Notes: generated by a model from the letters alone, not told the origin. DNA of 64,000 bases from Candidatus Nanopelagicales bacterium (GCA_041687715.1 JBDNJO010000001.1:6-64005), one strand, 5' to 3'. Positions 1 to 64,000 are shown, counted from the first letter of the stretch. Program-made: numbers and translations.

Positions 1-1
1 A

Positions 2-2188
2 TGCGTGTCTTGTGGTGCTTGCGTGCAGGCTTGCCCAACTGCAACGCTGCAAGAAAAATCTGTCATTGATTTAGGTATGCCAACTCGGACAGTAGAAACA
101 ACTTGTGCTTACTGCGGAGTCGGCTGCTCATTCAATGCTGAATTGCGCGGCGATGAATTAATTCGAATGGTGCCAACAAAAACTGGTGGGGCGAATGAAG
201 GCCACAGCTGCGTAAAGGGACGATTTGCCTGGGGATATGCCTCACACAACGACAGAATTACCACGCCAATGCTGCGCGAAAAGATAACTGACGAGTGGCG
301 AGTGGTTTCTTGGGATGAAGCAATTCAATTTACCGCTTCAAAGTTTAAAGCCATTCAAGAAAAGTATGGCGACAATAGCATTGGTGGAATTTCATCATCA
401 CGTTGTACCAATGAAGAGATCTTTGTTGTGCAAAAGATGGTTCGCGCAGCATTTGGAAATAACAACATCGACACTTGTGCACGAGTTTGCCACTCACCAA
501 CTGGCTATGGCTTAAGTACAACTTTTGGAACATCAGCTGGAACTCAGGACTTTAAATCAGTTGCCCACTCTGATGTCATTGTTGTTATTGGCGCAAACGT
601 AACGGACGCGCATCCAGTGTTTGCATCACGCATGAAGCGAAGAATTCGCGCTGGCGCGAAATTGATTGTTATTGATCCGCGCAAAATTGATCTTGTTGAG
701 TCAGCTCACATTAAAGCTGACTACCACTTGCCGCTTCAGCCAGGAACAAACGTTGCGGTAATTAATGCGATTGCCCATGTGATTGCTACTGAAGGTTTAA
801 TTGACGAAGAGTTTGTGGCCGAGCGCTGCGATCCAGGTCCGTTCAAGCGCTGGCGAACCTTTATCGAACTTCCAGAGAATAGCCCAGAAGTTGTGGCTGC
901 CCAATCTGGAGTTCCAGCAGAACTGATCCGAGAAGCTGCTCGGATGTATGCCGCTGGAAATAACTCAGCAATTTACTATGGCCTTGGCGTCACTGAGCAT
1001 TCACAGGGTTCCACCATGGTTATGGGTATGGCTAACTTGGCGATGGCAACTGGAAACATTGGTCGTGACGGAGTTGGTATCAATCCACTGCGCGGCCAAA
1101 ACAATGTGCAAGGTGCTTGCGACATGGGTTCGTTCCCACATGAACTTTCGGGATACCGACATGTTTCTGACAACGCAGTCCGCGAACAATTTGAAATGTT
1201 ATGGGACGTCAAGTTGCTACCAGATCCTGGAATGCGCATTCCAAACATGTTCGATAACGCAATATCTGGAGAGTTCCGCGGAATTTTTGTTCATGGCGAG
1301 GACATTGCCCAATCTGATCCAAACGTTAAGCACGTCTACCGAGCACTTGAGTCAATGGACCTTGTTGTGGTGCAAGATTTATTCTTAAATGAAACCTCAA
1401 AGTTTGCCCATGTTTTCTTGCCTGGAACATCATTTTTGGAAAAAGATGGCACCTTTACTAATGCGGAGCGTCGAATCAATCGCGTGCGACCGGTAATGGC
1501 TCCCCGCAACGGTAAGCAAGAGTGGCAGATAATTTGCGAGATAGCGCAAGCCATGGGTTATGAAATGCACTACGAAAACTCCGCGCAAATTATGGATGAA
1601 ATTGCCCAGATCACTCCAACATTCAAGGGTGTGAGCTTTGCGATGCTTGATGAGGTAGGCAGCGTGCAGTGGCCATGCAATGACGCGGCTCCGACCGGAA
1701 CTCCAATCATGCACATCGATAATTTCGTTCGTGGCCAGGGTCAGTTCATGGAAACGCCATTTGTACCAACGGAAGAGCGCTCAAATCGTAAGTTCCCACT
1801 GTTACTAACAACTGGGCGAATTTTGAGTCAGTACAACGTCGGCGCGCAAACTCGGCGAACTAAGAACACCACTTGGCACACTGAAGATTTACTGGAAATA
1901 CATGAAGCAGATGCAGCCATGCGTGGCATCGTCGATGGCCAGAAAATCGCAGTCACAAGCCGTATTGGCGAAACGATTTTAACAGCTCTCGTTACGGAGC
2001 GAGTCCCAGTTGGTGTGGTTCATACAACTTTTCACCATCCACAAAGTGGTGCGAATGTAATTACAACTGAATACTCAGACTGGGCGACAAATTGCCCAGA
2101 GTACAAAGTGACTGCAGTGGAAATTCGTCCAGCAGAATCAAGTGCTCCTGCTACGAACACCCTTGACGAAGTATTAGCAAAGGTCTAG
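2..2188 (+). CDS. fdsA: Formate dehydrogenase catalytic (alpha) subunit, Mo-bisPGD enzyme; 5'-truncated by window edge
   Basis: The frame is open to the window start. It begins inside a ferredoxin motif (CVSCGACVQACP), then has the MopB 4Fe-4S motif CAYCGVGCS. The active-site segment CARVCHSPTG has Cys and there is no in-frame TGA. fdsD, mobA and fdhD are neighbours. Confidence 0.85.
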   Translation, partial: CVSCGACVQACPTATLQEKSVIDLGMPTRTVETTCAYCGVGCSFNAELRGDELIRMVPTKTGGANEGHSCVKGRFAWGYASHNDRITTPMLREKITDEWRVVSWDEAIQFTASKFKAIQEKYGDNSIGGISSSRCTNEEIFVVQKMVRAAFGNNNIDTCARVCHSPTGYGLSTTFGTSAGTQDFKSVAHSDVIVVIGANVTDAHPVFASRMKRRIRAGAKLIVIDPRKIDLVESAHIKADYHLPLQPGTNVAVINAIAHVIATEGLIDEEFVAERCDPGPFKRWRTFIELPENSPEVVAAQSGVPAELIREAARMYAAGNNSAIYYGLGVTEHSQGSTMVMGMANLAMATGNIGRDGVGINPLRGQNNVQGACDMGSFPHELSGYRHVSDNAVREQFEMLWDVKLLPDPGMRIPNMFDNAISGEFRGIFVHGEDIAQSDPNVKHVYRALESMDLVVVQDLFLNETSKFAHVFLPGTSFLEKDGTFTNAERRINRVRPVMAPRNGKQEWQIICEIAQAMGYEMHYENSAQIMDEIAQITPTFKGVSFAMLDEVGSVQWPCNDAAPTGTPIMHIDNFVRGQGQFMETPFVPTEERSNRKFPLLLTTGRILSQYNVGAQTRRTKNTTWHTEDLLEIHEADAAMRGIVDGQKIAVTSRIGETILTALVTERVPVGVVHTTFHHPQSGANVITTEYSDWATNCPEYKVTAVEIRPAESSAPATNTLDEVLAKV

Positions 2189-2190
2189 TA

Positions 2191-2406
2191 ATGGATGTAG
2201 CAATACTGACTCGCATGGCTGAGCAAATTGAACGTAACATCCCAGTTCATGAGGAAACTTACTTGCGGATTTCAGAACACTTAGTTAAATTCTGGACACC
2301 ACAAATGCGTTCTGATTTTTATCAGCAGGTATCAAAAAATCGTGAGGATTTCAGTGCAACTTTAAATAAGGTTGCGGATGAACTTAGAGCAAGGGCTAAT
2401 GCTTAA
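2191..2406 (+). CDS. fdsD: Formate dehydrogenase delta subunit (FdsD-like), 71 aa
   Basis: Small ORF 2 nt after fdsA. The ISEHLVKFWTPQMR segment resembles the FdsD family FW-P-MR signature, and the position matches fdsGBACD-type operons. Confidence 0.6.
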   Translation: MDVAILTRMAEQIERNIPVHEETYLRISEHLVKFWTPQMRSDFYQQVSKNREDFSATLNKVADELRARANA

Positions 2407-3581
2407 TTAGTTCGCCAAGGCAATTGCAAAATCCTAATTAAAGTTCCAGCGGGATTCTCTCCGGGAGAAATTACTGCCAAACCATCTGCATGCGAAAGTC
2501 CGCGTAACATCGCTGAACCTCGGAACTGAGTTAGTTGCGCTTTACCAGAACCAAGCATTACTGGAACCACGCGAGTTCGGTCACATGGATAATCAAGTTC
2601 AAGTTGGATTTTTGTCATCCGGAAATTTTCTTGGCCAGAAAGACCGCGAAGAGCTGGGGCAACGATGGTCAAAAAACTAACAAGCGCCGCAAGTGGATTA
2701 CCAGGAAGACCAGCTACGAGTTGTCCGTTAGGTAATTTTGCAAGCAATGAAGGGTGTCCTGGGCGCATTAAAATTTCATCGATAACGTAGGTGGCATTTA
2801 ATTCCAAAAGCGCAGTTCGTAAGTAGTCACGTTCGCCATGTGAGCTGCCACCAGTCACAACAATAATTTCGCCAGCACTATCTGACAGCAAGCTTTTAAG
2901 TTGCGCAAGATCATCTGGACAATTAACGCTTGAGCTCACACTCGCCCCAAGGTATTCGACCCAAGCAGAGACTTGCACGGTAAGTGAATCGCGAATCTGA
3001 CCAAGTTCAGGTTCACCGCTAGAAACTAATTCACTACCTGTGACAATTATTGAAACTGCTGCTTGGCCATAAACCAAGACTTCATCAATCTGAGAACTGC
3101 TTGCCAGGCCCATCACAGCGGGAGTAAGCAGGGTTCCGGCTGCAGCAATAACTTCGCCCGCTTCGGCTTCATCACCAGGAGAGCGAATGTGCTGTCCTGG
3201 TGTGAAGGAATTTTTACTTGCAACGGATCCGTCAAAAATACTTGCGAGTTCTTGGGGAATTACAAACGAGCAGTGCGGTGGTAGATGTGCGCCCGTACTT
3301 ACTTTTAGTGCGCATCCGGAATCCAAATAAGGTAGGTAGCTGCCGGCATGAAGTTCGCCAATGATGTTCCATGGCCCTGGACCGAATACTGCATAACCGT
3401 CCATCATCGCGGTGTGGGCAGGTGGCAGCGAGATTTGGGAAACAAGATCTTGCGCGAGAACTTGATTTAGCCCCGCGGACAAAGGCAGCAAAATTGCAGG
3501 CTGCGCAACCACGGATTGACTGCTCAGGGCAACGGCTAAATCCCATTCCACATTGTGATTATTGTCCCCAGCCATAGACAT
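2403..3581 (-). CDS. moeA: Molybdopterin molybdenumtransferase MoeA
   Basis: 392 aa with the MMDGYAV motif and MoeA-like domain order. It lies within the FDH/Moco cluster. Its stop overlaps the fdsD stop in TTAA. Confidence 0.85.
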   Translation of the reverse strand: MSMAGDNNHNVEWDLAVALSSQSVVAQPAILLPLSAGLNQVLAQDLVSQISLPPAHTAMMDGYAVFGPGPWNIIGELHAGSYLPYLDSGCALKVSTGAHLPPHCSFVIPQELASIFDGSVASKNSFTPGQHIRSPGDEAEAGEVIAAAGTLLTPAVMGLASSSQIDEVLVYGQAAVSIIVTGSELVSSGEPELGQIRDSLTVQVSAWVEYLGASVSSSVNCPDDLAQLKSLLSDSAGEIIVVTGGSSHGERDYLRTALLELNATYVIDEILMRPGHPSLLAKLPNGQLVAGLPGNPLAALVSFLTIVAPALRGLSGQENFRMTKIQLELDYPCDRTRVVPVMLGSGKAQLTQFRGSAMLRGLSHADGLAVISPGENPAGTLIRILQLPWRTN

Positions 3582-3614
3582 AATCTACCGAACCCATGTC
3601 ATGCTTTAGACCTG

Positions 3615-4436
3615 ATGAATAACGTTGATTCCATAATTGTTGCCGGCGGTAAAGCCTCGCGTCTTGGTGGAATTGATAAAGCACTATTGCCATTTGGAGC
3701 CGCTGGTAACACCTTGCTAGTAGATGCAGTAGGGGCCTGCCCAGGTCGAGTTTTTGTAGTGGGTTTACCGCGCGATATCGCCAGTGCATCAATGTCGAAG
3801 GTGATTTGGGTTCCTGACTTAAATCCAGCTGGCGGACCAGCTGCGGGAATCTGGTCAGGGTTGGAACTGGTAGTCACCGACTATGTATTTATTTCGGCGG
3901 GAGATCAAACTCTTGATTCAGCGACAGTTACTGCAATCATCGAAAGCGCCCGTGACAATGATGGCGCTTGGGCAATCCGCGAAGATGGTTTAGGTCAGCC
4001 ACTTTGCGCTTGTGTTCGAACGGAACTTATTAAGGATTTGCTTGCGCCCACTCAAGGAGTGAATCTATCTCCGCTACGACTACTTTCGACTTTGAATATG
4101 GTCGGCGTTAGTGTGAAACCAGGTCAGGTAAAAGATTTTGATACCTGGACGGATGTTGCGGCAGCAGCCAAGAGGAGCGAATCAATGGATCAAATAACGC
4201 AAATGTGGTTAGCGCGAGTTGCTGCAGTGTTAGAAGTTGATCAACACGAGCTCCCAATCGAGCAACTGCTTGACTTAACGCGCGAGGTCGCGCACGGCGT
4301 CGAGCGCAAGTCTGCTCCGTTAACAACTTACTTACTGGGTTACGTAGCTGGGAAAAAGTCATCAACAGCAACGGAAGTTATAGATCTAATTAATCATCTA
4401 TCCAACGCAGTGCAGGATTGGGAAACCGTTGACTAG
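3615..4436 (+). CDS. mobA: Molybdenum cofactor guanylyltransferase MobA with a C-terminal DUF6457-like extension
   Basis: N-terminus MNNVDSIIVAGGKASRLGGIDKALLP is the MobA nucleotide-binding motif. The start was moved from 3555 to ATG 3615. A C-terminal helical domain of about 90 aa (DQITQMWLARVAAVLEV...) resembles those fused to or adjacent to actinobacterial mobA. Confidence 0.75.
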   Translation: MNNVDSIIVAGGKASRLGGIDKALLPFGAAGNTLLVDAVGACPGRVFVVGLPRDIASASMSKVIWVPDLNPAGGPAAGIWSGLELVVTDYVFISAGDQTLDSATVTAIIESARDNDGAWAIREDGLGQPLCACVRTELIKDLLAPTQGVNLSPLRLLSTLNMVGVSVKPGQVKDFDTWTDVAAAAKRSESMDQITQMWLARVAAVLEVDQHELPIEQLLDLTREVAHGVERKSAPLTTYLLGYVAGKKSSTATEVIDLINHLSNAVQDWETVD

Positions 4437-5256
4437 CCACGAGCCAATTTCAGCTACCCAGCGCATCCAAGTTTCAAAGACGCAAGATGAAACAAGTATT
4501 AGCGATTACGTTGTTGGGGAAGAGCCGCTTGAAATTCGAATTGATGGTGGGGCAGGATTACAACAACTCGCAATAACAATGCGCACGCCTGGCGCGGACA
4601 TTGAATTGGGAGCTGGTTTTTTGTGGTCCGAAGGTTTATTACGAAATCGCGAAGACTTAATTGGGATTACAACTTGTAAAGATAAAGAATTATCGCCACG
4701 CGAACAGGAAAATGTAATTGTCGCGCAAGTTGTTGCTGATGCACCTGCGGTTACCCGAACAATGGAGCGAAGATTTACTATTTCTAGTGCGTGTGGAGTG
4801 TGCGGCTCAACACACATCAGTGATTTACGCGAGCGCGGTTGTCAGAATGTAATAGCGCCTGGATTAAATGATCTGGAGTTAGCAAAACTACCAGATCTCA
4901 TGCGTCCTATGCAAAAGATATTTGATAAAACCGGTGGCCTTCATGCCGCTGGGTTGTTTGACCAAACTGGAAATTTAATTGTGGTGCGCGAAGATGTTGG
5001 CCGCCATAATGCCGTGGATAAAGTTATTGGTTATGCCTTAATGCATGACCTGTTGCCGCTATCTGGTTACTCACTTGCTATTTCTAGCCGTGGCGGATTT
5101 GAAATAATTCAAAAAGCAATTGCAGCTGGTATTTCTGCTGTTGTTGCCGTCTCTGCCCCAACGTCACTTGCAGTTGAGACTGCTCGCGAGTTTGGATTAA
5201 CTTTGCTTGGATTTACCCGAAATGGAACCGCGACTAAGTATTCGCCCTCGTCTTAA
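4429..5256 (+). CDS. fdhD: Formate dehydrogenase accessory sulfurtransferase FdhD
   Basis: 275 aa with the GRHNAVDKVIGY motif and SSACGVCG cysteines. The TTG start overlaps the mobA stop by 8 nt. Confidence 0.85.
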   Translation: MTSHEPISATQRIQVSKTQDETSISDYVVGEEPLEIRIDGGAGLQQLAITMRTPGADIELGAGFLWSEGLLRNREDLIGITTCKDKELSPREQENVIVAQVVADAPAVTRTMERRFTISSACGVCGSTHISDLRERGCQNVIAPGLNDLELAKLPDLMRPMQKIFDKTGGLHAAGLFDQTGNLIVVREDVGRHNAVDKVIGYALMHDLLPLSGYSLAISSRGGFEIIQKAIAAGISAVVAVSAPTSLAVETAREFGLTLLGFTRNGTATKYSPSS

Positions 5257-5316
5257 TTTTGCTGTAGTTAGCGTGAGATAGGTCACTATGACCACCTTTA
5301 TGCAACTGCAAAGAAC

Positions 5317-5345
5317 TTGCAATAAGGTCAAAATCTGGATAGAGT
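5317..5345 (+). promoter_or_regulatory. Putative sigma-70-type promoter giving a leaderless transcript of the metal-uptake operon
   Basis: TTGCAA (5317-5322), 17-nt spacer, TAGAGT (5340-5345). The -10 ends 6 nt before ATG 5352, and there is no SD in between. Confidence 0.3.
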
Positions 5346-5351
5346 TTGGAT

Positions 5352-6362
5352 ATGAAGAGGTTATTTACTCAGTCTTTACTCGTTTTTACAGTGCTTGCTC
5401 TTTCAGCCTGCTCAACGGGAACCGGCACCACATCTGGTGATTTCACTCCAGAAGATACCCGGCCATTGATTGCAACGACAGTTTCGCCAATCACATCTAT
5501 TGCAAGTGCGATCGCTGGCGACCGGGCTCGGATTGAGGGCATAGTTCCAGAAGGAACAAATAGTCACACCTTCGAGCCAGCTCCGCAGGTTGCCAAATTG
5601 CTTAGCGATGCTGATTTGATTTTTGTAAACGGCCTCAAGCTGGAAGACCCAACGATTGATTTAGCTCTGGCTAACAAAAAACCAGACACCCAAATTGTAG
5701 AACTGGGTACCTTGGTTCTGCCCGAGGCTGATTACATTTATGACTTTTCCTTTCCAGAAGAAGGGGGCAAGCCAAACCCTCACCTATGGACCGATCCAAG
5801 TTATGCAATTAAGTATGCAGAAGTTATTAAGAATGAGATTTCAAAGTTAGATCCAAACAACGCTGCTTATTACGCAGATAACTTCGAAGTTTTTAGTAAG
5901 CAAGCTACTGAACTTGGCGAGGCCGTAGCAGCTGACCAAAAAAGTGTTGCAGCCGGTGATCTGAAGTTACTTACTTACCATGATGCTTATGCCTACTTTG
6001 CTAAAAACTATGGCTGGACTGTGATCGGCGCTCTGCAGCCGCAAGATTTTGGTGACCCATCGCCTTTGGAAGTGGCCAAACTTATTGACCAAGTAAAGAG
6101 CCTTCAGGTAAAAACAATCTTTGGATCTGAAGTGTTTCCATCAGCCGTGCTGGAAGAGGTCGGAAAAGCTACTGGCGCTCGCTATGAAGATTCACTTCGA
6201 GATGATGATCTGCCAGGAACAACTGGAGATCCTGAGCACTCGTGGTTAGGGCTCATGAAGTACAACTATCGAACGATGATTACTGGGCTTGGCGGAACAA
6301 CTCCAAGTCTCGATGCGATCGTAGTATCCCCAAGGACTGACAATGCTGTTTATCCCCAGTAA
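5352..6362 (+). CDS. Metal (Zn/Mn) ABC transporter substrate-binding lipoprotein, ZnuA/TroA family
   Basis: Lipobox LALSAC and the NPHLWTDP motif typical of cluster A-I metal-binding proteins. ATPase and permease genes follow. The ORF track starts at TTG 5346; ATG 5352 is preferred. Confidence 0.8.
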   Translation: MKRLFTQSLLVFTVLALSACSTGTGTTSGDFTPEDTRPLIATTVSPITSIASAIAGDRARIEGIVPEGTNSHTFEPAPQVAKLLSDADLIFVNGLKLEDPTIDLALANKKPDTQIVELGTLVLPEADYIYDFSFPEEGGKPNPHLWTDPSYAIKYAEVIKNEISKLDPNNAAYYADNFEVFSKQATELGEAVAADQKSVAAGDLKLLTYHDAYAYFAKNYGWTVIGALQPQDFGDPSPLEVAKLIDQVKSLQVKTIFGSEVFPSAVLEEVGKATGARYEDSLRDDDLPGTTGDPEHSWLGLMKYNYRTMITGLGGTTPSLDAIVVSPRTDNAVYPQ

Positions 6363-6375
6363 GGAAGTGGTCTAG

Positions 6376-7161
6376 TTGACTGGAACCGGAGTAGGCCCTG
6401 AACTCATCCGATTAGACAGCGTCACTGCTGGCTATGATCGTGGAATTGTTCTGGAAGATGTTTCATTTCATATTCATGAAGATCAATTCACGGGAATCGT
6501 CGGTCCTTCAGGTGCTGGAAAAACCACGTTACTTCGGCTTTGTCTCAATACTTTGGTTCCAAAGTCTGGAACAGTTTGGCGCACACCGGATCTTCGGGTG
6601 GCCTATGTTCCGCAGCTAGAGACAGTGAACTGGAATTTTCCAATCACCGTTTTTGATTGTGTTTTAATGTCGCGCGAATCTTCTCGAATTCGCCCTTGGG
6701 CAAGTGCTCGGGAACAGAAGAGTGTCTCAGCCGTTCTTGAGCGCTTGGGTATCCACGAGTTAGCGAACCGACAGATCCGCGAGCTATCTGGTGGTCAACA
6801 GCAACGAATGTTCTTGGCGCGCGCGCTGCTGAGGCAACCCCAGGTGTTACTTCTAGATGAACCAACAAGTGGTGTCGACATTTCAACGCGCCATGACATC
6901 TTGCACCTACTAGCTGACTTGCATGAGGATGGTGTTGCAATTGTGCTCACAACACATGATCTAAATGGAATTGCAACCCACTTGCCGCACCTTGTCTGCG
7001 TGAATCACAAAATTGTAGGAGAAGGAACTCCGAGCGAAGTAATGACATCAGCAGTTCTAGAGCGAACTTTTGGTGCGCGTATGGACGTGTTAGAACATCT
7101 TGGAGTTCGTTTGGTTGTAGATCAATCTCCATCCTCTGAAGTATTTGAATCAAGGATTTAA
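6376..7161 (+). CDS. Metal ABC transporter ATP-binding protein
   Basis: Walker A GPSGAGKTT, signature LSGGQQQR and Walker B LLLDEPTSGVD. Confidence 0.85.
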   Translation: MTGTGVGPELIRLDSVTAGYDRGIVLEDVSFHIHEDQFTGIVGPSGAGKTTLLRLCLNTLVPKSGTVWRTPDLRVAYVPQLETVNWNFPITVFDCVLMSRESSRIRPWASAREQKSVSAVLERLGIHELANRQIRELSGGQQQRMFLARALLRQPQVLLLDEPTSGVDISTRHDILHLLADLHEDGVAIVLTTHDLNGIATHLPHLVCVNHKIVGEGTPSEVMTSAVLERTFGARMDVLEHLGVRLVVDQSPSSEVFESRI

Positions 7162-8038
7162 TGTGGAAACTCTTCTCGAGCCGTTAAGTTATGCATTCTT
7201 TCAAAAGGGATTATTTGTCGCCACACTCTCTGGTGCGTTACTCGGCCTAATAGGCGTATTCATTGTGCTTCGTGGAATGAGTTACATCGGACATGGACTG
7301 TCACATTCAATTTTTGGTGGCTTTGCGGCAATGCAGTTGTTCGCCGCACAGTTTTATGCGCTTGGCGCAGGGCTCTGGGGAATAGCATCAGCGCTCGCTA
7401 TTACCTCTGTTACTAAGCGCAGCAAGTTAGGCGCCGATGCAGCAATTGGAGTAATTACGATTGCGTCTTTTGCTCTAGGTGTTGCGCTGTTTTCTAAATT
7501 TGGTACCAGTGGTCCATCATTTGAGAATGCGCTCTTTGGCAGCATTCTTGGGATTGATACCCAACAAATAATTGGACTGGTTGTTGTTAGCGCCTTAACT
7601 TCGTTTTTTGTATTTTTGCGGTACCGGGCACTTCTTTTTAGCACTTTTGATCCAGACGTGGCAGCAGTATCTGGTGTAAATGTTGGTCGCATTGAAGCAG
7701 CGTTAATGATCATCCTTTCCCTTGCAATCTTGGCGACACTGACGGTGATTGGTGTAACACTCGTTGCTGCCATGTTGGTGATACCTGCAGTTATTGCACG
7801 GATGTTGACGGATTCATTTGGACGCATGCTTGCATACAGCACAATTATTGGATCTGCTTGTGGACTTATTGGAATGTATTTGAGTTACTACGCAGATGTT
7901 CCCTCAGGAACCATGATTGTTCTGGTAGGCGCATCGCTCTTTATAGTTGTTCTTGGCATAACGGGAAGTCTTGGCCGGCAAAGATCTGCTGGCTTGGATA
8001 GTCACACCGAAGTTTTGGTTACCTTAAAAGCAAAGTAA
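7145..8038 (+). CDS. Metal ABC transporter permease (ZnuB/MntC/TroC family)
   Basis: 297-aa polytopic membrane protein that overlaps the ATPase gene. An alternative in-frame GTG start lies at 7163. Confidence 0.85.
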   Translation: MNQGFNVETLLEPLSYAFFQKGLFVATLSGALLGLIGVFIVLRGMSYIGHGLSHSIFGGFAAMQLFAAQFYALGAGLWGIASALAITSVTKRSKLGADAAIGVITIASFALGVALFSKFGTSGPSFENALFGSILGIDTQQIIGLVVVSALTSFFVFLRYRALLFSTFDPDVAAVSGVNVGRIEAALMIILSLAILATLTVIGVTLVAAMLVIPAVIARMLTDSFGRMLAYSTIIGSACGLIGMYLSYYADVPSGTMIVLVGASLFIVVLGITGSLGRQRSAGLDSHTEVLVTLKAK

Positions 8039-8070
8039 TTAACTCTGCTGAAAAGTTATCAGTCGTACCT

Positions 8071-8147
8071 TGGGGTGAGTGACGGGACTTGAACCCGCGG
8101 CGTCCTGGACCACAACCAGGTGCTCTACCAGCTGAGCTACACCCACC
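8071..8147 (-). tRNA. tRNA-His (anticodon GTG)
   Basis: The reverse complement folds as a cloverleaf. The anticodon stem is CCTGG/CCAGG with loop TTGTGGT. An encoded G-1 pairs with discriminator C73, and CCA is encoded. Confidence 0.9.
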
Positions 8148-8210
8148 ATGTTGATTCAAGATTTCTCTTGCGACAACGGTCCCCATCCTATTCTGGGAAG
8201 TTGCATGGGG

Positions 8211-8822
8211 CTAATTTGGTGCGTGACGGGCTGCGATCTCTTTTGCCTTTGTACCATCTGGTCCAGGAAGTTCGACGAAGACTGCGTCGCGGTAGTACTT
8301 CAACTCATTTATTGAGTCCAAGATGTCGCCAAGTGCGCGATGGTTTCCAGTTTTAGGAGGACTAGCAAAGTAGGCCTTTGGGTACCACCGGCGCGCTAAT
8401 TCTTTAACGCTCGAAACGTCAATGATTCGATAATGCAAATACGAATCCACGCGCGGCATATCCCGTTGTAAGAAAATTCGATCTACGTGAACACTTGATC
8501 CAGCAAGTGGCGCCTTACTTGCCTCAGGGATGTGAGAAGTGATGTAGTCAAAAAGTAATTCTTCGGCCACTTCCAGAGTCACACCATTTGGAATCTCTGG
8601 AAGTAAACCAGACTCCGTATGCATGTTTACGACAAATGGATCCATAGTTTCTAGGCGTTCCACGGGGGCTTGGATAACAATGTTTAAGCCCTCAGTTACT
8701 TGTTCAAGTTGGGCATTAGTTATGACACAGGCTATTTCCACGAGTAAATCATTTTTGAAATCTAAGCCAGTCATTTCGCAATCAATCCAAACGATGCGAT
8801 CAGATGCGTTGTTTTCCACCAT
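8211..8822 (-). CDS. orn: Oligoribonuclease
   Basis: 203 aa. VWIDCEMTGLD is the DEDDh exonuclease motif I, and HRALGDI is near the C-terminus. orn beside tRNA-His is typical of Actinobacteria. Confidence 0.9.
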   Translation of the reverse strand: MVENNASDRIVWIDCEMTGLDFKNDLLVEIACVITNAQLEQVTEGLNIVIQAPVERLETMDPFVVNMHTESGLLPEIPNGVTLEVAEELLFDYITSHIPEASKAPLAGSSVHVDRIFLQRDMPRVDSYLHYRIIDVSSVKELARRWYPKAYFASPPKTGNHRALGDILDSINELKYYRDAVFVELPGPDGTKAKEIAARHAPN

Positions 8823-8899
8823 TGTCCAAGGGTATTAGTTATGCCCGACAAGTGAAGTTTGGGGGAGAAGTTCTCTAACAGCAGGAAGTAAAAGGAGGT

Positions 8900-9958
8900 T
8901 TGTCGTTAATTGCAAGATTTTCATCCAATAAACTAAGTGGCATGACACGTTATGGCACCATGTTCGGTCCGAATATCACATTCTTAGGCGTTGATGAATG
9001 TGATGTTGATTCGCCGCAGACTTACGCCGATGCTGATGTTGTAATCGTGGGTGCACCTTTTGACGGTGGTACTAGTTATCGATCGGGTGCCCGGTTTGGC
9101 CCTAAGGCCATGCGCGAAGCTTGCGTTTCCGAACACGACGGTTCTCGCCAGAGTATGGCGATGCGAGTGGATGGCCTTAAGGACCTACGGGTTTATGACA
9201 TGGGCGATGTTGAGATGTATTCCGGCGACATTAATAAATCTTGTGCGAGCTTAGAAAAAGTTGTTGAAAAAATTGCCGCATCAGGCGCGATTCCCTTAGT
9301 CCTCGGCGGTGACCACACAGTCACTTGGCCAAACGTCACAGGTGTCGCGCGTGGCGCTGACATGTGGGGGCGAGTTGGTGTAATTCACTTCGATGCCCAT
9401 GCTGATACCGGAGACATTCAGTTTGGATCACTAATTGGTCACGGTCAACCAATGCGACTGCTTCTTGAAAGTGGCGCAGTTCGCGGCGATCGTTTCATTC
9501 AAGTTGGGCTTCGCGGCTACTGGCCACCACCAGAAACTTTGGACTGGATGGCATCGCAAGGAATGCGCGCTTATGAAATGACTGAGATTACACATCGCGG
9601 CCTAAAAGAATGTATCGATGAAGCAATTGCAATCGCACTGACTGAGTGTGACGCGATTTACTTAAGTGTTGACATCGATGTAGTTGACCCAGGATCTGCG
9701 CCAGGAACTGGGACTCCGGAACCAGGCGGCCTAAGTTCTCGTGAACTCTTGGATACAGTTCGGCGCATGGCTTACGAGCTGCCGATCGTTGGTGTCGATG
9801 TAGTTGAGGTGAGTCCGCCTTATGATCACGCTGACATCACAGCAATATTAGGAAACCGAGTTGTCCTTGAAGTACTTTCAGGCATGGCTCGCCGTCGTAA
9901 AGATGCGCTAGATGGCACCACTTGGAATCCAGCCCAGCCACTTCTTGAAGGTCGCTAG
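8900..9958 (+). CDS. Agmatinase / guanidino-compound ureohydrolase (arginase fold)
   Basis: Canonical Mn-ligand motifs GGDHTVTWP, DAHADTGD and SVDIDVVDP. TTG start preceded by AAAGGAGG. Confidence 0.75.
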   Translation: MSLIARFSSNKLSGMTRYGTMFGPNITFLGVDECDVDSPQTYADADVVIVGAPFDGGTSYRSGARFGPKAMREACVSEHDGSRQSMAMRVDGLKDLRVYDMGDVEMYSGDINKSCASLEKVVEKIAASGAIPLVLGGDHTVTWPNVTGVARGADMWGRVGVIHFDAHADTGDIQFGSLIGHGQPMRLLLESGAVRGDRFIQVGLRGYWPPPETLDWMASQGMRAYEMTEITHRGLKECIDEAIAIALTECDAIYLSVDIDVVDPGSAPGTGTPEPGGLSSRELLDTVRRMAYELPIVGVDVVEVSPPYDHADITAILGNRVVLEVLSGMARRRKDALDGTTWNPAQPLLEGR

Positions 9959-11439
9959 ATAGTTCCTTTTTCAAGTCCAGTAAGAACTTCCTGCGCACGA
10001 ATCTTAAGTTCAGGTAAGTCGCTTAAGCGCTTTAAGCCTGCGACTTGTTGGGACATGCGATGGTTCTTTGCAAACTCTTCTTTATGACGGTCTAAAAAGT
10101 CCCAGTACAAAGTCGTGAACGGACAGGCTGTTTCGCCAACTCGTAATTTGGGATCGTATGCGCAGCCTTTACAAAACTGAGTCATCCGGGAGATGTAAGC
10201 GCCACCAGCTGCATAAGGCTTAGTCATTAATTCGCCACCATCAGCGTGAAGGCCCATGCCAATTATGTTTGGGACCATAACCCATTCAGTGGCATCAATG
10301 AATTGCTCACGCATCCAATCCAAGAATTCAATTGGATTTACACCAGTTACAAGTGCAAGATTACTTAGAATCATTAACCGGGGGATGTGATGCGTCCAAG
10401 CCCTAGTCTCAATGTCAGAAACAATGCCTTGCATGCATTTCATTTGCGTTTTTGTGGAATTTTGGAATAACGGAAGTAATTTGCGCTGCGCCGTCAAACC
10501 ATTTTTAAATTTGTAATCTGCCCCAAGGTGCCAATACATTCCATTTAAGTATTCCCGCCACCCGATTATTTGCCGAACAAATGCCTCAACAGATGCAATG
10601 GGTGCTTGATCTGCTTTGTATTTTGCGAGCGCTGCGGCAATAACTTCGGATGCATGAAGCAGACCATTATTGAGATAAGGACTCAGGAGTGAGTGGTGCA
10701 GTGCCCAGCTGTCGTTACTTACTGCGTCTTCGTACGGACCAAAATTTGTCAGGTTATGTTTAATGAAATGATCTAGCTGCGCTAATGCGCCGGCTCTTGT
10801 GGTTGCCCAAGTTTTTGTTGGATCAAGCCCTAGTTCTGCGCAAACTTCGAGATCTATTTTGTCACGCTTATGTTCTAAATATTCTGGCCAGGTGTAGTTC
10901 TTGGGTGGAGGTAGTCGATTTTCTTTATCGAAGTTCCAAACTCCTGTTTCAGGCTTGCCAGCATCCATCATTATGTTGAGGCGAGTACGTTGCGCTCGGT
11001 AGAAAGTTTCCATTAAAAATGATTTTTGTTTCCCAGCCCACACTTCGAAGTCCACTCGAGTAGTTAGGAAGAAATCATTTGGCACAAACTCAACACCAAA
11101 TTCAGCTAGTTGTTGGTATTGCACAAAGGACGAAGGCTCTGCCGAAAAGATCGGCAATTTTCCAAACTCAGTCTGCGCAAGTTTTAGGCCATCAATTGTG
11201 GTTGGCGACTTAAGGTAGCTAACTTTAAATCCAGCGTCTTTCAGATCAGCGGCGAAATGGCGAGCAGATGAGATTAAGAAGAACAATCGCTCCTTATGCC
11301 ACGGGCGACCTGATGTCATTCGCGCACTTTCCACAATCACGATTTGGTCGGTGGCTTTGTCTGCCGTTTTTAGTACCCCGTAGTCACGATTCAAGTGATC
11401 AAATGGAATGTAGAGAATCCGCTTCACATTGGTGCTCAT
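9955..11439 (-). CDS. Fe-S bacterial cryptochrome/photolyase (FeS-BCP; PhrB/CryB-type (6-4) photolyase family)
   Basis: 494-aa COG3046-type photolyase-related protein. Cys spacing is C-x87-C-x2-C-x12-C (KCMQG ... [20 protein letters not shown]), identical to the 4Fe-4S ligand spacing of Agrobacterium PhrB (C350/C438/C441/C454). Confidence 0.85.
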
Positions 11440-11579
11440 TTTTCTGACTTACATTTCTGGGAACAGAATTTAACGTTTTCCCAATCTCGTTCCCATTTTT
11501 TACGCCATTCAAAATCAAGTCCGCAACCCAAGCACGTCTTGGGAGAGTGACCATTTTTTGTTTTGGCTATGCGCGGCAT
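11436..11579 (-). CDS. DUF2256-family small zinc-ribbon protein (47 aa), absent from the ORF track
   Basis: Hand translation gives [47 protein letters not shown]. It has CxxC...CxxxC cysteines. Its TGA stop overlaps the photolyase ATG (ATGA). Confidence 0.7.
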
Positions 11580-11610
11580 GGCTCCAAATATAGATGCAGT
11601 CTTGGTTTGG

Positions 11611-11765
11611 TGCTCACTTACGCTCGTTGACCCGTTCTGCCAAGGACAAGTGAACGGAACAGGGCGTGGACAGAAATAAATTAGCGGGGGAAATGCTCAC
11701 TTACGCTCGTTGACCCGTTCTGCCAAGCACAAGTGAACGGAACAGGGCACTGACAGAAATAAATT
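11611..11765. repeat. Tandem duplication with 83-bp period (72-bp homologous cores at 11611-11682 and 11694-11765)
   Basis: The cores differ at 4 of 72 positions. Each contains the CCGTTC-N14-GAACGG inverted repeat. The array lies between tRNA-Arg and the DUF2256-photolyase operon. Confidence 0.9.
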
Positions 11766-11775
11766 TCTGGCTCCT

Positions 11776-11851
11776 TGGTACGCCCGAGAGGACTCGAACC
11801 TCCAACCGACAGGGTAGAAACCTGGTGCTCTATCCATTGAGCTACGGGCGC
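11776..11851 (-). tRNA. tRNA-Arg (anticodon TCT)
   Basis: The reverse complement GCGCCCGTAGCTCAATGGATAGAGCACCAGGTTTCTACCCTG...GGTTCGAGTCCTCTCGGGCGTACCA folds as a cloverleaf. The anticodon loop is TTTCTAC and CCA is encoded. Confidence 0.85.
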
Positions 11852-11933
11852 ATCGCTCACAAGAAAACCGGTGAGCCTTGCAATTCTATCTGCGGGAATT
11901 GAGCAGTGTTTGGCACGCGTTAGACTCGTGCTC

Positions 11934-13631
11934 ATGGCTGAGTTCATTTATACCCTTTCAAAAGCACGTAAAGCCCACGGCGACAAGGTCATTTTGGATG
12001 ACGTAACGCTGTCATTCTTGCCTGGGGCAAAGATTGGTGTGGTTGGTCCCAACGGAGCGGGTAAGTCCACTTTGCTAAAGATCATGTCGGGCGCAGAGCA
12101 AGTATCAAATGGTGATGCCATGCTTGCAGCCGGCTACACAGTTGGCATGTTGGAACAAGAGCCACACTTAGATGACACTAAAAACGTGTTAGAAAACGTG
12201 CAAGAAGGTGTTGCTGAAACGATGGCAATGCTGGCTCGATTTAACGAAGTCTCTGCCCAGATGGCTGATCCAGATGCTGACTTTGATGCGTTGATGGCTG
12301 AAATGGGAACTTTGCAAGAAGCTATTGATCACAAAAATGCCTGGGATTTAGATAATCAACTTGAACAAGCTATGGACGCGCTGCGATGCCCGCCAAGTGA
12401 TGCTGATGTAAGCGTACTTTCTGGTGGTGAGCGCCGTCGCGTTGCGCTTTGCAAACTCTTATTGCAACAGCCAGATCTGTTACTTCTGGATGAACCAACT
12501 AACCACTTGGATGCTGAAAGTGTTAATTGGCTGGAACAACATCTGGAGAAATACCCAGGAACAGTTATTGCGATCACCCACGATAGATACTTCCTAGATA
12601 ACGTTGCGCAGTGGATTTTGGAGCTTGACCGCGGTCGCGCATATCCATATGAAGGTAACTACTCAACATACTTAGAAAAGAAGCAGGCTCGTCTGAAAGT
12701 AGAAGGCGCAAAAGATGCCAAGCTTTCACGCCGGTTGCAGGAAGAACTCGAATGGGTACGTTCCAATGCCAAAGCCCGTCAGACAAAAAGCCGTGCACGT
12801 TTGGATCGCTATGAAGAAATGGCGATTGAAGCTGAAAAGACGCGCAAGATGGACTTTGAAGAAATCCAGATTCCACCTGGTCCCCGTCTTGGAAATGTAG
12901 TTATCGAAGCGGATCATTTGTCTAAGGGATTTGGCGATCGAATTCTTATGGATGACCTTTCATTCACGCTTCCACGTAATGGCATCATCGGTGTAATCGG
13001 ACCTAACGGTGTTGGTAAGACCACGCTGTTTCGAATGATTGTTGCAGCGGCCGAAGGTGTTACCACCGATGAATCAACACAGCCAGATTCTGGTTCGCTT
13101 CGTGTTGGCGAAACTGTGAAACTTTCCTACGTTGACCAGAGTCGTTCTGGTCTAGACCCAACCAAAAATGTTTGGGAAGTTGTCTCTGATGGCCTGGATT
13201 GGATCAAAGTTGGCGCAGTCGAAATGCCATCACGCGCTTACATTGGAGCGTTTGGCTTCAAGGGTCCAGATCAGCAAAAGCCGTCCGGAGTACTTTCCGG
13301 TGGTGAACGCAACCGGCTAAATCTTGCTTTGACTTTGAAGCAAGGTGGCAACGTACTTTTGCTCGATGAACCAACTAATGATCTTGATGTGGAAACGCTT
13401 GGATCGCTAGAAAATGCATTACTGGAATTCCCAGGTTGCGCGGTCATTACCTCGCACGATCGCTGGTTCCTAGACCGCATCGCAACCCACATTCTGGCTT
13501 ATGAAGGCGATTCCCAATGGTTCTGGTTCGAAGGAAACTTCGAGTCTTATGAAAAGAATAAAATTGATCGTCTTGGCGCAGATGCTGCTCGTCCGCATCG
13601 TGCGACGTATCGAAAGCTAACACGCGGCTAA
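11934..13631 (+). CDS. ettA: Energy-dependent translational throttle protein EttA (ABC-F ATPase)
   Basis: N-terminus MAEFIYTLSKARKAHGDKVILDDV. Two ABC cassettes (GPNGAGKST/LSGGERRR and GPNGVGKTT/LSGGERNR). The start was moved from 11871, which overlaps the tRNA, to ATG 11934. Confidence 0.9.
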   Translation: MAEFIYTLSKARKAHGDKVILDDVTLSFLPGAKIGVVGPNGAGKSTLLKIMSGAEQVSNGDAMLAAGYTVGMLEQEPHLDDTKNVLENVQEGVAETMAMLARFNEVSAQMADPDADFDALMAEMGTLQEAIDHKNAWDLDNQLEQAMDALRCPPSDADVSVLSGGERRRVALCKLLLQQPDLLLLDEPTNHLDAESVNWLEQHLEKYPGTVIAITHDRYFLDNVAQWILELDRGRAYPYEGNYSTYLEKKQARLKVEGAKDAKLSRRLQEELEWVRSNAKARQTKSRARLDRYEEMAIEAEKTRKMDFEEIQIPPGPRLGNVVIEADHLSKGFGDRILMDDLSFTLPRNGIIGVIGPNGVGKTTLFRMIVAAAEGVTTDESTQPDSGSLRVGETVKLSYVDQSRSGLDPTKNVWEVVSDGLDWIKVGAVEMPSRAYIGAFGFKGPDQQKPSGVLSGGERNRLNLALTLKQGGNVLLLDEPTNDLDVETLGSLENALLEFPGCAVITSHDRWFLDRIATHILAYEGDSQWFWFEGNFESYEKNKIDRLGADAARPHRATYRKLTRG

Positions 13632-13750
13632 ATTTCTGCGAGCGCTTTACACTCCAGTTTTTTATGCGACAAGACACTTGCAGTTCAGGCGTTGTTTAAG
13701 TTTCGTTAGTTTTTATGTGTCACATTTGTGTCATGAAAGATGTTATGAAA

Positions 13751-14215
13751 ATGAATGACCTTAAACCGTGGATTACTAGAAACATCGCACTTGTTGCGCA
13801 CGACAATCAAAAAGAGGAATTACTCGACTGGAGTAAGAAAAACCGGCGCTTACTTTCTCGGCACAATCTGTTTGCCACTGGCACAACTGGCGCTTTGCTG
13901 GCTGATTCTTTAGATCTGCCAGTGCAACGGTTTTTAAGTGGTCCACTCGGCGGCGATCAACAGATTGGCGCAGCGATTGCAGAAGGCAAAATCGACATCT
14001 TAGTTTTCTTCTGGGACCCATTGGAACCGCAGCCGCATGATCCAGATGTGAAAGCGTTATTGCGCATTGCAACACTTTGGAATGCAGGTATTGCAGTAAA
14101 TCGCACAACGGCAGACATGTTGATTATCTCGCAACTTTTCGAAGCGGACTTTCCAACTAAGCGCCCAATTTTTGCAGCTGGCGCAGTGCAAAGTGATTTC
14201 CTAGAGGTCAACTAG
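13751..14215 (+). CDS. mgsA: Methylglyoxal synthase
   Basis: [22 protein letters not shown] and [10 protein letters not shown] motifs. Start choice among M1/M7/M11/M13 is uncertain. Confidence 0.85.
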
Positions 14216-14270
14216 TCACTTGTGTCGCGATACGCTGGACTAATTAGTTCCTACTTAGGCAGGTTTTTAG

Positions 14271-14672
14271 GTGGCAATTCTTAGCGTTCCAGTTCATTTG
14301 CGCTGGGGTGATATGGATGTCTTTGAGCACATAAACAATGTTGCTTACGTTGGTTATCTAGAAGATGCTCGCGTTTCATTATTGGCAAATGCTGGTTTTG
14401 CCCCTGAGTTAGATGGCATTAGACAGTTTGTTGTTCGCCATGACATCGAATATTTAAAGCCTTTGACATATCGACCAGAGCCGATGCAAATGAACGTTTG
14501 GATTGAATCGATCGGAAACAGTTCTTATGTAATTGGGTATAGCTTGCTTGATAAGAATGCAGAATACATGCGAGCAAAAACCACTATGGTGTGCATGAAT
14601 ATGGAAAGTGGTCTTCCGGGCCGCATTCCATCGCAACTTAAAGAAACTTACGAAAATTTAATGCGTAGTTAG
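14271..14672 (+). CDS. Acyl-CoA thioesterase, 4HBT/YbgC hotdog fold
   Basis: 133 aa. N-terminus VHLRWGDMDVFEHINNVAY is typical of the YbgC/FcoT-like family. GTG start. Confidence 0.7.
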   Translation: MAILSVPVHLRWGDMDVFEHINNVAYVGYLEDARVSLLANAGFAPELDGIRQFVVRHDIEYLKPLTYRPEPMQMNVWIESIGNSSYVIGYSLLDKNAEYMRAKTTMVCMNMESGLPGRIPSQLKETYENLMRS

Positions 14673-14726
14673 TTCTTTTTCAGTAAAAAATAGACTGGCG
14701 CTCTAATAAAGCTAAGAATGTAGTTA

Positions 14727-15104
14727 TTAAAACTCGGTATTAACCAAGCTGTTTGCTGCTGCTACCAGGTATTCCCACAAGTCTTGGCGAGCATCCAGCG
14801 GCATTTCAAGTTTCTCAAGAGATGCTTGCATATGATCGAGCCAGCGATCTCGGGCATCAGCATCTATAACGAAAGGCATATGACGCATGCGCAAGCGAGG
14901 ATGTCCACGTTCTGTTTGATAGGTAGTTGGGCCACCCCAATATTGTTGTAAAAATAATGCAAGATGACGACGAGCTTGGACTAAATCGTGCCCTTGATAC
15001 ATAGCGCTGAGAACTTCATCACTTTCGATGCCGTGGTAAAAACCATCAACAAGTTTTACGAAGAAATCTTCGCCACCAACAGCCTCAAATAAAGTGCGTT
15101 CCAC
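14727..15104 (-). CDS. glbO: Group II truncated hemoglobin (trHbO)
   Basis: 125 aa. TLFEAVGGEDFFVKLVDGFY and the HPRLRMRHMPF motif. Same neighbourhood as Mtb glbO. GTG start. Confidence 0.85.
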   Translation of the reverse strand: MERTLFEAVGGEDFFVKLVDGFYHGIESDEVLSAMYQGHDLVQARRHLALFLQQYWGGPTTYQTERGHPRLRMRHMPFVIDADARDRWLDHMQASLEKLEMPLDARQDLWEYLVAAANSLVNTEF

Positions 15105-15118
15105 GTGTCTAGTTTGCC

Positions 15119-16603
15119 CTAGTTAACAGCTAGTTTTTTCACATCTAGTGCCGCAGCAGCCTTGGTGATATTTCTAGTCATCGAACCAAATACAAATCCA
15201 TGGAATGGCCAAACTGACCACCAGTATGCATGGCCCGCCAATCCTTTGGGGTGGTAGATAGCGTGCTGGTGATACATGGTTTCGCCAGCATCATTTTTTT
15301 CAACACGAAGTTCTAGCCAAGCAAGCCCTGGCATGTACATTTCAGCTCTAAGCCGGAGTAACTCACCTGGAATACATTCTTCAACGCGCCAGAAATCTAC
15401 AATCTCACCGGCAAGCAATTTATTTGGATCACGTCGGCCGCGGCGAATGCCGGGACCACCAAAGAATCTATCTATAAGTCCACGCGTTTCCCACGCCAGT
15501 GGGAAGGAGTACCAACCATTTTGGCCACCAATGCCTTCAATAATTTTCCATAGTGATTCCGGGGAAGAATTAGAAGGAACATAACGATCGTCTGTGTAGA
15601 GCGAACCACCAGCCCACTCTGGATCTGTCGGAAGCGGCTCACTTGGCTCTCCGATCATTGATGCAGAAGACCAACGAGACATTACGTTAGCTTGGCGAAT
15701 TCGCGTTAGTGCAATTGCAACGGAATCCTCAAATCCAAGCAATCCCTCAGGGGGATCAGGAATGTACTGCTTGATGTCATGCTCTGCACAAATAACTTCA
15801 GTTTTTAAGCTGTCAACGAGTGGTCGCGCAATCTTTTTTGGAACTGGTGTAACAAGCCCAATCCAACGCGCTGAAAGTCCAGGGGAGAGGATATTGATTG
15901 GCAAAATAATGCGTTTGCGCAGACCCGCAACGCTGGCATAGCCATGCATCATTTTTTGATACGTCAGGATGTCAGGACCACCAATGTCAAAAGTTCGATT
16001 GATTCCCGCGGGCAAGTTACGAGCCTCCACAAGATAGCGAAGAACATCGCGAATTGCAATCGGTTGAATCTTGGTACGAACCCATCGTGGAGTAATCATC
16101 GCTGGCAAAATTTCAGTGAGGTAGCGCAGCATCTCGAAGGAAAGGCTGCCCGAACCAATAATGACTGCAGCGCCATAGGCAATCGTTGGGACACCTGAAT
16201 TCAAGAAAATGTTTCCTACTTCAGCGCGTGAGCGCAAGTGTGGGGAAAGTTTTGGATCATTCTGTAGGCCACCAAGATAAATAATTCGGCTGACTTTATT
16301 ATCTTTGGCTGCTTTGGCAAAAACAGTTGCAGTGTGACGTTCGTTTTCCTCGAGGTTGCCAGCGCTACCTATGGCGTGTATGAGGTAATAAGCGACGTCA
16401 ACGTCTCTCAGGGCATCGTCGCAAACCTTGGGGTCATCAGCATTGCCAGATACGATTTCAACTTGGTCGAACCAAGGGTGCTGCGATATGCGCTCAGGGT
16501 GCCGCACAAGTACTCGAACTGTTACGCCCTCTTCGAGCAATCTGGGTATTAATCGGCCACCAATGTAACCAGTGGCGCCAGTAACTAAGCAACGTTGTGT
16601 CAT
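15119..16603 (-). CDS. NAD(P)-binding SDR/NmrA-like domain fused to a DUF2867-like C-terminal domain
   Basis: N-terminal VTGATGYIGGRL Rossmann motif, followed by a C-terminal domain of about 180 aa (WYSFPLAWETRGLIDRFFGGPG...). Confidence 0.7.
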   Translation of the reverse strand: MTQRCLVTGATGYIGGRLIPRLLEEGVTVRVLVRHPERISQHPWFDQVEIVSGNADDPKVCDDALRDVDVAYYLIHAIGSAGNLEENERHTATVFAKAAKDNKVSRIIYLGGLQNDPKLSPHLRSRAEVGNIFLNSGVPTIAYGAAVIIGSGSLSFEMLRYLTEILPAMITPRWVRTKIQPIAIRDVLRYLVEARNLPAGINRTFDIGGPDILTYQKMMHGYASVAGLRKRIILPINILSPGLSARWIGLVTPVPKKIARPLVDSLKTEVICAEHDIKQYIPDPPEGLLGFEDSVAIALTRIRQANVMSRWSSASMIGEPSEPLPTDPEWAGGSLYTDDRYVPSNSSPESLWKIIEGIGGQNGWYSFPLAWETRGLIDRFFGGPGIRRGRRDPNKLLAGEIVDFWRVEECIPGELLRLRAEMYMPGLAWLELRVEKNDAGETMYHQHAIYHPKGLAGHAYWWSVWPFHGFVFGSMTRNITKAAAALDVKKLAVN

Positions 16604-16660
16604 ATCTAATTGTCGCTTATTTAGAATGTTGGTGCAGACTGGGTCTGACCGGATTGCTCA

Positions 16661-17176
16661 TTATTGTTGGCGGCTATGGTTGGCAACATTCAAAATCTCA
16701 CCATTTCGGATGTACCAAAGTCGGCCGTCACTGTCGCGGACCTGAGTTACGCGAAGCGCAACGTCCACGACCGTGCCGTGAATTGTGCCAATCTCAACTT
16801 CATCACCCAAACCAAATTGATCTTCCATTATCAAGAAGATTCCAGAAATGTAATCCTTGACCAAAGTTTGTGCGCCGAAACCTACTGCGACGCCGAGAAT
16901 TCCGGCAGAAGCTAGCAAGGGGCCGACGTTGATACCTGCGATTGCCAAAATAGTTATTAACGCAATGATCCAAACGGTGCTGCTTATAGTGCCGTGGAGC
17001 AAGCGACTTACTGTGGCAGCTCGTTGATCTGACCTGGAACTGGAGCTAAGTGCACGCTTTGTGAGTCGATCTACAGCTCGCAGCAAGACGACTCGTGCTA
17101 CCAGGGCAACGACAACCACGATTGCTACTTTCACGGGTTGACCTAAAAACCAAGCCAGAACTTCTTTTGAATCCAT
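16661..17176 (-). CDS. Small MscS-family mechanosensitive channel (171 aa)
   Basis: The GFGAQTLVKDYISGIFLIMEDQFGLGDEVEI pore-helix/beta-domain motif is present. The start was moved from 17278 to ATG 17176. The protein ends right after the beta domain. Confidence 0.7.
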   Translation of the reverse strand: MDSKEVLAWFLGQPVKVAIVVVVALVARVVLLRAVDRLTKRALSSSSRSDQRAATVSRLLHGTISSTVWIIALITILAIAGINVGPLLASAGILGVAVGFGAQTLVKDYISGIFLIMEDQFGLGDEVEIGTIHGTVVDVALRVTQVRDSDGRLWYIRNGEILNVANHSRQQ

Positions 17177-17255
17177 TTCTTCATTGTGTCCTATGCCACG
17201 CCGAATTCTTTGGATGCGTAGGGAAAATGAAAATATCCTGTCGTAAAATAAAGGA

Positions 17256-17573
17256 GTGATTACTGCTACCCGCCGCATATGGGCAACAACTACTGCAACT
17301 GCAATTCTGAGCGCAACCGCAATTTACCCGGTAATGGCGCAGACTAATAAACGCGACGACGGTGATGAACCAGGCGAACCAATGGGAACGCTTAGTGCAA
17401 TCCTTTGGTTTGTTGTTTTGCCGATTGCTATCACTGGAATCATTACCCTGTTAACGCTTGGGCCAAGCTGGACTAGTGCAGCACGAAATTCAACTCGTGA
17501 TGGCTACTTAGATGACCCAACTCTTAGCGACAAACAAATCCCACCAAGTGAACGTTCTCAGATCACTTACTAG
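17256..17573 (+). CDS. Hypothetical secreted/membrane protein (105 aa)
   Basis: Signal-like N-terminus (ATTTATAILSATAIYPVMAQ) and one TM helix (LSAILWFVVLPIAITGIITLLTL). No recognisable family. The start is uncertain because the SD overlaps the GTG. Confidence 0.35.
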   Translation: MITATRRIWATTTATAILSATAIYPVMAQTNKRDDGDEPGEPMGTLSAILWFVVLPIAITGIITLLTLGPSWTSAARNSTRDGYLDDPTLSDKQIPPSERSQITY

Positions 17574-17578
17574 ATAAT

Positions 17579-17644
17579 TTAGCTCCGTCACGTGCCTGAC
17601 ATCGCAGTATTTACTTAGCTCCGTCACATGCCTGACATCGCAGT
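17579..17644. repeat. Direct duplication (30 bp, 36-bp period) of the pepN 3' end
   Basis: TTAGCTCCGTCAC[G/A]TGCCTGACATCGCAGT occurs at 17579-17608 and 17615-17644. The second copy encodes the pepN C-terminus LRCQACDGAK. Confidence 0.9.
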
Positions 17645-20157
17645 GACCGATCCACATTGTCCCTCAACTCGCGCACCAATCTAATCGCGCCAACATCTGT
17701 TGAGCTTGCAATAAATGCATCTGCCTTAGCCATGATCTCGGGGGAGCCAAGAAGGGATGGGAAAAGTCCCAGCGTTAAAGTTTGGGAAATTTCATTGGTT
17801 CGAGTTTCCCAAATGTTCGCTAATGAATCGAAGTATCTATCAACGAATGGAATTAATAGTTCACGTTGATCTGGTTGCGAGAACCCACCAACGGTTGCTT
17901 CGAGTAACGCATTAGCGAGTCCATCATTTTCAACAACTGCGTTCCACGCTTCGAGCTTTGCCGCTGCAGTTGGAATTCCTGATTTAGCTGAAGCTGCTTG
18001 ACGCTGGCCACCTGCAGTGTTGTCACGAGTTAATTCATCGTCGATCGCAGATGTTGTTAAGCCACCAAGTGCAACTAGCCGAGCCACGAGCGACCAACGA
18101 AGATCAGTATCAACTTCTAGTCCAGCTGGAACATTTGAACCATCTAGCCAGCCAGCCAAAATCTCAGTGTGCTGCGGAGTTCGAGCTAAGCCAACGATGT
18201 TCTTTACGAACGCGAGTTGATGATCGCCACCTGCATCTGCTTTTTCTAGAGCGGCCAACAGTGATGCAACCAAGGAATCACGATTTACTGCGCGGTTAGC
18301 AGGATTCGCAAATTGCTCGATGGCCGAACGTGCCTGTAGTAACAGTTGCTGAGCGACGCCGATTTCAATTTCACCCAGATCAGTATTTAAAACCATACTT
18401 AAATAATCACTAGCACTCATTTCAGCGTCGCGCGTCATATCCCAGGAAGCGCCCCAGATGAGTGCGCGAGCAACCCCATCTTCGATGTCGCGTAAACCAG
18501 TTGCTGAAGTCTTGGCTGAGTTGTCATCAAGGCGGATTTTTACAAAGGTGTAGTCGCCATCGTTTAACAACATCAAATCTGCAATTGGTTGTCCGACAAG
18601 TTCAGGCACATCAGTGCGAGCACCATCGACATCGATTTCGATGCGCTTATCTCGCTTTATTTGGGTACCAGCTCGGTTGTAAAGTCCGATTCCAATGTGA
18701 TGCGGGCGTAGTAATTGATCTACACCAACAGGGGAAACTGGTGGTTCTTGAACGATTGTTACTGACTTGTACTTTCCGTCTTGCACCACAATTTCAGGGC
18801 GAAGGGTATTTACACCAGCAGTTTGGAGCCAGCGTTGCGTCCAGTCTTTGAGCGAGCGGCCGCATGCTTGCTCAAGTTCAACGAGTAAATCTTGTAACTC
18901 GGTATTACCCCAAGCATGCTTCTTAAAGTAGGCACGAATTCCCGTAAAGAAAGCCTCTTCACCAACCCAGGCAACAAGCTGACGAAGCGCGGATGCACCC
19001 TTTGCATAAGTAATGCCATCAAAGTTAACTTCAACTGCGTCTAAGTCAAACATGTCCGCAACAATCGGGTGAGTAGTTGGCAATTGATCTTGGCGGTAAC
19101 CCCAAGACTTGCGTTGATTAACGAAGTTAACCCACGCTTCGGTGTACTGCGTTGCTTCAACTGATGCATGATGCGCAGCCCACTCAGCAAAACTTTCATT
19201 TAGCCACAGGTCATCCCACCACTTCATTGTGACTAAATCGCCAAACCACATGTGCGCCATCTCGTGCAGAACAGTGTTTGCGCGCTGTTCATAAGTAGCG
19301 CGCGTTACTTTGCTACGAAATACGTAACTTTCATGATGCGTAACGCAGGCAGCATTCTCCATCGCACCAGCATTAAATTCTGGAACAAACAATTGGTCAT
19401 ACTTTTCAAATGGATATCCGTAATCAAAGGCATCTTCAAAGTACTTGAAACCTTGCTTGGTTACCGTGAACAAATCTTCGGGATCGAGATACTCCGCTAG
19501 GGAGTTACGGCAAAACAATCCAAGGGGATAGGTGCCGAACTTGCCTCTATATTCATCGCGCACTTCGTAATAAGGACCAGCCACAATTGCAGTGATGTAA
19601 GTGGACATTTTGGCGCTTGGTGCAAAGGTCCAGCGCTCAATGCCATCGCGAACTGACTCTGGCATCGGTGTCGCTGAGTTGCTGGTTACTTTCCAATGGC
19701 CAGGCGCCGTGATGGTGAAAGCAAAAGTTGCCTTGATATCAGGCTGATCAAAACAAGCAAATACTCGACGGGCATCAGCAATTTCAAATTGTGTATAGAG
19801 GTAGACCTCATCATCAACGGGGTCAATGAACCTGTGCATACCCTCGCCAGTATTCATATAGGCGGCTTCTGCCTCAACAATCAAAACGTTGTGGGACTTT
19901 AGGTTGTGCAGTGGAATTCGGAAACCGTCATGAGTCCCGGTATCAAGGGATTCGCCATTTAATTCGATACGTTGAACTTTTGGCGCAATGAAATCGATCC
20001 AAGTTGAATTGCCTTCTCTGGCAGTGAAGTGCACCGTTGTCTTGCTTGTAAAGGTGTCATCACGGGTTGTTAGGTCTAACTCAATTTCATAAGAGTGGGC
20101 CTGGACTACGGCAGAACGTTCGCTCGCTTCAAGTCTTGTGATGTTGGTACCTGACAC
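17611..20157 (-). CDS. pepN: Aminopeptidase N (M1 family)
   Basis: 848 aa. The GAMEN motif (FNAGAMENAACVT) and HEMAHMWFGDLVTMKWWDDLWLNESFAEW zinc site are present. GTG start. Confidence 0.9.
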   Translation of the reverse strand: MSGTNITRLEASERSAVVQAHSYEIELDLTTRDDTFTSKTTVHFTAREGNSTWIDFIAPKVQRIELNGESLDTGTHDGFRIPLHNLKSHNVLIVEAEAAYMNTGEGMHRFIDPVDDEVYLYTQFEIADARRVFACFDQPDIKATFAFTITAPGHWKVTSNSATPMPESVRDGIERWTFAPSAKMSTYITAIVAGPYYEVRDEYRGKFGTYPLGLFCRNSLAEYLDPEDLFTVTKQGFKYFEDAFDYGYPFEKYDQLFVPEFNAGAMENAACVTHHESYVFRSKVTRATYEQRANTVLHEMAHMWFGDLVTMKWWDDLWLNESFAEWAAHHASVEATQYTEAWVNFVNQRKSWGYRQDQLPTTHPIVADMFDLDAVEVNFDGITYAKGASALRQLVAWVGEEAFFTGIRAYFKKHAWGNTELQDLLVELEQACGRSLKDWTQRWLQTAGVNTLRPEIVVQDGKYKSVTIVQEPPVSPVGVDQLLRPHHIGIGLYNRAGTQIKRDKRIEIDVDGARTDVPELVGQPIADLMLLNDGDYTFVKIRLDDNSAKTSATGLRDIEDGVARALIWGASWDMTRDAEMSASDYLSMVLNTDLGEIEIGVAQQLLLQARSAIEQFANPANRAVNRDSLVASLLAALEKADAGGDHQLAFVKNIVGLARTPQHTEILAGWLDGSNVPAGLEVDTDLRWSLVARLVALGGLTTSAIDDELTRDNTAGGQRQAASAKSGIPTAAAKLEAWNAVVENDGLANALLEATVGGFSQPDQRELLIPFVDRYFDSLANIWETRTNEISQTLTLGLFPSLLGSPEIMAKADAFIASSTDVGAIRLVRELRDNVDRSLRCQACDGAK

Positions 20158-20245
20158 AGGCGCACTCCTTGGAAATCAAATTCTTGGGTACGTACAGTTT
20201 GACACCTAAAAATCGATAGGCAACATGTGGGTCTAATCTGAAGGC

Positions 20246-20860
20246 ATGACACAAACTAAAACATCTGCAGATTTCTGGTTCGATCCAATTTGTCCGTGGG
20301 CATGGATTTCCTCGCGCTGGATGCTTGAAGTTGAACAAGTGCGACCAGTGACTACAAACTGGCACGTTATGTCACTTGCCGTCCTAAACGAGGGCCGCGA
20401 TTTACCTGAGAAGTACATCGACTTGATGAAGCGCGCTTGGGCGCCAGTTCGTGTTGTCATTGCAGCTCAAGAACGTCATGGCTTGGAAGTTACGGGCGCT
20501 CTCTACACCGCAATGGGAACGCGTATTCATAATCAAGGCCGCGGTGATGATTATTTGCCTGTGATCGCAGAGTCTTTGGCAGAGTGCGGCCTAGACGCCG
20601 ATCTAATTGATGCTGCGAATTCCACAGACTTCGATGAAGCGTTAAAGGTAAGTCATCACGCAGGTATGGATCCAGTTGGTATGGATGTTGGCACGCCAGT
20701 TATCCACGTAAATGACACAGCTTTTTTTGGACCAGTGATTTCGCCAACGCCTCGCGGTGAGGCAGCTGGAAAATTATGGGATGGCGTATTGCTCGTTTCA
20801 GCAACGGATGGCTTCTTTGAATTGAAACGAACTCGCACACGCGATCCAATTTTTGATTAG
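20246..20860 (+). CDS. DsbA-fold thiol oxidoreductase, homolog of M. tuberculosis Rv2466c (mycoredoxin-2 / mycothiol-dependent nitroreductase)
   Basis: End-to-end resemblance to Rv2466c as I recall it (DFWFDPxCPW.W..SRW..EV ... FFGPV ... FFELKRTR). It sits between pepN and rpiB, as in Mtb. The active site reads CPWA rather than CPWC. Confidence 0.8.
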   Translation: MTQTKTSADFWFDPICPWAWISSRWMLEVEQVRPVTTNWHVMSLAVLNEGRDLPEKYIDLMKRAWAPVRVVIAAQERHGLEVTGALYTAMGTRIHNQGRGDDYLPVIAESLAECGLDADLIDAANSTDFDEALKVSHHAGMDPVGMDVGTPVIHVNDTAFFGPVISPTPRGEAAGKLWDGVLLVSATDGFFELKRTRTRDPIFD

Positions 20861-20897
20861 TCACAAATTTCTACAGGGGAACTGGAAAGATTAAGCC

Positions 20898-21344
20898 ATG
20901 CGCGTTCACTTAGCCACGGATCATGCTGGCCTGGAATTCAAAGATGCATTAACTAAGCATCTAACCGGCAAGGGTTACGAAGTAGTCGATCATGGCGCTT
21001 ATGAATATGACGCTGAGGATGATTACCCAGCATTTTGTATTGCCGCCGCCGAAGCAGTAGCAGCAGAGCCAGAATCACTCGGCGTAGTTTTTGGCGGCTC
21101 TGGAAATGGTGAACAAATTGCTGCCAACAAAGTTAATGGAGTTCGCGCGGCGTTGGCTTGGAGCATTGCAACTGCGCAACTTGCGAAAGAACATAACAAC
21201 GCAAATGTTGTTGGGATTGGCGCACGTCAACACACTCAAACTGAAGCGTTTGAGATTATTGATGCGTTTTTAGAAACCCCGTTTAGTGACGCAGAGCGCC
21301 ATGTGCGCCGAATCGGGCAAATTTCCGAGTACGAAAATCTTTAA
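20898..21344 (+). CDS. rpiB: Ribose-5-phosphate isomerase B
   Basis: 148 aa with MRVHLATDHAGLEFK and GSGNGEQIAANK motifs. Confidence 0.9.
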   Translation: MRVHLATDHAGLEFKDALTKHLTGKGYEVVDHGAYEYDAEDDYPAFCIAAAEAVAAEPESLGVVFGGSGNGEQIAANKVNGVRAALAWSIATAQLAKEHNNANVVGIGARQHTQTEAFEIIDAFLETPFSDAERHVRRIGQISEYENL

Positions 21345-21512
21345 CTGATTTTGCTCTGCAATTTCGCGCATTCTTGAATTTTACAAAGGGCAACGTTTTT
21401 GGGATTTGTTTGAAAAAGTTTGACTAGGTGTATTTCTATTCCGTTACAAAGCGCCCAACCCCTCAGAATCCTCTATAATTTGAGAGAAATCGTAATTAAG
21501 GGGCTATACGTA

Positions 21513-22037
21513 ATGTTAAAAGATTCAGCGAAGAATCTTGCTGGTCGCTTCGACCATTACGTCATTAACCTTTTTGGTAAAATTGGGGTTCCTTTCTTGC
21601 GGACTTCAATTGGTATCGTTTTTATTTGGTTTGGTGCGCTTAAGACGGTAGGTCATCTCTCGCCGGCGTATGACATGGTGGCTGCGACGGTTTATTGGCT
21701 AACACCTGGAATTATTGTTCCGATCCTCGGTTGGTGGGAAATTGCAATTGGGGTATGTTTTTTAATTCCTGCCTTATTGCGCATCGGACTTTTACTTCTA
21801 GCGCTACAAATGCCAGGCACTTTCTTGCCTCTAATTCTCCTGCCGGAGCAATGTTTCAAAGTTTTTCCTTTTGTGTTGACACTTGAAGGTCAATACATCG
21901 TAAAAAATCTTGTGATTATTGGCGCCGCCTTGGTGATTGGTGCGGGTCTGACAATCAGGAAACCAATGGAAAAGAGTGTCAGAACTATGGCAGTTAACGA
22001 GCGTTCGCAAGTGAGTGCCAACGAAGAATACCGTTAA
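21513..22037 (+). CDS. DUF417/YkgB-like (DoxX-like) integral membrane protein
   Basis: LRTSIGIVFIWFGALK resembles the YkgB N-terminal helix, and there are 4 predicted TM helices. The start was moved from 21420 to ATG 21513, which lies 10 nt after AAGGGG. Confidence 0.5.
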   Translation: MLKDSAKNLAGRFDHYVINLFGKIGVPFLRTSIGIVFIWFGALKTVGHLSPAYDMVAATVYWLTPGIIVPILGWWEIAIGVCFLIPALLRIGLLLLALQMPGTFLPLILLPEQCFKVFPFVLTLEGQYIVKNLVIIGAALVIGAGLTIRKPMEKSVRTMAVNERSQVSANEEYR

Positions 22038-22318
22038 TTAATTAGTAGTTCGATTTCCACAAATTCCACAAAAACCAAACTGTTATTGCGCACATTGTGG
22101 GTCGCACCCTTATTTCGAGCATAGCTTTCACCAGCAACTTGCTGCATTTGCAAAACTTCATCACTGCCGTCGGTAGACGTTAATTGCCCGCCTGTAATAG
22201 GGACGACTACATAATCAAACTCATGGGTGTGCACACCGGTTTCGCTTCCTGGGTCAAAGGACCAGCGGGTTACACGTAAGCGACCATCATCAGACATCTG
22301 GGTTGCAATAGCGAACAT
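22034..22318 (-). CDS. Cupin-domain protein (94 aa)
   Basis: GVHTHEFDYVVVP and the downstream H..RN form a bicupin-type metal motif. Its stop overlaps the neighbour's stop in TTAA. Confidence 0.6.
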   Translation of the reverse strand: MFAIATQMSDDGRLRVTRWSFDPGSETGVHTHEFDYVVVPITGGQLTSTDGSDEVLQMQQVAGESYARNKGATHNVRNNSLVFVEFVEIELLIN

Positions 22319-22320
22319 GT

Positions 22321-22342
22321 GTGTAACTTACATCAGTTACAC
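22321..22342. promoter_or_regulatory. Perfect 8-6-8 palindrome abutting the cupin gene start (candidate operator or 5' hairpin)
   Basis: GTGTAACT-TACATC-AGTTACAC at 22321-22342. It ends 2 nt upstream of the cupin ATG (22318, minus strand). Confidence 0.35.
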
Positions 22343-22403
22343 GGGCGGGACACAGGGACTTGAAGTCTTGAGGTAGTCTATGTCTGCGCAGAAAATGCAA
22401 CAT

Positions 22404-22477
22404 GCGGGTGTAGCTCAATGGTAGAGCCCCAGCCTTCCAAGCTGGCCATGCCGGTTCGATCCCGGTCACCCGCTCCA
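22404..22477 (+). tRNA. tRNA-Gly (anticodon TCC)
   Basis: GCGGGTGTAGCTCAATGGTAGAGC...CCAGC CTTCCAA GCTGG...GCCGGTTCGATCCCGGTCACCCGCTCCA. Cloverleaf fold with CCA encoded. Confidence 0.9.
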
Positions 22478-22579
22478 CCCGATTTGAGTACCTCAATCGC
22501 ACGAGCATCACATTGTTGAACCTGGCCAGAACTCGTTTTTGGTAACTTCCGAAAATTGACTAGAATCGAACAGCAAGAT

Positions 22580-22652
22580 CGGGGCGTAGCGTAGTGGCTA
22601 GCGCGCCTGCTTTGGGAGCAGGAGACCGAGAGTTCGAGTCTCTCCGCCCCGA
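22580..22652 (+). tRNA. tRNA-Pro (anticodon TGG)
   Basis: Acceptor stem CGGGGCG/CGCCCCG, anticodon stem CCTGC/GCAGG with loop TTTGGGA, T-loop TTCGAGT. CCA is not encoded. Confidence 0.85.
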
Positions 22653-22726
22653 CTCGTAGTTGCGGAGTCCGCCTTATTTATTTAGGGCGGGCTCTACACA
22701 TCTATCGCCCTATAAGTAGGAGAGCC

Positions 22727-24061
22727 GTGAAGAGCGCCGTAGAAAACATTTCCCCATCCCGCGTAAAGATCACCGTAGAGATGCCCTTTGCTGAACTTCA
22801 GCCAAATCTGGATTCGGCTTACCAGCGCATTGGTGCGCAAGTAAGCATCCCGGGATTCCGCAAGGGAAAAATTCCCACTCGCATTATTGATCAGCGCGTG
22901 GGTAGGGCTGCAGTTCTGGAAGAAGCAGTCAACGATGCAATTCCATCTGGCCTAGCGCAGGCGTTAATCGAAAATGAAATCGTGCAACTGGGTCGCCCTG
23001 AAGTTGACGTGACAACGCTGGATGAAGAAGCTGGCTTAATTTTCACAGCTGAACTTGATATCAGCCCAGAATTTGAACTTCCAAAATTTAGTGATCTTAA
23101 AGTCGTTGTCGATAATGCAGAAGTAACTATTGACCAAGTCGAAGAACAACTAACTGCACTTCGTGGCCGCTTTGGAGCATTAAAAGATGTAAAGCGCGCT
23201 GCAAAAGATGGCGATGTTTTATTGGTTGACTTACGTGGTGACCATGAAGGTCAGGACGTAGAAGAACTTTCCGCAAATGCATTCAGTTATGAACTTGGTT
23301 CTGACGACATGGTGCCTGGATTTGATGACGCAGTTCGCGGAGCCAAAGGCGATGAAGTCCGTCATTTCTTATTTACTCCTACAGCCGGTCAGTGGAGCGG
23401 CAAGGGAATAACAGTGGAAGTGAAAGTATTGGGAGTGCGCGAGCGTGAACTTCCAGCTGCCGATGATGAATTCGCACAACTAGCAAGTGAGTTCGACACT
23501 ATTGGTGAACTTCGCGAAGACATCCGCACTCGCTTAGGTCGGGTCCGATTAATTGAGCAGGCATACCAAGCACGCGATTTAACTCATGATGCACTTATGG
23601 AAGCAGTGAAGCTGGAATTGCCAGATCGCACTATTCAAGATGAAATCGCAGCTCACTTTGAAGATGGTCATGGTGATGATGCGCATCGCACTGAATACGA
23701 AACCACAACTCGAAGTGGCCTTAAGTCGCGGTTGATTTTAGACAAGATCGCGCAGACGCAAGATCTGCAAGTAAACGATGCCGAACTTTCCCAGTGGTTA
23801 ATCCAAGAAGCGCAGCGCTACAACATGGCCCCAGATCAGTTCGCCGATCAGCTGGTTCAGTCTGGCCAAGTTCAAGGCGCAGTCTCTGAAGTTCGTCGCG
23901 CAAAGGCGCTTGCAACCGTGCTAGAAAGTGTCTCTGTTGTTGATAAGTCAGGCAATGCCGTCGATTTAGAGTCAGTACTTCGTGGCGATGAATCAGATGC
24001 AGACTTTAACGCCGAATTTGATGCCAGTTCAGATACTGAAAACTTTGAGGCCGACGAATAG
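22727..24061 (+). CDS. tig: Trigger factor
   Basis: 444 aa. N-terminus VKITVEMPFAELQP and the GFRKGKIP ribosome-binding motif. Acidic C-terminal tail. GTG start after AGGAGA. Confidence 0.9.
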   Translation: MKSAVENISPSRVKITVEMPFAELQPNLDSAYQRIGAQVSIPGFRKGKIPTRIIDQRVGRAAVLEEAVNDAIPSGLAQALIENEIVQLGRPEVDVTTLDEEAGLIFTAELDISPEFELPKFSDLKVVVDNAEVTIDQVEEQLTALRGRFGALKDVKRAAKDGDVLLVDLRGDHEGQDVEELSANAFSYELGSDDMVPGFDDAVRGAKGDEVRHFLFTPTAGQWSGKGITVEVKVLGVRERELPAADDEFAQLASEFDTIGELREDIRTRLGRVRLIEQAYQARDLTHDALMEAVKLELPDRTIQDEIAAHFEDGHGDDAHRTEYETTTRSGLKSRLILDKIAQTQDLQVNDAELSQWLIQEAQRYNMAPDQFADQLVQSGQVQGAVSEVRRAKALATVLESVSVVDKSGNAVDLESVLRGDESDADFNAEFDASSDTENFEADE

Positions 24062-24125
24062 TCGGGCGAAAAGCAAATAGGTACTGCGAGGCCGACGAAT
24101 AGTCGAACTTGCTGGTTTTCCAGCA

Positions 24126-24139
24126 CGCTAGGAGCGAAC
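24126..24139. promoter_or_regulatory. Candidate ClgR operator upstream of clpP1P2
   Basis: CGCTAGGAGCGAAC has reverse complement GTTCGC-TCCTA-GCG. This fits the GTTCGC-N5-GCG / CGC-N5-GCG ClgR box as I recall it. It lies 76 nt upstream of the clpP1 start. Confidence 0.35.
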
Positions 24140-24214
24140 AAAGCCATGTCGCCCATGCCAATGTCAGGCCAACCCCTTAGTGTTTAGGAGTTACCAAAAT
24201 ATTTAGGAGTAATT

Positions 24215-24850
24215 GTGAGCGGCATCGAGGTCCCGGGATTTAATCTCCCGGAAGCACGCACCCCGTCCCCAACTGGACAGCAATTTGGCGATTCGGTTTA
24301 CCAGCGTTTGTTGCAAGATCGCATTATTTTCCTAGGAACCCAAGTCGCTGATGACATGGCAAATGCCATCTGTGCTCAGATCTTGTTGCTAGCAGCAGAT
24401 GATCCTGAAAAAGATATTTTCCTTTACATCAACTCACCTGGTGGCTCAATAAGTGCTGGTATGGCAATTTATGACACCATGCAGTTTGTTAAAAATGACG
24501 TAGCAACAGTTGCAATGGGACTTGCTGCGTCCATGGGTCAGTTCCTGTTATGCGCAGGTGCACCTGGAAAGCGTTACTCCTTGCCGCACGCTCGCATCAT
24601 GATGCACCAACCATCTGGTGGTATCGGCGGAACTGCAGCTGACATCAAGATCCAAGCTGAACAAATGAAATTTACCAAGGCAAAGATGGCAGAACTTATT
24701 GCTGAACACACAGGCCAGTCAATGCAAACAGTTACTGATGATTCTGATCGTGACCGCTGGTTCACTGCAGAAGAAGCAAAAGATTATGGTTTCGTCGATC
24801 ACGTTGTGCGCAGTGCGCGCGATGTGGCCGGCGAAGGCGGAACGGCATAA
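24215..24850 (+). CDS. clpP1: ATP-dependent Clp protease proteolytic subunit 1
   Basis: 211 aa with [17 protein letters not shown], the catalytic Ser context AASMG and MMHQPSGG. First gene of the actinobacterial clpP1-clpP2 pair. Confidence 0.9.
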   Translation: MSGIEVPGFNLPEARTPSPTGQQFGDSVYQRLLQDRIIFLGTQVADDMANAICAQILLLAADDPEKDIFLYINSPGGSISAGMAIYDTMQFVKNDVATVAMGLAASMGQFLLCAGAPGKRYSLPHARIMMHQPSGGIGGTAADIKIQAEQMKFTKAKMAELIAEHTGQSMQTVTDDSDRDRWFTAEEAKDYGFVDHVVRSARDVAGEGGTA

Positions 24851-24861
24851 GGGAGACTTCC

Positions 24862-25479
24862 ATGGATTACTCACCACAATCGCGTTACATTCTGCCTAAC
24901 TACATTGAGCGCACGCCGCAAGGCATTCGGGAATACAACCCGTACGGCAAATTATTCGAAGAGCGCATCATTTTCCTAGGTGTGCAAATTGATGATGCAT
25001 CTGCTGACGATGTCATGGCGCAACTCCTAGTTCTGGAATCGCTTGACCCAGATCGCGACATTCAGATGTACATCAATTCACCGGGTGGTTCTTACACTGC
25101 GATGACAGCAATTTACGACACTATGCAATTCGTAAAGTGCAATGTGCAAACAGTTTGTCTTGGTCAAGCAGCTTCGGCTGCTTCAGTAATTCTTGCTGCG
25201 GGTGCGCCAGGCAAGCGCTTTGCGTTGCCACATGCGCGGATTTTGATCCATCAGCCTTACACCGAAGGTGGCGGCCAAGGTTCAGACATTGAGATTCAAG
25301 CAAATGAAATCTTGCGTATGCGCGATGAGATGGAAGGCATTTTCTCCCATCACACTGGTCGCTCAGTTGAAGAGATTCGTCTTGATATGGATCGCGACAA
25401 AATCCTCACAGCCCCACAGGCCAAGGAATACGGAATCATCGACCAGGTCCTAAGTTCGCGGGTTCCGCTAAATAAATAA
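24862..25479 (+). CDS. clpP2: ATP-dependent Clp protease proteolytic subunit 2
   Basis: 205 aa with [24 protein letters not shown] and LIHQP. Confidence 0.9.
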
Positions 25480-25582
25480 CCTTCCTTTGGCGTGTACGCC
25501 AAGAGAAATTGCACGATTCAAGATACTTTGGAAGAACGCTCGAAGTATCTGTCCACACTTATTCCCCCGGGAGGTGACCACT

Positions 25583-26863
25583 ATGGCTCGAATTGGCGAA
25601 GGTGGCGACCTGTTGAAGTGTTCGTTCTGTGGCAAAAGCCAGAAGCAGGTCAAGAAATTGATCGCTGGCCCCGCTGTATATATCTGTGACGAATGCATTG
25701 ACTTGTGCAATGAAATCATTGAAGAAGAATTAGGCGAGTCAGTAAACCTGGGCTGGGATGAACTTCCAAAGCCCCGCGAGATTTTTGCCTTCCTTGACCA
25801 ATACGTAATTGGTCAAGAAGTGGCAAAGAAGTCACTCTCGGTTGCTGTCTATAACCATTACAAGCGAGTTCAAGCTGGCGCGAATGAATCAACGCGCGAA
25901 GAAGGCGTTGAACTTGCTAAGTCAAATATTTTGCTACTTGGACCAACTGGTTCGGGTAAGACACTTCTGGCGCAAACTCTAGCTCGCATGCTCAATGTGC
26001 CATTTGCGATTGCAGATGCAACAGCATTGACTGAGGCTGGTTATGTTGGCGAAGATGTGGAAAACATTTTGCTGAAGTTAATTCAGGCTGCGGACTACGA
26101 CGTCAAAAAAGCTGAAACTGGAATTATTTACATTGATGAAATCGATAAGGTTGCGCGCAAGAGCGAAAACCCTTCGATAACCCGAGATGTATCTGGTGAA
26201 GGTGTCCAGCAGGCTCTTTTGAAAATACTTGAAGGCACAACTGCCTCGGTTCCACCACAGGGTGGCCGCAAGCATCCACATCAGGAATTCATTCAAATAG
26301 ATACCAGCAATGTTTTGTTTATCGTTGGTGGCGCATTTGCTGGCCTGGACCAAATTATTCGCCAGCGCATCGGCAAGAAGGCACTGGGCTTCACTGCAAA
26401 CATCGAGCAACAAGAAGTTAACGAACAAGATATTTTCTCGCAGGTTATGCCAGAAGATCTGTTGAAGTTCGGCATGATCCCAGAATTTATTGGTCGCTTG
26501 CCGGTATTTACTTCGGTCGCTCAACTCGACAAAGAATCACTAGTTGCCGTATTGACTGAACCAAAGAATGCTTTAGTTCGCCAGTACCAAAAACTATTTG
26601 ACCTAGATGGCGTAGAACTTGAGTTCACCCCAGATGCACTTGAAGCAGTTGCGGAACAAGCAATTTTGCGTGGCACAGGTGCTCGTGGACTGCGCGCGAT
26701 TATGGAAGAAGTTTTGTTAACGGTTATGTATGACGTACCTAGCCGCGAAGATGTGGCTCGCGTAGTAATCAATCGGGAAGTTGTTGCAAAGAACGTAAAC
26801 CCAACTTTGATTCCACGCGATGCCCCAGTTGCAAAACGAATTCCAAAGGAAAAAACTGCTTAG
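25583..26863 (+). CDS. clpX: ATP-dependent Clp protease ATP-binding subunit ClpX
   Basis: Zinc finger [11 protein letters not shown]...CDECI, Walker [10 protein letters not shown] and IYIDEIDK. The start was moved from 25487 to ATG 25583, after GGGAGG. Confidence 0.95.
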
Positions 26864-26865
26864 TT

Positions 26866-29418
26866 TTAACTTTCGCTAGGTGGCGCGAGTTCGATCTCCA
26901 AGGAGATTAGGCTCGCGCTTTTTGCATATGTAAATTCACCTTGGACTCTGCCTGCGCTTAATAAATCAGCGGCAACAAGCTTTGCTTTGGCAATAGCTTC
27001 AGTTGGTGCATTAATTGTGGCTGCCAAGATTTCCGCTTTCATGGAAACTTTAGCTTCACTCTTGGACTTTCGTAATTGAGACAATATCTCAGCAGAAACT
27101 CCGAGCAGGGAAGCATCCCCATTGAATGCGCGCAGGGAATCTGAAGTTGGCCAAGACGACTTGTGTACTGAATCGTCGTAAGTCCACGACCAGACTTCTT
27201 CGGTTACGAATGGTAGGAAAGGCGCAAAGAGTTTTATCAAGGTATCCAATGTCAGAGTTAGCGCAGCGCGCGCAGACTGCGCTCCAGTGTCGCCAGCCAA
27301 TCCGTAGGAGCGGTCCTTAACCAATTCAAGATGGTCGTCAGTAAATTCCCAGAAGAACTTTTCTGCAACTTCCATAGCCTTGGTGTAATTAAATTCTTCA
27401 AAAGCCTTAGTTGCTTCATCAACAACATCAGCCAGGGCAGCCAGCAGCGCCTTATCAATTGGTTCAGTAATTGCTTCGGGTGCGGCGCTTCCTTGAGTCA
27501 GTACAAATTTACCCGCGTTAAGAATTTTGGTAGCTAAGCGTCGACCAATTTTCATTTGGCCAACATCGAAAGCAGTATCAGTTCCAGGGCGACCACTTGC
27601 AGCCCAGTAGCGAACACCATCGCTACCGTGTTCATCAAGTAAATCAAGGGGAGTGACTACATTGCCCTTTGACTTCGACATCTTCTTGCGATCTGGATCC
27701 AAGATCCAGCCAGAAATCAAGGCATGCTTCCAAGGTAAAACTTTTTCCTCTAAGTGCGCGCGAACAACTGTGCTAAATAACCAGGTGCGAATAATTTCGT
27801 GCGCTTGTGGACGCACATCAAATGGCCACACTCGACTCCACAAGTCCTCATCAAATCCCCAGCCACCTGCAATTTGTGGTGTCAGTGATGATGTTGCCCA
27901 AGTGTCCATGACATCGGGGTCGCCCATAAATCCGCCTGGCATTCCGCGCTGCGCTTCGGTGTATCCAGCAGGAACATCTGTTGAGGGGTCAATGGGAAGT
28001 GCCGCGACATCTGGGACCAATATTTTGTCCCACATTGGATTTCCATCAGCAGCTAGGCCGTACCAAACAGGAACTGGGACGCCAAAGAATCGTTGCCGCG
28101 AAATTAACCAATCACCATTAAGTCCTTCAACCCAATTCGCGTATCGAACTTTCATGTGATCGGGATGCCACTTAATGTTTTGCCCACGTTCCACTAATTC
28201 CCCACGCAACTCGGTATCCCGGCCACCGTTTCGGATGTACCACTGTCGAGTTGTAACAATTTCAAGTGGCTTATCGCCTTTTTCAAAAAATTTAACGGGG
28301 TGAACTATTGCGCGAATCTCGCCATAAAGATCGCCAGATTCCTTAAGTAACTCAGCCATCTTTTCTTTTGCAGAGTGCGCCGTTAATCCAGCAAGCGCAG
28401 AGTAGGCGTTCTGGCCAAGTTCAGTAGAAATCCATTCTGGAATTTCCGAAATGATTCGACCATCCCAGCCAATGATGGGACGAGTTGGTAGTTGCAGTTC
28501 GCGCCACCAGGTCACATCTGTTGTGTCGCCAAAGGTACAAATCATCGCGATTCCAGATCCCTTTTCGGGATCAGCCAGAGTGTGCGCCACTACAGGAACT
28601 TCAACTCCAAAAATTGGAGAGGTAACAGTAGTTCCAAAAAGTGGTTGGTAGCGAGCATCATCTGGGTGAGCAACTAGCGCAACACATGCTGGAAGAAGTT
28701 CTGGGCGAGTAGTTTCAATAAATATTGACTCACCATCTGGTTTATGAAATGAAATGCGATGGTAAGCGCCAGGTCGCTCCCGATCTTCCAATTCTGCTTG
28801 CGCAACTGCGGTTCTAAATGTCACATCCCAAAGTGTTGGTGCCTCACTTTGGTAAGCCTCATTACGTGCAAGATTATTAAGGAACATGCGCTGGGAGACG
28901 CTACGCGCACGCGAATCTATTGTTTGGTACGTAAGATTCCAGTCCACGCTGGTTCCAAGTCGTCGCCATAGTTCTTCAAACGCTTTCTCATCTTCAATAG
29001 TTAATTGCACGCAAAGTTCGACAAAGTTTCGGCGCGAAATTGGTAACTGATCTTTCCCAGGTTCGCTTGGCGGCATAAAATTTGGGTCGTAGGGAAGTGA
29101 TGGATCACAGCGCACGCCAAAGTAGTTCTGAACTCGTCGTTCAGTTGGCAATCCGTTGTCATCCCAGCCCATTGGGTAAAAAACCGACTTACCGTTCATT
29201 CGTTGGTAGCGCGCCACACAATCTATATGTGTGTAAGAAAACACATGGCCTACGTGAAGTGAGCCACTAACGGTTGGCGGCGGAGTATCAATACTAAAAA
29301 CGTTTTCCCGATTCGCACTGCGATCAAATGAGTAGGTGCCAGCTTTATCCCAGGCTTGCATCCACTTTGATTCCAAGCCATCAAGTGTTGGTTTTTCTGG
29401 CATTCGTTGCGCGCTCAT
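26866..29418 (-). CDS. valS: Valine--tRNA ligase
   Basis: 850-aa class I aaRS with PPPTVSGSLHVGH (HIGH) and KMSKSKGN. The N-terminal region GWDDNGLPTERRVQNYFGVRCDP is typical of the second ValS type found in many Actinobacteria. Confidence 0.9.
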   Translation of the reverse strand: MSAQRMPEKPTLDGLESKWMQAWDKAGTYSFDRSANRENVFSIDTPPPTVSGSLHVGHVFSYTHIDCVARYQRMNGKSVFYPMGWDDNGLPTERRVQNYFGVRCDPSLPYDPNFMPPSEPGKDQLPISRRNFVELCVQLTIEDEKAFEELWRRLGTSVDWNLTYQTIDSRARSVSQRMFLNNLARNEAYQSEAPTLWDVTFRTAVAQAELEDRERPGAYHRISFHKPDGESIFIETTRPELLPACVALVAHPDDARYQPLFGTTVTSPIFGVEVPVVAHTLADPEKGSGIAMICTFGDTTDVTWWRELQLPTRPIIGWDGRIISEIPEWISTELGQNAYSALAGLTAHSAKEKMAELLKESGDLYGEIRAIVHPVKFFEKGDKPLEIVTTRQWYIRNGGRDTELRGELVERGQNIKWHPDHMKVRYANWVEGLNGDWLISRQRFFGVPVPVWYGLAADGNPMWDKILVPDVAALPIDPSTDVPAGYTEAQRGMPGGFMGDPDVMDTWATSSLTPQIAGGWGFDEDLWSRVWPFDVRPQAHEIIRTWLFSTVVRAHLEEKVLPWKHALISGWILDPDRKKMSKSKGNVVTPLDLLDEHGSDGVRYWAASGRPGTDTAFDVGQMKIGRRLATKILNAGKFVLTQGSAAPEAITEPIDKALLAALADVVDEATKAFEEFNYTKAMEVAEKFFWEFTDDHLELVKDRSYGLAGDTGAQSARAALTLTLDTLIKLFAPFLPFVTEEVWSWTYDDSVHKSSWPTSDSLRAFNGDASLLGVSAEILSQLRKSKSEAKVSMKAEILAATINAPTEAIAKAKLVAADLLSAGRVQGEFTYAKSASLISLEIELAPPSES

Positions 29419-29460
29419 GAACCCTAATCCTAGACAATGGCAGCCACTTAGAATGAATCC

Positions 29461-30810
29461 ATGACTTCGTCAGATCTCCAGGAGCTTGCGCGCGTAGCGG
29501 AGGTCTTGGAATCTCGTTGGCCGGAGACGAAAATCGAACCAAGTTTGGATCGAATTAGCCATTTAATGACACTTTTAGGTGACCCTCAGTTTGCGTATCC
29601 AGTTATTCATATCACTGGCACAAACGGTAAAACTTCAACTGCTCGAATGATTGAATCTTTACTCAGATCTCTTGGGCTGCGAACTGGATTAGTAACTAGT
29701 CCACACTTGCACCAAGTAAGTGAACGAATCCGACTTAACGGCGACCCAATCCCAGCTGATAAATTTGTTGAAATTTATGACGAATTGGAACCCTACTTAG
29801 CAATTGTGGATAGTGAAAGTTTGGCTAATGGCGGACCTGCAATGTCTTACTTCGAAGTGTTAACTGGAATGGCATTTGCGGCATTTGCCGATGCCCCGGT
29901 GGATGTAGCCGTTGTGGAAGTTGGCATGGGTGGAACTTGGGATGCCACAAACGTCGTATCTCCATTGGTGAGTGTTGTGATGCCAATTGGACTAGATCAC
30001 GCAGAATATCTTGGCGACACTGTGGAGTTAGTTGCTACTGAAAAATCCGGAATTATTAAATCTGGATCAATCGCAGTTCTGTCGTATCAAGATCCAATTC
30101 CAGCTGAAATTCTTTTAAAGCGCGCAGTACTTGTCGATGCTGCAGTTGCGCGCCAAGGTGTTGAATTCAGTGTTCGAGATCGCGCAATGGCAATTGGTGG
30201 GCAGGCCCTAAACCTGGACGGGCTAAACGGAAGCTACGAAGAAATATTGTTACCACTTTTTGGTGCGCACCAAGCTGCAAATGCATCCGTTGCATTGGCC
30301 GCAGTTGAGGCATTTTTTGGTGGGACAGTGACATTGGACATTGACGCTGTGCGCGAGGGTTTTGGCAGCGTTACTTCACCAGGTCGAATGGAAATTGTGC
30401 GCCGGAGCCCAACCGTTATTGTCGATGCTGCGCACAATCCACATGGCGCGACGAGTTTGGCTACCGCACTTGAGGAATCATTCACTTTCGAACAAATTAT
30501 CGGCGTAGTTTCAGTGATGGCTGACAAAGATGTACTTGGATTGCTCCAGGCATTGGAGCCAGTATTAAACGAAATAGTTGTGACTTGGAATGGCGCAGCT
30601 CGAGCTATGCAAAGTTTGGAACTTGCCAAACTAGCCATTCAGGTTTTTGGCGAAGATCGAGTTTATGAAGAAGCAAATCTTGCAAGCGCAATAGATAAGG
30701 CAATTGCGATGGCCGATGAAGCAGGAATGAATGGTGTTGGCGTAGTAGTTACTGGCTCAGTTGTGACTGCAGCTGCTGGGCGCGCCCTTATGGGAAGAGT
30801 GGGAACCTGA
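29461..30810 (+). CDS. folC: Bifunctional folylpolyglutamate synthase / dihydrofolate synthase
   Basis: 449 aa with the HITGTNGKTST P-loop and Mur-ligase architecture. The valS-folC-ndk synteny is present. Confidence 0.9.
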   Translation: MTSSDLQELARVAEVLESRWPETKIEPSLDRISHLMTLLGDPQFAYPVIHITGTNGKTSTARMIESLLRSLGLRTGLVTSPHLHQVSERIRLNGDPIPADKFVEIYDELEPYLAIVDSESLANGGPAMSYFEVLTGMAFAAFADAPVDVAVVEVGMGGTWDATNVVSPLVSVVMPIGLDHAEYLGDTVELVATEKSGIIKSGSIAVLSYQDPIPAEILLKRAVLVDAAVARQGVEFSVRDRAMAIGGQALNLDGLNGSYEEILLPLFGAHQAANASVALAAVEAFFGGTVTLDIDAVREGFGSVTSPGRMEIVRRSPTVIVDAAHNPHGATSLATALEESFTFEQIIGVVSVMADKDVLGLLQALEPVLNEIVVTWNGAARAMQSLELAKLAIQVFGEDRVYEEANLASAIDKAIAMADEAGMNGVGVVVTGSVVTAAAGRALMGRVGT

Positions 30811-31160
30811 TGAAAGTTATGGGTAGCGCAATATTGTTTTTCGAGGCAATCGTGCTTGGACTTTCAATTCCAATTTCGATAGTTGTATATGAAACCTCAA
30901 AGTCATTGACGCTTTGGGTCACGTTCTTGCTCATGCTGCTTTGCATCTTGGCAATTGGTGGCGTTAGACGCGATCGGCGCGCTGCAATAACGACTGGACT
31001 CTTCGTTCAGATCCTGATCATTGGCGCTGGATTTTGGGTGGGGCCACTGCTGTTCCCAGGCATTCTTTTTCTATTGGTTTGGGCGCTAGCCATAGTGTTA
31101 AGTAAAAGAGTTGATGAGGCGAAAATCGCTCAGGCAGAAGCGGCTGAAAAAAGCCTTTAA
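30810..31160 (+). CDS. DUF4233-family membrane protein
   Basis: 116 aa with 3-4 TM helices. It occupies the conserved folC-ndk slot of Actinobacteria. Its ATG overlaps the folC TGA (TGATG). Confidence 0.7.
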
Positions 31161-31170
31161 GATTAAGAAC

Positions 31171-31578
31171 ATGTCTGAACGCACCCTTGTCCTTATTAAG
31201 CCAGATGGCGTCGAACGCGCTCTAATCGGTGAAGTTATTGCGCGCATCGAGCGCAAGGGCTTCAAAATCCTTGCTCTTGAAATGCGCACAATTGCCCGAA
31301 GTGTTGCCGAAACTCATTACGGCGAGCATGCGGATAAGCCGTTCTTTAAAGATTTAGTTGATTTTATTTCTGGTGCGCCACTGGTTGCTGCTGTAATTGA
31401 AGGCGATGACGCGATTGCTGCTTGGCGAACCATGATGGGAGCAACTAATCCAGTAAACGCTGCGATGGGAACTATTCGTGGTGACTTAGCAACACAAACA
31501 CAATTTAATGTTTCGCATGGTTCGGACTCACTTGAGTCAGCAGCGCGCGAAATTTCACTGTTCTTTCCAAATCTGTAA
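31171..31578 (+). CDS. ndk: Nucleoside-diphosphate kinase
   Basis: [14 protein letters not shown] start and the NVSHGSDS active-site His context. The start was moved from 31111 to ATG 31171. Confidence 0.95.
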
Positions 31579-31588
31579 AGGATTAACT

Positions 31589-33541
31589 ATGACCGTCCAG
31601 TCTGTATTTCCTGCACTGGAACAGTTATTGCCTCGGGTGCAAAAACCTGTTCAATATGTTGGTGGCGAGCTAAACGCTGTAATTAAGGCGTGGGATGACA
31701 CCGTTGTTCGTTGGTGCTTAATGTATCCCGACGCATATGAAGTTGGTATTCCAAATCAAGGCGTACAGATTCTTTATGAAGTACTAAACGAGCGCGCGGA
31801 CACTTTGTGTGAGCGTACTTACGCAGTTTGGCCTGATCTAGAAAAATTGATGCGCGAAAACAATGTGCCACAGTTCACTGTTGATGCGCATCGTCCAGTT
31901 GGCGCTTTTGATGCACTTGGTGTTTCGTTTTCAACTGAACTTGGTTACACCAACATGCTTACAGCCATAGATCTTGCTGGTATTCCATTGCATGCAGTTG
32001 ACCGGGATGAGACACACCCACTTGTTATTGCAGGTGGACACGCTGCCTTTAACCCAGAAGCCATTTCAACTTTTATTGATGGCGCAGTACTTGGTGATGG
32101 CGAGCAAGCAGTCCTTGCAATTACCGACATCATTGCTGCATTTAAGAGTGAAGGAAATCCTGGTGGGCGGGAAGAATTATTGCTACGCCTTTCCAAGTCT
32201 GGCGTCATGTACGTTCCTGCTTTTTATGATGTTGAATATTTAGAAGATGGTCGCATTCGTCGGGTTGCTCCAAACCGACCAGGTGTGCCATGGCGGGTAG
32301 CAAAGCACACAGTGATGAATCTTGACGAGTGGCCATACCCAAAGGCGCCACTTGTACCGATCGCAGAGAGTGTGCACGAGCGCATGAGTGTGGAAATTTT
32401 CCGTGGTTGCACTCGAGGTTGCCGATTCTGTCAGGCCGGAATGATTACTCGCCCAGTGAGAGAGCGATCCATGACCAGCATTGCTGAAATGGTTGCTAAT
32501 GGTCTTGAAAAGACGGGCTACGAAGAGATTGGCTTGCTTTCACTATCGAGCGCAGATCACAGCGAGATCGCCGAATTAGCCAAGGGTCTCGCTGATCGTT
32601 ATGAAAATACCCAAACTTCACTTTCCTTGCCAAGTACGCGAGTGGATGCCTTCAACATCGATTTGGCTAATGAGCTTTCCCGCAATGGTCGCCGTAGTGG
32701 ACTTACTTTTGCGCCCGAAGGTGGCAGTGAACGAATTCGTCGCGTAATCAACAAGATGGTTACTGAAGAGGACATGATTCGCACGGTTACCGCTGCTTAC
32801 GCTTCAGGTTGGCGCCAAGTGAAGTTGTACTTCATGTGTGGCCTACCAACTGAAGAAGATGAAGATGTATTACAGATTGCTCGCCTTGCTCACGAAGTAA
32901 TTAAGGCTGGTCGAGAGGCTTCTGGTCGAAATGACATTCGCTGCACAGTATCCATTGGCGGATTTGTACCAAAACCTCACACGCCTTTCCAGTGGGCTGC
33001 GCAATTAGATCACGAAACTACAGATTCCAGACTTTATAAATTGCGCGATGCAATTCGTCAGGACAAAGCCTTTGGTAAATCCATTGGAGTTCGTTATCAC
33101 GATGGCAAGCCTGGCGTAGTTGAAGGCTTGTTATCACGTGGTGATCGTCGCGTTGGAAAAGTAATTGAACAAGTTTGGCGTGACGGACAACGTTTTGATG
33201 GTTGGAGCGAGCACTTCTCTTACGACAAGTGGATGGCCGCTGCGGAAATCGCGTTTGCTGATGAAGCAGTTGATGTTAATTGGTACACCATTCGTGAACG
33301 CGAACTTTCCGAAGTTCTTCCTTGGGATCATTTAGATTCAGGTCTAGATAAAGAATGGCTTTGGGATGATTGGCAAGATGCTCTTTCGGAAGTCGAAGTT
33401 GATGACTGCCGCTGGGTTCCTTGTTTTGATTGTGGTGTTTGTGATCAAATGGGTACCGAAATTCAGGTCGGCCCAACAAATGCTGTGATGCTGCCAATGC
33501 CAACTATTCCATCTCGGGTGGCTGTTAATAGTGGCTCGTGA
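31589..33541 (+). CDS. TIGR03960-family B12-binding-domain radical SAM protein (function unknown)
   Basis: 650 aa. The radical-SAM cluster motif CTRGCRFC (Cx3Cx2C) and N-terminus PRVQKPVQYVGGELN are characteristic of this family. The start was moved from 31508 to ATG 31589. Confidence 0.8.
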   Translation: MTVQSVFPALEQLLPRVQKPVQYVGGELNAVIKAWDDTVVRWCLMYPDAYEVGIPNQGVQILYEVLNERADTLCERTYAVWPDLEKLMRENNVPQFTVDAHRPVGAFDALGVSFSTELGYTNMLTAIDLAGIPLHAVDRDETHPLVIAGGHAAFNPEAISTFIDGAVLGDGEQAVLAITDIIAAFKSEGNPGGREELLLRLSKSGVMYVPAFYDVEYLEDGRIRRVAPNRPGVPWRVAKHTVMNLDEWPYPKAPLVPIAESVHERMSVEIFRGCTRGCRFCQAGMITRPVRERSMTSIAEMVANGLEKTGYEEIGLLSLSSADHSEIAELAKGLADRYENTQTSLSLPSTRVDAFNIDLANELSRNGRRSGLTFAPEGGSERIRRVINKMVTEEDMIRTVTAAYASGWRQVKLYFMCGLPTEEDEDVLQIARLAHEVIKAGREASGRNDIRCTVSIGGFVPKPHTPFQWAAQLDHETTDSRLYKLRDAIRQDKAFGKSIGVRYHDGKPGVVEGLLSRGDRRVGKVIEQVWRDGQRFDGWSEHFSYDKWMAAAEIAFADEAVDVNWYTIRERELSEVLPWDHLDSGLDKEWLWDDWQDALSEVEVDDCRWVPCFDCGVCDQMGTEIQVGPTNAVMLPMPTIPSRVAVNSGS

Positions 33542-34274
33542 TCGCGATCCTGGTCGTGAGAACATTCCTGCAATACAAAAACTGCGAATTCAACATGCCA
33601 AGCGGGATCGACTCCGTTTCACGTCACATCGAGATTTTCAGCGGGCCTTTGAGCGCGCTTTAAAACGTGCTGGTGTGCCAATGGCCTATAGCGCTGGATT
33701 CTCGCCACACCCAAAGATTTCCTATGCCAATGCCGCGCCAACTGGTGTGGCAAGTGAAGCTGAATACGTTGAAATTGGCGTGGTCGCGCTAGTAGATCCA
33801 GAAAAACTTAAAGCAGTTTTGGATGAAGTTCTGCCACCTGGCCTAGATATCTTGGCGGTAGTGGAAGCCCGCACCCCAGACTTTGTCGCTCGCCTTGAGG
33901 CTAGCCACTGGAAAATTGAGCTGCCTGGCACTTCGCAGGCCACTCTAGATAATGCGCTCAAGCTATTTTTAGCTGCTCCAGAAGTTTTAGTAGAACGCAT
34001 GACAAAGTCGGGAATTCGTACATTTGACGCCCGAACTGCGGTGATTCGCGCAAATGTGGAGATGGGCTCGGACTGTGCCATACTTCAAGTAGTCGTTCGG
34101 CATGGCGTGCCAACCGTTCGACCCGACGATGTTCTGGCAGCTCTGAAAAAAGTTGCGGACTTCGCCCAGGAGATCCCACCTCGGGTAACTCGACTGGCGC
34201 AGGGTCCTTTGCTTGAAGATGGTTGGTCCGTAGGTGATCCTTTCACTTTGGACCGCGAAGCCACACAAGCTTGA
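33531..34274 (+). CDS. TIGR03936-family radical-SAM-associated protein (DUF2344)
   Basis: 247 aa with LRFTSHRDFQRAFERALKRAGVPMAYSAGFSPHPKISYA. It overlaps the upstream radical SAM gene by 11 nt. Confidence 0.75.
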   Translation: MARDRDPGRENIPAIQKLRIQHAKRDRLRFTSHRDFQRAFERALKRAGVPMAYSAGFSPHPKISYANAAPTGVASEAEYVEIGVVALVDPEKLKAVLDEVLPPGLDILAVVEARTPDFVARLEASHWKIELPGTSQATLDNALKLFLAAPEVLVERMTKSGIRTFDARTAVIRANVEMGSDCAILQVVVRHGVPTVRPDDVLAALKKVADFAQEIPPRVTRLAQGPLLEDGWSVGDPFTLDREATQA

Positions 34275-34373
34275 GCCCGGCATCGTCACTACATAGGCTT
34301 ATGCGCCCCAGGGCGTGAGTGAACGCAAGATCCGTGCTAAGGCATAGGTTTTGTGCGATAGGAGACGACTTTC

Positions 34374-36446
34374 ATGTCGGGAAACGATAGAACACCAGAA
34401 GCAAAACCGCGTCGACGTGCTGCTGGACGCCCAGCTGGACCGCCAGCCGATGCGCCAGTTACCAAGGCAACTACCGAAAAGGTAGGAACTGAAAAAGCAC
34501 CCACAAAATCCGCAGCAGCGAAGAAAAAAGCGCCAGCTGCGAAAAAAGCACCGATCTCAGTACCTGTTTTTCAATCTGCCCCAGTTACGCAAGTTACTCC
34601 TGCAAAGAAGAAAGCAGCAGCTAAGGCAGAGAGTCAAGATGAGGTGTTTTCTGTTGCAGCAAAAGGCCAGGCCAAGAAGCGGCCAGTAAAGAAAGCTGCT
34701 GCCTCCGATGACGCGCAATCAACTGTGTCTAATTCTGATGAAAGTGCCGATTCTGGTGAAGAGCGCACAGGTGGCAATAACCGCAACCGTAATCGCAACC
34801 GCCGTGGCGGTAAGAATAAAGACCGCGCGAAAAATGGTGGCAAAGTTGATGACAACGAAAGTGATGTTGATGGTGAATCAGTTGAATCAGCATCAGATTC
34901 TGATGATGATTCAACACAACCAGCCTCAGCGCGCAAACGCAGTCGTACTCGTACACGTGATGGCTCCGAAGGTGAATCTGGTTCAACGCGCTTAGACGCT
35001 AAGCGTGCCCGTCGTCGCGATGGCCGTGATTCAGGTCGTCGTCGAGCGCCAATTTTGACGGAATCAGAATTTCTTGCCCGCCGGGAAAACGTAGAACGCG
35101 TTATGGTCGTTCGCCAACAAGGCGCACGCACTCAGATTGCAGTTCTAGAAGATGGAATCGTTGTCGAGCACTACATCAATCAATCAAGCAGTGGCTCACT
35201 AGTTGGAAACGTTTACTTGGGCCGGGTCCAAAACGTTTTGCCAGGTATGGAAGCTGCATTCGTTGACATCGGCAAGGGACGCAACGCCGTTCTTTACGCA
35301 GGTGAAGTGAACTGGGATGCTGCCGGTCTAGACGGTCAGCCAAAGAAAATTGAAACAGCTTTGAAATCTGGCGACCAAGTTTTGGTGCAAGTCACCAAAG
35401 ATCCCGTTGGACAAAAAGGCGCTCGCCTAACAAGTCAGATCTCATTGCCAGGACGTTTTTTGGTTTATGTTCCAAACAATCCAATGACTGGTATTTCGCG
35501 CAAACTTCCAGACCGTGAGCGCTCCAGACTGAAAACGATTTTGAAGGCAGTAGTACCCGAAGATGGTGGTGTAATCGTTCGCACCGCAGCTGAAGGAGCG
35601 AGCGAAGAAGAGTTGGGCCGCGACGTGGCTCGATTGGCCGCACAGTGGCTTGATATTGAAGCCAAGTCAAAAACTGCGTCACCGCCAACAATGCTTTATG
35701 GCGAACCAGACATTTCGATCAAGGTAGTTCGCGACATCTTCAATGAGGATGTTAAGAAACTTATTGTCTCGGGCGCAGATGCTTGGGAAACTGTTGAACA
35801 ATATGTTTCTTACGTTGCGCCAGATCTTGCTGATCGTCTAGAAAAGTACGTCGGCACCGCAGATGTTTTCACTGAGCATCAAATTGATGAACAGATCGCA
35901 AAGGCACTTGATCGCAAGGTTTACTTGCCTTCTGGTGGATCCTTGGTCATTGACCGTACCGAAGCCATGACGGTAGTTGACGTAAACACCGGTAAATTCA
36001 TTGGCTCTGGTGGAAACCTCGAGCAGACAGTAACTAAAAACAATCTTGAAGCAGCTGAGGAAATTGTTCGCCAGCTTCGACTCCGCGACATTGGTGGCAT
36101 CATCGTCATTGACTTCATCGACATGGTGCTAGAAAGCAACCGCGACCAAGTTATTCGTCGATTAATTGAATGTTTAGGGCGGGACCGCACCAAACATCAA
36201 GTTGCCGAAGTAACCTCACTTGGTTTGGTGCAAATGACCCGCAAGCGCATTGGCGCTGGACTGCTGGAGGTATTCAGCGAATCTTGTGATCATTGCCAAG
36301 GCCGCGGCGCAGTAGTGAACATGGCTGGGCACGATCCTGAAAAAACCCCGAAAAATAAGGGAAAACAAGGAAACCATGATCATTCAGCGGATAACACACC
36401 GCAACAAAGTTCCGATTCCAACCTAGAAGAGCAAGTCTCGGTTTGA
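34374..36446 (+). CDS. rne: Ribonuclease E/G family endoribonuclease with a long disordered N-terminal extension
   Basis: S1 domain GNVYLGRVQNVLPGMEAAFVDIG and the catalytic core (VVDVNTGKF, GGIIVIDFIDM) are present. The first 225 aa or so are low-complexity sequence rich in K/A/P and then R/D/S. Confidence 0.85.
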   Translation: MSGNDRTPEAKPRRRAAGRPAGPPADAPVTKATTEKVGTEKAPTKSAAAKKKAPAAKKAPISVPVFQSAPVTQVTPAKKKAAAKAESQDEVFSVAAKGQAKKRPVKKAAASDDAQSTVSNSDESADSGEERTGGNNRNRNRNRRGGKNKDRAKNGGKVDDNESDVDGESVESASDSDDDSTQPASARKRSRTRTRDGSEGESGSTRLDAKRARRRDGRDSGRRRAPILTESEFLARRENVERVMVVRQQGARTQIAVLEDGIVVEHYINQSSSGSLVGNVYLGRVQNVLPGMEAAFVDIGKGRNAVLYAGEVNWDAAGLDGQPKKIETALKSGDQVLVQVTKDPVGQKGARLTSQISLPGRFLVYVPNNPMTGISRKLPDRERSRLKTILKAVVPEDGGVIVRTAAEGASEEELGRDVARLAAQWLDIEAKSKTASPPTMLYGEPDISIKVVRDIFNEDVKKLIVSGADAWETVEQYVSYVAPDLADRLEKYVGTADVFTEHQIDEQIAKALDRKVYLPSGGSLVIDRTEAMTVVDVNTGKFIGSGGNLEQTVTKNNLEAAEEIVRQLRLRDIGGIIVIDFIDMVLESNRDQVIRRLIECLGRDRTKHQVAEVTSLGLVQMTRKRIGAGLLEVFSESCDHCQGRGAVVNMAGHDPEKTPKNKGKQGNHDHSADNTPQQSSDSNLEEQVSV

Positions 36447-36497
36447 CCCTAAGGCCCTTCAGTCCGTAACCTTATGAGGCTTAAGACTTAGGGTTTT
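36447..36497 (+). terminator. Imperfect stem-loop plus T4 after rne (weak terminator or rplU leader structure)
   Basis: CCCTAAG (36447-53) pairs with CTTAGGG (36487-93), with an inner GCC/GGC pairing, followed by TTTT. Confidence 0.3.
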
Positions 36498-36532
36498 CGC
36501 CCGAAACAAGCACTAGTTCAAGGAGATACCTC

Positions 36533-37135
36533 GTGTACGCGATCGTTCGTGCTGGTGGCCGCCAGGAGAAAGTTGCCGTTGGCGACCTAATTACCCTTGA
36601 CCGTGTTCAAGCTAAACGCGGTGAGACTGTGGTTCTTCCAACAGTTTTGATCGTTGATGGCAGCAAAGTAAATGCAGACGCCAAGGGCGTTACCGTTACT
36701 GCTGAAGTTATTGACCATAACCGCGGACCAAAAATCGAAATCCTTCGATACAAGAACAAAACTGGTTACCGTCGTCGTCAAGGACACCGCTCAGATTTAA
36801 CTGAAGTTCAAATTATTTCAATTGGTAGCGAAAAGATTGCTGCTGGCGATAAAGCAACTGCGAAAGTTAAGCCAGTAGTTGCAAAGAAAGCAGCTCCTGT
36901 TAAAAAAGCTGCTCCTGCCGCAAAGCCAGCTCCAGTTGTCGCTGAGAAGCCAGTTGCCAAGAAAGCTGCTGCTCCAGTTGCGAAGAAAGCTGCAACTCCA
37001 GTTGCCAAGAAAGCTGCTGCTCCAGTTGCGAAGAAAGCTGCAACTCCCGCTAAAAAAGCTGCTCCAGCAAAGAAGGCTGCCGCCAAGAAAGCAACTCCCG
37101 CTAAAAAAGCTGCTCCAAAGAAAACAGAGAAGTAG
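36533..37135 (+). CDS. rplU: 50S ribosomal protein L21 with a C-terminal AKKA-repeat extension of about 100 aa
   Basis: The MYAIVRAGGRQEKVAVGD core spans about 100 aa. The tail is made almost only of A/K/P/V/T (VAKKAAAPVAKKAATP...). GTG start after AAGGAG. Confidence 0.9.
   Translation: MYAIVRAGGRQEKVAVGDLITLDRVQAKRGETVVLPTVLIVDGSKVNADAKGVTVTAEVIDHNRGPKIEILRYKNKTGYRRRQGHRSDLTEVQIISIGSEKIAAGDKATAKVKPVVAKKAAPVKKAAPAAKPAPVVAEKPVAKKAAAPVAKKAATPVAKKAAAPVAKKAATPAKKAAPAKKAAAKKATPAKKAAPKKTEK
36953..37048 (+). repeat. Tandem 48-bp duplication inside the rplU tail (47/48 identical), built from 24-bp sub-repeats
   Basis: GTTGCCAAGAAAGCTGCTGCTCCAGTTGCGAAGAAAGCTGCAACTCC[A/C] occurs at 36953-37000 and 37001-37048. 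Confidence 0.9.
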
Positions 37136-37144
37136 GTATAACTC

Positions 37145-37411
37145 ATGGCTCATAAAAAGGGTGCCTCCAGTACCAGAAACGGTCGCGATTCAAACGCCCA
37201 GCGTTTGGGTGTTAAGCGTTTCGGTGGCCAGGTAGTTAATGCTGGCGAAATCATTGTTCGTCAACGTGGAACACACTTTCACCCAGGTGAGAATGTAGGT
37301 CGCGGTGGAGATGACACATTATTCGCACTTGCTCCAGGAGCTGTACAGTTCGGCAACCGTCGTGGTCGTCGCGTTATCAACATCATCCCGGTTGTAGCTG
37401 CAGCTAATTAA
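37145..37411 (+). CDS. rpmA: 50S ribosomal protein L27
   Basis: [29 protein letters not shown] is the canonical L27 N-terminus. Confidence 0.95.
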
Positions 37412-37434
37412 TCCCGCAAGAATTTTTTAGTTAG

Positions 37435-37463
37435 GCGGGCCCGCTCGGGCCCGCTTTTCTTTT
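37435..37463 (+). terminator. Rho-independent terminator or attenuator between rpmA and obg
   Basis: GCGGGCCC-GCTC-GGGCCCGC is a perfect 8-bp GC stem with a 4-nt loop, followed by TTTTCTTTT. Confidence 0.6.
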
Positions 37464-37476
37464 GAAAGGAGAAATC

Positions 37477-39015
37477 ATGACATCGTTTATCGATCAAGTG
37501 ACTCTCCACGTATCAGGCGGCAACGGTGGACATGGTTGCGCTTCAGTACATCGCGAAAAATTTAAACCATTAGGTGGACCTGATGGTGGCAATGGTGGCA
37601 ATGGTGGCGACGTAGTCCTAGTTGTAGATCCATCTGTTACAACACTTCTGGATTTTCATCGCAGTCCACATCGTAGTGCTGGAAGCGGAAAACCTGGACA
37701 TGGTGATCACCGCAATGGGGCATTTGGCGAAGCTTTAGAACTTAGTGTTCCTGAAGGTACCGTTGTCTCGTTAGCTGACGGCACAGTTTTAACAGACATG
37801 CTTGGAATTGGAACCCGGTTTGTGATTGCTCAGGGTGGTCGCGGGGGACTTGGTAATGCATCGCTTGCCTCAACAAAAAGAAAAGCACCTGGCTTTGCAT
37901 TACTAGGCGAAAAAGGAATTACTCGCGACGTAGTTTTAGAACTTAAAACTGTTGCTGATGTCGGCCTAGTTGGATATCCAAGTGCTGGGAAGTCTTCTTT
38001 GATTGCTGCCATGTCTGCAGCGCGTCCAAAAATTGCGGACTATCCATTCACAACTTTGGAACCGAATCTAGGTGTCGTTCGCTCTGGTGAAATGGTGTTC
38101 ACAATGGCTGATGTGCCAGGCCTAATCCCAGGTGCGAGTGAAGGTAAGGGTTTAGGACTTGAATTCCTTCGCCACATTGAAAGATGTGCGGCGCTGGTTC
38201 ACGTTTTAGATTGCGCAACATTAGAACCTAATCGCGATCCACTTACAGATCTAGACGTCATTGAAAATGAACTTAAGCAATATGGTGGCTTAGAAGATCG
38301 ACCACGAGTTGTCGTTTTAAACAAAATCGATATTCCAGAGGGCCGAGAGCTTGCTGAATTCGTGTTACCTGATCTACATGAACGTGGGTACCAAACATTC
38401 TTGGTATCAGCAGTGAGCCATGAAGGTTTGCGTGAATTGGGATTTGCGTTAGCAGAGATCGTTAAGTTGTCGAGAGCTGAGGCTATTACTGCTGCAGAGA
38501 ATCGACCACGCGTAATTGTGACTCCAAAGTCAGTAGATGACAGTGGATTTAGCGTCGAAGTAGAGCGCGCTGGCGCGGATGAAGTTCGATACCGAGTACG
38601 CGGCGAGCGGCCCGAGCGCTGGATTCATCAAACTGATTTTGCAAATGATGAAGCTGTTGGTTATTTAGCTGATCGATTGGCTCGCGCTGGTATTGAAATT
38701 GAATTATCAAAAGCTGGCGCAGTTGCGGGCGATGAAGTTGTAATCGGTGATGGCCCAAGCGCAGTTGTTTTTGATTGGGCTCCAACAGTTGGCGATTTAC
38801 ATCAAGGTCCACGTGGTACAGATCAGCGACTTTACGATAAGCGGCGATTGACTGCGGAAGAGCGACTTGCGATCCATCGGATACGTCAGTTTGGTACGGG
38901 CGAATTTAGTGAAACAACTTCTCAGGTCGCGCAGGATGAAGAGCCACTAATTTCTGCGCCACTAGTTTTTGCGGATTACATTCCTGAATCTGATGATGAA
39001 ATAGATGAAGGCTAG
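37477..39015 (+). CDS. obg: GTPase Obg/CgtA
   Basis: Glycine-rich Obg fold ([10 protein letters not shown]...[14 protein letters not shown]), G1 motif GYPSAGKSS and a C-terminal Obg extension domain. Start at ATG 37477 after AAGGAG. Confidence 0.9.
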
Positions 39016-40124
39016 TTAGGCAGTTGCCACTGCGGTGTGGACTGTGTCCCACCCATTGCTAATTCGGCCGTAATCTTTCCAATAGTTGGAACGAACTTAA
39101 AGCCGTGGCCAGAACAAGGCGAACAAATGGTGATTGGACCGCGCCGATCTAAAATAAAATCTTCTTGCGGGGTATTTGTAAATAGGCATGTTGTTGCAAC
39201 TGCGGTTGCCAGATCCAAGCCTGGAAACCAATGTGAGACGTACTCCTTCATTTCACCAAGATGCTTTTGACTAATAGCAAAATCTCTATTGTCAGGATCA
39301 ATTTCAGCGCGATCACTCCACGTGCCAACTTTCACGCCTTCACCTGGTGTGTAAAGTCCATAGGCGCTGGCTTCAAGTGGTGAGCCACCTCGACCATTTG
39401 CGCCGTGATGTAGAAAGCTTGGCCACAGTGACTCATCTTGCATGGTTGCGATTGGTTGAAAATGTGCAGGTTGGCCAACATCAACAATTAGTTTTGGCAA
39501 GTTAACTAGGTGTCCCACAAGTTTATTAACCCAGCCACCAGCAGCAACGACCAGCGAAGGTGTTCGCCAAGTTTGGGTCTGCGTTTCGATGATGGCGTGA
39601 TCGCCATCAAGGTGAACTGCAAGAACTGGTGTATTTAAATGAACATCTACGCCTAAATCCATATTGCGTTGAATCAAAGTTGAAACAGTTTTATCCGCTA
39701 AGCAGCGCCCACCTTCAGGGCTATAGATTACGTGATCTTCGAAGTTCATGCCTGGCCATCTAGCATGTGCCTCATCACCATCCATTCGCTCGTATGGATG
39801 GTGATAGCGATCTAAGCTGATGCCGATTTCGTCAATAGCTTCTTTGTAACCATGATCAAGTTGGCCATTTTGCTTAAGTAAGTTAGCGCCAGTGTCAGAT
39901 TCTAATTCTCGCCAATCAAATAATGCTCGAGCAGCTAAGTCGGTATAAAGCGGAGTTCGGTAGGAGAGTCGAAAAATTCGACTTCCACCATGCGAGCTTC
40001 CGTTGTTATGCGCGACGCCAAATTGTTCCAGTAGTGCGACGCTTCGGCCAGTGTGCGCAAGCTGCCATGCGGTGGCGCTTCCCATTGCGCCAGCGCCGAT
40101 AACAAGATGGTCAATAGTCTGCAA
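39012..40124 (-). CDS. FAD-dependent N-methyl amino acid oxidase (monomeric sarcosine oxidase / MTOX family)
   Basis: [14 protein letters not shown] dinucleotide fold, the [14 protein letters not shown] covalent-FAD Cys context and SGHGFKF. TTG start. Confidence 0.7.
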
Positions 40125-40185
40125 GACAACGGTCCTTCAAATAGCAGGGAATAGCACCACACTAGTTGCAAGTATTCTTGAGGGT

Positions 40186-40752
40186 ATGAGAGTTGGAATA
40201 TTGGGCGGGACTTTTGACCCCATTCATGTGGGACACCTCATCGCTGCAAGCTCAGTTCACGAAGAACTCAATCTGGATTCGCTTGTGTTCATGCCTGCAG
40301 GGGATCCGTGGCAAAAACGTGAGCGGAAAATCAGCTCAGCGCAGCAACGACTGGATATGGTCACTCTTGCTATTCAAGATGATGCAAGATTCCAGGTAAG
40401 TGATATTGAAATCACCCGAAGTGGTCCAACTTATGCCATCGATTCAGTGCGCCAGTGGAAGCAAGCGAATCCCAAAGATGAATTATTTTGGGTGGTTGGC
40501 TCAGATGCCTTAGCCGGTATTTCAACTTGGCACGAATGGAAAGCGTTTGTTGCGCAGGTCAGTGTGGTTGCAGTAAATCGAATTGGGCACGACGTAAATG
40601 TGCCATTTGAATGTCTATCTGTAAACATGCCCGAAGTTAGAATTTCTGCAACTCAGTTACGCGATCGTTTTACAAATGGCCTTGATACCAGGTATTTAGT
40701 ACCACAGTCAGTTAGCGACTACATTTCCAAACATGGCCTGTATCGCGCGTGA
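40186..40752 (+). CDS. nadD: Nicotinate-nucleotide adenylyltransferase
   Basis: MRVGILGGTFDPIHVGHL and the ISATQLR motif. The start was moved from 40003 to ATG 40186. Confidence 0.9.
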   Translation: MRVGILGGTFDPIHVGHLIAASSVHEELNLDSLVFMPAGDPWQKRERKISSAQQRLDMVTLAIQDDARFQVSDIEITRSGPTYAIDSVRQWKQANPKDELFWVVGSDALAGISTWHEWKAFVAQVSVVAVNRIGHDVNVPFECLSVNMPEVRISATQLRDRFTNGLDTRYLVPQSVSDYISKHGLYRA

Positions 40753-41549
40753 ATCGAATCCCCACTTTTCTTAAGTGGCTCACCAGCTCGCTTGTTGCAA
40801 TTGCACTGTTAACAGGTGTCTTTGTTATTCGCGGGGATGGGCAAGCTGTTCCGCTGCCAGAACAGGTGAGCGCTGCGCCAGAAGCAACGCAAGAAGCGCC
40901 AGAGCCAGCTATTGAAATTAGTAATCTTATGTTTGCGCTGATTGACTCTGATCAAAAAATTGTTTCAGTAACTGTGATCCGTCAATTAGATGATGGAGCA
41001 AAACTTGCCATCGTAAACATTGATCCAGCAACTTTGATTGTGCCACCAGGGCAAGGTTTTGTTCCAATAAGCGATGCCGGATTGCAGGGCTCCTTTGACG
41101 GTGTCGACAAAGCCATCTCAGGAGCACTTGGCATTCCAATTGATGGCTCCATCTATTTGCAGCGGCTGGCCTACGCCGGACTGGTTGATAGCATCGGCGG
41201 AATTACCGTTGGTTCCGAGAACCTTTACCGAGTTAGTGAGCCTGGGGAAGTACCTCGGTATGTTCGCGCTGGAACAGCATTACTTGAAGGAAGCGAAGCA
41301 GCAGGATATGCAATGTTGCAAACTGAATTTGAATCAACGGATGAATTTATGGCTAGAGGCAATCAAGTGTTACGCGCAGTGTTTGAAAACTTAGAAGGTG
41401 ATCAAGAGCGAGTTGATGAGATTTTTTCAGCGCTTGGGTCAATAGCTCGCTCAAATGTTCCAACCTCGAGCATTGCGCAATTGATCATAGAGTTACGCGC
41501 TGCAAATCTTTGGCCAAGTGCTGACATTTCCCGCTTACCCATTAATTAA
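40749..41549 (+). CDS. Membrane-anchored LCP (LytR-CpsA-Psr)-like protein, divergent
   Basis: N-terminal TM anchor, followed by weak LCP-like segments (GIPIDGSIYLQRLAYAGLVDSIGGITV). It occupies the nadD-rsfS slot where LCP/LytR_C proteins sit in other Actinobacteria. GTGA overlap with nadD. Confidence 0.4.
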   Translation: MNRIPTFLKWLTSSLVAIALLTGVFVIRGDGQAVPLPEQVSAAPEATQEAPEPAIEISNLMFALIDSDQKIVSVTVIRQLDDGAKLAIVNIDPATLIVPPGQGFVPISDAGLQGSFDGVDKAISGALGIPIDGSIYLQRLAYAGLVDSIGGITVGSENLYRVSEPGEVPRYVRAGTALLEGSEAAGYAMLQTEFESTDEFMARGNQVLRAVFENLEGDQERVDEIFSALGSIARSNVPTSSIAQLIIELRAANLWPSADISRLPIN

Positions 41550-41575
41550 GTAGTCTTATCTAGATCAACTAGAAA

Positions 41576-41947
41576 GTGTGGAATTTTGTGGCTGCAACTG
41601 AACATGCATTAAAGATTGCAAAGATCGCAGCACAAGCGGCTTTCGATAAAAAAGCAGAGAACGTCGTGCTTCTCGACGTCAGTGAACACCTTGTTATTAC
41701 TGACGTGTTCTTGATTGCTTCAGCTGATAACGAGCGCCAAGTTAAGGCCATTATTGATGCGATTGAAGAGACCTTGAGCGCAATTGGCGTGGAGCCAATC
41801 CGCCGAGAAGGTGACCGTGAAGGTCGATGGGTACTACTTGATTACTTCGAAATCGTGGTCCATGTACAGCAAGATGAAGAGCGCAGTCTTTATGACCTAG
41901 AGCGGTTATGGAGTGATTGTCCAAAAATCGCGATGGAATTGGTATGA
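41576..41947 (+). CDS. rsfS: Ribosome silencing factor RsfS
   Basis: AENVVLLDVSEHLVITDVFLIASADNERQVKAI is the RsfS signature. An alternative GTG start lies at 41588. Confidence 0.85.
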   Translation: MWNFVAATEHALKIAKIAAQAAFDKKAENVVLLDVSEHLVITDVFLIASADNERQVKAIIDAIEETLSAIGVEPIRREGDREGRWVLLDYFEIVVHVQQDEERSLYDLERLWSDCPKIAMELV

Positions 41948-42603
41948 GTTCTCGTCGCTTAGTTCTTTGGCGTCATGGCCAGACTTTGTGGAATGCAGAG
42001 AATCGCCATCAAGGACAAATTGATATTCCATTAAACGATGTTGGCCGGGAACAAGCGCGACATGCGGCGCAAACTTTACTTGCCATGAAGCCAACACATG
42101 TAATTGCAAGTGACTTAGAACGCGCGCTAGAAACTGGTCAGATCCTGGCTGACTTAGCTGGCGTTACATTGAGTACCGATGAACGCCTGCGCGAAACTTT
42201 TGCTGGTGAATGGCAAGGTATGACGCGCGAAGAAATCGTTGCTAAGTATCCAGAAGATTATGCAGCTTGGGGCGGGGACTCGGAGATCCGTCCAGGTGGC
42301 GGGGAAACTCGCTGGGAAGTTTCCGAACGTGTGGTTGCAGCAGTAAATGATGCACTCGTTAACATTCCCGCTGGTGGAACATTAGTAGTTGCATCACACG
42401 GTGGTGCGCTTCGCTCAGCTCTTGGACGACTGCTTGGTTTAGATCCTCGGCAGTGGACAATTCTTGGGGTGCTTGCAAATGCGCAGTGGTCAGTATTATC
42501 TGAACTTGATGAAAACATGCCAAAGTTGCCGGACCTAAAATGGCGCTTGCAAGAATACAACGCAGGATCCTTACCTGAACCTGCCATTGGTGACGATAAG
42601 TAA
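41944..42603 (+). CDS. Histidine phosphatase family protein (phosphoglycerate-mutase-like; Rv2419c/GpgP position)
   Basis: LVLWRHGQTLWN is the RHG motif, and ASHGGALR is present. ATGA overlap with rsfS. The start was moved from 41917. Confidence 0.75.
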   Translation: MSSRRLVLWRHGQTLWNAENRHQGQIDIPLNDVGREQARHAAQTLLAMKPTHVIASDLERALETGQILADLAGVTLSTDERLRETFAGEWQGMTREEIVAKYPEDYAAWGGDSEIRPGGGETRWEVSERVVAAVNDALVNIPAGGTLVVASHGGALRSALGRLLGLDPRQWTILGVLANAQWSVLSELDENMPKLPDLKWRLQEYNAGSLPEPAIGDDK

Positions 42604-42627
42604 AGTCCACTAACATTGACTAGGTTC

Positions 42628-42743
<116 letters not shown>

Positions 42744-42890
42744 TGCTGAGCCCACGGATTCGGGAGGAACGTAGTGACGGTTCCCTCACAGCTTCGCGAG
42801 CAGCACCAGTAAAAACCTTCTTCGTTAAAACGCTCTGTTCGCGTCCCCAATTTAAGTTTGCCGATCCTGCGGATCAGCATGAAATCTGGG

Positions 42891-43017
42891 GACCGACGCT
42901 CACTCCGTAGTTTTTCCGCAGAAGTTTTTACCGACGCTCTCACGCACAGACCGACGCTCAGTCCGTAGATTTTCCGCAGAAGTTTTTACCAGCGCTCCCA
43001 CGCACAGACCGACGCTA
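42891..43017. repeat. Tandem repeat with 58-bp unit, 2.2 copies, containing 5 iterated ACCGACGCT boxes
   Basis: The units at 42891-42948 and 42949-43006 are about 90% identical, and a partial third unit spans 43007-43017. Boxes start at 42892, 42930, 42950, 42988 (degenerate) and 43008, giving alternating 38/20-bp spacing. Confidence 0.9.
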
Positions 43018-43018
43018 A

Positions 43019-44068
43019 TTACCATATGTCGCCGAGCGTGTATCCAGTTTGGAATGGATCAGTTGGATCTATTTCCCAGGTCGCCGTGCCAGTAACCCAA
43101 GCACTTCCACGAATCGTCGGCGTGACTGCGTCGTACTGGCCAAGTTTTATTGGATCGGAAACTTGCCCAAAGAATTTTGTACCTAGGAAACTCATGTGGG
43201 AAAACTCTTCACCTAACGCAAGTTGTCCTCGTGTATAAAGTCCAGACATTCGACCAGAAGTGCCAGTGCCACAGGGAGAACGATCTAACATTCCTTTCCA
43301 AGTTTCTGGATCAGCAGTCAAATTGTCACCGGTTAAGACCGCAGAATTTTGTGCTTGTTTTCCTGGTTCGCGATCGCCATTGTGAAGAATCACAATTCCC
43401 ACTTTGTTGATTGCTGGATTTTCAGGATGTTCAAATGTCAACTGTTGATTAACGGCAAACTTGATCGCAGCGCCAGCCCGAGTAATCGCTTTTGCATTCT
43501 CCGGCTTAATTTCTAAGCCAACGTTTCCAATGTTGGTTTGGGCAAAGAATTGACCACCGAACACTAAGTCAATGGGAATCGGTCCGTATTCGGGAACGTC
43601 CACAACTTTGTCTATATAGACAGTGAATGCAGGCACGTTACGAATTGAAACGTCAAGTACTTTCCCAGCTTTACAGCGAGCAAGAACTGAAATTGTGCCA
43701 ACTGCGGTATCAATGGTGACAGTCGTTTCTGGCTCTTGCATTTTTACAATGCCTTTTTCAAGCACAGCCGTGACAGCGCACATAGTGTTACTGCCAGACA
43801 TGGCGGTAAAGCCACCTTGCTCAAGCACGATGATTCCAAAATCTGATCCAGTTGAAACAGGAGGCAAAATAAATACTGCACATAAGGCTGGGTAACCACG
43901 TGGCTCATGCAAAATTGCATGTCTAAACCAATCTAGATTTGCTTCACAATAATCAAAACGTTCTTTCATGGTCTCACCTTTTACAAGGTGCGCCATGTTC
44001 GTAATTACTCGACCACCCTCACCCTCAGCGTGAGCATCGATAGTTTCAATGATTAGTTTCTCAGCCAT
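43019..44068 (-). CDS. Proline racemase superfamily enzyme with a Ser/Cys catalytic pair (specificity unknown)
   Basis: 349 aa. The first catalytic motif reads FTAMSGSNTM, with Ser where racemases/epimerases have the Cys of MCGH. The second motif, DRSPCGTGTSGRMS, retains Cys. Confidence 0.8.
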   Translation of the reverse strand: MAEKLIIETIDAHAEGEGGRVITNMAHLVKGETMKERFDYCEANLDWFRHAILHEPRGYPALCAVFILPPVSTGSDFGIIVLEQGGFTAMSGSNTMCAVTAVLEKGIVKMQEPETTVTIDTAVGTISVLARCKAGKVLDVSIRNVPAFTVYIDKVVDVPEYGPIPIDLVFGGQFFAQTNIGNVGLEIKPENAKAITRAGAAIKFAVNQQLTFEHPENPAINKVGIVILHNGDREPGKQAQNSAVLTGDNLTADPETWKGMLDRSPCGTGTSGRMSGLYTRGQLALGEEFSHMSFLGTKFFGQVSDPIKLGQYDAVTPTIRGSAWVTGTATWEIDPTDPFQTGYTLGDIW

Positions 44069-44102
44069 AGTTAAGCCGTCCTTATCCAGTTCTAATCAGT
44101 TG

Positions 44103-44402
44103 TTAAACGATTTCGTTTTCAGTTACAAAAATCCGCTGTCGATCAGCTAAGTGAGCAATGGAATCTGCAGCGACTGCCTTACCAATATCAGATTCGTAAG
44201 CTGCATCAAAGGCTTCTTTTGAATCAAACCAAAGTTCAGAGATGCCATCAAATGAACTGCCATCAGCTGCCAAGTTAAATACTATTTTGCGAACGCCTGG
44301 CAGAGTTGCGGCCTTTTTCGAATGGTCAACTAGCCACCAAGTTTTGAAATCTTCATGGCTCATCGTTTCGCCACGTTTTAACAAAATAATCGCTTTAAAC
44401 AT
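44103..44402 (-). CDS. EthD-domain protein (99 aa)
   Basis: MFKAIILLKRGETMSHEDFKTWW...PGVRKIVFN fits the EthD / dimeric alpha-beta barrel family. Confidence 0.75.
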   Translation of the reverse strand: MFKAIILLKRGETMSHEDFKTWWLVDHSKKAATLPGVRKIVFNLAADGSSFDGISELWFDSKEAFDAAYESDIGKAVAADSIAHLADRQRIFVTENEIV

Positions 44403-44963
44403 TTACTTCACCTTCGTTACACGAGCGTGTGGTCGGCCACCGACTGAATAAACAATGGCAATCACCATCTCATCGGCACGCGGAGCATCACCAATTGAAA
44501 TCTCTGCCGAGTCCATGTCATCAAATACCCAGCGATCATCCTTGTTTCCGATTGGCATTGTGATTGAAGCGCCTGGTCCAGCAACCTTTTTAGTACCAGG
44601 AATTATGTCTGCGCCACCACCGATTGCGGCTCGTACTGAAGCGCCAAACCGAGGATGCAAAACGGCTGCAGTATGTTCAAGTTCGCCGTCGGTGCCCACA
44701 ATTGCGCCCTTGCCATAACCGCGAACATCATCTGGATTCAATCCGAGCGCGCCTATTGCTGCGATTGCCCGCTTTGCTAAAACGTCAGTAACTTCGATAC
44801 TCATTAGTTCGAGTTCAGTTAAATCCTTAACTAATTGCTTGCCAGCTAGGGGATTGGTAACCACGGCGGCAGCGATAACTTTCACTGTGGCAGGCGTTAC
44901 CGCAGTGCCACTTTCCCGGAGGGTTTCTTGGACAGATACAACGATGGATCGGATTTGCGCCAT
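44403..44963 (-). CDS. 'Amino acid synthesis' family protein (DUF1185), function unknown
   Basis: 186 aa. GKGAIVGTDGELEHTAAVLHP, PGASITMPIGNKDD and GGRPHARV match my recollection of the family. Its stop codon directly abuts the EthD start codon. Confidence 0.75.
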   Translation of the reverse strand: MAQIRSIVVSVQETLRESGTAVTPATVKVIAAAVVTNPLAGKQLVKDLTELELMSIEVTDVLAKRAIAAIGALGLNPDDVRGYGKGAIVGTDGELEHTAAVLHPRFGASVRAAIGGGADIIPGTKKVAGPGASITMPIGNKDDRWVFDDMDSAEISIGDAPRADEMVIAIVYSVGGRPHARVTKVK

Positions 44964-45034
44964 ACTGCAACCTACAACACGCTCGGGTCAATCCGTCCAC
45001 TAGATTAGGGAAATACCGCTACAAGGAGACCTTA

Positions 45035-46528
45035 ATGACTAACCACATCACGCACTGGATCGATGGCAAGCTTTGGACTGGCAAGGCTGCGCGAACTGGC
45101 GATGTTTACAACCCAGCCACTGGCAAAATCTCCGGCACCGTTGACTTTGCTTCAACTGCTGACACGGATTCCGCAATTGCCGTAGCCAAGCGCGCTGGTT
45201 TGGAATGGGCAGCGACCTCACTTTCCAAGCGCGTAACAATCTTGTTTGCCTTCCGTGAGATCTTAAATGCACGCAAGGAAGAACTTGCTGCGATCATCAC
45301 AGCCGAACACGGCAAGGTTCTCTCTGATGCGCTTGGCGAAGTCATGCGTGGTCAAGAAGTTGTGGAATTTGCTTGTGGTATCCCGCACTTACTCAAGGGT
45401 GGTTACTCGGAAAGCGTTTCAACTGGCGTTGATGTTTACAGCATCCGTCAACCATTAGGTGTTGTCGGAATTATTTCCCCGTTCAACTTCCCGGCCATGG
45501 TGCCAATGTGGTTCTTCCCAGTGGCAATTGCAGCAGGAAACTCAGTAATTGTTAAGCCTTCTGAAAAAGATCCAAGTGCGCAAAACTTTGTAGCTCAGAT
45601 GTGGAAAGACGCTGGCTTGCCAGATGGAGTTTTCAATGTTGTGCATGGAGACAAAGAAGCAGTTGATCGCATTCTTACTCACCCAGATGTAAAGGCAGTA
45701 AGTTTCGTTGGCTCGACTCCAATCGCGAAATACATCTACGAAACTGGCACAGCGCACGGTAAGCGAATCCAAGCTCTTGGTGGCGCAAAGAATCACATGA
45801 TCGTGTTGCCAGATGCTGATTTAGATCTTGCTGCAGACTCGGCTGTAAACGCTGGCTTTGGTTCAGCTGGAGAGCGCTGCATGGCAATCTCGGCACTGGT
45901 TGCAGTTGGACCAATTGCTGATGACTTGATTTCAAAAATCGAAGATCGCATGGGCAAAATTGTCACAGGTGATGGAACTCGTGGAACTGACATGGGCCCA
46001 CTTGTTACAGGAATTCATCGTGACAAAGTCAAGGGCTACATTGACACTGGAGTTGCCGAAGGCGCCAAGATTGTTGTAGATGGTCGCGACGTTGTACCTG
46101 ATAGTGATGGCGAAGGCTATTTCATTGGCCCAACACTTTTCGACAATGTAACTAAAGACATGACAATCTACAAAGACGAAATCTTCGGCCCAGTACTTTC
46201 CGTCATTCGTGCAAAAACCTACGACGAAGCAATCAAATTAATTAACGATCACCCTTACGGTAATGGAACTGCAATTTTCACTAACGATGGTGGCGCAGCT
46301 CGCCGCTTCCAGAATGAAGTAGAAGTAGGAATGATCGGTATTAACGTGCCGATTCCTGTTCCCATGGCGTACTACTCATTCGGTGGCTGGAAAGCTTCAT
46401 TATTTGGTGATACTCACGCACACGGTACTGAAGGTGTCCATTTCTTTACTCGTGGCAAAGTAATCACCAGCCGTTGGTTGGATCCAAGCCATGGTGGATT
46501 GAACCTTGGCTTCCCAACCAGCGGGTAA
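45035..46528 (+). CDS. mmsA: CoA-acylating methylmalonate-semialdehyde dehydrogenase
   Basis: 497 aa. N-terminus HWIDGKLWTG and the GERCMA catalytic Cys context are typical of the MSDH branch of the ALDH superfamily. Confidence 0.85.
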   Translation: MTNHITHWIDGKLWTGKAARTGDVYNPATGKISGTVDFASTADTDSAIAVAKRAGLEWAATSLSKRVTILFAFREILNARKEELAAIITAEHGKVLSDALGEVMRGQEVVEFACGIPHLLKGGYSESVSTGVDVYSIRQPLGVVGIISPFNFPAMVPMWFFPVAIAAGNSVIVKPSEKDPSAQNFVAQMWKDAGLPDGVFNVVHGDKEAVDRILTHPDVKAVSFVGSTPIAKYIYETGTAHGKRIQALGGAKNHMIVLPDADLDLAADSAVNAGFGSAGERCMAISALVAVGPIADDLISKIEDRMGKIVTGDGTRGTDMGPLVTGIHRDKVKGYIDTGVAEGAKIVVDGRDVVPDSDGEGYFIGPTLFDNVTKDMTIYKDEIFGPVLSVIRAKTYDEAIKLINDHPYGNGTAIFTNDGGAARRFQNEVEVGMIGINVPIPVPMAYYSFGGWKASLFGDTHAHGTEGVHFFTRGKVITSRWLDPSHGGLNLGFPTSG

Positions 46529-47429
46529 GCATCGCAAGCGATCAGACGGTCGCATAATTGGAATTTTCGCTGTTGCCCTAGGAACGATTATCTGGGGCAC
46601 AGTGGGTCCGGTCGTGAGACTGTTTCCAGCCGGCACCGAATTTCAGTATTCGCTAGTTCGTAATGTCACTGGAACTGCCGCTCTTTGGTTATTGGTTTTG
46701 TTTTCAAAGAACAAGCGTCGCTACACCAAACAAGACACAGTTCCGATTTTGGTCGGTGGAACAGGTGCTGCGCTGTTTTTCCCATTGTTTATTTTGGCTT
46801 TTCAATTGACTGGCGTTGGTGTCGCTGCCGTGGTTTCAATTGGTGTAGCCCCCATCTTTGTGGGCTTAATCGCTTGGATTGCACTTAAGCAGCCACCGGG
46901 CAAGCAGTGGGTAGTCGGAACATTAATTGCGGTTTCCGGCGTGGTAGCCCTGAATTGGCCAAGTGGAAATAACACAGTTAGTTTTCTAGGCGTTGCTTTT
47001 GCGATGGCAGCAGCATTTGGATATTCGATGCAGGCAACTGGAATGGGAATGATCTCAAAGCGCCACACCCCGTTTCAAAGTGTGGCTCCGATGTTCACAA
47101 TCGGAACGGTGTTTCAAGCGCCGTTAAGTTATGGGCGCGATTTTAGTTTTCTGCAAGATCCTGTCCTACTTCTTGGCGCTCTTTACGGAGGCATAGTCAC
47201 TGTTGCGTTTGCTTACGCATTCTTCATTTATGGAATTGCCAGAATCGGAGCCGCAACTGCCGTAACCGTAGGACTCATGGAGCCACTAACTGCATCAATT
47301 TTAGGTGTGGTTCTTTTGGGCGAAATAGTCTCGACAGTAGGACTGATTGGATCTGCGCTCATTCTTGCTGGCTTAGTTGTAGTAAGCCGGCCACCAAGGC
47401 AGAAGCAAGTACCACTAGCCCCTGTTTAA
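46506..47429 (+). CDS. EamA/DMT-family transporter
   Basis: 307 aa with about 10 TM helices and two EamA-like halves. The TTG start overlaps mmsA by 23 nt, so the start is uncertain. Confidence 0.7.
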   Translation: MASQPAGKHRKRSDGRIIGIFAVALGTIIWGTVGPVVRLFPAGTEFQYSLVRNVTGTAALWLLVLFSKNKRRYTKQDTVPILVGGTGAALFFPLFILAFQLTGVGVAAVVSIGVAPIFVGLIAWIALKQPPGKQWVVGTLIAVSGVVALNWPSGNNTVSFLGVAFAMAAAFGYSMQATGMGMISKRHTPFQSVAPMFTIGTVFQAPLSYGRDFSFLQDPVLLLGALYGGIVTVAFAYAFFIYGIARIGAATAVTVGLMEPLTASILGVVLLGEIVSTVGLIGSALILAGLVVVSRPPRQKQVPLAPV

Positions 47430-47442
47430 TCTTCAGAAATTT

Positions 47443-48972
47443 TTAATCAGAAGAAACTAGCGCTGCAATTGCGCCAGATGCTACAACGTCAACAGCGGCT
47501 GCCATTTCTGGTGCAAGAAAGCGATCAGGTCCAACACCTGGTGTGACTTTTCGTAATTGCGCTAGAGCAGCGCCGGTAATCGGTGCGGGCTTAAGTGGTG
47601 AGCGCAAGTCAAGTGCGCGAGCCGCAGTGAAGTATTCGATTCCAACTATTTTGGTTAAGTTTGCAATCGCTTGGCGAAGTTTGCGAGCTGAACTCCAGCC
47701 CATTGATACATGGTCTTCTTGCATTGCAGAACTCGGAATTGAATCAACACTTGCTGGAACTGCTAGACGCTTATTTTCTGAAACTAAAGCAGCTTGCGTG
47801 TACTGCGCAATCATTAATCCAGAATCGACACCTGGGTCATCTGCCAAGAATGCAGGAAGTCCATGCGAGCGGGCCTTATCGAGCATGCGATCAGTTCGGC
47901 GCTCACAAATGGAACCAAGATCAGCCGCTGCAATGGCCAAGAAGTCCAATACGTAGGCAATGGGTGCGCCATGAAAATTTCCATTGGAAGATACCCGACC
48001 ATCTGCAAGTACAACTGGGTTATCAATGGCAGCTGCTAACTCGCGGGTCGCAACTAAAGTTGCGTGAGCAATTGTGTCGCGTACAGCGCCAGTTACTTGG
48101 GGTGCGCACCGAAGCGAGTAGGCATCCTGGACAACTGATGTGTCATTAATGTGGGAAGCCACTATTGGACTGCCCTTCAAGGCATTAAACATATTGGCTG
48201 CACTTAATGCTTGACCTGGATGTGGTCGAAGTGGCATGTGCAATTCAGGTAAGAAAACTTGATCCGTTCCAAGTAATGCCTCGACACTCATGGCTGCAGT
48301 TACGTCAACAGAATCGCACAACATTTCGAGATCAGAAATTGCCATAATCAACATGCCAAGCATTCCGTCTGTACCGTTAATAAGCGCAAGGCCTTCTTTC
48401 TCGCGAAGTTCAACAGGTTTGATTCCAGCATTTCGTAATGCAACGTCAGCAGAAATTATCTCCCCAGATTCCGTTACAACTTCGCCTTCTCCCATCAGAA
48501 CCAGGGCGCAATGTGCAAGTGGGGCTAAATCTCCACTGCATCCGAGGGAACCAAATTCATAAACAGCCGGCGTGATGTTTGCATTTAAGATCGTAGCCAT
48601 AGTTTCAACAACAACTGGACGAACGCCAGTGTGGCCAGAGCAGAGAGTTTTCAAACGAAGCGTCATCAGCGCACGCGTAACTTCACGTTCCACAAGATTT
48701 CCAAGGCCTGCTGCATGCGAACGGATTAACGATTTTTGTAACTGAACGCGAGACTCGGGTGTGACATGTCGATTAGCAAGTGCCCCAAAACCAGTAGAGA
48801 TTCCATAAACCGGATCAGGTGAAGAAGCTAATGCATCAACTCGGCTGCGGGTTAAAGCCACTGCCGCTAAAGCCTGCGGGGAAATCACAACTTTCGCATC
48901 GTGACGCGCGATTGCGAGCACATCATCTAATGTCATACCCGTTGTGTTGATGACAACTTCGGACTTAGCCAT
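47443..48972 (-). CDS. hutH: Histidine ammonia-lyase
   Basis: GSLGCSGDLAPLAH is the MIO-forming loop. The ATG at 48972 lies 6 nt after AAGGAG and overlaps the hutI stop by 8 nt. The track start was 48996. Confidence 0.9.
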   Translation of the reverse strand: MAKSEVVINTTGMTLDDVLAIARHDAKVVISPQALAAVALTRSRVDALASSPDPVYGISTGFGALANRHVTPESRVQLQKSLIRSHAAGLGNLVEREVTRALMTLRLKTLCSGHTGVRPVVVETMATILNANITPAVYEFGSLGCSGDLAPLAHCALVLMGEGEVVTESGEIISADVALRNAGIKPVELREKEGLALINGTDGMLGMLIMAISDLEMLCDSVDVTAAMSVEALLGTDQVFLPELHMPLRPHPGQALSAANMFNALKGSPIVASHINDTSVVQDAYSLRCAPQVTGAVRDTIAHATLVATRELAAAIDNPVVLADGRVSSNGNFHGAPIAYVLDFLAIAAADLGSICERRTDRMLDKARSHGLPAFLADDPGVDSGLMIAQYTQAALVSENKRLAVPASVDSIPSSAMQEDHVSMGWSSARKLRQAIANLTKIVGIEYFTAARALDLRSPLKPAPITGAALAQLRKVTPGVGPDRFLAPEMAAAVDVVASGAIAALVSSD

Positions 48973-50167
48973 GATTTCTCCTTTTAGTGACATCAAATTG
49001 CGTCTTGCCAGCTTGCCAGACGTTTGTAACTAAAGGTACGCCTGGTCGATAGGCCAGGTGTAGGTGCGAGGGTGCGTTGAGCGCAACTAAATCAGCGCGG
49101 CTACCAACTTTAAGTTGTCCAACATCATTTCGACGTAATGCCTTTGCGCCGCCAAAAGTTGCCGCATGCAAAGCTTGCTCTGGAGTCATGTGCATTTCGC
49201 GGACTGCCAAAGCAATCATGAGGGGCATGTTTGTCGTAAAGCTAGAACCAGGATTGCAGTCTGTTGCTAGCGCAACATTTACACCAGCATCCAATAAGTC
49301 TTTGGCGCGCGGGTAAGTAGAGCGGGTAGAAAATTCTGCGCCTGGAACTAAGGTCGCAACAGTATTACTTTTAGCAAGCAAATTGATGTCGCTGTCACTT
49401 AGGTGAGTGCAATGGTCAATTGAGGCGCAATCAAGAGCTGTGGCCATTGCCACAGCGCCAATGTTTTCAAGTTGATGTGCGTGAATTCGGGGGCGTAATC
49501 CTTTTGCGATTCCTGCAGTAAGAATTCTCTGTGCTTGCTTAACATTAAAAGCACCACGATCACAAAAAACATCTATCCATTTTGCGTGTGGCGCACAGGT
49601 TTCTAACATTTCGCCGACAACTAAATCAACGTATTCTTCAGTCCGATCGGCATACTCAACTGGGACAACATGTGCCCCCATGAAAGTAACTTCAGAGGTG
49701 AATTCGTTCGCGATTCGCAGACTTAATGCTTCAGTTTCAACATCAAGGCCGTAACCTGATTTCGTTTCAAAGGTAGTAATCCCAGATTCAAGCATTTCAG
49801 TGCTTAAGTGCTGGATGTTACTTCGCAAATTTTCAGCTGATGCGCTTCGAGTAGCAGCAACTGTGGTTTTAATGCCGCCAGCTAGGTATGGCTGCCCAGA
49901 CATTCGCGCCGCAAATTCTGCGCTTCGTTCCCCAGCAAAAACCAAATGCGCGTGGCTATCAACAAATCCTGGAATTAATGCTTTGCCATGTAGGTCAATT
50001 ATTTTTGATGTTGCATTGGACTTTACTTCACTTGCCGAGCCAACCCAGCTAACAAATCCATTAGTTACGACGATTGCAGCGTTATCAATTATTCCCAGTA
50101 AGCCGTTGTTAACTTCAGGATCATTAGTTACCAATTCACTAATGTTGGTAATCGCCAGACTGCTCAT
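48965..50167 (-). CDS. hutI: Imidazolonepropionase
   Basis: 400-aa amidohydrolase fold with PGFVDSHAHLVFAG and ATDCNPGSS. Confidence 0.9.
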   Translation of the reverse strand: MSSLAITNISELVTNDPEVNNGLLGIIDNAAIVVTNGFVSWVGSASEVKSNATSKIIDLHGKALIPGFVDSHAHLVFAGERSAEFAARMSGQPYLAGGIKTTVAATRSASAENLRSNIQHLSTEMLESGITTFETKSGYGLDVETEALSLRIANEFTSEVTFMGAHVVPVEYADRTEEYVDLVVGEMLETCAPHAKWIDVFCDRGAFNVKQAQRILTAGIAKGLRPRIHAHQLENIGAVAMATALDCASIDHCTHLSDSDINLLAKSNTVATLVPGAEFSTRSTYPRAKDLLDAGVNVALATDCNPGSSFTTNMPLMIALAVREMHMTPEQALHAATFGGAKALRRNDVGQLKVGSRADLVALNAPSHLHLAYRPGVPLVTNVWQAGKTQFDVTKRRNHG

Positions 50168-50170
50168 TTT

Positions 50171-51871
50171 TTAGAGTAAATTTCCGGCTGAATCAGTTAG
50201 TGCGTGGTCATGCTCCAGCATTGGAATTCTGACATTTTTCGCTTTTGCAACATCCATCGCTTGGTCATAGCCAGCATCAACATGGCGAATAACTCCCATA
50301 CCTGGATCATTTGTTAATACGCGAGCAAGTTTTTGTGCAGCCAGCGCAGTGCCATCAGCAACGCAAACTTGCCCAGCATGAATGGATCGCCCAATACCAA
50401 CGCCACCACCATGATGTATCGAAACCCAAGATGCACCTGAGGAAATGTTGATCATGGCATTTAGCAGCGGCCAGTCAGCGATGGCATCCGAGCCATCAAG
50501 CATTGCTTCTGATTCGCGGTATGGCGAAGCAACGGAGCCACAGTCCAAGTGATCACGGCCAATTACGATCGGCGCACTAACTTCACCGCTTGCTACAAGA
50601 TCATTGAAGGCTAACCCAGCTTTGTCGCGCTCGCCGTAACCAAGCCAGCAGATACGCGCGGGCAATCCTTGGAAAGCTACGCGTTCTTGCGCCATATTTA
50701 TCCAGCGATGTAAATGTTCATTCTCTGGGAATAAGTCCAGAACTGCTTTGTCTGTTCGCGCAATGTCTTTTGGATCTCCAGACAACGCTGCCCATCTAAA
50801 GGGCCCCTTACCTTCACAAAAGAGTGGCCGAATGTAAGCAGGTATAAATCCGGGGAATTGGAAAGCGCGATCAAAGCCACCCTTTCGTGCTTCGTCGCGA
50901 ATGCTATTACCGTAATCAAATACTTCAGCGCCTTTGTCCATGAATCCCACCATGGCTTCAACATGCTTGGCCATTGATTCTTGCGCCCGCTCAGTAAATT
51001 CTTCTGGTTTCTTTTCCGCGTATTCCCGAGCATCAGCAAAATCCATTCCGGCGGGAATGTAATAAAGCGGATCATGCGCCGAAGTTTGATCAGTAACAAT
51101 ATCAACCGCTACATCCATAGCAAGTAATTTCGGAAGTACTTCAGCCGCGTTGCCTACAAGCCCGACCGAAAGTGGTTGACGCGCAGCTTTAGCAGCTAAG
51201 CATCGACGAACTGCATCATCTAGATCAGTTGCAATTTCGTCTAAGTATCGAGTTTCAACGCGCCTGATTAATCGAGTTGGATCAATATCAATGGTCAAGC
51301 AAACGCCATCGTTCATAGTTACGGCAAGTGGTTGCGCGCCACCCATACCTCCGCACCCGCTTGTGACTGTCAACGTGCCAGCAAGTGTGCCGCCAAACTT
51401 CTTGGCTGCAACAGCTGCAAAAGTTTCATAAGTACCTTGCAAGATTCCTTGCGTCCCGATGTAAATCCAGGAACCAGCAGTCATTTGCCCGTACATAGTT
51501 AATCCAAGATGCTCGAGTCGGCGAAATTCTGGCCAAGTGGCCCAATCTCCAACAAGATTTGAATTTGCAAGAATTACGCGCGGCGCCCATTCGTGAGTTT
51601 GAAATACTCCAACGGGCTTTCCCGATTGAACCAACATGGTTTCATCGTTTTCTAAAGTAGTTAAAGTGCGCACGAGTGCATCGAAGGATTCCCAATTTCT
51701 GGCAGCTTTGCCAGTGCCGCCGTAAACCACTAATTCATCTGGGTACTCGGCAACTTCTGGATCAAGATTGTTTTGCAGCATGCGCAGCGCTGCTTCTTGT
51801 CCCCAGCCTTTAGTGGTTAGGGTGGTGCCTCGAATTGCGCGGACTGGGCGAGGACCTGATGCCATTGTCAT
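50171..51871 (-). CDS. hutU: Urocanate hydratase
   Basis: 566 aa with [10 protein letters not shown] and [13 protein letters not shown] motifs. It ends 3 nt upstream of the hutI start. Confidence 0.95.
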
Positions 51872-51976
51872 CCTTTTGCTACTGGGTTAACGAGGTACTA
51901 ACCGAGGTTACTGTAGGCGCTTGCTTGATTCTTGGTAAACCCATGAGGTTAGGCTGGAAAAGTCGAAAGGTAAGAA

Positions 51977-52897
51977 ATGACCACTTTGCAAAATGACGAG
52001 TTATGGCCCCGAGCTGGCGCCTGGTTAAAGTCAGGCTCCGATTCACAACATACAGACATGGCGATTGTTGGAGTGGGTGCTCATTTGACTTCGCTAACGC
52101 CAACAAATGCGGATCAAACTCCAGATGCAATTCGGCAGGCACTATTTAGGTACTCTACTTATTCTTGGGAGCACGATTTAGACATCGCTTCTGTTTCAGT
52201 TAAGGATTTTGGTGACATTCCGGATCCAGACTGGGATGAAGGCGAAGCAAGAGTCTTTACCGCCATGGATTCCGTTCGCGGCAAACAAGATTTATTGGTT
52301 GCGCTGGGTGGGGATAATGCGGCAACTTATTCGGTCTGCAAGGGATTGTGGCGAGATCAGATCGACAAGTGCGGATTGATAACCATAGATGCACATCATG
52401 ACATCCGTGAAGGCATTAGCAATGGCTCACCAGTTCGTCGTTTAATCGCAGCTGGCTTGCAAGGCACTCACATTGTGCAAATTGGAATTAGTGACTATGC
52501 AAACTCTCCTGAGTATGCACGTCGCGTGAAGGAATACGGCATAACTGTAATTACTCGCGCAGAGATGCGAAATCGTTCCCTCAAGGACATCATGGACGAA
52601 GCAATTTCAATCGCGGGTGCAAGCGGTGGCGACATTCACTACGACTTGGACATGGATGTTTGCGATCGCGCCGTCGCGCCAGGATGCCCTGCTGCTACGC
52701 CTGGGGGATTAAGTGCTGACGATGTTCGACATTTGACATTCTTAGCGACTTCGCATGCCAAGGTGACTAGCATGGACATTACTGAAATTGATGCCTCAAT
52801 TGATTCAACGGATGAACGAACGATTCGACTTGGCGCATTGTGTGTTTTGGAAGCTGTGGCTGGCGTTGCCAGTCGCAAACTAGCAAGCATTTCTTGA
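51977..52897 (+). CDS. hutG: Arginase-fold hydrolase, probably formimidoylglutamase (HutG), with a non-canonical first metal-ligand motif
   Basis: It lies divergent from hutUIH. DAHHDIRE and DLDMDVCD motifs are present, but GGDNAAT replaces GGDH/GGGH (His to Asn). Confidence 0.6.
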   Translation: MTTLQNDELWPRAGAWLKSGSDSQHTDMAIVGVGAHLTSLTPTNADQTPDAIRQALFRYSTYSWEHDLDIASVSVKDFGDIPDPDWDEGEARVFTAMDSVRGKQDLLVALGGDNAATYSVCKGLWRDQIDKCGLITIDAHHDIREGISNGSPVRRLIAAGLQGTHIVQIGISDYANSPEYARRVKEYGITVITRAEMRNRSLKDIMDEAISIAGASGGDIHYDLDMDVCDRAVAPGCPAATPGGLSADDVRHLTFLATSHAKVTSMDITEIDASIDSTDERTIRLGALCVLEAVAGVASRKLASIS

Positions 52898-52921
52898 AAA
52901 ATAATAGCTACAGGAGAGATC

Positions 52922-54352
52922 ATGACTAAATTAAAGAATTTCATCGGTGGAAAATTTGTCGATTCAGTTGACGGAAATACTATGCCGTTTGAGAATCCTG
53001 CTATCGGCGAAGTTTATGGTCAAGCTCCGCTTTCCCGTGCTGGTGATGTTGACAATGCCTTTAAGGCAGCCGACGCAGCCTTCGATGGCTGGAAGCGATT
53101 AGCACCAGCTGATCGAAGCCTTGCATTATTTCGAATTGCAGATTCAATGGAAGCGCGCGCTGCTGAATTAGTAGCTGCTGAAGTGCAAAATACTGGAAAA
53201 CCAATTTGGTGGATGCGTGATGGCGAAATTCCACAGTGTGTAGATCACACTCGATTCCACGCAACCCTGGCTCGCAATCTTCCTGGATATTCAACCGGTG
53301 AATATTTAGCTGGCTACGATTCAACAGTTCGTCGCGAACCAGTTGGTGTCGCTGCTCAAGTTGCGCCTTGGAACTACCCACTACTGATGGCAGTTTGGAA
53401 GTTCGCACCTGCAATTGCCATGGGTAACACTGTTGTACTTAAGCCTTCGGATACGACGCCGCATACCGCATCGATCATGGCGGAAATCTTCGCGGAGCAC
53501 TTGCCTGCAGGTGTTGTAAATATTGTTTACGGTGATCGTGACACGGGGCGCGCAATGGTTTCCCACAAGCGACCAGATTTAATTTCAATTACAGGCTCAG
53601 TTCGCGCCGGTATGGAAATTGCAGCGAATGCAGCGCCAGACTTAAAGCGCGTCCACCTTGAACTTGGTGGAAAAGCGCCGGTAATTGTGTTCGCAGATTG
53701 CGACTTCGATCGCACGGTCGAAGAAGTTGCAACAGCTGGTGTGATGAACGCTGGCCAAGACTGCGCCGCAGGATGTCGGGTAATTGTTGAGGAAAGTATT
53801 GCTAAGGAATTTACCGCAGCACTTGCCAAGCGAGTATCTGAGTTTAAATTTGGTGTCCCCGAAGATGATGGTAACTACTACGGCGCACTTAATAGCATCA
53901 ATCAATTAGATCGCGTTCAAGGATTCATCGATAGATTGCCAAGCCATGCAGAGATTTTGACTGGCGGCAAGGCTTCTCGCCTAAACGGTGGTTACTACTT
54001 TGAGCCAACTCTTATTGGCGGCCTAAAGCAGGATGACGAAATGATTCAGACTGAAGTGTTTGCTTCAGTGCAAACTATTCAAACTTTCAAAAATGAAGCC
54101 GATGCAATTCGGATGGCTAATGATGTGGACTTTGGTTTGGCTGCCAGCATCTGGTCAACAGATCACCAGAAAATTATCCGAGTCTCACAGGACTTAGATT
54201 TTGGACAGATTTGGGTTAACTGCCACTTGGTCCAGGCTGGCGATATGCCAAATGGTGGCTTTAAGCACTCAGGTCATGGCAATGACTTAAGCGCTGAAGC
54301 AATTGAGGGCTACACCCGGGTAAAGCACGTAATGAGTTACACCGGGCGTTAA
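52922..54352 (+). CDS. NAD-dependent aldehyde dehydrogenase, PatD-like (gamma-aminobutyraldehyde dehydrogenase family)
   Basis: 476 aa. ELGGKAPVIVF, NAGQDCAAGCR and NGGYYFEPTL are closely parallel to E. coli PatD/Prr as I recall it. Confidence 0.75.
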   Translation: MTKLKNFIGGKFVDSVDGNTMPFENPAIGEVYGQAPLSRAGDVDNAFKAADAAFDGWKRLAPADRSLALFRIADSMEARAAELVAAEVQNTGKPIWWMRDGEIPQCVDHTRFHATLARNLPGYSTGEYLAGYDSTVRREPVGVAAQVAPWNYPLLMAVWKFAPAIAMGNTVVLKPSDTTPHTASIMAEIFAEHLPAGVVNIVYGDRDTGRAMVSHKRPDLISITGSVRAGMEIAANAAPDLKRVHLELGGKAPVIVFADCDFDRTVEEVATAGVMNAGQDCAAGCRVIVEESIAKEFTAALAKRVSEFKFGVPEDDGNYYGALNSINQLDRVQGFIDRLPSHAEILTGGKASRLNGGYYFEPTLIGGLKQDDEMIQTEVFASVQTIQTFKNEADAIRMANDVDFGLAASIWSTDHQKIIRVSQDLDFGQIWVNCHLVQAGDMPNGGFKHSGHGNDLSAEAIEGYTRVKHVMSYTGR

Positions 54353-54364
54353 ATCTAAACAGGT

Positions 54365-54404
54365 AGGCTAGGTGACTTAAGAGTTGCCTAGCCTTCTCTT
54401 GTTT
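54365..54404 (+). terminator. Stem-loop with T-rich tail between the ALDH and the carbamoyltransferase genes
   Basis: AGGCTAGG (54365-72) and CCTAGCCT (54387-94) form a perfect 8-bp stem with a 14-nt loop, followed by TCTCTTGTTT. Confidence 0.4.
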
Positions 54405-54435
54405 GCCAGTGTTTACTAGCTTCCCCGGAGTGGTC

Positions 54436-55434
54436 ATGGATCTTAAGAATCGCGATTTTCTAAAGGAGATTGACTTTACGAAAGATGAAATCGTTTTCTT
54501 GATCGATTTAGCAATTGAACTCAAGGCGCAAAAACGGGAACGTCGCGAAATTCAGCGAATGACTGGGCGAAACATTGCATTGATTTTTGAAAAGCCCTCA
54601 ACGCGCACTCGTTGCGCATTCGAAGTAGCTGCATTTGATCAGGGTGCACACACAACTTACTTAGATGGACTTTCCTCGCAAGTCGGACACAAAGAATCAG
54701 TCGCTGATACTGCGCGGGTACTTTCGCGCTATTACGACGCAATTCAATATCGTGGCCAGACGCAAGCAATGGTGGAAGAGCTGGCTCAATTCTCTGGCGT
54801 ACCTGTTTACAACGGCTTAACTGCGGAGTGGCACCCAACTCAAATGTTGGCAGATTTTCAAACCATGATTGAGCATTCAGGTAAGCGACCAGAAAATATC
54901 TCATTTGCTTACGTCGGAGATGCGCGATCCAACATGGGTAACTCACTAATTGTCACTTCTGCTTTGCTAGGGGCAGACATTCGAATTGCTTCACCAAAGC
55001 AACTCTGGCCATCAAAGCAAGTGCAAGAAATCGCTCAAAGCTACTTAGCAAAAAGTGGTGGTTCGATTTTGCTAACTGAAGATATGGATGAGGCACTTCC
55101 AGGTGCAGACTTCATCCACACTGATGTGTGGGTTTCCATGGGTGAGTCCGAAGAGGTATGGAAAGAACGGGTAGCACTTCTTGGCGGTTATCAAGTAAAT
55201 GAAATCAGCTTGGCGAAAACTGGAAATCCCAATTCCAAATTCATGCACTGCTTGCCTGGGTTCCATAACGAGCAAACGACTGTGGGTCGGGAAATTGCGA
55301 AAAAGACTGGCATGCATGACGGGCTGGAAGTTACCCATGACGTTTTTGAATCTCCAGCTAGCGTAGTTTTTGATCAAGCCGAAAATCGCCTTCACACTAT
55401 TAAGGCGATCATGGTTGCAACCATTGGCGACTAA
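54436..55434 (+). CDS. argF: Ornithine carbamoyltransferase (ArgI/ArcB-like type)
   Basis: [25 protein letters not shown] and FMHCLPGFH. Near-colinear with E. coli ArgI, including the C-terminus [19 protein letters not shown]. The start was moved from 54403 to ATG 54436. Confidence 0.85.
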
Positions 55435-56505
55435 GTGAGCAAGCTATTTTCAGAAGTTAAAGTTGGCGGAGTTACCTTTAAGAATCGCGCTTGGGTCAGC
55501 CCAATGTGCCAATACTCGGCAGTAAATGGTTTGATTCAAGACTGGCATGCGGTGCATTACGGCGCATTCATAACAGGTGGTGCGGGACTGGTGATGGTGG
55601 AGGCAGCAGCAGTTCACCCTGATGGGCGAATCACGCCAAATGATGCTGGGATTTGGACCGACCAACAAGCGCAAGTGCTAGCGGAAATACCTCGCTTTGC
55701 CCATCGATTTGGAACTAAGGCTGGAATCCAAATAGCGCATGCAGGTCGCAAAGCCTCAACCGATACTCCTTGGAGTGGTAGAGGTAACTTACCGCCAACT
55801 GATGGTGGCTGGCAGGTTGTCGCGCCTTCACCTGTGGCATTTGAAGGATGCGCAGTCCCCGTGGAATTGACGCTTTCTGACATCGCGTTGATTAGAGCAG
55901 ATTTCGTAGCCGCTGCTGAGCGAGCTATGTTTGCAGATTTTGATGTGGTTGAAATTCACGCAGCACATGGCTATTTGTTACACGAGTTTTTCTCACCGAT
56001 TTCAAATCAGCGAACTGATGACTACGGCGGTTCATTTGAAAACCGAATAAAGCTGCTATGCGAAATTGCGAGTGAAGTTCGGTTAGTTGTTCCTAGATCT
56101 CGGGCATTATTTGTTCGCATATCCGCCACTGACTGGATTGCGGGAGGTTGGTCAATTGAAGATTCGGTTGCCCTTGCTCGAGAACTCCAAGCCAGGGGAG
56201 TTGACTTAGTTGACTGCTCTTCAGGCGGAATCTCTACTGCACAGCAAATAGAAGTTGGCCCAGGTTATCAAGTTGAGTTTGCTCGAAAAATTCATGAAGA
56301 GTCGGGAATACGCACTGTCGCAGTTGGCGTGATTACCACTGGCGAACAAGCAGAAGCAATTTTGGCTGGAGATGATATTGCCGCTGTGATGATTGGCCGG
56401 GCTATGTTGGGAAATCCACGTTGGCCAATCCAAGCAGCTGCAGATTTAGGCGATGAAATTCCATGGCCTAATCAGTACGCTCGAGGCTTTACTGCGCGTC
56501 AATAA
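55435..56505 (+). CDS. NADH:flavin oxidoreductase, Old Yellow Enzyme family (YqjM/NamA class)
   Basis: 356 aa with FKNRAWVSPMCQYS and HAAHGYLLHEFFSP. The GTG start immediately follows the argF stop. Confidence 0.8.
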   Translation: MSKLFSEVKVGGVTFKNRAWVSPMCQYSAVNGLIQDWHAVHYGAFITGGAGLVMVEAAAVHPDGRITPNDAGIWTDQQAQVLAEIPRFAHRFGTKAGIQIAHAGRKASTDTPWSGRGNLPPTDGGWQVVAPSPVAFEGCAVPVELTLSDIALIRADFVAAAERAMFADFDVVEIHAAHGYLLHEFFSPISNQRTDDYGGSFENRIKLLCEIASEVRLVVPRSRALFVRISATDWIAGGWSIEDSVALARELQARGVDLVDCSSGGISTAQQIEVGPGYQVEFARKIHEESGIRTVAVGVITTGEQAEAILAGDDIAAVMIGRAMLGNPRWPIQAAADLGDEIPWPNQYARGFTARQ

Positions 56506-56519
56506 CTAGCGACCGCAGG

Positions 56520-57479
56520 TTATCTTTCTGTGCTCGCGACTGCCTCTTTTGGTGAGACATTTTTTCTAGTTGCCATAACTGAGCCAATTAATACCACTGG
56601 AAACCCGAGCATAATCCCGAGCGTCAATGGCTCACTCAATAAAGCCACACCCAAAATAATCGCCACTGCAGGATTTATGTAAGTGATTACCGTGGTGCGC
56701 GTAGGTCCTACTTCGTCGATTAAGGCAAATAAAACTATGAATGCAATTGCTGAGCAGAGGACCCCAAGTGCAATGATGCTGATTATTGCGCGAGTAGAAA
56801 CTTCAGATACACCTGGTGCTCGCCATGAATCATTAACAATGTCAAAAATTACCAGCGGCAGATAAATCATTCCGGCAACAAACAGGGACCAAGAAATTAC
56901 GCCGATGCTGTCGACATCACTTAGAAACTTCGTGATAATGATCGGGCCAAGTGCGTAACCCAGTACCGCAACGAAGCAAATCGCAATTGCCCAGTAGTTA
57001 TCGGCACTGATGTCAAAGCCCACGAGCAAACCCACACCAGTGATTCCAATAAGCAAGCCAATGATTCTTCGGGCATCCCAATTGGAATCTAATCCAATCC
57101 GACGCGAAATAATCGCATTAACTATTGGAACTGCAGCAATAAGCAGTCCAGTTAGTGAGCTTGAAATATCTTTCTCAGCAACTGCTAGGGCGCCAAATGG
57201 TAGACACATTTCAATAACCGCAAAAGCCAGAATGCCCTTCCAGTGCGTCTTCAATGATCTTGCATGCCCGCGATGTATTGCGATCGGTAACAACAGCAGG
57301 GCGGCGATCATGACTCGCCCAAAAACGACTATTGCTGGAGAGAGGTCCTCAACAGCAATGCGAATAAATAAATATGGAGTCCCCCAAATTATTCCTAGGG
57401 CTATAAACAGTAACCATCCGCGCTTAGACACAAACCCGATTCTAGACATAGGAGTTTTCCCAGTATTCTTAGGGATCAT
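56520..57479 (-). CDS. EamA/DMT-family transporter
   Basis: 319 aa with 10 TM helices and [11 protein letters not shown] in the first EamA repeat. The start may be ATG 57479 or the internal ATG 57449. Confidence 0.7.
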
Positions 57480-59955
57480 GAGCGAACAGGTTATTCCAGA
57501 TCCAAATTTCTATGACGTCCACGCGGTTCAAGAGAAATGGCTGCCAGTTTGGGATGATTTAACGCCTTTTAGATCTGGCCGAGCCGATGATCCGCGACCA
57601 AAAAAATACGTTTTAGATATGTTCCCTTATCCATCGGGGGACTTGCATATGGGTCACGCAGAGGCTTACGCCTTAGGCGATGTTATTTCGCGCTATTGGG
57701 TCCACAAGGGTTTCAATGTGATGCACCCAATTGGTTGGGATGCTTTTGGTTTACCTGCTGAAAATGCGGCAATCAAACGAAATGAAAGTCCTCAAATCTG
57801 GACTTATGAGAATATTGCGATTCAAAAAGCTTCAATGCGTCGTTACGCCTGCTCATTTGATTGGGATCGCGTTTTAAATACTTGTGATCCGGAGTACTAC
57901 CACTGGAACCAGTGGTTCTTCTTGCAAATGTATGAGCGTGGTTTGGCTTACCGAAAAGATTCTGCGGTTAACTGGTGCCCATCTTGCCAAACGGTTTTAG
58001 CAAATGAGCAGGTCGTTGGTGGCGCTTGTGAACGTTGCGATGCCTCAGTAACAAAGAAAAAACTTAATCAGTGGTATTTCAAGATCACAGATTACGCCGA
58101 TCGTTTGCTCGATGACATGAAAGAACTCGAAGGGCAATGGCCTGAAAAAGTTTTACTCATGCAACGAAATTGGATTGGACGTTCGCAGGGCGCTGAAGTC
58201 AGTTTTGAAATTGAAGGCCGAAGTGAACCTGTTGTGGTTTACACAACTAGACCCGACACTTTATACGGAGCCACTTTTTTCGTGGTCGCAGTAGATTCCG
58301 CTTTGGCTGCTGAACTGGCGGCTGGGACCGAAAGTGAAGCAAGTTTCAAAAAGTACCTCGAAGATGTTAAGGCAACAAGTGACATGGATCGTCTTGCTTC
58401 AGATCGCCCTAAGACTGGAGTGTTCTTAAATAGGTATGCAATAAATCCAGTCAGTGGTGAACGCTTGCAAATTTGGGCGAGTGATTACGTGCTTGCAGAT
58501 TATGGAACTGGTGCGATTATGGCAGTTCCCGCTCATGATCAACGTGATTTAGATTTTGCAAAAACATTCGATTTACCAATTCGAGTTGTTGTTGCATCGC
58601 AAACCGACCCAGCTGTAACTGGCGAAGCAACAGCCGATGATGGTGCGCACGTTAATTCTGGTGACCTCGATGGATTAGGAAAAGCTGAAGCCATCACAAA
58701 AATTATTTCTCAGTTACAGACTAAGAACCTAGGTAAGCCTGCAACTAACTATCGACTTCGGGATTGGTTAATTTCGCGGCAGCGCTTTTGGGGAACACCT
58801 ATTCCAATAATTCACTGCACATCGTGCGGGGAAGTACCAGTGCCGATCGAGCAACTTCCAGTGTTATTGCCTGATGCAACTGGAATGGATCTTTCCCCGA
58901 AAGGCACGTCGCCACTTGGAGCTGCTGATGAGTGGGCCAATGTGTCGTGTCCAAAGTGTTCGGGTCCAGCTCGCCGAGACGCAGACACCATGGACACTTT
59001 TGTGGATTCTTCCTGGTACTACCTGCGCTATTTAAATCCCAAACTTGATTCGGCGCCATTTGATCAAGCTGAAGCCAAGAAGTGGTTGCCAGTTGATCAA
59101 TACGTTGGCGGAGTAACGCATGCAATTTTGCATTTGTTGTACAGTCGCTTTTTTACCAAAGTCATGTTCGACATGGGAATGGTTGACTTCGTTGAACCAT
59201 TTAAGCGGTTATTGAATCAAGGCATGGTTCAAATGGATGGCTCAGCAATGAGTAAGAGTCGCGGCAATTTAGTAAAACTAAGTGATGAGTTAAGTGAAAA
59301 TGGTGTGGACGCAATTCGGTTAGCAATGGTTTTTTCAGGACCACCTGAAGATGACGTTGACTGGGCTGATGTCTCACCAAGCGGTGCAAAAAAGTTTTTG
59401 GCCCGTGCTTACCGCCTTGCTGGTGATGTAACAAGTAGTCCAAGTGCTGATGTGACAACTGGAAATTTGGCACTGCGCAAAGCCACACATAAGGCAGTAA
59501 ATGATTCCCAGCTTGCCGTTGAAACTTACCGATTTAATGTTGCAGTTGCTCGCACCATGGAGCTGGTAAATGTGACTCGTAAGGCAATTGATGCTGGTTG
59601 CGGTCCGGCAGATCCCGCAGTGCGCGAAGCAACCGAAGCGGTTGCAATCATGCTTTCTTTAGTTGCGCCATACACCTCGGAAGAAATGTGGGAGCGACTT
59701 GGTCACCAGCCTCCAATGGCACTTGCGCCTTGGCCAGTTGTTGACCCCGCGCTACTTGTTGAAGATTCCGTGCAATGTGTAATTCAAGTAAATGGAAAAA
59801 TTAAAGAGCGCCTTGAAATTTCGCCAGGGATTACTGAGGATGAAATGCGCGAACTTGCAATGAGCCAAGCATCAGTTATTGCTGCGCTAGCTGGCCAAAC
59901 AATAAAAGTTGTTGTAGTTCGTGCGCCAAAACTGGTCAACATAGTCTTGGCATAG
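57478..59955 (+). CDS. leuS: Leucine--tRNA ligase
   Basis: 825 aa with [13 protein letters not shown] (HIGH) and KMSKSRGN. The track ORF starts at 57010, but homology begins at [21 protein letters not shown] (ATG 57478). Confidence 0.95.
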
Positions 59956-59961
59956 CGCGTT

Positions 59962-60798
59962 ATGCCTGTTGGAATAGTTACCGACTCCACCGCATACATG
60001 CCTGAATCTGTAGTAACTGAACTTGGAATCGAAGTCGTCCAACTTCAGGTTATTAGTAATGGCATTGCTTTTAACGAAGTAGATGGCATAACAGTTGACC
60101 AAGTGGCGCTGGCCTTACGTGCGAATAAACCAGTTACGACATCGCGACCTAATCCGGAACTTTTCATTGCTGCCTATCAGCGATTGATTTCAAATGGCGC
60201 AGACGCAATAGTTAGTGCTCATCTTTCCAGTGAGTTAAGCGGAACTTATGAATCAGCATTACTTGCAAGCCGCAGCGTATCCTGCCCGATTGCGGTCATA
60301 GATTCACGGGGGATTGCCATGATGCTGGGTTTTGCAGTCCAGGCTGGGGCGCATCTTGCTAAGTCAGGTGGCGACTTTGCCGAAGTTGGCGATTTGGTCA
60401 AACGTAAATGCCTCGGCTCATCAATTTTGTTCTATGTTGATTCTCTCGAGTTTCTTGAGCGAGGTGGGCGAATAAATGCAGTGCAGGCCCGAATGGGAAC
60501 TGCGTTGAATATGAAGCCGCTATTACATATGCTCAATGGCAAAGTCGAGCAACGGGAATTAGTGCGGACTCGCGAGAAGGCACTAAACCGGATGATAGAT
60601 CTGGTTTGTGCCGCAGCTCGAATCAAGTCGGAGATTGCGGTACATCATGTGGCCGCTGCTAGTGCAGCCCATGATCTTGCACAACAATTGCAAAATAGAA
60701 CTGGATTAAAAGATATTTCAGTCTCTCCTGTTGGCGCAGTTGTTGGAACTCATGTGGGACCTGGCGCGCTAGCAATTGTTGTAAGTCCACAGGTTTAG
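59962..60798 (+). CDS. DegV-family fatty-acid-binding protein
   Basis: 278 aa. N-terminus VGIVTDSTAYMP and TSRPNP. It sits in the leuS-degV-comEA synteny. Confidence 0.85.
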   Translation: MPVGIVTDSTAYMPESVVTELGIEVVQLQVISNGIAFNEVDGITVDQVALALRANKPVTTSRPNPELFIAAYQRLISNGADAIVSAHLSSELSGTYESALLASRSVSCPIAVIDSRGIAMMLGFAVQAGAHLAKSGGDFAEVGDLVKRKCLGSSILFYVDSLEFLERGGRINAVQARMGTALNMKPLLHMLNGKVEQRELVRTREKALNRMIDLVCAAARIKSEIAVHHVAAASAAHDLAQQLQNRTGLKDISVSPVGAVVGTHVGPGALAIVVSPQV

Positions 60799-60858
60799 TT
60801 TCCCCACAATTTTTTTGACTTAGCGCAAGTACAAAAGCGTTAACCTACTCTGCAAAAC

Positions 60859-61563
60859 ATGCAGGCATTTAGGAAAACTACTCAGCAACTTTCAAATGTG
60901 GCAGAACAGCGATTGCGCAAAATTCTCGAAAGTAGAAGTGAAGTCGCTGCCCCAAGTGAGCCTGCTCAAATTCTCATTGAGCCACCTCGAGAAGCCATTA
61001 AGCCGATGGCAAAACTTATCGTGCTTGCCGTATGCATAGTGGGCTTACTTGTTTGGTTAAATCGCCCAACTACTCTGACAAATCCAGCCGTGCAAAGTCC
61101 AGGAATTCCAATTGCAGTTCCCGCAACGAGTTTTAATCCGTTGGCTATTGAGCAAAACTCACTCGATCAGATTGTGATTGATGTAAAGGGTGATGTGATT
61201 TCTCCTGGTTTAGTTACTTTAAGCGCAGGTTCTCGAGTTGCAGATGCAATTACTGCAGCTGGTGGGTTAGTTGTTGATGCTGACATCAGCAATATCAACT
61301 TGGCAGAGCGACTCTCTGATGGCCAAATGATTTATGTTGGCCAGTCCCAATCAAGTGGCATTGGCGCAGATCCACGAGTTAATTTAAATCTGGCAACTGT
61401 TGCGGAATTAGATACTTTGCCTGGTGTTGGTCCGGTGATGGCTGGACGGATTGTAGCTTGGCGCAATCTCAATCAAAGATTTCATTCGGTTGAACAATTA
61501 CAAGAGGTACCAGGAATTGGATCTAAGGTTTTTGCAAACTTAAAACCATTGATCAAAATTTAA
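60859..61563 (+). CDS. comEA: ComEA family DNA-binding competence protein
   Basis: TM anchor, SLBB-like segment (IVIDVKGDVISPGLVTL) and C-terminal helix-hairpin-helix (LNLATVAELDTLPGVGPVMAGRIVAWR). Confidence 0.85.
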   Translation: MQAFRKTTQQLSNVAEQRLRKILESRSEVAAPSEPAQILIEPPREAIKPMAKLIVLAVCIVGLLVWLNRPTTLTNPAVQSPGIPIAVPATSFNPLAIEQNSLDQIVIDVKGDVISPGLVTLSAGSRVADAITAAGGLVVDADISNINLAERLSDGQMIYVGQSQSSGIGADPRVNLNLATVAELDTLPGVGPVMAGRIVAWRNLNQRFHSVEQLQEVPGIGSKVFANLKPLIKI

Positions 61564-63924
61564 GTGGACTTTCGCCTAGCCCCATTTGCCATTGCAACTT
61601 GGCTAGGGGCCGCGCTTACTATCGGATTGCTTGGACTAAGTAATCTGATTTGGTCATGGGTGATTTGTAGCGCAGCAATTCTTCTGGTCTTAATCCTGTT
61701 GCGACATTTCAAAGCCAAGAAGATTGATTCAAAAACTTTAGGTACATTTATTGTCCTTGGCACGATACTTGGCTGCGTCATTACTTTGCTGCGGCTTTAT
61801 CCAATTGTGTATGGGCCCATTTCACAGGCGAGTGTAAGTGGCGCCGTTATTAAGGGAACAGCCACTGTCACAACAGATCCAATAGTTTCCAATCGAAAGG
61901 GAAACTTGGATTGGACACAACAGGATTTACTCCGGGTGGGGCTACGAATCGATTCCGCAATGATTCGAGGTGAGAGCATCAAACTAAGCACACCCGTTTT
62001 AGTACTTGTTTCGGATGCTGCGCTTATCGAAAGTTTCGAGAAACTTATTCCAGGCAATCAAATTTCATTTGTTGGAAAGTTGGCTACTGCTCCAATTGGT
62101 CGGCAGTTAGCTGGATATCTCAAACCCCTGGAACCACCAGTATTGATAAAGGCTGCGCCGCGATATCAATGGCTTGCCGCAAGTTTGCGAGCAGGATTGC
62201 ATGAGTCCTTGAGATATAGTTCCCCAGCTGCCAAAGGTTTAGTCCCAGGTTTAGCGCTCGGTGATAGTTCTGCTTTACCTACACAGTTATCGCAAGAGAT
62301 GAAGGCCGCCGGATTGACCCATTTAATTGCGGTCTCGGGTACGAATGTGACGCTGTTAATTATTGTGGTACTCGCATTATTACGTCGAGTAAAGGCGAGT
62401 AAGAACCTCCAGTACTTAATGGTGATCGGAGCCTTACTTGCCTTCGTAGTTATCGTGCGCCCCCAACCCAGCGTGCTTCGCGCAACCGTAATGGGTTTAG
62501 TCGCACTTCTTGCCACTTATACCGACGGGCGAAAGTCCCCAGTTCCAGCATTAAGCGTGGCAGTGATAGCTCTTGTTGTTATTGATCCTTGGCTTGCTTT
62601 GTCCTATGGCTTTGCACTTTCAGTTGCTGCCACCGCCGGCTTAGTACTTTGGGTAAGTCGTATTCAAGGCTTCTTCGACCGAAAATTTCCAAGGCGGATC
62701 CCGCTTTGGCTAATTCAAATTATGGCGGTCACTATTGCAGCCCAATTGGCAGTCTTTCCATTAATTGTCGCGCTTGGCTCACCAATTTCATTGACTTCAA
62801 TACCTGCCAACATGTTTGCAGTACCGATAGCCGCACCAACAATGGTTCTTGGCTTAGCTGCAGCACTCGTGACGCCGCTATCTTCGCAACTTGGAGTTGC
62901 AATGGCCTGGTGCGCTGGACTTTTTGCAGAATTAATCGCACTCATTGCTCAAGTGAGTGCAAGTGCGCAATGGCTAGTTGTGCCATGGCCAAGTGGGAAA
63001 TTTGGGATTGTTTTGGCTTTGATATTTATGACTGGCGCAGTACATGCTGGGTTGCTTTGGCGCCACCTTTCCACTTCGCAGAAATCAAAGTATTTGTCCA
63101 TAGTTACCGTGGGTGCGGTCTTGTTATGGAATCCACCGAGTACTGTGCTAAAAGTTTGGCCACCTGCAAATTGGGTCATGGTTTCCTGCGATGTAGGTCA
63201 AGGAGATGCAACTGTCATACGCATAGGCCCTAATGAAGCAGTGGTGATAGATGTAGGAGGTGATCCAAAAATCATTGATGGTTGTCTACGTCGATTGCAC
63301 ATTAAGCAAATCCCAGTTCTACTCTTGACACATTTTCATGCTGATCATGTTGGGGGCTTAATCGGCGCGTTACAAGGCCGGCAAGTTGGTGAGATACGCG
63401 TTAGTCCATTAGGTGATCCAATTGAAACTACAAAGTTTGTAACAAGCACCTTGTACGAACTTGGTAAATCTGCAGCAGTGATGACTTACCCAGAAACCTT
63501 CAGCGTTAAGAATGTTAAGTTCACTTGCATTTGGCCAAAGCGCTTGATTTTAGGGGAGGGAAGTGATGCAAATAATGCAAGTGTGGCTTTGGCAGTAACA
63601 AGCAACGAGATATCGATACTTCTTACAGGTGACATTGAGCCGCCAGCGCAAGGTGAGATTGTGAAAAGTACACCACAGCAAAATTTTGATGTAATAAAGG
63701 TTGCTCACCATGGCTCAAGATATCAATCAACTGATTTCGCTAACTGGGCAAATGCAGAGATTGCCATAATTTCTGTGGGTGCTGAAAACCAATATGGCCA
63801 TCCCGCCCAAGAAACTCTCGCGTTATATGAATTGACGGGGAGCGCCGTATTTCGAACAGACTTAAGTGGCGACTTAGCAGTCATAGTTAAAGATTCGAGG
63901 ATCTGGGTGGCGAGCGCCCGCTAG
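61564..63924 (+). CDS. comEC: ComEC/Rec2 DNA internalisation channel with a C-terminal metallo-beta-lactamase domain
   Basis: 786 aa with a polytopic competence domain (GLTHLIAVSGTNVT) and the MBL motif THFHADHVGG. The GTG start abuts the comEA stop. Confidence 0.9.
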   Translation: MDFRLAPFAIATWLGAALTIGLLGLSNLIWSWVICSAAILLVLILLRHFKAKKIDSKTLGTFIVLGTILGCVITLLRLYPIVYGPISQASVSGAVIKGTATVTTDPIVSNRKGNLDWTQQDLLRVGLRIDSAMIRGESIKLSTPVLVLVSDAALIESFEKLIPGNQISFVGKLATAPIGRQLAGYLKPLEPPVLIKAAPRYQWLAASLRAGLHESLRYSSPAAKGLVPGLALGDSSALPTQLSQEMKAAGLTHLIAVSGTNVTLLIIVVLALLRRVKASKNLQYLMVIGALLAFVVIVRPQPSVLRATVMGLVALLATYTDGRKSPVPALSVAVIALVVIDPWLALSYGFALSVAATAGLVLWVSRIQGFFDRKFPRRIPLWLIQIMAVTIAAQLAVFPLIVALGSPISLTSIPANMFAVPIAAPTMVLGLAAALVTPLSSQLGVAMAWCAGLFAELIALIAQVSASAQWLVVPWPSGKFGIVLALIFMTGAVHAGLLWRHLSTSQKSKYLSIVTVGAVLLWNPPSTVLKVWPPANWVMVSCDVGQGDATVIRIGPNEAVVIDVGGDPKIIDGCLRRLHIKQIPVLLLTHFHADHVGGLIGALQGRQVGEIRVSPLGDPIETTKFVTSTLYELGKSAAVMTYPETFSVKNVKFTCIWPKRLILGEGSDANNASVALAVTSNEISILLTGDIEPPAQGEIVKSTPQQNFDVIKVAHHGSRYQSTDFANWANAEIAIISVGAENQYGHPAQETLALYELTGSAVFRTDLSGDLAVIVKDSRIWVASAR

Positions 63925-63950
63925 TCACACCTTCGTGAGATATTACAAAC

Positions 63951-64000
63951 ATGGTAAAAAAGTCGGCTACTGATCAAGCCAATACAGTTCTGGCTGTTGG
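63951..64000 (+). CDS. 5' end of a CDS truncated by the window edge (DNA polymerase III delta subunit expected from synteny only)
   Basis: ATG at 63951 (MVKKSATDQANTVLAV...). Only 16 codons are visible. The holA assignment rests purely on the comEC-holA order in other Actinobacteria. Confidence 0.25.
   Translation, partial: MVKKSATDQANTVLAV

Follow-up and report, generated by a model that had tools for sequence, protein, structure and literature searches.

Five genes lie in two divergent groups at the locus, which was examined within a 64-kb stretch of DNA (the whole of it hereafter the window). On the minus strand, the first gene of the transcript encodes a 186-aa DUF1185 (AA_synth) protein (44403..44963; PF06684, 1.2e-56). 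It is followed by the gene for a 99-aa EthD-family protein with a dimeric alpha+beta-barrel fold (44103..44402; PF07110, 2.5e-12), and by that for a 349-aa proline-racemase-superfamily enzyme (PRS; 43019..44068; PF05544 [Pro_racemase], 8e-97), a probable 4-hydroxyproline 2-epimerase. A 71-bp divergent promoter region (44964..45034) separates DUF1185 from the plus-strand gene mmsA (45035..46528; 497 aa; Aldedh, 1.4e-144; TIGR01722), which encodes a CoA-acylating methylmalonate/malonate-semialdehyde dehydrogenase. The mmsA ORF overlaps by 23 nt that of eamA, encoding an EamA/DMT-family transporter (46506..47429, plus strand; 307 aa; PF00892, 1.9e-30). A preliminary description of this DNA had placed all five ORFs at these coordinates, and its family assignments for the five products were borne out by Pfam profile search. 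Farther downstream, a tRNA-Ala(GGC) predicted by ARAGORN (42628..42703, plus strand) forms the boundary of the PRS transcript region, and a minus-strand gene for a flavoprotein of the DAO family, similar to sarcosine oxidase and N-methyltryptophan oxidase (39012..40124; PF01266, 4.6e-44) is located approximately 3 kb from PRS.

The operon-like packing of the minus-strand genes and the divergence of mmsA-eamA from DUF1185 across a 71-bp spacer also agree with that description. The DUF1185 stop codon (44403-44405) abuts the EthD ATG (44402), and EthD is separated from PRS by 34 nt (44069..44102, minus strand), in which a Shine-Dalgarno-like TAAGGA sits 9 nt ahead of the PRS ATG. Scanning the region for sigma-70 promoters and terminators yielded sites no more numerous than in shuffled sequence, and no Rfam element was found in the region besides the tRNA-Ala. 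Within the 71-bp spacer, TAGGTT occurs 5 nt before the DUF1185 ATG, and TAGATT, then AAGGAG, precede mmsA. Both TAGGTT and TAGATT are kept in seven relatives, the remaining spacer being variable, and TAGGTT may serve as the -10 box of a DUF1185 mRNA that has no leader. The DUF1185, EthD and PRS genes are real and are probably read as a single mRNA.

The PF05544 match spans PRS residues 10-344, corresponding to profile positions 2-325 of 325. HMMER alignments set the window motif aMSGSN against nMCGH of the Cys/Cys proline racemase 7pb3 and against pMSGSN of 4k8l/1tm0, and DRSPCGTG, which is intact in the window PRS, against the second active-site motif. Ser91 thus occupies the position of the first catalytic Cys, as had been proposed, and Cys266 is retained. 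Ser91, Asn94 and Cys266 are invariant across 20 homologues, and the Ser/Cys pair was present in all 80 related PRS genome loci. The dN/dS ratio of PRS is approximately 0.02, whether or not the relatives compared carry a neighbouring dihydrodipicolinate-synthase-like (DHDPS-family, PF00701) gene, indicating purifying selection.

The preliminary description implied that a Ser/Cys enzyme falls outside known racemase and epimerase chemistry, which is not supported. Enzyme assays and a crystal structure have established B9JQV3 and other Ser/Cys members (cluster 9) as 4-hydroxyproline 2-epimerases (Zhao et al. 2014, PMC4113996), and a 'Ser-Cys type' is listed as a recognised class (Watanabe 2015, PMC4364671). 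B9JQV3 has Ser93 and an opposing Cys, and an Asn three residues on positions the Ser (Zhao 2014, PMC4113996). The window PRS resembles B9JQV3 in superfamily, in the first-site Ser with Asn at +3, in the second-site Cys, in a predicted cofactor-free two-base chemistry and in having relatives that adjoin DAAO, DHDPS and aldehyde dehydrogenase (ALDH) genes. It scores just 203 bits against the 4lb0 chain, which is probably B9JQV3/Avi_0518 of Agrobacterium vitis, and this is well under the ~60% identity of isofunctional clusters. Characterised isofunctional PRS clusters are delimited by ~60% identity or more (e-110), and by this measure the window PRS lies outside the characterised Ser/Cys 4-hydroxyproline 2-epimerase (4HypE) cluster. 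Its scores are below every NCBIfam equivalog cut-off, including those for 4HypE (248 vs 376, 141 vs 450 and 125 vs 442 bits). The best solved or characterised relatives are roughly equidistant at 200-221 bits and include Ser/Thr dehydratase-type and Cys/Cys racemase entries. Based on its catalytic residues, the window enzyme probably belongs to an already characterised class, the hydroxyproline epimerases.

Two other classes were rejected. Ligand site 1 is Phe in proline racemases and a small residue in hydroxyproline (Hyp) epimerases (Watanabe 2015, PMC4364671); it is Cys63 in the window PRS and Phe in 7pb3. Proline racemase proper (ProR) is excluded by this residue, by a Ser/Cys rather than Cys/Cys pair and by profile NF010576 (280 bits vs a cut-off of 556). 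The PRS class with Thr at the second catalytic position and a nearby Pyr2C reductase of the OCD or MLD2 family is excluded by Cys266 and by NF047722 (273 bits vs 550), and no Pyr2C reductase of the OCD or Ldh_2 family was found within 10 kb either side of PRS (Pfam labels, L081).

The canonical trans-4-hydroxy-L-proline cluster comprises 4HypE, cis-4-hydroxy-D-proline oxidase, Pyr4H2C deaminase and alpha-ketoglutarate semialdehyde dehydrogenase. Partner genes were counted within 5 kb of PRS at 80 Ser/Cys PRS loci from species-representative genomes. Actinobacterial homologues of 47-55% identity (n=22) were accompanied by DHDPS in 20/22, DAAO in 18/22 and ALDH in 11/22 loci, and homologues of 55-75% identity (n=8) had each of these partners at five loci. 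Canonical neighbours were rare in other phyla (40-47% identity, n=46), with DHDPS, DAAO and ALDH at 8, 4 and 5 loci, respectively. DHDPS lay 300 nt or less from PRS in 29/80 loci, and homologues of 47-59% identity occur in DAAO-DHDPS-PRS-ALDH arrays. Sister genomes keep the DHDPS-PRS portion in the order DUF1185-EthD-DHDPS-PRS: a 298-aa PF00701 gene is situated between EthD and PRS in L002, L030, L094 and L180, the last of which reads, in Pfam labels, Aldedh <> AA_synth-EthD-DHDPS-Pro_racemase. The DHDPS of L002 is 50-64% identical to DHDPS genes adjoining PRS elsewhere, and relatives whose PRS is 93% identical to that of the window have DHDPS immediately upstream.

Unlike the canonical cluster and the B9JQV3-type relatives, the window lacks DHDPS-type and DadA-type genes throughout its 64 kb, and DHDPS is also absent at L003, L005 and L096-L099. 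DUF1185-EthD stands at the oxidase's usual place, and the adjacent ALDH is of the MmsA, CoA-acylating type. Of the expected neighbour families, the window has only two ALDHs and the MSOX-like DAO gene 3 kb from PRS. This sole DAO-family gene is sarcosine-oxidase-like (NF008425, 237 bits vs a cut-off of 257) and syntenic in L002, L030, L003, L094 and L180; its product shows no resemblance to DadA-type oxidases adjoining PRS in other genomes, and it is a possible oxidase partner of PRS.

A rival reading is that PRS has a different activity in this lineage. It might be a racemase/epimerase of proline or 3-hydroxyproline, or might epimerise some other carboxylate with a pyrrolidine or piperidine ring, and so, acting by itself, feed D- or L-imino acids of the dissolved organic matter into central metabolism, with DUF1185-EthD and mmsA as unrelated neighbours. 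The strong purifying selection on PRS where DHDPS is missing is consistent with this, as are the scarcity of canonical neighbours in other phyla and the L007/L010 sister clade, in which DHDPS-type, DadA-type and other hydroxyproline genes were not found nearby. Ser/Cys epimerases are moreover promiscuous, having 3-Hyp epimerase activity (Zhao 2014, PMC4113996), and archaeal relatives are bifunctional Pro/Hyp enzymes (Watanabe 2015, PMC4364671). However, the active-site and near-active-site residues of the window PRS are identical to those of homologues in canonical Hyp clusters, site 1 is Cys and not the Phe of proline racemases, and close relatives with a 93% identical PRS retain DHDPS. Overall, we consider a changed activity unlikely. 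Since DHDPS-type and DadA-type genes are lacking in both the window and L007/L010, a change of physiological substrate in this lineage is nonetheless conceivable.

The DUF1185 and EthD families were correctly described earlier as having no assigned biochemistry. EthD lies downstream of DUF1185 in 61 of the 62 DUF1185 loci with enough downstream sequence, at gaps of -1 to 64 nt, and the surrounding contexts are unrelated (fbiC/P450, PALP/DMGDH-like, PRS and others). A new observation is thus that DUF1185 and EthD form a tightly conserved pair in actinobacteria of fresh water and soil, whether the epimerase is present or not. DUF1185 matches PDB entries 2qtp (1.2e-43) and 3byq (2.1e-20), the only two retrieved by Foldseek, and its conservation is high in the C-terminal half. 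EthD exceeds the thresholds of PF07110 (48.2 bits vs 22) and TIGR02118 (42.4 vs 30.5), and its AF2 model (pLDDT 96) has a beta-alpha-beta-beta-alpha-alpha-beta topology. The best PDB matches of this model in Foldseek were MmlI and BH0200, and OAC was also retrieved. MmlI, a 4-methylmuconolactone methylisomerase, is the top structural match (30% identity, TM 0.82), but EthD was rejected as an MmlI: NF053569 gave 24.8 bits vs a cut-off of 180, and the window EthD lacks the 11-residue insertion of MmlI that carries His52, which is mutated in 3hfk. The EthD of Rhodococcus ethRABCD, where ethD accompanies the P450 EthB, shares PF07110/TIGR02118 and the dimeric alpha+beta-barrel with the window protein; a P450 follows the DUF1185-EthD pair in some loci, although the window itself has none. 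No redox-cofactor motif was found in DUF1185 or EthD.

The preliminary description had suggested import or export plus degradation of a cyclic imino or amino acid, ending in a semialdehyde. Spelled out, this view joins DUF1185, EthD, PRS, MmsA and EamA in a single novel pathway that breaks down a cyclic imino acid. PRS would epimerise the substrate, MmsA would oxidise the resulting semialdehyde to an acyl-CoA, and DUF1185-EthD would provide cofactor-free ring-opening, isomerisation or unmasking, or would stand in for the missing flavin oxidase. The semialdehyde end point keeps some indirect support from DUF1185 proteins elsewhere. TgnF, the DUF1185 protein of the trigonelline cluster of Acinetobacter baylyi ADP1, reportedly stimulates TgnE, a succinate semialdehyde dehydrogenase. 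DUF1185 is clustered with ALDH in 5/6 sampled proteobacterial plasmid loci, two of which also contain a small NIPSNAP protein; the tgn-like architecture occurs at L174 and L176-L179, and tandem DUF1185 genes share their clusters with genes for a molybdenum hydroxylase and for a '6-hydroxynicotinate reductase'. The Acinetobacter TgnF locus and the Rhizobiaceae/Roseobacteraceae tgn-like plasmid clusters share with the window a PF06684 gene beside an ALDH, concern an N-heterocyclic carboxylate and sometimes have NIPSNAP, a small alpha+beta-barrel-type protein, adjacent. The window DUF1185 is, however, 35% identical to the Agrobacterium (A. fabrum) homologue and the window ALDH just 29% identical to the tgn-type ALDH. 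EthD has no sequence or profile similarity to NIPSNAP, which, like the lack of a redox-cofactor motif, speaks against the single route. A TgnF-type DUF1185 was rejected: flavin reductase, LLM oxygenase and alpha/beta hydrolase genes are missing, and the only such partner nearby is the ALDH gene mmsA.

MmsA is itself a strong member of the CoA-acylating, beta-semialdehyde-specific MMSDH family (TIGR01722 of NCBIfam, 700.1 bits vs a cut-off of 448.5, residues 6-481), whereas hydroxyproline catabolism yields 2,5-dioxopentanoate as its semialdehyde. The DUF1185-EthD pair has no PRS or ALDH neighbour at more than 50 loci, and Aldedh is not a recurrent neighbour family. Conserved co-occurrence of the three minus-strand families, which the preliminary description had put forward as a check, largely fails: they occur together at 4/80 Ser/Cys PRS loci, all in a single freshwater actinobacterial lineage, and the other 76 lack the pair. 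Within that lineage, mmsA and DUF1185 are divergently oriented in all members that have upstream sequence, PRS always follows EthD at PRS identities of 58-100%, and the DHDPS-bearing variant has DUF1185-EthD at the position of DAAO in canonical DAAO-DHDPS-PRS clusters, all of which favours a shared route. The eamA gene is not kept beside mmsA in more distant members and is absent in L097 and L098. The lineage is collinear over the whole region (hut-mmsA-DUF1185-EthD-PRS-rsfS-nadD-DAO-obgE), and adjacency of the trio is therefore not independent evidence. PRS has stayed next to DUF1185-EthD even where synonymous divergence is saturated, at gaps of 15-35 nt, and this persistence is as consistent with a real functional link as with mere synteny. 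Taken as a whole, the single route appears improbable.

We favour, at a probability of roughly 0.55, a hydroxyproline-type epimerase beside an independent DUF1185-EthD module. The locus would then consist of two independent units side by side, probably on one mRNA. The first would be a module of two translationally coupled genes that is conserved across Actinomycetota regardless of the genes around it. Precedents for the folds and families suggest that its products are accessory proteins or act by cofactor-free acid/base chemistry. The mmsA-eamA genes would form a separate divergent operon, to which DUF1185 is possibly tied in function by analogy with TgnF/TgnE. The second unit would be a cofactor-free, two-base enzyme with Ser91, positioned by Asn94, and Cys266 on opposite faces of the substrate. 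Most likely it interconverts trans-4-hydroxy-L-proline and cis-4-hydroxy-D-proline, as B9JQV3 does, and it possibly acts on 3-hydroxyprolines too. In most related actinobacteria PRS follows a DHDPS-family gene of the 1-pyrroline-4-hydroxy-2-carboxylate deaminase type, with an aldehyde dehydrogenase and an oxidase of the D-amino-acid-dehydrogenase type alongside, which together make up the canonical hydroxyproline pathway. As the DHDPS gene is absent here, PRS would work with partners encoded elsewhere or act alone, for example in the D/L salvage of imino acids.

The region comprises three minus-strand genes encoding a proline-racemase-superfamily enzyme (PRS; 43019-44068, 349 aa), an EthD protein (44103-44402, 99 aa) and a DUF1185 protein (44403-44963, 186 aa). 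Profile searches against Pfam assigned the products to Pro_racemase (8e-97), EthD (2.5e-12) and AA_synth (DUF1185, PF06684; 1.2e-56), confirming the three families named in the preliminary description. Its gene layout was also accurate when compared with the ORF list and the sequence: the three genes are tightly packed, the DUF1185 stop codon directly abuts the EthD start, TAAGGA lies within the 34-nt gap between EthD and the PRS gene, and a 71-bp spacer separates DUF1185 from the divergent plus-strand genes mmsA (Aldedh; 45035-46528, 497 aa, Pfam 1.4e-144) and eamA (EamA; 46506-47429, 307 aa, Pfam 1.9e-30). The mmsA product belongs to TIGR01722, the CoA-acylating methylmalonate-semialdehyde dehydrogenases (700 bits vs. 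an NCBIfam cut-off of 448). A plus-strand tRNA-Ala(GGC) gene (42628-42703) bounds the trio region. Minus-strand ORFs of 148, 85 and 83 aa at 42258-42943 overlap or lie antisense to this tRNA gene and the end of a His_Phos gene, and are almost certainly not genes.

A search of the region against Rfam returned no regulatory RNA element, and a promoter and terminator scan found sites in numbers not above chance expectation. Comparison of the divergent spacer (44964-45034) across seven relatives, made in search of a shared operator, revealed no palindrome; conservation is limited to two -10-like TANNNT hexamers, TAGGTT and TAGATT. TAGGTT lies only 5-6 nt ahead of the DUF1185 start codon, which suggests that DUF1185 is expressed from it as a leaderless mRNA. 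The second hexamer precedes mmsA, which is led by AAGGAG. As judged from the sequence, DUF1185 and EthD would be translationally coupled, with the PRS gene following under its own ribosome-binding site.

The preliminary description placed a Ser at the first catalytic position of the PRS and argued that the enzyme could therefore not be a canonical two-Cys racemase or epimerase. The position of the Ser was upheld. HMMER alignments to solved structures match aMSGSN of the window protein to nMCGH in the Cys/Cys proline racemase 7pb3 and to pMSGSN in both 4k8l and 1tm0, and place DRSPCGTG at the second motif. When 20 homologues are aligned, S91, N94 and C266 do not vary. Taken to mean that the enzyme is no racemase or epimerase at all, the argument fails, a Ser/Cys epimerase having already been published. 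Members of the superfamily have been purified and crystallised, with Cys-Cys, Ser-Thr (cluster 3) and Ser-Cys (cluster 9) active sites, and the Ser/Cys enzyme B9JQV3 was found to carry out 4-hydroxyproline 2-epimerisation, with promiscuity for 3-hydroxyproline (Zhao et al. 2014, PMC4113996). In the structure of B9JQV3 with trans-4-Hyp, Ser93 occupies one face and the Cys the opposite one, and an Asn three residues on holds the Ser (PMC4113996); this positioning Asn is common to the window protein, as N94. The "Ser-Cys type" is a recognised class, and Phe occupies ligand site 1 only in proline racemases (Watanabe et al. 2015, PMC4364671); this site is Cys63 in the window PRS. The gene is another representative of an already known class, and these published results refute the main argument for its novelty. 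The solved or characterized relatives are all about equally distant (200-221 bits) and no NCBIfam equivalog cut-off is reached, so the function of the window PRS is not assignable from similarity alone.

More than 6000 relatives of the enzyme were found in the protein database at E <1e-20, many of them 55-60% identical and belonging to Arthrobacter, Microbacterium, Agromyces, Leucobacter and similar genera. When one genome per species was scanned, at least 596 loci matched, of which 80 were kept and their flanks searched by tblastn with neighbor proteins; all 80, from several phyla, carry the Ser/Cys pair. Within 5 kb of the 22 homologues that are 47-55% identical, a DHDPS-family gene occurs in 20, a DadA-type flavoprotein gene in 18 and an aldehyde dehydrogenase (ALDH) gene in 11, and each of the three accompanies five of the eight homologues that are 55-75% identical. 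DHDPS lies at most 300 nt from the PRS gene in 29 of the 80 kept loci. By NCBIfam, the neighbor proteins are sub-threshold members of the DapA and DadA families, which supply the Pyr4H2C deaminase and the cis-4-hydroxy-D-proline oxidase in the pathway used to assign 4-hydroxyproline 2-epimerase (Zhao et al., PMC4113996). On these grounds, hydroxyproline epimerase is the best reading of the PRS subfamily, and the window protein is probably a 4-hydroxyproline 2-epimerase of the abundant Ser/Cys type. It would act as a cofactor-free two-base enzyme through Ser91 and Cys266, with 4-hydroxyproline the most likely substrate and 3-hydroxyproline a possible one.

Some variation was seen among the kept loci. 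Those with PRS 40-47% identical (L036-L080; Acidobacteriota, Gemmatimonadota, Chloroflexota and Proteobacteria) have DHDPS, DAAO and ALDH neighbors in 8, 4 and 5 of 46 cases, respectively, and their Ser/Cys PRS may have a physiological role unlike that in the actinobacterial group. Asn replaces Cys at ligand site 1 in about one quarter of the 80. A second PRS paralogue, 36-39% identical, lies 3-4 kb from the Ser/Cys gene in several genomes (L017, L019, L020, L004, L011 and L047), matching the PRS-beside-PRS cases of Zhao et al. (PMC4113996).

No DHDPS gene lies between EthD and the PRS gene (44069-44102) in the window or in relatives L003, L005 and L096-L099, and a search of the entire 64-kb window found neither DHDPS-type nor DadA/DAAO-type genes. 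In a presence/absence polymorphism of a pathway gene inside a single lineage, a 298-aa DHDPS-family (PF00701) gene occupies this position in L001, L002, L030, L094 and L180 (a 1.09-Mb contig of GCA_027484085.1), and these DHDPS-bearing close relatives have PRS proteins 93-94% identical to that of the window. Their DHDPS is orthologous to, and 50-64% identical with, the DHDPS encoded just upstream of PRS, in the identical position, in ~18 other actinobacteria. In an NJ tree, the DHDPS-bearing genomes are nested inside DHDPS-less ones, a pattern that would reflect either several losses or a single regain. A change of PRS substrate in the trio lineage would sit well with the missing DHDPS gene; we consider it improbable. 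PRS dN/dS is ~0.02 (at near-saturated dS) whether or not DHDPS is present, indicating strong purifying selection. As a hydroxyproline-type epimerase lacking its usual neighbor, the window PRS would feed enzymes encoded elsewhere, or alone interconvert D and L forms.

The preliminary description had suggested that the trio and mmsA-eamA form a single novel pathway. Conserved co-occurrence of the three families, whose absence had been set beforehand as grounds for refutation, proved to be confined to one lineage: just 4 of the 80 kept genome loci (L002, L003, L005 and L030) have DUF1185 and EthD next to PRS, and the metagenome loci that carry the trio all have a DUF1185 at least 78% identical (L094 and L096-L099). 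The PRS sequences of this lineage form one clade in the NJ tree, within which the order hutU-hutI-hutH-(eamA)-mmsA, then divergently DUF1185-EthD-PRS-gpmB-like-rsfS-nadD-DAO-obgE, is collinear. Because the whole hut-to-obgE stretch is collinear in a single clade, the adjacency of DUF1185-EthD and PRS is inherited synteny and not a repeated independent association.

The PRS gene of the L030 MAG (7407-8419) is split across two reading frames near position 7490, by a frameshift in a pseudogene or an assembly error. In the window, the minus-strand DAO-family gene (39012-40124), located between obgE and nadD and syntenic in all trio-lineage relatives, encodes a sarcosine oxidase/N-methyltryptophan oxidase-like flavoprotein (237 bits vs. 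a cut-off of 257). Next to eamA is a complete histidine-utilisation set (47443-52897), made up of minus-strand hutH, hutI and hutU and a probable formimidoylglutamase gene of the arginase family. Three consecutive genes at 52922-56505 encode an aminobutyraldehyde-dehydrogenase-like ALDH (605 bits vs. a cut-off of 615), an OTCase-family carbamoyltransferase and an Old-Yellow-Enzyme-family oxidoreductase, and may form a polyamine or agmatine-related set.

DUF1185 and EthD stay together outside this lineage. Scanning metagenomes with an alignment of DUF1185 added 80 loci. Among all loci that have a DUF1185 of 53% identity or more and no less than 350 nt of sequence after it, an EthD homologue lies directly downstream in 61 of 62, with gaps of -1 to 64 nt (median ~9); below 53% identity, all 23 loci carry tandem DUF1185 genes without EthD. 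Where a source is named, it is a Candidatus Nanopelagicales or Actinomycetota MAG. On contigs with DUF1185 69-73% identical, the pair is flanked by an fbiC-like radical-SAM gene on one side and a P450 gene on the other; on further contigs it follows a PALP gene near a DAO-FAO_M-GCV_T gene. Beyond the trio lineage, a Pfam census of 139 neighbors of DUF1185-EthD was heterogeneous (Radical_SAM/CofH_C six times, DAO five, p450 four) and contained no PRS, no recurrent Aldedh and no common theme. DUF1185-EthD is thus nearly always a conserved, context-independent unit in Actinomycetota, often translationally coupled, and their pairing is a genuine regularity for which no description turned up in the literature covered. 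The arrangement of fbiC-like FO synthase (Radical_SAM plus CofH_C), DUF1185, EthD and cytochrome P450 recurs in L087, L088, L110, L128 and L129, and also in L120 and L139. It recalls the requirement for ethD alongside the P450 EthB.

The reading that we favor, with a probability of roughly 55%, is that a hydroxyproline-type epimerase gene lies beside a separate two-protein DUF1185-EthD unit, with mmsA-eamA as a separate operon.

PF06684 literature yielded nothing functional beyond a structure note and mentions of TgnF and HcdD. In the one functional report on the DUF1185 family, TgnF from Acinetobacter baylyi reportedly stimulates the oxidation of succinic semialdehyde by TgnE during trigonelline degradation, and a second homologue, HcdD, had no effect when tested (PMC7913881). 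Annotated plasmids agree with the genomic side of this report: in five of six sampled loci, DUF1185 is clustered with genes for a flavin reductase, an LLM oxidoreductase, an alpha/beta hydrolase and an aldehyde dehydrogenase, and two of these five tgn-like loci also encode a NIPSNAP protein. In the sixth (L175, Sulfitobacter), tandem DUF1185 genes come after genes for a molybdenum hydroxylase, a "6-hydroxynicotinate reductase" and a UPF0280 protein, as they do in the tandem metagenome loci (L150-L173). This tandem subfamily follows a xanthine-dehydrogenase-family molybdenum enzyme, in what looks like an uncharacterised N-heterocycle degradation cluster.

Because DUF1185 proteins are encoded repeatedly in clusters that degrade N-heterocyclic carboxylates and include an aldehyde dehydrogenase gene, a possible functional link between DUF1185-EthD and the divergent mmsA is kept alive by analogy, and, more loosely, one to the pyrrolidine-carboxylate epimerase. 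A single novel pathway uniting the trio with mmsA-eamA would draw on this analogy; the EthD-paired subfamily has no general ALDH association in the census of 139 neighbors, and we regard such a pathway as unlikely.

The AF2 model of DUF1185 is poor exactly at its most conserved segment, and Foldseek returned only two structures, 2qtp and 3byq. For EthD, the model has high confidence (pLDDT 96) and shows a dimeric alpha+beta-barrel protein whose nearest structural matches, 4-methylmuconolactone methylisomerase (MmlI), BH0200, olivetolic acid cyclase and a hydroxynitrile lyase, are without exception cofactor-free acid/base enzymes. Orthology of EthD to MmlI was rejected (24.8 bits vs. a cut-off of 180), as was a detectable relationship to the NIPSNAP proteins of tgn-like clusters (no BLASTP alignment; hhalign probability 0.2). 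Any link between EthD and NIPSNAP would be one of shared fold or clan membership. No connection between EthD and hydroxyproline was found in the literature. It is a long shot that DUF1185-EthD is a hitherto unrecognised, cofactor-free two-protein module that this freshwater actinobacterial lineage has recruited to imino-acid catabolism, where it would replace the flavin oxidase, or else process a labile ring-opened intermediate and pass a beta-semialdehyde to the neighboring CoA-acylating MmsA. If true, this would be a hydroxyproline-type pathway bypassing the DAAO/DHDPS/alpha-ketoglutarate-semialdehyde route.

The presence or absence of DHDPS in close relatives offers a small, tractable case of putative pathway erosion in streamlined freshwater bacteria. 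DUF1185 structures have been known since 2010, and EthD since the ETBE cluster. Because the two form a near-constant adjacent pair in Actinomycetota, whatever surrounds them, they are predicted to act together, possibly as a complex, and two old unknowns become jointly testable.
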